From: a phage | Strand: one strand, 5' to 3' | Sequence record: PZ583740.1 | DNA length: 27,851 bases | Shown here: one piece after another, positions 1 through 27,851 of the stretch | How positions within the stretch are numbered: the first letter of the stretch is position 1 | How the letters are laid out: each line of letters begins with the position of its first letter | Program-made: the position numbers and the translations under genes | Notes under the pieces: generated by a model | Databases searched by the model: none | The model's input: only the letters and a program-made list of their open reading frames with translations | What the model was told of the DNA's origin: nothing

Positions 1-419
1 TAACCGACCTCACCGCCTCGGTTGAGCGCAGCAGCATCATTACCTACATAAAGTGGATATTGTCCTGTGGGGTCAGAGAAGCCTTCGTTGGGATTTGCTT
101 TTTGTCTTGAGGCTGAACCATACGTACCAATAACAAGCCCGTTGAGTTTCCACTTGTCTAAAAAGTGACCATATACCTGAGTCCCTGGCACCATACCGGT
201 CATTGCAGTTTGAATACCAGAAACTGATGCAGATGATGTTGGCATCAGTACAGACATCCATGGCAGGTCTTCAGTTCTGATACCTTTTACAGGCCCTTGT
301 GATTTCTCATATGGATGCATACCCCATACACGGACACGGACTCGGCCTTGTTGAAGTGGGTCCATTCGGTCTTCGACAACACCGACGAACCAACTTACAT
401 TATCTGACATATTAATCAT
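1..419 (-). CDS. 5: Baseplate hub / tail lysozyme gp5, N-terminal part only (gene continues past window start)
   Basis: Reverse-strand translation from ATG at 417-419 gives MINMSDNVSWFVGVVEDRMDP...GFSDPTGQYP, matching the gp5 N-terminal domain as I recall it; start overlaps gene 53 stop (ATGA). Not in ORF track because no stop lies inside the window. Confidence 0.8.
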   Translation of the reverse strand, partial: MINMSDNVSWFVGVVEDRMDPLQQGRVRVRVWGMHPYEKSQGPVKGIRTEDLPWMSVLMPTSSASVSGIQTAMTGMVPGTQVYGHFLDKWKLNGLVIGTYGSASRQKANPNEGFSDPTGQYPLYVGNDAAALNRGGEVG

Positions 420-1018
420 AATGACTTCTCCATCTCACGGATTAATGCCGAAATAAATGATTCGATATCATTAGGGTCGATTATCTTTATTTCTCGTTTA
501 TATTCATTTTTACGAATAGCATCTTCATAGATATCTACTGCAGCTAATGGACCTTCATATTGTGGGTACAATTTATTCTTATCACCTTTATCATACCAGG
601 TGTACGGATTATCAGGATAAGAAACAAGATTCCAGAATTTTTCACCATCTTCATTTACATGATAAAGAACCTGATTACCACCTATATTCGAATAGCGTTG
701 AATTGATGCCTGATACGATGATTCTTGTGAACATATCCAACCATAATACGGGTCATAGATATCATTAAGCATAAGGAGAACCCAATAGAGTTGAGTATTA
801 CCATAGAGCTGATATGCAAGTTCTTCAGGTCTTGGAGCTCCAGCGATGTAATATGTTTTCGGTGTATAATTAACCGCAACCTTATCAAAATAGGCACGAT
901 AGTTTCTGAAGATGTCAGTCATCGGGATGCTTAAGACGTCTTCTTTCGTTAATGATGCCGAGTTTTTTCTGATTGTTTTAGCATCATAATCAATTGGGTT
1001 AAAAAATGAAAAAAGCAT
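416..1018 (-). CDS. 53: Baseplate wedge protein gp53
   Basis: Track ORF 416..1048; product MLFSFFNPIDYDAKT...YPQYEGPLAAVD resembles T4 gp53. ATG at 1016-1018 is preceded by GGAGG; the track's longer ORF begins at a TTG. Confidence 0.8.
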   Translation of the reverse strand: MLFSFFNPIDYDAKTIRKNSASLTKEDVLSIPMTDIFRNYRAYFDKVAVNYTPKTYYIAGAPRPEELAYQLYGNTQLYWVLLMLNDIYDPYYGWICSQESSYQASIQRYSNIGGNQVLYHVNEDGEKFWNLVSYPDNPYTWYDKGDKNKLYPQYEGPLAAVDIYEDAIRKNEYKREIKIIDPNDIESFISALIREMEKSL

Positions 1019-1030
1019 AAAGCCTCCATT

Positions 1031-1038
1031 TATAAATA
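1031..1038 (+). promoter_or_regulatory. T4-type late promoter (TATAAATA) for gene 4
   Basis: Exact TATAAATA 28 nt upstream of the gene 4 ATG, followed by GGAGG RBS. Confidence 0.55.
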
Positions 1039-1066
1039 AGTATATCAATATTTATTAGGAGGCTAT

Positions 1067-1519
1067 ATGGCATACTCCGGGAAGTGGCAGCCAAAAAACG
1101 TTGCCAAGTACAAAGGAGACTGGAAGAAAATCACATACAGGTCAAATTGGGAAAAATTTGTATTTAATTGGTTAGATAATCATCCAGATGTGATACAATG
1201 GGGCTCTGAGACCGTAATTATTCCATATTTCAGTAATGCGGATGGTAAAAAACGCAGATATTACATGGATATGTGGGTGAAATTCTCAAATGGACAACAG
1301 TTTTTCTTTGAGGTCAAACCCAAAAAGGAAACAAGGCCGCCAGCAAAACCAGTCAATACGACCGCTGCAAGTAAGAAGAGGTTTATGAACGAAATGTACA
1401 CTTGGGCCGTTAACAAGGATAAGTGGAAAGCAGCGCAGGCCGTAGCCGATAAAATGGGCATCCAGTTTAGATTGATTACTGAAGATGCGCTTAGAAAAAT
1501 GGGATATAAGGGTTTATAA
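1067..1519 (+). CDS. 4: Head completion protein gp4
   Basis: 150 aa, MAYSGKWQPKNVAKYKGDWKKITYRSNWEKF..., length and sequence match T4 gp4; divergent from gene 53 as in T4. Confidence 0.85.
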   Translation: MAYSGKWQPKNVAKYKGDWKKITYRSNWEKFVFNWLDNHPDVIQWGSETVIIPYFSNADGKKRRYYMDMWVKFSNGQQFFFEVKPKKETRPPAKPVNTTAASKKRFMNEMYTWAVNKDKWKAAQAVADKMGIQFRLITEDALRKMGYKGL

Positions 1520-2247
1520 TGTACGATTGTTCAGATTTTAACATCACAAATGGCGAGATAGTGGGACAAGGCGATTTTAATAAATCAAAAACTTTGATAT
1601 TTGTAAAGTGCTTTATATGTGAAGAAACATGCAAATACAAAGCAACTGTTTTAAAGCATAAGTTAAAAACAAAAAGTTGGTGTTCTAATTGTAATTTAAA
1701 ACGTTCTTATGGTGAAAGCAAATTAATATCTGAATTAGATGCAATCACAAGAATAAATTCCGTGAATCCATTGTATAGTTTTGATAAATGGGATACCACA
1801 TATTCAACTTTTACAAAATCAAAAGCCTATATAAAGTGTTCTACATGTTCAACCAGTTGGATTACAAATCTAAACAACTTTACAACAAAAAACAAAGGAT
1901 GTCCAAACTGTTGTCACAAAGGATTTAACGCAAAGAAACCTGCTATTGTTTATGTTAATAAAATAGAATATCCGGGCGGAACTGCTTTAAAGTATGGTAT
2001 AACTTCCAATCATGATTTTAGATTGTGGCAGCAAAATCATTTTTCCAAATGCATTAGTTCCAAATTATATTATCGAGAATTTGAACTGGGTGCACAAGCC
2101 AAAATGTTAGAATCCGCAATATCTGTATTATATATAAAAGACAGAGGTTATTTGAATAAAGATATTATGGTCGATGGCTATACAGAAACCTTACCATACT
2201 ATTTAAAAAATGATTTGATTAATTTTATAGAAGGATGGAAAGGATGA
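1519..2247 (+). CDS. Cys-rich putative endonuclease: N-terminal zinc-ribbon pairs plus GIY-YIG-like C-terminal half
   Basis: 242 aa. Two CxxC...CxxC units ([13 protein letters not shown]; CSTCS..CPNCC). C-terminal [33 protein letters not shown] resembles the I-TevI GIY...YVGSAKDFEKRWKRHF core. Start overlaps gp4 stop (TAATG), stop overlaps gp2 start (ATGA). Confidence 0.45.
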
Positions 2248-3071
2248 GTATTTTTACATTTATCAATGAATCTGCAGATAAACCAGGTCCGAAACCCAGT
2301 AAATCAGAACAACAATGGGTTGAAATAGGGGTTGAATTTTATACAGCAAAAGAAAAGGGAATGACCTCGAAGAAGTTTGCTGAAGAGAAAGGAATCAACT
2401 ATTCGACCTTTACCAAAAGCATGTCAAGATATCATTCGAGAATTCAGACTGCTTATAAAGTATCCAAGCTCAAAAAGAAACCTGCCGGTAAACTTACGAA
2501 GGCTGAACGTCAGCTGATAATGGTGAATAGCTTTAGAAAGAGCATAAGAGATAAGATTGCTAACGAAGGCGCTGCAAGCAACACCAAATCTGCCAGATGG
2601 TTCGCTGAGACAATTAAGAAATCAGTTCGGGGCCACGTAACGGCTAAACCTCAACCGGGTAAGATTTATGCTTATATCTATGATGCAAAGCATAAGGATA
2701 CTCTTCCGTACTGGGACAAATATCCGTTAATCATTTATCTTGGGCTAGGTAAGCACAATTTGATGTATGGTTTGAACTTGCACTATATTCCACCGAAGGC
2801 ACGTCAAGAGTTCCTTGAGGAACTTCTTAAGCAATATGCCAATACTCCTACGATTACGAACAAGACTCATCTGAAGATTGATTGGTCAAAAGTGAAGGGA
2901 TTTAAAGGGGCTGACCAGATGATTAAAGCATATATACCTGGCAATATAAAAGGTACTATCACTGAAATCAAGCCCAGCGACTGGGCAAATGTGGTATTAC
3001 TCCCCCTTCAGCAGTTTTTTTCAAAAGGCAAAAGATTTTCTTCACAGAAAGTATGGAGAAATTCACTTTGA
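2244..3071 (+). CDS. 2: DNA end-protector protein gp2
   Basis: Position between genes 4 and 3 as in T4; about 275 aa from ATG at 2244 (AAGGA upstream). Sequence recall for gp2 is weak, so the call rests largely on synteny and size. Confidence 0.65.
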
Positions 3072-3727
3072 ATTATCAGTTTATATATTCATCGTTAATT
3101 GAAAGGGCCCGTAACAGGGTCCTGATTTCATATAAAGAATCTCATCACATCATTCCGAAATGTATGGGTGGTTCAAATGCTCCGGATAACTTAGTCGATT
3201 TGACTCCCGAGGAACATTATGTAGCCCATCAACTATTGGTTAAAATATATCCTACAAATCCAGGTTTAAGTTTTGCTGCCACATCTATGAGTCAGTCAAG
3301 CAAGTATTTGAAACGCAATAATAAATTATTTGGCTGGTTAAGACGCAGACACGCTGACAATATTTCTAAAAGCCAAACCGGTAAAGTTTACTTTAATAAT
3401 GGTGTCAAATCGATAAAACTATTTCCATGGGAAGATGTTCCGGATGGGTTTGTCAAAGGAAGACATTACAGCCCAACCAAGGGTACAAAACATTCTCGCA
3501 ATAATGGACATTTTAAAAATAAAGAGATTCAGGACGAATTGAGAAAGCGCCGGTGGGAAAAAGATAGGCAAGAAATGTGTAAAAACTTCGGAGTTGATAC
3601 CATCGAGCAAGCTCGAGAGTTGGTCCTAGCATATAAAAAGGAATTGCATCCTCGATACTGGGTAAAGCCAATGTTGGAACGTTATCCGTTTATGACTAAG
3701 CTAAGACTTAACACATTAATAAAATAA
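3053..3727 (+). CDS. HNH homing endonuclease (free-standing)
   Basis: 224 aa with HNH motif [29 protein letters not shown]; inserted between genes 2 and 3, overlapping the gp2 3' end by 19 nt. Confidence 0.8.
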
Positions 3728-3812
3728 TCTATTATCGGTCAGTGTTATTGGTAAGGACAAAAGGTCTAGAACCATTATAACACTGATTGTTTTAAAGCAA
3801 ACAAGGTGCACT

Positions 3813-4412
3813 ATGTCAGGTTTATATAATCAAACTAACACGACTAACTTTATATTAGAGGTGAGCGATTCAAACCTCACACAGACCTTTAAACTCAACG
3901 TTCAAGACGTTACCCTCCCAGGAGTTCACATTCCAGTGACGGATGTCCCTGGGGGAACACAAGGTATAAATCGCTCCAGTCTTCCTGGTAGTACAATAGA
4001 ATTCGACCCGCTGATTGTTAACTTTCTGTGTGACAAAGACCTAAGAGCGTGGCTTGACATCTATAAATGGATGCTCTCGCTTAACAACTACATCACACAC
4101 GAATCAAAAGCATGGAATCCGAAGGGTCGTCCCGAAGCGGTCACGCTTCACATCTTAGATAACAACAAGGACAAAATTGTCATGTCAATCCATTACTATG
4201 GAGCATGGCCGTCCGACCTGTCAGAGATTCAGTATTCATATAAAGAAGATTCTGACCCGGCTATCATTGCAACAGCAACTTTTAACTTTAAGTCTTTTGC
4301 TGTAGAAATTGATGGTATAATAATAGAAGGTAGACCACAGATTGATAGTAATGCAGCAATGCAACAGGAAATCAGGTCTAAGTCAATGCATCCATCTATG
4401 AGAAACGTATGA
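3813..4412 (+). CDS. 3: Tail completion / sheath stabilizer protein gp3 (assigned mainly by position)
   Basis: 199 aa ORF between genes 2 and 1, stop overlaps gene 1 start (ATGA); RBS AAGGTG upstream. Confidence 0.55.
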   Translation: MSGLYNQTNTTNFILEVSDSNLTQTFKLNVQDVTLPGVHIPVTDVPGGTQGINRSSLPGSTIEFDPLIVNFLCDKDLRAWLDIYKWMLSLNNYITHESKAWNPKGRPEAVTLHILDNNKDKIVMSIHYYGAWPSDLSEIQYSYKEDSDPAIIATATFNFKSFAVEIDGIIIEGRPQIDSNAAMQQEIRSKSMHPSMRNV

Positions 4413-5085
4413 AATTAATTGCGATTGTGGGTAAAAAACGCAGTGGTAAAGATACGACTGCTGATTATGTTATTAGTCAAAACGGAACAAAGTGGCAGCT
4501 TGCTGGTCCGATTAAAGAAGCGCTTTATAAAGCGTGGATTCGTCAAGACCTGCCACACAATTTGACCCTGGAAAATTTTGATGGACAAGGTTACGACCGT
4601 GAAAAAACCTTAATAATGAACAACACCGAAGCTTATATTCTTCTGGTTGATGCTCTTGAATGGTTGAAACAACAATACAATCTTGACCTTCCGAATCCAG
4701 ATATGGTTCGTAAAATCATTGAATTTCACACACTAAATAATGTTGAGCCCTGGACAGTTAGACGTTTCATGCAGACCCTTGGAACTGATATTGTTTGTAC
4801 AGAGTTCGACAGCATGTTTTGGATTAAAACTTTTGCATGCGACTATCTTGACAACCTCTATTCTGGATATAAATATTACGTTGTCCCAGATGTTCGTCAA
4901 AAGAATGAACTTGATTCGCTTCGGGCGATGGGTGCTACAATAATCTTTGTAGAACGCGATGAAGCAAATCATTCTACTGATACACACATTACGGAAGCTG
5001 GACTTCCACCACTAGCTAGTGACATTGTTATTAAAAACGATGGCACACTCGAAGAACTTTTTGATAAAATTAATAAGGTAATATA

Positions 5086-5086
<1 letters not shown>
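4409..5086 (+). CDS. 1: Deoxynucleoside monophosphate kinase gp1
   Basis: 225 aa with P-loop GKKRSGKDTTAD; MKLIAIVGKKRSGKDTTADYVIS...LAGPIKEAL matches T4 gp1. Confidence 0.85.
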
Positions 5087-5776
<690 letters not shown>

Positions 5777-5777
<1 letters not shown>

Positions 5778-5806
5778 TGTACAAATGAGTGTAGGTGCAG
5801 TATTAT
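5777..5806 (+). promoter_or_regulatory. Sigma70/T4-early-like promoter (GTGTAC, 18 nt spacer, TATTAT) overlapping a 7-bp-stem palindrome
   Basis: GTGTAC at 5777-5782, TATTAT at 5801-5806; inverted repeat GTGTAGG (5789-5795) / CCTACAC (5810-5816); GGAG RBS then ATG at 5838. Confidence 0.35.
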
Positions 5807-5837
5807 GTTCCTACACCAATGAACAAACGGAGTTAAT

Positions 5838-6170
5838 ATGAACATCAAAACTTACAACGAGTTTTTAGCCGAATCCGCCATCAATGAGACCAAATCAATT
5901 GATGATAGTGAAGGCTCTCTGAAATTTGGTTTAACCAAAAACGCAGATGGTGTTTTCTTTCAGATTGGTAATGAACGTTTTCAAACGTCCAAATATTCCA
6001 AAGCTGCAGTTGAAGCTGTCCTGAAATCTGGTGGCAAGTGGAAAGGCAAAGAAGGTACTAAAGAAATTGGTATCGCTGTTGACGGTGGTATGGCTTATTT
6101 TAAAATTGGCGATGAACAATTTATTATGTCTGCTCGCGGACGTAAAGAACTGGCAAAACTTTATAAATAA
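5838..6170 (+). CDS. Internal protein (IP)-like, capsid-targeted small protein A
   Basis: 110 aa; N-terminus MNIKTYNEFLAE-S resembles the T4 capsid-targeting sequence MKTYQEFIAE with an L-x-E prohead-protease site; GGAG RBS. Confidence 0.7.
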   Translation: MNIKTYNEFLAESAINETKSIDDSEGSLKFGLTKNADGVFFQIGNERFQTSKYSKAAVEAVLKSGGKWKGKEGTKEIGIAVDGGMAYFKIGDEQFIMSARGRKELAKLYK

Positions 6171-6178
6171 GGTTTCTT

Positions 6179-6451
6179 ATGAAAACTTTCAATGAATTTT
6201 TCAACGAGTCACAATTGAATGAAGAAGTAAAAATTAGTAAAGCAGTCAAATCTATGATTGACAATATCAATCACCTGTATAGCATTGACTTGACTGACCA
6301 TATAACAATTGGTAACAAACGCAACTTTTTCGCGTTTGACATTTCAGAACTTGACCAGAACCAAATTAATAACATTGAGCGTTTTGCCAATGACAAGGGT
6401 CTCCGCCATGAGACAGCTGGTTATAAAAAATATGCAATTTATCTTAAATAA
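6179..6451 (+). CDS. Internal protein (IP)-like, capsid-targeted small protein B
   Basis: 90 aa; N-terminus MKTFNEFFNE-S; tightly linked to ORF A via conserved junction AAATAAGGTTTCTTATGAAAAC. Confidence 0.65.
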   Translation: MKTFNEFFNESQLNEEVKISKAVKSMIDNINHLYSIDLTDHITIGNKRNFFAFDISELDQNQINNIERFANDKGLRHETAGYKKYAIYLK

Positions 6452-6459
6452 GGCTTCAA

Positions 6460-6702
6460 ATGAAAACTTATCAAACATTTATAACAGAATCTTCCCATAG
6501 TATGGAAGTTAAACTTGGTCAAGCCCTTGCTGAAGCAGAGCGCCTGTTTGCACGTATCAAAGAACTTGCCGATTCTGTAGATGCATCATCTTTTAAAGGC
6601 GACCAGGGTAAAGTTAAAGCTCTCCTTGCTCTTTGTTCAGACGCGGGTGAAATTGCTAAGAACGGCACCAAGATGAAAAAACGCCTAGAAGATTTAAAAT
6701 AA
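6460..6702 (+). CDS. Internal protein (IP)-like, capsid-targeted small protein C
   Basis: 80 aa; N-terminus MKTYQTFITE-S; junction AAATAAGGCTTCAAATGAAAAC. Confidence 0.65.
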   Translation: MKTYQTFITESSHSMEVKLGQALAEAERLFARIKELADSVDASSFKGDQGKVKALLALCSDAGEIAKNGTKMKKRLEDLK

Positions 6703-6732
6703 GTGTACATGATGGGATAACTGTAGTATGAT
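6703..6732 (+). promoter_or_regulatory. Sigma70/T4-early-like promoter (GTGTAC, 18 nt spacer, TATGAT) overlapping palindrome TGGGATAA/TTATCCCA
   Basis: GTGTAC 6703-6708, TATGAT 6727-6732; 8-bp inverted repeat 6713-6720 / 6732-6739. Confidence 0.35.
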
Positions 6733-6757
6733 TATCCCATCAACTACTGGAGACCAC

Positions 6758-7012
6758 ATGAAAACTTATCAAGAATTTATTACTGAATCTGCAAATGCAA
6801 AAGTTGAGTTTGCTTATGTTGGTTCGCCGCGTGGCAGTTTTTCCAATGAGGAATTCCGTCGTTCACTGGACAATTTCATGCAGTTAAGTGCTGAAGTATC
6901 GCATGATGGTCGTTATGACATCGTTACTATTAGCGGTTCTGAAGACCTTATCAAAAAGTGGTACAAGCAGAAAGATGTTGAGATGCGTTACTATCGTATC
7001 CCTAAAAAATAA
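6758..7012 (+). CDS. Internal protein (IP)-like, capsid-targeted small protein D
   Basis: Track ORF 6728..7012 starts at an upstream codon; ATG at 6758 has a GGAG RBS and gives MKTYQEFITE-S (84 aa). Confidence 0.65.
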   Translation: MKTYQEFITESANAKVEFAYVGSPRGSFSNEEFRRSLDNFMQLSAEVSHDGRYDIVTISGSEDLIKKWYKQKDVEMRYYRIPKK

Positions 7013-7041
7013 GTGTACTTTTAAATGGGATAACGTATAAT
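7013..7041 (+). promoter_or_regulatory. Sigma70/T4-early-like promoter (GTGTAC, 17 nt spacer, TATAAT) overlapping palindrome TGGGATAA/TTATCCCA
   Basis: GTGTAC 7013-7018, TATAAT 7036-7041; inverted repeat 7026-7033 / 7041-7048; about 80 percent identical to the unit at 6700-6760. Confidence 0.4.
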
Positions 7042-7070
7042 TATCCCATCAACTACTGAGGGCCAAAAAA

Positions 7071-7292
7071 ATGAAAACGTATCAAGAATTTATTAACGAA
7101 GCTAAAATGCATGACGAATTGCCGATTCAATCTAAAACTTTTGATGGTACACTGAAGGATTTTAAAAAGTTGCCAAATGATAAATTGGCAAAACTTACAG
7201 GTTCTGTATCTGAAACAGGTGGTAAGGTTACTTTCTCTGCCCGTGGTATTGTCAACCTTAAAAAACTTTTGAAAGCCGTTGGTGCTGAATAA
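7071..7292 (+). CDS. Internal protein (IP)-like, capsid-targeted small protein E
   Basis: 73 aa; N-terminus MKTYQEFINE-A; GAGGG RBS. Confidence 0.65.
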   Translation: MKTYQEFINEAKMHDELPIQSKTFDGTLKDFKKLPNDKLAKLTGSVSETGGKVTFSARGIVNLKKLLKAVGAE

Positions 7293-7350
7293 AACAGTTA
7301 CTGGTCTAGTATATCATAACCTAGACCTATCAAAAAGTGAGGAGAATAAA

Positions 7351-7536
7351 ATGAAACGTTGTGAATTAATTAGAAATGTTACTGCCTTTGTTGCTGTTAC
7401 CACTTTTGGTTTTAGCATGTTTGCTGGCTTTATGTTGAATATGCTTTCAACTTCTGAGAATATAATCTCTTTAGTAGTTGCATTTTTAATTGGTTCAATC
7501 TCTTTCGTTATGGATAAAATCTCTAAAGGTGAGTAA
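7351..7536 (+). CDS. Small predicted membrane protein (two hydrophobic helices), function unknown
   Basis: ATG at 7351 preceded by strong GAGGAG RBS; 61 aa with hydrophobic stretches [23 protein letters not shown] and [17 protein letters not shown]. Track ORF 7279..7536 starts at an upstream TTG. Confidence 0.5.
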
Positions 7537-7550
7537 AATGTATAAAGTGT

Positions 7551-8519
7551 ATGCGGATTATCAGAAAGATTCGCCTGCAAGGCTTCACCAGCGGTGAATG
7601 GGTAGCTCGCGAGAAGATTCATGGTACCAACTTTTCATTAATCATTGAACAAGACAATGTGACATGTGCGAAACGCACTGGACCTATCCTGCCTGCAGAA
7701 GATTTCTATGGTTATGAAATTGTATTAAAGAATTATGCTGATTCTATTAAATCTGTGCAGAAACTTTTGCAGGATATTAATTACCAGGCATACCAGATTT
7801 ATGGTGAGTTTGCCGGGGCAGGTATCCAGAAGAATGTGGATTACGGTGATAAAGATTTTTATGTATTTGATATCCGCGTTACTAAAGAAGATGGTTTTGA
7901 ATCCGTCCTGACTGACACCTTGATGGAAGCATTCTGTATTATCCATAAGTTTAAGGTTGCACCGCGCCTGGCTACAGGTAGTTTTGAAGAATTAATTAAG
8001 CTCCCTAATGACCTGGATTCTGTTGTCCCTGATTACAATTTTACAGTGGATAACGCGGGTTTGACTACAGCAAATACCACTGATTTTGTTGCAAAGGTGG
8101 AAGGTAAAGTATTCACTGCCGAAGGATTTGTATTAAAACCTGATGTTCCTGCATGGTTACCTAACGGCGAGCGTGTAGCGATTAAATGTAAGAACTCTAA
8201 ATTCAGTGAAAAGAAAAAGTCTGATAAGCCTATTAAGGCTGCAGTGGTTCTGAGCCAAAATGATATGGATTTACTGTGGAATTTCACTGATTATGTGACT
8301 GTTAACCGTATCAACAATGTTATCAGTAAAATTGGGGAAGTAACACCGAAGGATTTTGGAAAGGTAATGGGGTTAACAGTCCAAGATATTCTGGAAGAAG
8401 CGGGGCGCGAAGGTCTTGAATTGTCCCTGACGGAAAATCCTGTTGAAGTTAAAAAGCAACTTATTGTAAATGTAAGAGAAACATTAAGACATGTTTGGAT
8501 TGCATTAGTTAGTGAATAA
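7551..8519 (+). CDS. rnlB: RNA ligase 2 (Rnl2 / gp24.1)
   Basis: 322 aa with nucleotidyltransferase motif [20 protein letters not shown] and strong overall similarity to T4 Rnl2; true 5' end uncertain (ATG with good RBS at 7538 is in another frame). Confidence 0.85.
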
Positions 8520-8547
8520 AAATAAAGGGCCTTGCGGCCCTTTTTTA
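8520..8547. terminator. Bidirectional rho-independent terminator between rnlB and gene 24
   Basis: Hairpin GGGCC-TTGC-GGCCC (8527-8540) flanked by an A-run upstream and T6 downstream; lies between convergent stops. Confidence 0.7.
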
Positions 8548-9825
8548 ATTTATTTCAGTCAGAACTTTAGGAAGTTTCACACCAAGCAGTACAGACATAT
8601 CTGAACGTCCTGCCATCAAATCCATATTTGTTGCATCAATAATACGAGCTTGTTTATCATCAGCAGTCACTGTATAAGGGTTAGCTGCTAACGCATAACG
8701 AACCATTAATGCAATAGACGGCTGCAAACTTTCTGGGTCAACGACAACTTTGAACGAACCAACATGTTCAGGGTCTTCCAGGTCAAGACCTTCGGTATAA
8801 GGTGCATAAAACAGTGAACCCACCATCTCTTTCCCACCGAAATCTTCTTTAACACCAACAGTCACATAATCAAATGGAGTGTTCGTATCGCAATAAAGCG
8901 GTAGACCATTATCCAAGAAACCATACGCATTATCGGAGAGATATTTCTCATCTTGTGGACGATGCTTCAACCAACCAGAACCAGCCAAAACTGCAGCTAC
9001 ACGCGTAGAAGCAACAACGTATGTTGCGGTGTAAGAAGTTGCCCGCTGAATATGGGAGACCATCTCACACATGATTTCGTACAACTTGCGTGAAGCTTCC
9101 GGAGAGTTGGTATAAGACAGGTCAATCAGGCCATCATCACAGAGTCCAGCAACTTTATAACGCTTGGAAACTGTTACCAGGGATTGCAGGATATCTTTGT
9201 TAATTTCATCAGCCATTTCGGTAGCTAACAGGTCTTCCAGGAAGTTTGGAGCGTCAAAACCATTTGCTTCCAGGTCCTGGGCCAGTTCCACTGTAACAGT
9301 GCTTTTCAGCTTACGAGATTTAACCGGAGCATTCCATTTGTTAACCAAAAATTTAGCTTCGGCAATTTCGACTTCCTGTGGTCCTTCAAAACGTTCGGTG
9401 ATTGCAGCTTCGGACATAATACGGATGGTCAATTTAACCATCGCTTCTTGAAGCTGGTCATACTCATCGCCCGTTGCTCCAGCAAATGGAGTTGCTACCA
9501 GCGCTTTATAAACTACATTTTCAAACTGGAACAAATCGTCTTTAGCATAAACTGCGCCAGCAACAAAAACCGGAATGGTCGCACGGTCTTTTGCTGATAC
9601 TGCACCAGAATAGGTTGCACCAGTCTGGAAAGATAATTCATCTTTCTGAGTCAGGTATTTAAGACCGTATAATGCCGCCAGTGGCTGGGATGTGCGCTGT
9701 TGTGCTACTAAATCGGTGTAAATCAGTTTAGTTGTAGCTCTGGTTAAAGCTACTAGATTCGGTCGACCAATCGAAGAACTTGTGGTCGTGGTCGACTCTT
9801 TTAAGAGTTCGTTAATTTTAGCCAT
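8545..9825 (-). CDS. 24: Head vertex protein gp24
   Basis: 426 aa, MAKINELLKESTTTTSSSIGRPNLVALTRATTKLIYTDLVAQQRTSQPLAALYG...; gp23-paralog fold; matches T4 gp24. Confidence 0.85.
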   Translation of the reverse strand: MAKINELLKESTTTTSSSIGRPNLVALTRATTKLIYTDLVAQQRTSQPLAALYGLKYLTQKDELSFQTGATYSGAVSAKDRATIPVFVAGAVYAKDDLFQFENVVYKALVATPFAGATGDEYDQLQEAMVKLTIRIMSEAAITERFEGPQEVEIAEAKFLVNKWNAPVKSRKLKSTVTVELAQDLEANGFDAPNFLEDLLATEMADEINKDILQSLVTVSKRYKVAGLCDDGLIDLSYTNSPEASRKLYEIMCEMVSHIQRATSYTATYVVASTRVAAVLAGSGWLKHRPQDEKYLSDNAYGFLDNGLPLYCDTNTPFDYVTVGVKEDFGGKEMVGSLFYAPYTEGLDLEDPEHVGSFKVVVDPESLQPSIALMVRYALAANPYTVTADDKQARIIDATNMDLMAGRSDMSVLLGVKLPKVLTEIN

Positions 9826-9850
9826 TGCTATTTCCTTTTGTGATATACTT

Positions 9851-9858
9851 TATTTATA
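9851..9858 (-). promoter_or_regulatory. T4-type late promoter (TATAAATA on minus strand) for gene 24
   Basis: Reverse complement of 9851-9858 is TATAAATA, 25 nt upstream of the gp24 ATG. Confidence 0.55.
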
Positions 9859-9864
9859 AAAGTT

Positions 9865-9894
9865 GTTTACAACCAGATTAAGATAAGACATAAT
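9865..9894 (+). promoter_or_regulatory. T4-early-like promoter (GTTTAC, 18 nt spacer, CATAAT) for the plus-strand 93-aa ORF
   Basis: GTTTAC at 9865-9870 and CATAAT at 9889-9894; AT-rich upstream. Confidence 0.4.
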
Positions 9895-9935
9895 GATTCC
9901 ATACTGAGTTAACAAACAAAACCTGGAGTTTAAAA

Positions 9936-10217
9936 ATGAACAAAGCAACTTTCCTTCTGAACACCTTTAAAAATCTGGAAATTGAAGTTATTGCCTTGGT
10001 CAACAAATACCCAAATGGTGTTAATGGTAATGCTCTGAACAAACTAGTTAAAAAATATGAAAACTTAGCATATGACACTGATTTCTGGTGGAATGGTAAT
10101 TATTCTACTCACACTAAAGATAAAAATGGTAACTGGTTGAAACTTCAAGAAAACAATGTTAACTTCAGAGACCTTATCAAGCGCCGGGTAGAAGTTCATT
10201 TAAATGGTATGGTATGA
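9936..10217 (+). CDS. Hypothetical protein, opposite-strand gene between head genes 24 and 23
   Basis: 93 aa ORF with GGAG RBS 8 nt upstream of ATG, own promoter-like element and a downstream hairpin terminator; no recognisable motif. Confidence 0.5.
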   Translation: MNKATFLLNTFKNLEIEVIALVNKYPNGVNGNALNKLVKKYENLAYDTDFWWNGNYSTHTKDKNGNWLKLQENNVNFRDLIKRRVEVHLNGMV

Positions 10218-10224
10218 AAACAAG

Positions 10225-10252
10225 AAAGGGACCTCAAGGGTCCCTTTTTATT
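10225..10252. terminator. Bidirectional rho-independent terminator after gene 23 and after the 93-aa ORF
   Basis: Hairpin GGGACC-TCAAG-GGTCCC (10228-10244) followed by T-run on plus strand and T-rich tract on minus strand. Confidence 0.7.
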
Positions 10253-10267
10253 TAACTTAATCTAGGA

Positions 10268-11827
10268 TTAAATTCCTTTAACATATACGCGGCGGAAGTA
10301 ACCGTTCAAGCCAAGGCTGTTAACGATGTCCGGCATGCCGTTCTGAATGCGCTTGGTCGGAGCCTGAGCAGCAGGGTCAGCAAACGGGTTGATACCGATA
10401 CCGTAACGGGTTTTGAAGCCCATAACCGGCTGGAAGTTTTTCGGGTCAGAACCACGCAGCGGGGTCAGTGCAACATATGGTGCGTAGTAGATACCAGCAT
10501 CCATTTCGTTAGCGCCTTTGTAACCGATGGTGAAGTAATCTGCACGAGCATACTGGTCGATATAGACACGGTATTTGCCACCCAGAACACCAGCGAACAC
10601 AGCTTTAGTGGTGTCAACGTTGAAACCTTTACCCAGACCCTGAGCAGCATAACTAACAGAAGTATCAACAGCAGCCAGCACGTTAACTACGTTACGGGAA
10701 GCGATGATGAAGTTACCTGCACCACGACCGGTCTGACGAGCGATTTCAGCGGCTTCTTTATCAATCTGGAACAGTAAAGCTTTGAAGCTTTCACCAGCCC
10801 AACGAGCACCACGGATATCAATCGGGTCCTGGAAGTCAAACACACCAGCTTTAGCGCCAACGGTGTTGGTCATACCAGATTTACCAACCTGAGCGGAGTA
10901 GTTAATCCAATCGATAACTTCACGGTTGATTTCCAGCATAATTTCGGTAGCCAGAATACCACTCAATTCGGCATCAGCATCCATACCATGAACAGCGCGC
11001 AGGTCCTGTGCCAGTTCGATGGAGTAGCTTGCTTTCAGCTGACGGGATTTAGCTTCGATAACTTGTTTATCGATACGGAAGCCCATTTCGTTCCACGGGT
11101 TATCAGTAGAACCGTTAAAGCCTTCCTGCAATTCGGCGATAGAAGTAGCCATACCTTCAGCGATTTCTGCCAACTTACCAGCTTCGAGCAGTTTGGTAAC
11201 TTCAGCGTCAAGTTTAGCAGCATCAGTAGCACCAGCATCAACGGTTACAGCTTCAACAGCCTGGTAGTGTGCAGAACCGGTTGCTTCGAAGAAGTGAGAA
11301 TAAATTTTACCAACTTCCAGAACTTTGCTTGCAGCCAGTGCTTCAAAAGTCTGAGCAGCGCCCTGACCAGAGAACATAGCGTTCGGAGCATACATCGGAT
11401 GGAAAGCTTCTTTAGCACCAGCAGCGACAGGGTCTTTACCGTATACTGCACGCAGTGCAAATACCTGGCCAGTCGGGTTGTTCAGAGGCTGTACGCCACA
11501 AATATCAAACGCAATCAGATGCGGGATAGCACGACGAACCATACCCATAACTGCCGGCCCAATCTGAGTTACTGCACCAGAGGTCTGGCCAGCAGCGATA
11601 TTGGTAGCATCATAACCATGGTCACCACCGATTTCAGCTTCGGTCAGGAAAGAACCAAATGCTTCGGAGATTTTTTCGTCACGGTATTCAGGAGCGGTCA
11701 GAATATCTTGTTCCTGGTTTTCAAAGATTTTAGCGATGATAGCTTGTTTAGAAGCACCAACGATTTCAGGAAGAGCTTCGTTTTCCAGCAGAGCGGACCA
11801 TTTTTGAACTAATGCATTCTTTTTCAT
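10268..11827 (-). CDS. 23: Major capsid protein gp23
   Basis: 519 aa; near-identical stretches to T4 gp23 (AIIAKIFENQE, GAVTQIGPAVMGMVRRAIP, DPKNFQPVMGFKTRYGIGINPF, YFRRVYVKGI). Confidence 0.95.
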   Translation of the reverse strand: MKKNALVQKWSALLENEALPEIVGASKQAIIAKIFENQEQDILTAPEYRDEKISEAFGSFLTEAEIGGDHGYDATNIAAGQTSGAVTQIGPAVMGMVRRAIPHLIAFDICGVQPLNNPTGQVFALRAVYGKDPVAAGAKEAFHPMYAPNAMFSGQGAAQTFEALAASKVLEVGKIYSHFFEATGSAHYQAVEAVTVDAGATDAAKLDAEVTKLLEAGKLAEIAEGMATSIAELQEGFNGSTDNPWNEMGFRIDKQVIEAKSRQLKASYSIELAQDLRAVHGMDADAELSGILATEIMLEINREVIDWINYSAQVGKSGMTNTVGAKAGVFDFQDPIDIRGARWAGESFKALLFQIDKEAAEIARQTGRGAGNFIIASRNVVNVLAAVDTSVSYAAQGLGKGFNVDTTKAVFAGVLGGKYRVYIDQYARADYFTIGYKGANEMDAGIYYAPYVALTPLRGSDPKNFQPVMGFKTRYGIGINPFADPAAQAPTKRIQNGMPDIVNSLGLNGYFRRVYVKGI

Positions 11828-11848
11828 GTGTTGTATAACCTTATTAAA

Positions 11849-12667
11849 TTAAGAAATTCGTGATGCTGCGAGAGCAGACAAGTCCGCGAAGGACAGGGTA
11901 GGCTTGGCGCCTTTTTCTTCAACTGCTTCTGAAATGTAATTCAGTGCCGCAGCATCGTCTACATTTTTATTTATAGCGGCTTCGGTGATTGGTTTGTCGG
12001 TGGGTTCTACCTGACCTTTAACCATTTCAACGATAGCGCCAATTTTGGTACCGAATGCATCAGAGTATTCCATGCCTTCTACCAGAGAACCAACTTTTTC
12101 TTTCTGAGATTCAGTCAGGTCTTTAGTTGCTTCAGTCAACGCAACTTCACGTTGGACATAATTGATATAAGCATCACGCTTAGAAACTTCTTCGAACAGG
12201 TTAGCGGTTTCTTCTTTCTGTTCAGCCAGTTCTTCCTGCATTTCTGCAACAACATCGACAGATTCTTCCGGAACAACAACGTTGTGCTCAACGAACAGTT
12301 CTTTCATGCCGGTGAACATGGATTCGAACAGGTCAGCTTTAATGCCACGGTCGACAGCCAGTTTATTTTCAGCAAGCCATTCTTTAGCAACGTGGTCCAG
12401 GAATTTAGCTGCAGATTCTTTCAGTTTTTTCTCTGCTTTTTCGTCGGATTCTTCTTTATTCTTTTCGACTTCTTCTTCAGCTTTTTCAGCGATGGCGTGA
12501 ATGTGAGATTCTGCCAGTTTGATGGCGTGTTGCTTGACGGTAGCTTCGAATACAGTGCCGAAGGTAGCTTTCGCTTCCGGGGACAAATTAACTGATTCGA
12601 AAATACTATCGAGAGCAACGGAAGCATCGATATTCTGAGCTTCAGAAATGAGTTGTTCTTTAAGCAT
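11849..12667 (-). CDS. 22: Prohead core scaffold protein gp22
   Basis: 272 aa, highly acidic coiled-coil-like protein between genes 21 and 23, as in T4. Confidence 0.8.
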   Translation of the reverse strand: MLKEQLISEAQNIDASVALDSIFESVNLSPEAKATFGTVFEATVKQHAIKLAESHIHAIAEKAEEEVEKNKEESDEKAEKKLKESAAKFLDHVAKEWLAENKLAVDRGIKADLFESMFTGMKELFVEHNVVVPEESVDVVAEMQEELAEQKEETANLFEEVSKRDAYINYVQREVALTEATKDLTESQKEKVGSLVEGMEYSDAFGTKIGAIVEMVKGQVEPTDKPITEAAINKNVDDAAALNYISEAVEEKGAKPTLSFADLSALAASRIS

Positions 12668-12696
12668 TTTGTAGTCCTGTTGTTAAGATATACATT

Positions 12697-12704
12697 TATT
12701 TATA
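12697..12704 (-). promoter_or_regulatory. T4-type late promoter (TATAAATA on minus strand) for gene 22
   Basis: Reverse complement of 12697-12704 is TATAAATA, 29 nt upstream of the gp22 ATG; overlaps gp21 stop codon. Confidence 0.5.
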
Positions 12705-13338
12705 ACGTCTTTAAAGCCTCTGCGAGAGCCATAAAGGCGTCATCGGCACTGGTATCGGCAACAGCCGTTTGTGATTCTGTAATCTGCTTTGGTTTGACCC
12801 AAGCGTCCGGAGCACTTGGCCCCCATACTGCGTCTACTCCAACCGTCAATTTAAAACCTTCATTAACGATGTTATAACCTTTTGCTGATTTAGTCAGGGA
12901 ACCAAGTCCACGACTAGATACGCCAGGAATCCAACCTGCTCTTATATTCGCAGCAAGTTTATCACCTGGACCATGGTCGCCTTCTATAATACGTGCGCGG
13001 CCATATACATCATTCCCTTTCCACCACATTTCCTCGATAATAATTGCTGCCTGCATAGGGTCAACGTTTGCACGAGGTGGATGGTTTAATTCTCCAAGAG
13101 ACTGCTTGGTTTCAACCTGTTCGACGATATAGTCCGCAACAGCTTTTTCCAAAATATGTTTAGGATAAAGTCGTTTATTACGGTTAACAACTTCAGCTTG
13201 TAGGAAAATACCTTCAATATAAAGTCCTGGCTTTAAACCGCTGCTGGAACCATCATGAGATTCCAACATCGGTACACCATCTTTAATTTCGCCCGGTTGA
13301 CCCCAGTGTTCGATTAGTAACTCTGGTTTCTGTTCCAT
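12700..13338 (-). CDS. 21: Prohead protease gp21
   Basis: 212 aa, [21 protein letters not shown]...; same length as T4 gp21 and matching sequence. Confidence 0.85.
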   Translation of the reverse strand: MEQKPELLIEHWGQPGEIKDGVPMLESHDGSSSGLKPGLYIEGIFLQAEVVNRNKRLYPKHILEKAVADYIVEQVETKQSLGELNHPPRANVDPMQAAIIIEEMWWKGNDVYGRARIIEGDHGPGDKLAANIRAGWIPGVSSRGLGSLTKSAKGYNIVNEGFKLTVGVDAVWGPSAPDAWVKPKQITESQTAVADTSADDAFMALAEALKTL

Positions 13339-13766
13339 TAATCAAGTCCGAATGCTTTACGCTTAGCTCGAGCTTTTTTGCGCTTGCGCTCTGCTCTGAT
13401 TTGCGTAGATGGGTTTGCTCTTTTCGTTTTAGTAGCCAGACGGGCAATTTGACGACGTTTAGCTTTAGAAAGACCGGTTGTTTGGAAAGCATTACGCTTA
13501 CGAGTAGCTAGGTCTTTTGTGCGGGTTAACTCACCGCGAGACGATACATGTTTAACGATAAATTCGTTAAGCTGAACACCTTCATTCAGAGCGCCGATAA
13601 CCGTTGCTTTTTCGTATTCACCGGCTGCAAACATGTTTTCTACAATAATATTTATATCGTCTTTTTCTAAGGCTTCGGATAATGAATCAAATTGTCCCTG
13701 AGCTTCTTCGGAAACACTTTCAATGTTTTCAAGAGTTAATTCGTAATCATCAGGGATAATAAACAT
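13338..13766 (-). CDS. 68: Prohead core protein gp68
   Basis: 142 aa with basic C-terminal tail; position between 67 and 21 as in T4. Confidence 0.7.
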
Positions 13767-13993
13767 TATTCATCGTCCTCATCGTCAGATTCTTTTTTGT
13801 CTTTCTTTTCTGCTTTGCCGTCGTCCTTGCCTTCATCTTCTTTAGGCTCTTCGCCTTCAATCATGATGGAACGTGCAATTTCAATCTTACGTTCTTCAAT
13901 CAAACTACCGCATACTGGGCCAATGTTTTCAGCAAAATATTTGCGAACGGCTACGAGGTCGTTTGATTTAATGGCTTCAAATAAATCATCCAT
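13766..13993 (-). CDS. 67: Prohead core protein gp67
   Basis: 75 aa with acidic C-terminus; position immediately downstream of gene 20 as in T4. Confidence 0.7.
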
Positions 13994-15567
13994 TAGAAAT
14001 CCTCTTCTTCTTCTTCAGGGTTTTGGAAACGAGCCTCTTTGGACTCCAATTCAATTTGCTTAGCTTCTTGATTAATTTCTTCATCAGACATCTGGAGGAA
14101 ATCCTTCATAGCCGTTTGATGTGAAATATATTTACCGATAAACGGTTCAGCCATCGTTAGCATATTGATTCTGCGTTCCATGATTTCTGCATCTTTCATT
14201 TCGGTGAAATAGCTATCACGGTTGAACGTAACTTTAATATTATTTAGTTCCTTGTCCCATTCCTCTTCTGAAATAATTTTTTTCAGGATAAGGTTTGTTT
14301 TAAGCGGGTCGAGGAAAACTTCTTCAAATTTATTCTGTAGCTGTCGAATCCATTTAGAGAAATTCAATTCATCGCGAGTAATTGTCGCACCTGCATCAAA
14401 CATAACGCCGCTGTTCTGGTCGTTAGGGATACGAGATAATGGAATTCGGAGCGCCTGATATAGGTTGTTCTTAAACCAGCGAACATCGTCCATATCCGAC
14501 ATGCCTTGTGCACCCGGGAGTGTATCAACTTCAGTGACTGCTTTACCATCACGACGTTGCAACCAATAGTCTTCTGTCATTGACATGTTGTGCTGTTGGT
14601 TTTTGATTTTACCCGTAGTTGCATCATATACGACACGGTTTTTCATCGTGTTCATAATATGTTGCATGTGTGCTGCTGCTTTACGAGACGGCATATTCCC
14701 GGTATCGATATAAAAGACTCGGCGGTCTGGGGCACGAGTTATACGATAAATGACTAAAGCATCTTCTAATAGTTTTAATTGGTTTGCAGGTTTAATTGCT
14801 CGTTGCAAGTATCCGATGATATTCTTGCCACAACAATCGAGTAATCCAGAATGCGCATATACAATCGCCGCACGAGGAATTTTTATTTTAGTACCTGCTT
14901 CATATATACGACCATCGGCACAATAACTTTCATGGCCAGTATCGTATACAAAATATTCTCTGTAACCGTCGACAATTTTTGTACCGTTTTCCATGCGTGT
15001 AACGATTTCACGGATGAACTGGATTTGTCTTGGGTCAAGGCGACGAAGTTCTTGAACTCCATCTTTAAGTTTTGATGGGTTGATAATTTTGTGGAAGAAA
15101 ATTCGAGAATCCACATACCAACGTTTAAAGTGGTCAGAACCTTTGCGCTCGAAATTAAGGAGGTTATTGACTTCCGAGAATTCTTCGAGGATTCGGTCTT
15201 TAATTTTCTGACTAAATTCGGTAGCATCAAGGTTAAGAGCTACAACATCTTTACCGTCTTCAAAAACGATAGCATCAGACACAATTTCTTGCACTGCGTT
15301 ATCAACTTCATAATTATTTAGTAAGTTGCGGTAGGTGTCAATTAATTCCCTGGTATTTTTTACTTCAGGTTCATTGCTCCCGAACATCTGTTGCATCAAT
15401 GCATTATACGGGACGTTTTGTTCTTGTGACTCAATTTCACGAGCCCCATCATCAAACTTCGGCCCGGTCATTGACTCTAAATTATTTTTTTCTTGTTGCT
15501 TATATTCTTGTTCATCTTCTTTAGCCCAAGGCTTAAGAAAATTTAGTATTGTGTTAAAACCTGCCAT
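13993..15567 (-). CDS. 20: Portal vertex protein gp20
   Basis: 524 aa; long stretches matching T4 gp20 ([58 protein letters not shown]). Confidence 0.9.
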
Positions 15568-15595
15568 TAGAGTCTCCGAAGTTTGTCTATTACTT

Positions 15596-15603
15596 TATTT
15601 ATA
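15596..15603 (-). promoter_or_regulatory. T4-type late promoter (TATAAATA on minus strand) for gene 20
   Basis: Reverse complement of 15596-15603 is TATAAATA, 28 nt upstream of the gp20 ATG; overlaps the stop of the upstream endonuclease gene. Confidence 0.5.
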
Positions 15604-16186
15604 TTGGAGTTCGGGTACAATTTTTATGATATCGAACAATCGCAGAGCGAGTGGACTCCGTACCACATACGGGACAAATTGCACGAGGTAAATTTAATGA
15701 TTTTCCTTTATTTGGATGTTCTTTACCAAACATAGGATTATTTTCACCGCTCATTGCTTTAGAATGGTCTGGTCGTTTTCTTCCTGATAATGCTTTGGAT
15801 TGTCTTGGACGTTTAACACCAGTATTGCTTTTATTTCTTTTATCGATAGATTCCTGTGTCCAAACCTTACCTTTCATCGACATACCAAAAAATCCATTTG
15901 GTTGAGCTAATGACATATTTATATAGTTTGGTGATTTAACCACATTGTATAATTTTTGTACTCGTAATTCTTCTTCAATAGCTTCTTCGTGCGTATTAAA
16001 TGTTTTTAAGATACGAGTTTTAAACAACTGAGGATTATCACGTAATTCATTTTTCCAAATGGTTTTATATTTTTTAGAACCAACGGAACCATGATAATTT
16101 TCAGTTATTCGTTGAATAGTTGTCGAGCCGATGTAACGACGGGGAAGGAGATTCCCCGTATATACTGTAAGATAAGTGCAATACAT
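15599..16186 (-). CDS. GIY-YIG homing endonuclease (Seg-like)
   Basis: 195 aa; N-terminal YLTVYTGNLLPRRYIGST (GIY...YIG), NUMOD3-like repeats (SGRKRPDHSKAMSGENNPMFGK), C-terminal CPVCG...HKNC zinc finger; GGAG RBS. Confidence 0.8.
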   Translation of the reverse strand: MYCTYLTVYTGNLLPRRYIGSTTIQRITENYHGSVGSKKYKTIWKNELRDNPQLFKTRILKTFNTHEEAIEEELRVQKLYNVVKSPNYINMSLAQPNGFFGMSMKGKVWTQESIDKRNKSNTGVKRPRQSKALSGRKRPDHSKAMSGENNPMFGKEHPNKGKSLNLPRAICPVCGTESTRSAIVRYHKNCTRTPI

Positions 16187-16232
16187 TCAAATTTCTCCAC
16201 TTCATTGTTTGAATGTATTTATTATGTCACAA

Positions 16233-16598
16233 TTATTCCCACCAGTCAATTGCGAACGTCGCTTCGAACGTCTCAATCTCATTATTGGAGTCCCAATCCA
16301 TCTGGACTTCCCCAACGTTGGTTGGCCACATGCCGGTAATAACAACTTCTTTCGTAACGGTCTTGCCATCACGATGGAACTGGCGGACAGTAGCGGTTTT
16401 CTTATAATCAGCAGGAGCTGCACCGGTGATTTCGTTAGTCATACCGTGACACAGATTTTGCCAATCAACAATTGCTTGACGAACTTTATGAGCATCGTCG
16501 TTATAAATCGTAATAGTCCAGTCATCAAATGTACGGTCACCCGCCACGTTGATTTTACGGTTCATGTAACCGACCGGAACTTTTTCTACAATGCCGAT
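16233..16598 (-). pseudogene. 19: Tail tube protein gp19, 5'-truncated fragment (about 42 N-terminal codons missing)
   Basis: In-frame region ...IGIVEKVPVGYMNRKINVAGDRTFDDWT...NEIETFEATFAIDWWE matches T4 gp19 residues ~43-163; an in-frame TAA at 16599-16601 and the gp11 stop at 16636 leave no room for the N-terminus. Confidence 0.6.
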
Positions 16599-16635
16599 TT
16601 ATCGCTAATGTGTTTTAGCGTGTTAGTCGTTGTCA

Positions 16636-17301
16636 TTACGATACTCGCTTATAATGGTAAAGTGAAATTGCGCCATTTGCTGTGCCACCTGATAATGTCT
16701 GGGTTGAAGTTCCAAGATATTCCCATGAACCATAACCACCGCGCGGTTGCTGTGTAATAGTCTGGCTAAGCGTACAACCATATTGAGTGAAAGGTACAAA
16801 ATTATGGTTTTGGTAGTCGTTATATGTAATATTTAATATAGACTGGTCCACACTATCAATTGCAGAGCTTGACACAATTAAACTATCAGCAACAGCCGTC
16901 AGCAAAGCATCGTTAACCTTGGAAGCAACTAATACAGCCGAATCCCCGACAATAACCTCAACTGGAATACCAAAAATGAAAAATAAAACAGTATCACCAA
17001 CCCCAGCACCAGAAATAGAACCGGTGAATTTAATTTTATCCGACTGGCTGATTGCTGCCGGAGAAAGGTTATTTGTATTAGTAATTACACTACCAACTGG
17101 AAGCTCGTATCGAAATGCGATATCATCTATTGCGCTCTGAACTGTTGGGTAAAAAATACCTTCGGTTGTCTGTGTTGCGGATGGGCCGCCGATTGCTCGT
17201 TGACCCATAACAGCCGTAATATTTTTTGATGTATTTTGAAATTCTAAGCAACTAGCAAGGCGGGAAATTACTCCAGCCTTTTTATTCGTTAATGTTTTCA
17301 T
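16636..17301 (-). CDS. 11: Baseplate wedge / short-tail-fibre attachment protein gp11
   Basis: 221 aa, M..NKKAGVISRLA...YHYKRVS matches T4 gp11 start and end; start overlaps gp10 stop. Confidence 0.8.
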   Translation of the reverse strand: MKTLTNKKAGVISRLASCLEFQNTSKNITAVMGQRAIGGPSATQTTEGIFYPTVQSAIDDIAFRYELPVGSVITNTNNLSPAAISQSDKIKFTGSISGAGVGDTVLFFIFGIPVEVIVGDSAVLVASKVNDALLTAVADSLIVSSSAIDSVDQSILNITYNDYQNHNFVPFTQYGCTLSQTITQQPRGGYGSWEYLGTSTQTLSGGTANGAISLYHYKRVS

Positions 17302-19112
17302 TAAGCAATCCTTACCCAGCGATGAGCAATCAAATATGGAGGCATTGTATAAACCGGTTGAGCTTGAGGGTCTTGTGCCTGATTAATGGTGGCTTTATCT
17401 TCTCTGTATTTGGTATAAGCTGGACCTTGTGCATCTGGGTCTACCTGGCAACCGCCGACAACAATCGGACCATTATCATCAACAACTAATACTTTCTCAT
17501 CGGTTTCAAGTTTAGGTACGTTTATATCTTTAATATGAACTTCAACACTACCACCTGTGCCGCCTGCCGTCGCTTGTGGGTTACCACCAGAATCCAGGTC
17601 ATTATTGTTTGTATGGAAGTTTGAGGCAGGGTCGTCCGACCAGGCAACGATTACACGTTCTTTCAAACGTTTCCATGAACCGAATCCCATATAAGTAACC
17701 GGGTTATTCGGGTTAACCGTATTTTCGTAAATTGTACCGACCGGATAGAATAATTCAAAGATAGCGCCAACAGAAGATGGAACAACTTCCTGAAGACCGA
17801 CTGGTTCAACGTTCGGTGCAAACGGATTATCAAAATCTGTAATACGTACACGACCAGTTAAGCTCAATGTATTTCCCTGAGAAACATAAAGAGTGTCAGT
17901 CTCATCACGGATTTCATCCATGGTCATAGTTGTGCCGATATCGTTATTGTACCAAATGACCGACAGAATATCACCGTCTTCAAATTCACGATAAATGCTA
18001 ATACCTTCGATGCGGTTGTCATCATCAAATTGCAGCAAATAATCCTGGGTTGATTCAGACCAACTGCCACCATTTGCGCTACATTCTGCCGCAGTGGAAC
18101 CTTGCGCACCTTCGCAATAAAATACTGGAGTTCCTGCAGTCCCGGCTTGGTGTTGTAAAATACTGTTAATGAATACCTGACATGCATTTGGGTTAATTGG
18201 ACTACCCGGAGAAATACCAAGTTCTTCAATTGTAAAGGTGTGTTTGGTTGTCAAATCCGTAACAATCAAAGAACCATTAATTGTTGTTTCTTTGGTCCTG
18301 TCCTGACTACGAACAAGTACATCACGACGATTATACGAACTACGCCATTGTGCAATGCCATCATTAAATGTTCGGATGATAACCGTATCACCTTCAGCGC
18401 ATGGCATTTTCAGACGGATGCTTTTACCATCAAGCGCAACGATTTCACCAGGGTTTGCACCAGGGGAACCAAATTCAGCATTCACCGGGTCGAAAATATC
18501 ATCTTTACCATAAAACAGGTCGTTACCACGATGTTTGACTTCTAAGTTCGATACGCTATACGGAATAGCACCAAACACATTGATAAAGTCAGTTTGTCCT
18601 TCGGTAGCAATAAACTGTTGGGATGCAACTGTAGCAACGTCGTTATTTGAAATTTTATCGACTTGTTTATTATCGATATATTCCCAACGACCTGGTGAAC
18701 AATATACAAGTTCAAGGTCGGCTAAGTTGCGTTTAATTTCTACTGGATTTGGTGAGCCTTTAATCGTATCCCCGACTGCAGGAACAATTGTCACCGGGTT
18801 GATTTGCCAGGTAGCAAACACATCACGCAATCGAATTACATAATTGTATTCTTGAGTTGTTCCTTTCGGGAGGACGACTCGAACCGCACCGGCTGATGTA
18901 TCGATGGTATAGCTTCGACCCATAACAGCAGACAACTCGGTGCCTTCTTGTGTAGTCCAAGTTTTCCATGCACCAGCCGCATGAGGATTTTCACCATCAC
19001 CCAGCTGATAATAAAGGTCGTCAAAGTTATTGTTTATTTTTTGACCGCCGAGACGAAGGTAATCACCAGTACCATCATCAACCATATTGCCAATTTTTAA
19101 ATTCTGTTTCAT
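17301..19112 (-). CDS. 10: Baseplate wedge protein gp10
   Basis: 603 aa, MKQNLKIGNMVDDGTGDYLR...NPNNPVTYMGFGSWK...NNDLDSGGNP...AHRWVRIA matches T4 gp10. Confidence 0.9.
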   Translation of the reverse strand: MKQNLKIGNMVDDGTGDYLRLGGQKINNNFDDLYYQLGDGENPHAAGAWKTWTTQEGTELSAVMGRSYTIDTSAGAVRVVLPKGTTQEYNYVIRLRDVFATWQINPVTIVPAVGDTIKGSPNPVEIKRNLADLELVYCSPGRWEYIDNKQVDKISNNDVATVASQQFIATEGQTDFINVFGAIPYSVSNLEVKHRGNDLFYGKDDIFDPVNAEFGSPGANPGEIVALDGKSIRLKMPCAEGDTVIIRTFNDGIAQWRSSYNRRDVLVRSQDRTKETTINGSLIVTDLTTKHTFTIEELGISPGSPINPNACQVFINSILQHQAGTAGTPVFYCEGAQGSTAAECSANGGSWSESTQDYLLQFDDDNRIEGISIYREFEDGDILSVIWYNNDIGTTMTMDEIRDETDTLYVSQGNTLSLTGRVRITDFDNPFAPNVEPVGLQEVVPSSVGAIFELFYPVGTIYENTVNPNNPVTYMGFGSWKRLKERVIVAWSDDPASNFHTNNNDLDSGGNPQATAGGTGGSVEVHIKDINVPKLETDEKVLVVDDNGPIVVGGCQVDPDAQGPAYTKYREDKATINQAQDPQAQPVYTMPPYLIAHRWVRIA

Positions 19113-19981
19113 TATACCGGTACTCCGATTGTTTGGGCGGAAATTACTTTAATAGCGAGCTTCATGGCAGTGGGTGAGCTTATAGCCGCCTGAATGATAT
19201 CCTGGTTATCAATTCTAAAATCGATGGCATATATCTCATCTTCTTCATTAGTTTGTCCACGTCTGATTACAGCGTATTCTGTGCTATATACCTTGCGGTC
19301 CTTAAGGTCGATGTAAAGTAATATTTCTGATGCTTTGTATTTAGTTTCGTCTGTTGAAATAGCTGTCAGCATCAATTTGATAGTTTTATAATCTGCGCGG
19401 AAAGCAAGTGGAATATCACGAACAACCGAGCTCATATTGTATGTTTTGTCGAGCAATACAGATTGGTTGCCAAACATACTTTCAATTTTGTAGTCCCAGG
19501 TCCCTACGCCGTTAGCATCGTCAATACACCACAATGTAATTTTTGTATAAGGCTGAGTAAATTTCATTTTGTTCGTTGCAGCAGTCAGGAATGAATCCGT
19601 GCCTTGTAGTTCAACTTCCAGAGGCAACGAGGTGGATAATGAACCATTGGAGTTAATAAAGATAACACCTTCGCCTGCTTTACCTTTTGCAATTCTTGCA
19701 GTGATAACACCTTCGGCAGTATTGACATCTCGCATAGAACCGAGAGCAACAGTCGAGTTCCATTCGATGATATTTGTGGCTTTTTGATAGTAGCCAGTCG
19801 CATGAAGTACCTGGGAGTTTTCTCCATTGTTCACAGAGTACAGACGCTGGTCGCCGAATGTATTATACAAACTGTCTAAATCCACGTTCAGTTTACGACC
19901 GCCTTCATATAGAATATCACCGGTGCTGGCGTTACCAATCTCGCCGATGTCTACTAATAATTTTGGGGTTTGATTAATCAT
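19112..19981 (-). CDS. 9: Baseplate wedge / long-tail-fibre socket protein gp9
   Basis: 289 aa, ...GEIGNASTGDILYEGGRKLN...HATGYYQK matches T4 gp9. Confidence 0.85.
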   Translation of the reverse strand: MINQTPKLLVDIGEIGNASTGDILYEGGRKLNVDLDSLYNTFGDQRLYSVNNGENSQVLHATGYYQKATNIIEWNSTVALGSMRDVNTAEGVITARIAKGKAGEGVIFINSNGSLSTSLPLEVELQGTDSFLTAATNKMKFTQPYTKITLWCIDDANGVGTWDYKIESMFGNQSVLLDKTYNMSSVVRDIPLAFRADYKTIKLMLTAISTDETKYKASEILLYIDLKDRKVYSTEYAVIRRGQTNEEDEIYAIDFRIDNQDIIQAAISSPTAMKLAIKVISAQTIGVPV

Positions 19982-20008
19982 AGGTAAGCCTCGTTATTGA
20001 TATAGCTA

Positions 20009-20016
20009 TATTTATA
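20009..20016 (-). promoter_or_regulatory. T4-type late promoter (TATAAATA on minus strand) for gene 9
   Basis: Reverse complement of 20009-20016 is TATAAATA, 27 nt upstream of the gp9 ATG, with a GAGG RBS between. Confidence 0.55.
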
Positions 20017-20020
20017 GAAT

Positions 20021-20045
20021 AAAAAAGGGACCCGAAGGTCCCTTG
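20021..20045 (-). terminator. Rho-independent terminator immediately after gene 8
   Basis: On minus strand GGGACC-UUCG-GGUCCC followed by U6 (plus-strand A-run 20021-20026); sits just upstream of the gene 9 late promoter. Confidence 0.6.
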
Positions 20046-21050
20046 TTAGAATTCAAAAATAATGTTAACTTCTTCTGTCTGGTCCATTGCACGAATAATC
20101 GGTGGGCGGTTTTCCATATAAATCATTTCCCCGGAATGACGGTCCAAATCAATTGCATCGTAGTATTCTTTGATTGCTTTGATATTTGGGTCATTAGGAT
20201 GTACTTTAACTTCAAGTGGGTTGGATATAATCGACAGCTGGCGGAAGCCTTTGTTCCCTGGAAGACTGAACTCTGGGAAATAAATGGAATCCATAAATGC
20301 TTTAAATCTGATTGTATATCCTTTGATTCTGTATATTAAACCGAAATCATCTTGTTGCCAGCTGATATTGTCTTTGTAACCCCAACGTGATGGGTCTTCT
20401 TCAATTTCTTCAGGCCATGGAACAACAATATATTCGTTAGTACAACGGTTGATGGATACATCAGGTGGAATCTCATACAAATATTCCCAGAGATAACCAT
20501 CGCCCATATCGACTCGTCCTTCTGTATCACCAGTCCCAGCTGGAGCTCTCGTCGAGTTATATTCTGCAGTCCATTTACCACCGAGTTTTAAACACTCTTC
20601 TTTATTGATAATAGAATAAATGGAGCAGGTCCCAACATCAGGAACATCTACACAGCGATAAACCATCCAACCTTTACCAACATCAGTTCGGTTATACGGA
20701 GCACTGTTAGCTACAACAATTTCCCCTACCTGGAAGTTAAGCGGATTGGGATATCTGATATCGCCCCAGTCTTTACGTGGGACAACACAATCAAGCATTG
20801 ACTTATAAACTTTGACTGCACCCATCATATTTGTCCAAGTATCTTCAACACCTTGTGCCGTATCAACCGGATAAGGCGGGGCGAACCCCGGGTCATTCTC
20901 ATTTGATGCCCAGGGTTCAGCACGACCGAATGTTACATACATCGTATTCTGGTCGGGCTCGTTGCCAATCATTTTATAAAAGTTATACATTTTTTCAGTT
21001 CGAAATTTCGAGGTAATTATCGAACGATAAACTACAGATGAATTATTCAT
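20046..21050 (-). CDS. 8: Baseplate wedge protein gp8
   Basis: 334 aa, MNNSSVVYRSIITSKFRTEKM...CTNEYIVVPWPEE...GEMIYMENRPPII matches T4 gp8. Confidence 0.9.
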   Translation of the reverse strand: MNNSSVVYRSIITSKFRTEKMYNFYKMIGNEPDQNTMYVTFGRAEPWASNENDPGFAPPYPVDTAQGVEDTWTNMMGAVKVYKSMLDCVVPRKDWGDIRYPNPLNFQVGEIVVANSAPYNRTDVGKGWMVYRCVDVPDVGTCSIYSIINKEECLKLGGKWTAEYNSTRAPAGTGDTEGRVDMGDGYLWEYLYEIPPDVSINRCTNEYIVVPWPEEIEEDPSRWGYKDNISWQQDDFGLIYRIKGYTIRFKAFMDSIYFPEFSLPGNKGFRQLSIISNPLEVKVHPNDPNIKAIKEYYDAIDLDRHSGEMIYMENRPPIIRAMDQTEEVNIIFEF

Positions 21051-24000
21051 TTACCTTTACCTGTGTGGGGTCTTTCGGGTCGCGTGGATTACCAATATCA
21101 TCCTTAAGACGTTGATTAACCAAATTGCGCCAGTTCGCAAAAGTCACGGCAGACTGGTCAAACAATGGACTGTATTTTTTACGACGTTCAGACGGGAGAG
21201 TCCCATGAAAATCTGAAAAATCGTTTTCGGCGTCATAATCTGCTGGTAATGGGAACGGTAAACCTGCGTTAGGAGCAATATTATATACTGCTTCGCCTGT
21301 AACAGCATTATGCTCAATGTTTCCATCGGCTCCAATAACTGCGATACGGTCACACCATTCTGACGGAATACCCGACGACCAACGATAGTTGTTCAGTTTA
21401 TTGATAATGGTTTCTGTGTGTTTTAATGACAGACCAGCATTAACAAACATTGTCAATAATGTAATTCCAACGAATCCAAATCCAACCGGATGAACAAATC
21501 GCAATACGTCATTACGATAACGAGATGTCGGGAGACTTGATTTAATGGTCATTACATAGTAAGAACGATTTCGGTTGATATAATCGATGTTATTGCTAAG
21601 TAATTCTTTCCCGCGAACGCCCTGAACAATCATGCCTTCAAAGGAAGTCCTTTCGGATTTAATTTCTTGCCCAACAATAAAGCGACCAAGCAAGTTATGA
21701 ATCGTGATACGCCATCTCAATTTACCCTGTTTGTAGTCACGCTCCATATAGGTAACGTTACTGCGGCCAGTTGATGTGTAAATTGTTTGCCCAACAATAT
21801 CTTCGCTGATATTATCGGATTCGACGATTATGTCATACTCGGTTCCGTTCTTGGATTCAATATCGATTTCAACGTCTTCATTATATAACAATTTGAACAA
21901 AAATTTATAGGATGCTTCAGTCCCCTTAGTTGCCCAAAAATCAGACTGTCTTGCTTCAAAGAAACGAACTACTTCGTCGCGCTTGGTCTTTGACAAATAT
22001 ATGTTTCTTTTGTACATTTCGCTCCAAAGGTATTCCCATGCATCTTCCTCGCGCGGGTACTGGTTGCGAATTAAGTTCAAAAGGTTGTTATAATATGTAC
22101 CAGAGCCATCACTGATAAACTGCAAATAATATTCACAGAATTTTTCGAAGTTGCTATCCTGGAGCAAATAACTATCCGGAACCATCTTTGTTAAAAGAGG
22201 ACGCAAGTCCGGGTCTTTCTCTTGTTCATCATTATCCGGGGTCCATGGAATATCATGTTCCTGGTTCTGTAATTCTGCAGTGAACATAACTTCTTTCGGT
22301 TTCCAGATTAATCTAACTTCATCACGCATACGATAGTCGAATTCAAAATAACCAATAAGCTCACCAGTATTTTTATGTAACATAATACCCGAGGCATATT
22401 TTTTAAAGCCATTGAATTCGATGTTAGGAGAAGTAACTTTCACTTGACCTTTATTCCAGTATTCGTGCACAATACGTTCAGGGGATGAACCACCAAAGGT
22501 ATCGATAATCTTTTGATACAGCATGTCATTATATACAACCAGAGCTCTGTCTGATGTGGTAATCCAACAACGAGTATCATCACGGCGAGACCAGTTAAAG
22601 AACGGTTCAGCGTAATATGACATACGTCCAGGTTTAAACTCTTCCCAACCTGAATCTTTATTCGACCTAAAACTCATCATCAAATAATGCTTGTCATGTA
22701 TCCATTGTTCATCATACACATATTTGACTGCTTCGTTAACTTCTTCAGGATACTTAGCAGGGAGTTCGGTATCTGGCTCAACGGAATAACGGAAGTTACT
22801 TGAACTGATAAAAAGTTCAATTCCATCAGTTGACATGCTTGTGTAACCATGTTCAATACGGCGACGTTCATCCTCTGTATTACCAAAAACTCGTGTCCAT
22901 GTATCGGTATCGGTATTTAATTTATAAACGCCCTTTGATAATGAATCGACAACGTTTTCAGGCTTAGTCGGGTCTTGGCGTTCTTCCTTTACTTCACCCG
23001 TGATTAATGCAAACACTTCACCGTCAATTGAATCCATCTTGTAACAAACAGCTTTTGGGTTGCCGCTTATTGTGCTATATCCAGCTTCAAATAATTTTTC
23101 ACCGAATGTTGGAGAGTTAGGGTCATTATCAATTGGAGCATCAGAAGATTTAGCTTTGTATACACGGTCGCGGCCAGCAACGTAAATCATGGAATCGGTC
23201 GTAGTAATTGCTTCGGCAATTGTTGAGATATACGCCGGAAGTCTTGCGTATGTGCCAAATATTTCAATATCAAATCCGAGATTGATATCTGAACCAATTT
23301 TTGCAAATGTTATATCCTGAGAACTGAATCGAACATCATCAGCAGACCATCTTATGTCACTTGATTTACGACCGTAAAAAATTCGGTCATATCCGAGTAC
23401 ATAAGTTGTCGTATCTGATTGATAATAAATTGTGCGCGATACTGGGTTACCGATACGGTCATTAAACAATTTTACATAATACCAGTTCTGCCCTTTATCA
23501 TTGGAGACTTTGACAGTTGTCTGGAATCGTTCAAACAAATACAGTACACCACCGAGTTCAGCAATCATCGTACGATTAACATCGTTACATACTGGCTGAA
23601 TACTACCCTGAATTTCGTGATATTGGTCTTCTTTTAATACATAGTTTGAAATTGAAGACAAATGAGAATAGGCAGGAGTAAAGCTAAAATCTTCAGACAT
23701 CAGCGATGCCATAATTGCATCATTATTAAAGTTGATATAAGCCTGGTTATTGTTTGTGAATTTTTCTTCGATGAATTTATTTGTTAATGTAAACTCACGC
23801 ATGTGTTCAAATGTGTATGCGTTAGTTGCAAAGGTTTCAAATTCTTCGGTATAAACCCAATCAGATTGTTCAAAACCCATTGCTGCAACAGCAACACGCA
23901 TTTTGTAAAATGATACTGGACGAATAAAATCTTGTTCGAACCATTCATTGTCTGGAGTATAACCTAAATTCCTCCATAACAGATTTTCTTCTGGAATAGC

Positions 24001-24141
24001 AACACCATTTTCTTTTGTCGGAGCAATCTCAACAAAATAATAAAAGTTGGCGCCAACATTATCCCATTTTATGCTAACCTGGTTAGCAGATAGTTTATCA
24101 ATCCGTAAGCTGGTTACATAAGGGGCTTTAACACTCATCAT
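21043..24141 (-). CDS. 7: Baseplate wedge initiator gp7
   Basis: About 1032 aa from MMSVKAPYVTSLRIDKLSANQ... with AAGGAAA RBS; long matches to T4 gp7 (DVRFSSQDITFAK, YYAEPFFNWS, RNLIRNQYPREE). Track ORF extends upstream to a non-ATG start. Confidence 0.9.
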   Translation of the reverse strand: MMSVKAPYVTSLRIDKLSANQVSIKWDNVGANFYYFVEIAPTKENGVAIPEENLLWRNLGYTPDNEWFEQDFIRPVSFYKMRVAVAAMGFEQSDWVYTEEFETFATNAYTFEHMREFTLTNKFIEEKFTNNNQAYINFNNDAIMASLMSEDFSFTPAYSHLSSISNYVLKEDQYHEIQGSIQPVCNDVNRTMIAELGGVLYLFERFQTTVKVSNDKGQNWYYVKLFNDRIGNPVSRTIYYQSDTTTYVLGYDRIFYGRKSSDIRWSADDVRFSSQDITFAKIGSDINLGFDIEIFGTYARLPAYISTIAEAITTTDSMIYVAGRDRVYKAKSSDAPIDNDPNSPTFGEKLFEAGYSTISGNPKAVCYKMDSIDGEVFALITGEVKEERQDPTKPENVVDSLSKGVYKLNTDTDTWTRVFGNTEDERRRIEHGYTSMSTDGIELFISSSNFRYSVEPDTELPAKYPEEVNEAVKYVYDEQWIHDKHYLMMSFRSNKDSGWEEFKPGRMSYYAEPFFNWSRRDDTRCWITTSDRALVVYNDMLYQKIIDTFGGSSPERIVHEYWNKGQVKVTSPNIEFNGFKKYASGIMLHKNTGELIGYFEFDYRMRDEVRLIWKPKEVMFTAELQNQEHDIPWTPDNDEQEKDPDLRPLLTKMVPDSYLLQDSNFEKFCEYYLQFISDGSGTYYNNLLNLIRNQYPREEDAWEYLWSEMYKRNIYLSKTKRDEVVRFFEARQSDFWATKGTEASYKFLFKLLYNEDVEIDIESKNGTEYDIIVESDNISEDIVGQTIYTSTGRSNVTYMERDYKQGKLRWRITIHNLLGRFIVGQEIKSERTSFEGMIVQGVRGKELLSNNIDYINRNRSYYVMTIKSSLPTSRYRNDVLRFVHPVGFGFVGITLLTMFVNAGLSLKHTETIINKLNNYRWSSGIPSEWCDRIAVIGADGNIEHNAVTGEAVYNIAPNAGLPFPLPADYDAENDFSDFHGTLPSERRKKYSPLFDQSAVTFANWRNLVNQRLKDDIGNPRDPKDPTQVKVNE

Positions 24142-24169
24142 GGTTTCCTTAAAAAGCCTCCGAAGAGGC

Positions 24170-26116
24170 TTATAGTGTAATTGGTTCAAGGTCAATCTTT
24201 GTATATTGAGGACGAAGGCCATTCTCAAATACAATCAGTGAACCATCTTGCGTGTATATATTATCTTGGTTAGGACTTGCATAAAGTTCGATTGATTGAA
24301 CTTCAAAGCGCTCGGAGGTCAATCCAATCGCGGCGATATCCCAAAAAATATAATCAGAGTAATAGTCAATTTCGCCAATTGCGTAATAAACTGTTTGGTC
24401 AGCCGGAGCTTCCATTTTATTAAAGTCATCTTGTAGGTAAGGCTGAATGTTTACGTTTTCAATAACATCGCCTGGACGGAATGGACCAATTACCATTTTA
24501 CCATCACCACGAGAATCTTTATCAGTTGCAACAATGCGAACGTTATAGGCTTCACCCGTGGTCGGAACAAATTCAAATTCACTTGATTCGACTGAACGGT
24601 TGCCATACTGGTTATAGTATTTAATGCCGGATTCTGGAGTCTTAAAGAAGTTCAGGACTTCACGCACCATCGAAATGGTTGCAGATGAACCAAGAATACT
24701 ATGGTCAGTATTATCCACATACGTAAGCATTTTTGACTTAGCAAAACTTCTGTTAAAGATTTCAACTTCATCGATATAATAACGGTCAATCTGATTAATG
24801 ATTTGTGCTTGCAACCATTGTTCAGATTCTTGTAATTTGTTCAGCGCATAAGATACTTTGATATTATGTTTAAGAAACAAATAATCCGGAGAAATTACCG
24901 AGGGTGTAATTGTTGATACGTTGAACTCACTAAGATAGTTCTGGATGTCCTCACGCTGCACTGCAGTGAGATACAAGCCCGATTTAGGCTTAACTGATAT
25001 AAACGCATACCCAGGCTTATTTGCGTCTGTAAACGTCTGTACGGCTTGCACGATTGAACCAAATCTTTCAGATACGAAGGTATCATAATCTGTTCCGGTG
25101 ACAGCACGCATCTGCGCTTCACGTTTAACAACAGCCAGTTCACGGATACGTTCGATATCTTCTGGGTCACCGCCGCCATCGGCACCGACATAATCAGGGT
25201 CGTTGTTGTAGTTTTCAGTAATTTTATCCACTGTGATATAAGACAAAGTATCGGCATAACTGAAATCAACAGCACCGTTTGCATCTGCCCCTGAGGTGCG
25301 AAGATATTCAATAACAATTGTCGAATCTTGCACAGGTTTGAGACCGCCAATATAGTTGGCTTCCATAACGCCGCCGGCTACGGATTTGGTGGATTCACCT
25401 TCACCGAAGAAAAATTCAGTATAGTCATCGATTGTTTCACGCATATAAAATATGGTGGAAGTCGAACCAGCATGGACCATTGATTTGTTCGTCCAGTCAA
25501 CCCACTCAACACCGTTCACATATAACTTAACTTCTTTGCGGTCGATATCCGGGTCGCGAATAAGAATAGGTTGTTTCGGGTCATATAAAAGTTCTGTACG
25601 AATAATACGACCCTGGGCTAGAGATACAATCGGAAGGTATTGGTTGTTAATATCTTTAACCGCAATAACGTTTTCCGTGGTAACAAAAACATAAGGGTCA
25701 GCTGATGTATCACGAGCATAGGCCAGGAATTTAGTTCCTCGTGGGATTTCGATATTCGATGGTTGCAGAGCATGAGAACATGTCAGCATAACCGAAGTCT
25801 TTGCGGCCGAACGTGAAGATGGAAGATATCCATTATCCTGTGCCGCCTGAACAACCGAAGACCTTAAGTTTGCAGTTCCGATAAATGATTCGTAAACTGC
25901 CGTGTTAGCAAACTGTTGCATATACAATGTATTGTATGCAAGCATATCAATCAGGATATTCATTCGCGAACCGACGAAATCATAATCCTTAAATTCATCC
26001 TGGCTTGATAACCAGTCGATGATGTTCTTTTTAATTTCTTCAAACGTAGCTCCCACAAATACTTTTGGGATAGCGTTAACGGTTCTTGTTAATTGGTAAT
26101 TCGTAGGAGTAGCCAT
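24170..26116 (-). CDS. 6: Baseplate wedge protein gp6
   Basis: 648 aa, [22 protein letters not shown]...GADGGGDPEDIERIRELA...SLIVFENGLRPQY matches T4 gp6. Confidence 0.9.
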   Translation of the reverse strand: MATPTNYQLTRTVNAIPKVFVGATFEEIKKNIIDWLSSQDEFKDYDFVGSRMNILIDMLAYNTLYMQQFANTAVYESFIGTANLRSSVVQAAQDNGYLPSSRSAAKTSVMLTCSHALQPSNIEIPRGTKFLAYARDTSADPYVFVTTENVIAVKDINNQYLPIVSLAQGRIIRTELLYDPKQPILIRDPDIDRKEVKLYVNGVEWVDWTNKSMVHAGSTSTIFYMRETIDDYTEFFFGEGESTKSVAGGVMEANYIGGLKPVQDSTIVIEYLRTSGADANGAVDFSYADTLSYITVDKITENYNNDPDYVGADGGGDPEDIERIRELAVVKREAQMRAVTGTDYDTFVSERFGSIVQAVQTFTDANKPGYAFISVKPKSGLYLTAVQREDIQNYLSEFNVSTITPSVISPDYLFLKHNIKVSYALNKLQESEQWLQAQIINQIDRYYIDEVEIFNRSFAKSKMLTYVDNTDHSILGSSATISMVREVLNFFKTPESGIKYYNQYGNRSVESSEFEFVPTTGEAYNVRIVATDKDSRGDGKMVIGPFRPGDVIENVNIQPYLQDDFNKMEAPADQTVYYAIGEIDYYSDYIFWDIAAIGLTSERFEVQSIELYASPNQDNIYTQDGSLIVFENGLRPQYTKIDLEPITL

Positions 26117-26793
26117 TATTCTGAATCCTGTTTAAATTGTTTTATCATTTTGTCATAAGCCGTATTTGGAAATCCGTTTTCAATGGCCAATCGTGTCATT
26201 TTTCTCCAACCTGGCTTATCATTTTCTTTCCATAATTTGAATAAAATATCATATGATTGCCAAATGGGGTGTTTTCTATTATTAAGTTTGCATAGGTCAA
26301 TAACAGATTGAGGTCTTGGTCTTTTATATAAAGGATGCTCTTCTCCTCTAACAAAAACCCTCGGTTTTGGAGGTAGCTTAGGTTTTCTCCTTTTGGCCAT
26401 AGCTTTTTCAAAATTTTCAATATGTTCTTTACTTCTAGGTGGCTTTGGCCTACCCTTCATTTTGTCTGATGTTTGCTTTTTTGAAGATTCCTTATGCTTT
26501 CTTCCTCGCATACTTCCTTTGCCACCCAAATCTATATTATAATATCTATCATCATAAATTATAGATTCGTCTACTAAAAATTCTTCGTAGTCGTAAGCTT
26601 CATCTTCAGTATCAAAAAATTTTATTATTTTTGTCTCAAACGAATCCTTTCCATATTTTTTATAAGCCTTTTTGATAAGCTCCCCTGTGCCGTAATATCC
26701 ATCAAACATATCGTCAGTAGAATGTTTGCCTATATACTTTTTACCATTTTCTAGGTTTGTAGTTACATATACAAAATTAAATTCTTTGTTCAT
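26116..26793 (-). CDS. GIY-YIG homing endonuclease (Seg-like)
   Basis: 225 aa; N-terminal [18 protein letters not shown] (GIY-YIG), basic NUMOD-like central region; start overlaps gp5.4 stop, stop overlaps gp6 start. Confidence 0.75.
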
Positions 26794-27083
26794 TTTATGA
26801 ACACCTTCCCTGAAGCTTGTGCGACAGTATCACCACATGAAATCGGGTCTGCCATTTGAACAGCTTTCTTACCGGTAACAAATACTTTTGATGTGCGCGG
26901 TTGTGTTACTCCACCGTGAGTTTCATATGGTTTTTTAATTTCGGTATGCTCGGTAATAGGGTCTCCGGCAACTAACACCGGAATTCCCCCGGTGAATACT
27001 TTACCTTGAGTTGCATTAATTACAGTCGGTGGCCATGCTTCGTGGCCTGCTGTAACACATTGATTGAAACTTAATCCAGCCAT
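26790..27083 (-). CDS. 5.4: Baseplate spike tip protein gp5.4 (PAAR-like)
   Basis: 97 aa, same length and position as T4 gp5.4. Confidence 0.65.
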
Positions 27084-27604
27084 TAATCCCTCGTGTATAC
27101 GTATGAACGCAGTTTATCTGCCCATCTTGACCAGTTACCAACGATAGTTTTTGTGTAAACTTTTGTCATTGTCTTTCTTACTGGAGCAGGAGGTGGGTCG
27201 GTCTCATTACCTGCACGGCTATTACTGCCACCAGAGCTCCCTGTGTCTCCGCCAGAGCTCTCTTCTTGAAAGTCATAGGTTAGGGTTACCGTGTATGAAA
27301 AGACCTTCTGGAGGCTCGCTGGGGCCCTCCAGAGATACAATTGAGTACTCTTATCGGTAGGAAGGTCTTCCCATGAACCGGCAGTTTTGAATTCATCGTT
27401 AAGTCGGTATTTAAGCGCATCATCTGCAAATCCGAACACGGATTCATAAACACCATAAAGATGATTACCCTCAACATTAACGCCAGGGGTGGCCTCATAT
27501 TCAGTTATATTTATTTCGACTAATGTTTCGTTTGTTTCTAATTGAGCTGTAAACGTAACATCGATTGAGGCTCCTTCCATGGAGTCTCCTAGGTCAGTGC
27601 TCAT
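27083..27604 (-). CDS. 5.1: gp5.1-like protein
   Basis: About 173 aa from ATG at 27602-27604 ([11 protein letters not shown]...); position directly downstream of gene 5 as in T4. Track ORF starts further upstream inside the gene 5 3' end. Confidence 0.55.
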
Positions 27605-27614
27605 TGGAAGTATA

Positions 27615-27851
27615 TTAGCCAATGTCAATCCTCGAACCATCAATAGTATATTGACCAGATGCAATAGAACTCATTGTTGACATTGTTTCGGACCAATTGC
27701 CAGCCACGGTCATATCAACGTTTCCATTAACGGACCATTTGACATTACCATTTACCGTATAATCATGGTTACCTTCGACAAGAGTTTTTGCGTCACCTTT
27801 AACAGTTATTTCAGCATTACCTTCGACCAGAATACTTACATTACCTTTGAC
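27615..27851 (-). CDS. 5: Baseplate hub / tail lysozyme gp5, C-terminal beta-helix part only (gene start lies beyond window end)
   Basis: Reverse-strand translation VKGNVSILVEGNAEITVKGDAKTLVEGNHDYTVNGNVKWSVNGNVDMTVAGNWSETMSTMSSIASGQYTIDGSRIDIG-stop shows the VxGxxxxx repeat of the gp5 needle; stop at 27615-27617. Confidence 0.8.
   Translation of the reverse strand, partial: VKGNVSILVEGNAEITVKGDAKTLVEGNHDYTVNGNVKWSVNGNVDMTVAGNWSETMSTMSSIASGQYTIDGSRIDIG

Follow-up and report, generated by a model that had tools for sequence, protein, structure and literature searches.

A truncated tail tube gene beside gene 11 in a T4-like phage sequence: most probably a non-biological join of three genome segments

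In the tail and packaging region of T4-like phages, genes occur in the conserved order 11-12-wac-13-14-15-16-17-18-19-20. This order is broken in the window analysed here (the whole stretch of phage DNA, 27,851 nt, record PZ583740.1), where gene 12 beyond its first 41 nt and all genes up to gene 18 are gone and the tail tube gene, gene 19, is truncated. The locus raises the question of whether these genes were deleted or relocated in a real phage, or whether two distant loci were joined outside the cell. If the arrangement were true, it would be of real interest as a defective or satellite-like derivative: a T4-like genome without terminase, sheath, neck proteins, and short tail fibres.

The gene 19 fragment and the 16595/16596 junction

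The window represents a T4-like coliphage of the genus Gaprivervirus (Tevenvirinae). The closest complete genome is that of Escherichia phage vB_EcoM_RZ (Gaprivervirus arezed, NC_070780.1, 170,318 bp; approximately 98% identity), hereafter RZ, and further similar phages include DK-13, P479, the TH phages, VR26, and Shigella phage SP18. The features at the locus are as follows.

16233-16595, minus strand: 3′ fragment of gene 19 (tail tube), codons 44-163 and the stop codon
16595/16596: blunt junction (J2) between RZ 110266 (gene 19) and RZ 98473 (gene 12); the blastn alignments abut without overlap or filler
16596-16636, minus strand: stub of gene 12 (short tail fibre), first 41 nt
16636-17301, minus strand: intact gene 11 (baseplate wedge/tail pin), PF08677, E = 6.5e-28

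The gene 19 frame on the minus strand reads ...*R*IGIVEKVPVGYMNRK...AIDWWE* and ends at 16233. The original prediction had placed the beginning of a truncated gp19 frame at about codon 43, and codons 44-163 are indeed present, with 120/120 amino acids identical to gp19 residues 44-163 of both RZ and a related Logan contig (L003). The fragment matches PF06841 (Phage_T4_gp19) with 36.1 bits versus a cut-off of 28.2 (E = 6.9e-9, profile positions 38-133 of 134), and the identities proposed for gp19 and gp11 are thus both borne out by Pfam. An in-frame stop lies two codons upstream of the fragment, and the distance to the gp11 stop is 37 nt, both as had been described. The leading isoleucine codon of the frame (16598-16596) derives from gene 12 and not from gene 19.

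Codons 1-43, the N-terminal quarter of the protein, are missing, and these 43 residues have no match anywhere in the window (tblastn, E ≤ 1e-3). The fragment has neither a start codon nor a ribosome-binding site of its own; its first ATG is at 16565, and no start occurs before Met-55. The window ORF therefore lacks the length (163 aa in the genus), the start, and the N-terminal 43 residues of full-length gp19.

At the nucleotide level, 16233-16595 corresponds to RZ 110628-110266 with 98.1% identity (blastn). There are 7 mismatches in 363 nt and, since the protein is identical despite them, all are synonymous. This is the signature of a functional gene that has been under purifying selection until the present rather than of a relic. 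Because the remnant is undecayed, the join would be either extremely recent or one that never existed in vivo.

On the other side of J2, gene 11 is intact, with its product 99.1% identical to RZ gp11 over 221 aa. The ATG of gene 12 at 16636 overlaps the gene 11 stop codon (16636-16638) and opens a stub of 13 codons, MTTTNTLKHISDK, which matches the N-terminus of RZ gp12, MTTTNTLKHISDKSEYK, and then runs out of frame into gene 19 sequence as SAL and a stop. The RZ alignment on this side starts at 98473, which is 41 nt into the gp12 coding sequence (start at 98433). The cut falls within a codon of gene 12 and between two codons of gene 19, whose frame does not continue that of the gene 12 stub. 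Gene 19 had been described as abutting gene 11; the adjacency at the junction holds, but the direct neighbour is the 41-nt gene 12 stub and not gene 11 itself.

A total of 11,792 bp of RZ is skipped at J2, comprising the remainder of gene 12, wac, 13, a homing endonuclease gene, 14, 15, 16, 17, 18, 19.1, and gene 19 codons 1-43. The absence of genes 12-18, which had been estimated as a loss of roughly 11 kb, is thus confirmed. It had also been proposed to look elsewhere in the assembly for gp12-gp18 and an intact gene 19; within the window there is no intact gene 19, and RZ gp12, Wac, gp13-gp18, and gp19.1 have no match in it (tblastn, E ≤ 1e-3). The skipped DNA encodes the two terminase subunits, the sheath, the neck proteins, and the short tail fibres, all of them known from T4 genetics to be essential.

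Three blocks, a second junction, and the arrangement in relatives

Alignment of the full window with RZ 76000-125000 by blastn resolved it into three blocks, with 97.7-99.0% nucleotide identity across them.

1-7564, Block A: RZ 86795 down to 79891, 98.6-99.0% (blastn, RZ annotation); 5′ 419 nt of gene 5, 53, 4, an endonuclease gene, 2, a homing endonuclease insert, 3, 1, 57A, 57B, and internal head protein genes
7565-16595, Block B: RZ 118722 down to 110266, 98.1-98.3% (blastn); truncated rnlB, 24, 23, 22, 21, 68, 67, 20, the seg-like gene, and truncated gene 19
16596-27851, Block C: RZ 98473 down to 87883, 97.7-98.3% (blastn); truncated gene 12, genes 11, 10, 9, 8, 7, 6, a segA-like insert, 5.4, 5.1, and the 3′ end of gene 5

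The same split into three blocks recurs against all top relatives and not with RZ alone. All blocks have a single orientation, and their order is colinear with the circular map. The window starts (RZ 86795) and ends (RZ 87883) within gene 5, at positions 1,087 bp apart, so that the three blocks are pieces of one 39-kb region. The block lengths ascend (7564, 9031, and 11256), which may or may not be meaningful.

Blocks A and B meet at a second junction, which lies within about 9 kb of J2.

7564/7565: blunt junction (J1) between RZ 79891 (codon 9 of a tRNA.3-like small gene) and RZ 118722 (nt 54 of rnlB)
7565-8519, plus strand: rnlB (RNA ligase 2) without its first 53 nt; PF09414 and PF18043 matches

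Between the two loci joined at J1, the circular map measures about 131 kb in one direction and 38.8 kb in the other. Here rnlB is cut mid-codon. RZ RnlB begins MFKKYNSLENHYNNKFIEKIRLQGF..., and the window carries a 322-aa ORF (7551-8519) that reads MRIIR and, from the junction onward, KIRLQGF...; this is rnlB minus 17 codons, with an in-frame ATG borrowed by chance from Block A. A partial GenBank record of Shigella phage fPSFA covers the J1 region and runs on normally into tRNA genes. This 23-kb record was also considered as a possible similar patchwork and was rejected, as the contig is normal and colinear.

Several smaller differences from relatives were observed within the blocks. The prohead core protein gp67 (13766-13993, minus strand) has 75 aa, versus 86 aa in RZ and 84 aa in both L003 and a 72-kb ENA scaffold (L005); its acidic C-terminal tail seems to have changed length in frame. 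A 93-aa ORF (9936-10217, plus strand) is located on the opposite strand between genes 24 and 23, and its RZ equivalent (116069-116350) is annotated as a hypothetical protein. In addition, the metagenomic scaffold L005 contains two tandem genes for gp24-like vertex proteins (15408-17972; 426 and 427 aa), where the window and RZ have one.

With regard to the arrangement in other genomes, J2 is spanned by none of 130 related phage records (BLAST), in each of which its two halves are approximately 11-12 kb apart, and J1 is likewise spanned by no related record. The canonical order with an intact gene 19 is found in all relatives examined, including metagenomic contigs whose Seg-like or portal protein is identical to that of the window. 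Logan contigs L003 and L004 have the gene for the exact 195-aa Seg-like protein flanked by gene 20 and by a gene 19 of full length (163 aa), itself preceded by 19.1, 18, 17, 16, 15, 14, and 13; similarity of these contigs to the window (97.9-98.0%) stops exactly at 16595. The exact portal protein occurs on scaffold L005, again with the canonical wac-13-...-19-20 order.

Exact 24- to 40-mers spanning J1 or J2 are absent from viral, metagenome, and genome contig collections, a weak negative given that few close relatives are present there and that two flank-only controls in the viral contigs gave one match and none. The comparison with the 130 phage records is the stronger one. No exact protein is on record for the truncated gp19 ORF, the chimeric rnlB ORF, or gp11. 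An integrated or plasmid-borne T4-like remnant was considered as well and rejected for lack of a match in E. coli genomes or plasmids. In the records and collections searched, neither junction recurs in an independent sequence or sample, as a natural deletion would be expected to do.

These comparisons bear on the idea of a viable phage with a rearranged gene order, in which genes 12-18 and an intact gene 19 were relocated and a gene 19 remnant was left beside gene 11. Only 27.9 kb of the genome is visible, and the genes could in principle sit outside the window. However, such a phage is extremely unlikely: the module is strictly syntenic in the 130 related records and in metagenomic relatives, the remnant protein is 100% identical to functional gp19 instead of a decaying relic, and the gene 12 stub is cut mid-codon. 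In addition, a second, unrelated rearrangement would be required for J1, where rnlB is truncated and the gene 57/ip region comes to lie beside gene 24.

The Seg-like endonuclease gene and related inserts

A Seg-like endonuclease gene lies directly beside the gene 19 fragment, and its position next to the junction had been pointed out in the original prediction. Relative to RZ, each block carries one insert of approximately 650 bp with a free-standing homing endonuclease gene (inserts at 3066-3723, 15586-16232, and 26118-26791).

3053-3727, plus strand: homing endonuclease ORF between genes 2 and 3 (Block A)
15599-16186, minus strand: free-standing Seg-like homing endonuclease gene, 195 aa, within a 647-bp insert (15586-16232) between genes 20 and 19 (Block B)
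26116-26793, minus strand: segA-like ORF between genes 6 and 5.4 (Block C); PF01541 and PF19835 matches, GIY-YIG

The 195-aa ORF matches two homing endonuclease families, PHROG 10820 (E = 3.1e-32) and PHROG 314 (E = 4.6e-26). It matches no Pfam family, including GIY-YIG, at E ≤ 1e-3, and a YLTVY...YIGS motif was read in it by eye only. The 647-bp insert is absent from RZ (blastn) and is a clean insertion. In Citrobacter phage Moon, Kosakonia phage 305, Pectobacterium phage PM2, and Enterobacter phages, the same 19/20 site by the tail tube gene holds homologues with 70-73% DNA identity. Homing endonuclease genes have thus landed repeatedly between genes 19 and 20 across genera, and the insert is much less conserved than these two flanking genes. 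At the other two insert sites, those in Blocks A and C, endonuclease genes are also carried by fPSFA and VR26, the gene of VR26 at the Block C site being segA.

It could be supposed that the endonuclease triggered the deletion: it would have cut both strands within gene 19, and the break would have been wrongly rejoined to a distant one in gene 12. Enzymes of the Seg type cleave close to where their genes are inserted, and the gene is only about 50-410 bp from the breakpoint. On the other hand, the gene for the identical protein stands beside an intact gene 19 in L003 and L004, as do its homologues in three other genera, and this coexistence gives no support to a causal link to J2. In T4, homing endonuclease breaks are mended through gene conversion with a homologous sequence, J2 shows no homology, and classical end-joining is, to our knowledge, lacking in both T4 and E. 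coli. J1 would also be left unexplained, and the probability of such an event is practically negligible. The Seg-like gene is a natural mobile element of T4-like genomes, unrelated to J2, and the hint of a link between the two is not supported.

The nature of the joins and comparison with known systems

At J1 as at J2, one blastn alignment with RZ stops exactly where the next starts, and the two neither overlap nor leave bases between them. When each side was compared with the continuing RZ sequence, the microhomology was 0 bp in both cases. The longest word shared by the surroundings of the paired breakpoints (±150 bp) is 7 nt, versus a median of 8 nt for random window pairs from the same genome, and no common motif was found by inspection among the six breakpoints. 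Scans for tRNAs, Rfam families, and promoters or terminators gave nothing at or near J2. Both joins are intragenic at arbitrary positions and out of frame with the upstream gene stub. Neither of them shows the repeat or microhomology that is expected of a natural T4-type deletion.

A real defective mini-genome has nevertheless to be weighed. It would be a circular or concatemeric molecule of approximately 28-29 kb that arose from a T4-like phage through several homology-independent (illegitimate) joins. It would depend on recombination-dependent replication and be packaged as head-to-tail multimers with the help of a wild-type phage, as a DI-particle-like parasite that keeps the head, baseplate, and gene 5-6 region. 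Plasmid concatemers can be packaged by T4, and T4 oriE is close to the region of genes 5 and 6; both points would favour such a molecule. The shared orientation and circular colinearity of the blocks are also what successive deletions would leave. Furthermore, T4-type phages have been reported to form encapsidated mini-circles (PMC2839356), the only relevant paper found in the literature on illegitimate recombination in T4. They are products of recombination between PeSL cassettes that are repeated in hyperplastic, non-essential regions (Arbiol et al. 2010, PMC2839356). J1 and J2, unlike PeSL-mediated events, are intragenic with 0 bp of homology. Two independent blunt events, or three if the window ends are counted, would be required in one molecule, and in a circle a third junction, in gene 5, would have to fall precisely at the point of linearisation. 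The truncated genes are undecayed, and the J1 and J2 junctions are found in no collection searched. The probability that such a mini-genome exists is accordingly slight.

Taken together, J2 is very probably a non-biological join: one ordinary Gaprivervirus genome would have supplied three non-adjacent segments that were linked directly, with no spacer. The window is built of three blocks, both of its joins are blunt, its genes show no decay, and its relatives have the canonical arrangement. The non-biological join is preferred because two blunt, homology-free intragenic joins, ends that nearly meet in gene 5, undecayed remnants, the loss of a dozen essential genes, and universal canonical synteny all coincide. 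There is also more than one abrupt discontinuity (J1 and J2) in otherwise normal sequence, as is expected of a chimera. The original prediction had left open a real deletion or an assembly or window-construction join; the second blunt join, the non-adjacent blocks, the lack of microhomology and of decay, and the canonical relatives favour the join and argue against the deletion.

The segments would have been joined outside the cell by concatenated or chimeric assembly (such as draft contigs or a bin without Ns), by chimeric long reads, or during construction of the window or record. The origin would accordingly lie in silico or in library preparation or assembly, and not in replicating DNA. 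In the actual phage, gene 19 would be intact and genes 12-18 would not be lost but lie in the omitted 11.8 kb. De Bruijn assemblers normally form chimeras at shared k-mers. No k-mer is shared at the joins, which makes classic de Bruijn repeat collapse an unlikely type of artefact here; instead of a simple misassembly of this kind, the joins would require concatenation, chimeric long reads, or construction of the sequence in silico. With random concatenation of three contigs, the common orientation and colinearity would be expected in only about one case in 8, whereas they follow automatically from successive deletions. Because the blocks share orientation and circular colinearity, an ordered process is suggested over random concatenation, for example reference-ordered concatenation or excision from a permuted full-length contig with its ends in gene 5.

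The feature is therefore best treated as not real, and a defective or miniaturised phage is a very unlikely reading of it. Findings on this window that rely on adjacency across 7564/7565 or 16595/16596, or on the absence of genes, should be discounted. These include the 322-aa rnlB ORF, the 110-aa gene 19 ORF, and operon or synteny arguments across the joins.

Among known systems, each block of the window resembles the late-gene module of Gaprivervirus and other T4-like phages (RZ, NC_070780.1; DK-13; VR26; SP18), with 97.7-99% nucleotide identity, the same genes, and the same order within the block, and its homing endonuclease inserts are at sites used in other T4-like phages. It differs in that loci separated by 11.8 kb and approximately 131 kb in the relatives directly abut. 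The 195-aa ORF is similar to the free-standing Seg-type (GIY-YIG) homing endonucleases of T4 in that it matches homing endonuclease PHROGs and is carried on a discrete 647-bp insert between conserved genes, but differs in having no Pfam GIY-YIG match at E ≤ 1e-3.

PeSL-mediated shuffling and mini-circle formation (PMC2839356) is comparable as a documented T4-type route to the deletion of DNA or to small circles made from parts of the genome. However, PeSL events take place at promoter/stem-loop cassettes in non-essential genes, whereas the breakpoints in the window are inside essential structural genes and have no repeat. With regard to chimeric or concatenated contigs, the window differs from classic de Bruijn repeat collapse in that no k-mer is shared at its joins. 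It is like them in switching abruptly between distant loci of one genome, in having arbitrary, intragenic joins without homology or filler, and in the undecayed state of the flanking sequences.

Follow-up and report, generated by a model that had tools for sequence, protein, structure and literature searches.

A free-standing Seg-type GIY-YIG homing endonuclease gene at the junction of genes 5.4 and 6 in T-even phages

The seg gene and its neighbours

The DNA analysed, referred to below as the window, is a 27,851-nucleotide stretch of sequence from a T4-like coliphage (record PZ583740.1). An earlier note on this DNA placed a 225-aa open reading frame with overlapping start and stop codons between a PAAR-like tip gene and gene 6, and both the reading frame and its position were confirmed. 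The locus comprises the following features.

24170..26116, minus strand: gene 6, baseplate wedge subunit, 648 aa, downstream neighbour (PHROG 219 gp6, 6e-205)
26114..26129, minus strand: 3' end of seg, comprising the gene 6 ribosome-binding site (AGGA at 26129-26126) and TAATG
26116..26793, minus strand: Seg-type free-standing homing endonuclease gene (seg), 225 aa, ATG start (Pfam, PHROG, TIGR01453 and T4 SegA matches)
26787..26803, minus strand: 7-bp hairpin UGUUCAU-AAA-AUGAACA that includes the seg start codon (dG -5.2 kcal/mol)
26790..26793, minus strand: ATGA, in which the gene 5.4 stop overlaps the seg start, read from the sequence
26790..27083, minus strand: gene 5.4, PAAR spike-tip protein, 97 aa, upstream neighbour (PHROG 281 PAAR, 6.8e-37)

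At the 5' overlap, the seg start ATG (26793-26791) is interlocked with the TGA stop of gene 5.4 (26792-26790). At the 3' overlap, TAATG, the last A of the seg stop TAA (26118-26116) is shared with the ATG of gene 6 (26116-26114). The DNA of this 3' end (26114..26129) is nearly identical even between alleles whose proteins are only 65% identical; seg-less relatives possess their own gene 6 ribosome-binding site and an 8-nt spacer. The GC content of the seg reading frame is 0.32, versus 0.41-0.45 for the flanking genes.

The ATGA overlap suggests translational coupling within a late operon. The T4 late promoter TATAAATA was not found in the minus-strand sequence from 24000 to 27851, sites with one mismatch to TATAAATA were no commoner than chance, and scans for sigma-70 promoters and terminators remained at chance level. 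The 17-nt hairpin at the start codon has a z score of -2.8 (4/200 shuffles), and its 5' arm is produced by synonymous changes specific to seg-plus genomes. Folding of the 101-nt region around the seg start is no better than that of shuffled sequences (z +0.7). Neither the X20 nor the L015 allele has the hairpin, which was treated as a minor feature because it is not kept in these diverged alleles.

Three other endonuclease-like genes are located elsewhere in the window.

1519..2247: endonuclease (PHROG 681)
3053..3727: HNH homing endonuclease (PHROG 655)
15599..16186: GIY-YIG endonuclease (PHROG 314/10820)

The count of four endonuclease-like genes in less than 28 kb given in the earlier note is correct, as all four reading frames were confirmed, but the density that it implies depends on how the window is put together. 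The window consists of three non-adjacent pieces of a genome region of ~39 kb, joined in a different order and not colinear with the nearest genome, and therefore the 28-kb span is no true genomic distance.

Family assignment and domain architecture

The assignment to the Seg-like GIY-YIG endonucleases, proposed in the same note, is borne out by profile, sequence and structure comparisons. In Pfam, the 225-aa protein scores above the cut-offs of both PF01541 GIY-YIG (24.3 bits versus 22.6) and PF19835 SegE_GIY-YIG (27.6 bits versus 25), and it matches the PHROG 314 homing endonuclease family at 1.9e-42. The match to TIGR01453 (7.9e-14) extends to residue 140, with a score of 52.2 bits that is slightly below the subfamily cut-off of 56.05. 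A search of PDB sequences with the single seg sequence returned nothing meaningful; the family profile alone reached I-TevI, matching its catalytic domain (1LN0) with an E value of 0.003. The AF2 model contains the alpha/beta catalytic fold, with pLDDT of 78-91 for the GIY-YIG domain, and its best PDB match by Foldseek is I-TevI 1MK0 (probability 1.0, TM(target) 0.63, 95 columns). The Foldseek comparison with BFVD yielded 177 matches, and among the matches listed most are Seg-like or intron-type endonucleases. BLASTP alignment with T4 SegA gave 34% identity with an E value of 3e-31 over residues 3-221, spanning both domains, and T4 SegF also aligns in both domains. The overall architecture follows that of SegA and SegF: a basic linker joins the GIY-YIG nuclease at the N terminus to a helical domain at the C terminus.

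26515..26793, minus strand: N-terminal GIY-YIG catalytic domain, residues 1-93 (alignment invariants, profile match to 1LN0, model, Foldseek match to 1MK0)
26314..26514, minus strand: basic, proline-rich linker, residues 94-160, two predicted helices (alignment, model)
26119..26313, minus strand: C-terminal helical domain, residues 161-225 (alignment; model helices 162-224, pLDDT 61-68)

The key residues of the catalytic domain are Y9 (in the FVY sequence), Y20-I-G22, the invariant Y33-x-G35, E70 and N86. In an alignment with 21 relatives, no variation occurs at Y20, G22, E70 or N86, and conservation of Y9 is at least 90%. The profile alignment pairs Y9, Y20, G22, E70 and N86 with I-TevI Y6, Y17, G19, E75 and N90, respectively. 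In that alignment the catalytic Arg27 of I-TevI is without an equivalent in the seg protein, the position being occupied by D28. MAFFT introduces a gap opposite I-TevI residues 24-32 in the seg protein, T4 SegA and SegF, and the AF2 model of the seg protein forms a loop at the R27 position. Since the Arg is absent here and likewise in SegA and SegF, the protein is filed under the Seg subgroup and not as a canonical I-TevI-type enzyme, and the missing R27 equivalent is a trait of that subgroup. The seg protein and I-TevI of the td intron share the catalytic fold, the Tyr, Tyr, Gly, Glu and Asn residues, and the arrangement of two domains joined by a flexible linker. They differ in that I-TevI is intron-encoded whereas seg is free-standing, that the seg protein lacks the R27-bearing helix, and that its C-terminal domain is unrelated in sequence.

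Residues 94-160 of the linker appear NUMOD3-like by eye. A NUMOD domain, for which the earlier note had suggested a profile search, was not detected, as Pfam NUMOD1, NUMOD3 and NUMOD4 gave no match in the seg protein at E values up to 1; NUMOD3 was matched in 8 of the 21 relatives. The C-terminal domain, presumed to be the DNA-binding and site-specificity module, has no match in Pfam and none in the PDB by Foldseek. Its conservation is confined to the lineage found between genes 5.4 and 6, with weaker conservation extending to T4 SegA and SegF.

T4 SegA, a GIY-YIG free-standing homing endonuclease that cleaves in uvsX, is the best T4 match, aligning in both domains and similar in length (221 aa, compared with 225 aa). 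The T4 segA gene is located at 23570-24235 and adjoins uvsX, whereas the window gene lies between genes 5.4 and 6. The copy in phage VR26 is annotated 'segA' in GenBank. The orthology which that annotation implies is ruled out by the different locus and the 34% identity, and the name is a best-hit transfer. Because the loci differ and the identity is this low, the window gene is best described as a paralogue of SegA with a probably different target. T4 SegF resembles it in being a free-standing GIY-YIG gene that lies between conserved genes and overlaps the upstream reading frame, and the C-terminal domains of the two proteins are similar.

Occurrence, alleles and cassette boundaries

Synteny comparison with T-even relatives upheld the insertion between genes 5.4 and 6 that the earlier note had described and showed it to be sporadic. 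The site is filled by seg in 4 of 544 matching phage records, the only named carriers among these being VR26 and CLB_P2, and is empty in ~540. Empty sites have the 8-nt spacer between the two genes (DK-13, UPEC01, RZ, VR7, VR20 and others), and these genomes lack exactly the seg stretch. Among the 64 records of Gaprivervirus and Dhakavirus only ~4 have the gene, which is therefore clearly dispensable. Apart from some metagenome contigs, seg is carried only by VR26 and CLB_P2 and by the Serratia phages X20 and LC53, at the 5.4/6 site every time. Protein identity to the window seg is 97.8% for VR26 and CLB_P2 and 65-67% for X20 and LC53. All relatives at 58-67% protein identity, the two Serratia copies included, are positioned between PAAR and gp6, and the lineage appears dedicated to this junction. 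At least 10 metagenome contigs encode the identical 225-aa protein in the same gene context. Scanning the seg protein against IMG/VR, JGI metagenome contigs and GTDB genomes added only VR26 itself. GenBank already annotates the near-identical copies of VR26 (AIZ02800.1) and CLB_P2 (UNI73014.1) as putative homing endonucleases, and the X20 copy (YP_010092310.1) and the LC53 copy carry the same annotation. Literature searches retrieved no paper on this 5.4/6 seg gene or on its VR26, CLB_P2, X20 and LC53 copies.

All seven distinct seg alleles are intact, without frameshifts or stops. The window allele differs from the VR26/CLB_P2 allele by 23 nucleotides and 5 amino acids, with dN of 0.010, dS of 0.153 and dN/dS of 0.07; the gene is under purifying selection. 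The window allele is identical at 678/678 positions in two Gaprivervirus backgrounds whose gene 6 sequences differ by ~15%. The VR26 allele is likewise identical (678/678) in Dhakavirus CLB_P2, the flanks of which are ~78% identical; around seg the identity of these two phages is limited to positions -26 to +92, beyond which it falls to ~78%. The flanks of the window gene are 98-100% identical to those of the seg-less DK-13 and UPEC01. Identical seg cassettes occur in four backgrounds, each with a common 21-nt donor-type flank. These copies imply recent transfers, and from such comparisons seg looks active and mobile. In contrast to T4 SegF, the tracts that the backgrounds share reach no further than 26 nt on one side of the gene and 92 nt on the other. 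The two flanks of the cassette are as follows.

26794..26814, minus strand: recoded 21-nt tail of gene 5.4 that accompanies seg (comparison of seg-plus and seg-less genomes)
26025..26117, minus strand: 93-nt run at the gene 6 start, identical in 9/9 Gaprivervirus and Dhakavirus genomes compared

On the gene 5.4 side, substitutions specific to seg-plus genomes are located at 26814, 26810-26808, 26805, 26802 and 26799, with the exceptions that 26808 is unchanged in VR26 and that 26799 is already C in the seg-less IME08. The recoding replaces a Ser by Gly and creates GGGAAGG. The window has two extra donor-type bases, at 26820 and 26823. In the four E. coli-phage backgrounds the seg-plus-specific changes span -21 to -6; in Serratia X20 they span -20 to -2 relative to CHI14, and the same ~20-nt pattern is seen against both CHI14 and Virsaitis27. 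Thus, a recoded gene 5.4 tail of ~21 nt is present with every seg copy, including those of the diverged Serratia lineage. A visual search of the empty site for I-TevI-like CNNNG cleavage motifs produced a lone candidate, CTGTG at -34 to -30, which was rejected as it is retained in some seg-plus genomes.

On the gene 6 side, the boundary of the cassette is hidden, since all the genomes compared have identical sequence over the first 92 nt of gene 6. The 93-nt run may be the right homology arm or the recognition region. A general constraint on the gene 6 start was considered but is not supported, as other genus pairs have no such block (RB7 versus CC31, 74%; X20 versus CC31, 71%). A clade-specific constraint may nonetheless underlie the conserved start.

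Proposed homing at the 5.4/6 junction

The most probable explanation, and one that is held with good confidence, is that seg is a functional, currently mobile, free-standing T-even homing endonuclease gene of the GIY-YIG Seg type, whose lineage is dedicated to the 5.4/6 junction. Site-specific breaks, co-conversion and translation from overlapping codons are described for the Seg family (PMC2988022). The gene would share the transcript of the late baseplate operon, and its translation would be low and coupled to that of gene 5.4, with the ATGA overlap and a start codon placed in the small hairpin. The seg-plus genome would serve as the repair template, and the cassette copied would consist of the 21-nt tail together with seg. 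It would itself be immune, its target being split by the insertion and its tail recoded. Imprecise deletion of seg would be costly because its 3' end supplies the ribosome-binding site of the essential gene 6.

The short shared tracts point to cleavage near the insertion point, and the break would fall within ~20-100 bp of it. Such a distance is nearer to that of the intron-encoded I-TevI, which cleaves within 25 bp of its insertion site (PMC2988022), than to that of the distant-cutting T4 free-standing endonucleases, and a short cut-to-insertion distance would be a further likeness to I-TevI. A nearby cut would be atypical, since free-standing endonucleases are described as cutting hundreds to thousands of bp away from their own genes (PMC2988022). 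Alternatively, the common short tracts could reflect selection on the translation-initiation region of seg and not the position of the break. A more specific version of the homing mechanism is offered only tentatively: the lineage may cut within ~20-30 bp of the insertion, with the ~21-nt tail as the obligatory cut-to-insertion interval and the first ~93 nt of gene 6 homogenised by repeated homing and loss across the two genera.

The sharp left boundary also bears on an unlikely alternative, in which seg is a passenger whose own nuclease plays no part and which spreads only by ordinary homologous recombination between co-infecting T4-like phages; the arms would be the conserved start of gene 6 and the end of gene 5.4. 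Gaprivervirus and Dhakavirus genomes are indeed mosaic and have further blocks of high identity in the vicinity, such as 27552-27653, and the 93-nt identical block of gene 6 is found in seg-less genomes too. However, random crossovers would not yield a left edge that is identical in independent backgrounds and in the diverged lineage. Strong purifying selection on the catalytic residues and the whole reading frame, and the retention of one site across the 58-67% range of protein identity, likewise argue against a passenger.

It is quite improbable that the nuclease is kept for the benefit of the phage and is not purely selfish, either excluding the baseplate alleles of competitors or tuning 5.4/6 expression. 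The scarcity of seg among Gaprivervirus and Dhakavirus records speaks against such a role, as do the seg-less relatives, which manage with the 8-nt spacer and their own ribosome-binding site. Consistent with a benefit are the translational embedding of seg between two essential structural genes, the ribosome-binding site that it supplies to gene 6, the link between Seg enzymes and marker exclusion (PMC2988022) and the reported advantage of SegB in immune evasion (PMC13096335).

An inactive or decaying gene that is still intact is very improbable: although the Pfam scores barely exceed the cut-offs, no Arg lies opposite I-TevI R27 and no NUMOD domain was detected, the seven alleles are all open with a dN/dS of 0.07, the occurrence of identical copies in four backgrounds points to recent transfers, and T4 SegA and SegF are equal to the seg protein at the R27 position, SegA being reported as an active endonuclease (PMC2988022).

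With homing preferred, the gene adds one further lineage of free-standing GIY-YIG homing endonucleases to the T-even phages, one whose target would be the baseplate 5.4/6 junction and not a gene of DNA metabolism. It is an ordinary kind of phage element, and the identical copies in unrelated backgrounds mark its ongoing movement. Natural populations provide a ready-made experiment, with identical cassettes across two genera, a sharp 21-nt left edge and an invariant 93-nt gene 6 flank, which together narrow the probable cleavage site to ~120 bp. A cut adjoining the insertion point would stand in contrast to the distant cleavage described for T4 Seg enzymes. If a cut within ~20-30 bp proves true, the lineage would represent a free-standing endonuclease with the geometry of an intron endonuclease and minimal co-conversion.

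The seg gene and its product

Four endonuclease-like genes are found in the window.

Endonuclease-like genes of the window
1519..2247, plus strand: PHROG 681 endonuclease, 242 aa, 2.5e-29, between genes 4 and 2
3053..3727, plus strand: HNH homing endonuclease, 224 aa, PHROG 655 at 2.4e-56
15599..16186, minus strand: second Seg-like GIY-YIG, 195 aa, PHROG 314 at 4.6e-26, PHROG 10820 at 3e-32
26116..26793, minus strand: seg, 225 aa, ATG start

The position and size of seg are exactly those given in an earlier note, and the codon overlaps described there are present at both ends. Upstream lies a 97-aa gene whose TGA stop overlaps the seg ATG (26793-26791) as ATGA; downstream, a 648-aa gene has an ATG whose A is also the last base of the seg TAA stop (26118-26116), which yields TAATG. 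The proposed placement between a PAAR-like gene and gene 6 is borne out by the neighbours, a PAAR protein upstream (PHROG 281, 6.8e-37; T4 gp5.4) and baseplate wedge protein gp6 downstream (PHROG 219, 6e-205). The GC content of seg is 0.32 versus 0.41-0.45 for the adjoining genes. The AGGA ribosome-binding site of gene 6 is located in the seg 3' end, so only precise loss of seg would be tolerated; the DNA of this 3' end is nearly identical even among 65%-identical alleles.

The Seg protein narrowly passes the Pfam cut-offs for PF01541 GIY-YIG (24.3 bits, cut-off 22.6) and PF19835 SegE_GIY-YIG (27.6 bits, cut-off 25). It matches PHROG 314 'homing endonuclease' over its full length (1.9e-42), and residues 7-140 match NCBIfam TIGR01453 'group I intron endonuclease' at 7.9e-14, slightly below the subfamily cut-off. 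Searching PDB sequences with the single Seg sequence gave no match. A profile from an alignment of 21 relatives (A1) reached the I-TevI catalytic domain 1LN0 (E 0.003), aligning Seg Y9, Y20, G22, E70 and N86 with I-TevI Y6, Y17, G19, E75 and N90, which together with the Pfam scores upholds the earlier Seg-like GIY-YIG call. The AlphaFold model has a mean pLDDT of 76 (78-91 in the N-terminal domain) and its best PDB match is I-TevI 1MK0 (probability 1.0, TM 0.63, 95 columns); there are 177 BFVD matches at E <=0.001, those listed being chiefly Seg-like or intron-type endonucleases. T4 SegA is the closest characterised enzyme, although it resides at another locus and has only 34% identity to the seg product (BLASTP, E 3e-31, residues 3-221, C-terminal helical domain included). 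SegF has the same layout as both.

Two absences are points against a textbook GIY-YIG assignment. The NUMOD domain suggested earlier as a profile target is not detectable in Seg itself using Pfam, although NUMOD3 is found in 8 of the 21 relatives. Moreover, no Seg residue aligns with the catalytic Arg27 of I-TevI; in Seg proteins, T4 SegA and SegF included, a loop takes the place of the R27-bearing helix of I-TevI.

Layout of the window

The earlier count of four endonuclease-like genes stands, but not their location within under 28 kb, as the window is not one contiguous genome stretch. It derives from a Gaprivervirus-like T4 relative with 98.5% identity to vB_EcoM_RZ (RZ), against which it comprises three pieces of a ~39-kb region, joined as A-B-C where RZ has B-C-A. 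The junctions, 7564/7565 and 16595/16596, are blunt and without microhomology, and an exact search of IMG/VR for the first gave no match. Relative to RZ, the window lacks ~11.8 kb spanning genes 19 to 12 as well as ~1.1 kb of gene 5. It resembles a chimeric assembly or a string of joined contigs rather than a viable genome. The seg locus lies well inside one of the colinear pieces (16596-27851), and its context is confirmed by natural contigs.

At one junction rnlB is cut short; at the other the 3' part of gene 19 runs into the final 40 nt of gene 12. The ~11.8-kb loss covers essential genes (19 N-terminus, 18, 17, 16, 15, 14, 13, wac and 12), and the absent ~1.1 kb of gene 5 falls between window ends 1 and 27851. 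The 1519..2247 ORF weakly matches a treble-clef zinc finger (DUF4379) and is present in RZ, annotated hypothetical. The HNH gene, an insertion at window 3066-3723 that separates genes 2 and 3 and overlaps the gene 2 end, is lacking in RZ. The second Seg-like product matches that of seg (phmmer E 1e-7) and has a weak NUMOD3 match; window 15586-16232 replaces the 39-nt intergenic region between RZ genes 20 and 19, and a consensus late promoter, TATAAATA, occurs at 15596-15603, at the 3' end of this gene.

Filled and empty sites between genes 5.4 and 6

The synteny comparison with T-even relatives places the insert in few genomes. Among 544 records matching the 5.1-to-6 region it is present only in VR26 (Gaprivervirus) and CLB_P2 (Dhakavirus); the other phage records align in two pieces, skipping seg. 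The empty site, ...GCC TCA TCA AAA GTC TTT ATA AAA TAG GGAAATAAA ATG GCT..., consists of the stop of 5.4, an 8-nt spacer and the gene 6 start. The filled site reads ...GCT TCA GGG AAG GTG TTC ATA AAA TGA AC...[seg]...CAGGATTCAGAATAATGGCT. In the genus Winklervirus, Serratia phages X20 and LC53 encode a protein of 65-67% identity at this site. A collection of 5.8 billion proteins yielded just 20 family members at E <1e-5, and IMG/VR, JGI metagenomes and GTDB genomes, when scanned, contributed no more. For every full-length relative looked up (proteins P0003, P0004 and P0006; 58-67% identity), the coding gene is flanked by the PAAR gene and gene 6 on a T4-like contig.

Two metagenome contigs bearing a 58%-identical Seg (L015 2098-2712, L016 1756-2370) also have a 204-aa NUMOD3-containing ORF inserted between genes 5.1 and 5.4, and thus two endonuclease-like genes in the gene 5-to-6 interval. 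In Escherichia phage vB_EcoM_G8 (locus L019 1-1199; MK373787.1 77951-79987), a 678-aa 'hypothetical protein' ends one base before gene 6 and occupies the place expected for genes 5, 5.1 and 5.4, which may be either a quirk of annotation or a differing gene arrangement.

On the left side, differences between seg-plus genomes and their nearest seg-less relatives cluster at -21, -17, -16, (-15), -12, -9 and (-6) from the seg ATG in each of four E. coli-phage backgrounds, bracketed positions being unchanged in one of the comparisons (window 26814, 26810-26808, 26805, 26802 and 26799). Upstream of the cluster seg-plus genomes return to background divergence, with donor-type bases also at -27 and -30 in the window and two compared loci (L024, L025). 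The diverged Serratia lineage has the same boundary pattern: X20 differs from seg-less CHI14 and Virsaitis27 at -20, -11, -8, -5, -4 and -2 and next not before at least -65, and its GTG TTC codons also occur in the E. coli-phage cassette. The mobile unit is therefore the ~21-nt recoded 5.4 tail plus seg.

On the right side, a 93-nt stretch at the start of gene 6 (26117-26025) shows no difference among the nine compared genomes of Gaprivervirus and Dhakavirus, seg-less ones included. No other invariant run in the 3266 aligned columns is as long (runner-up 42 nt), and with distance from the junction between-genus identity declines bin by bin (96 nt each) from 100 to 88, 80 and 66%. No identity gradient exists on the 5.4 side, and no comparable block at the gene 6 start in other T4-like genus pairs (RB7/CC31 74%, X20/CC31 71%). 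From these alignments, the block may reflect homing-driven homogenisation, a recombination hot spot or a clade-specific constraint.

Proposed mechanism and mobility

Seg enzymes introduce site-specific double-strand breaks in seg-less genomes, and repair off a seg-plus genome copies the gene and flanking markers (PMC2988022). The enzyme would recognise the 5.4/6 junction where it is uninterrupted, in seg-less relatives; seg-plus genomes would be immune to their own enzyme, since their site is split by the 678-bp insertion and their 5.4 tail recoded. The break probably falls close to the insertion point, since the shared tracts are short and the left boundary is the same in independent acquisitions and in the diverged lineage. 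Such cleavage would differ from that of free-standing endonucleases, whose sites are distant from the gene (PMC2988022). The chief competing explanation is that the 21-nt tail persists as the translation-initiation region of seg, as it supplies GGGAAGG and a 7-bp hairpin enclosing the AUG (dG -5.2 kcal/mol, z -2.8). Many Seg-type genes overlap the upstream ORF, and their low-level translation is thought to occur via coupling or ribosome scanning (PMC2988022). No late promoter was found upstream of seg within the window, and co-transcription with the late baseplate operon is thus assumed.

All seven distinct seg alleles are intact, and comparing the window allele with that of VR26 gives dN 0.010 and dS 0.153. 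At least 10 metagenome contigs encode a protein identical to the window's, and on all of them the gene order is 53-5-5.1-5.4-seg-6-7. Six of these contigs carry seg DNA identical to that of the window (678/678) and split by gene 6 into two backgrounds, one RZ/UPEC01-like and one VR20-like, the latter only ~85% identical to the window's gene 6. A second allele is 678/678 identical between VR26 and CLB_P2, phages of separate genera with ~75-80% identical flanks, and the identical tract extends only from -26, counted from the seg ATG, to +92 of gene 6. The window's own flanks have 98-100% identity with seg-less DK-13 and UPEC01.

The VR26 and CLB_P2 copies, near-identical to seg, and the X20 copy (65-67% identity for the protein) are already annotated as putative homing endonucleases; the 'segA' name in VR26 is a best-hit transfer, and a literature search found no paper on their characterisation. 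The seg gene is an uncharacterised addition to a well-known kind of gene and, judging by its intact alleles, dN/dS values and identical copies across backgrounds, appears to be alive and moving.
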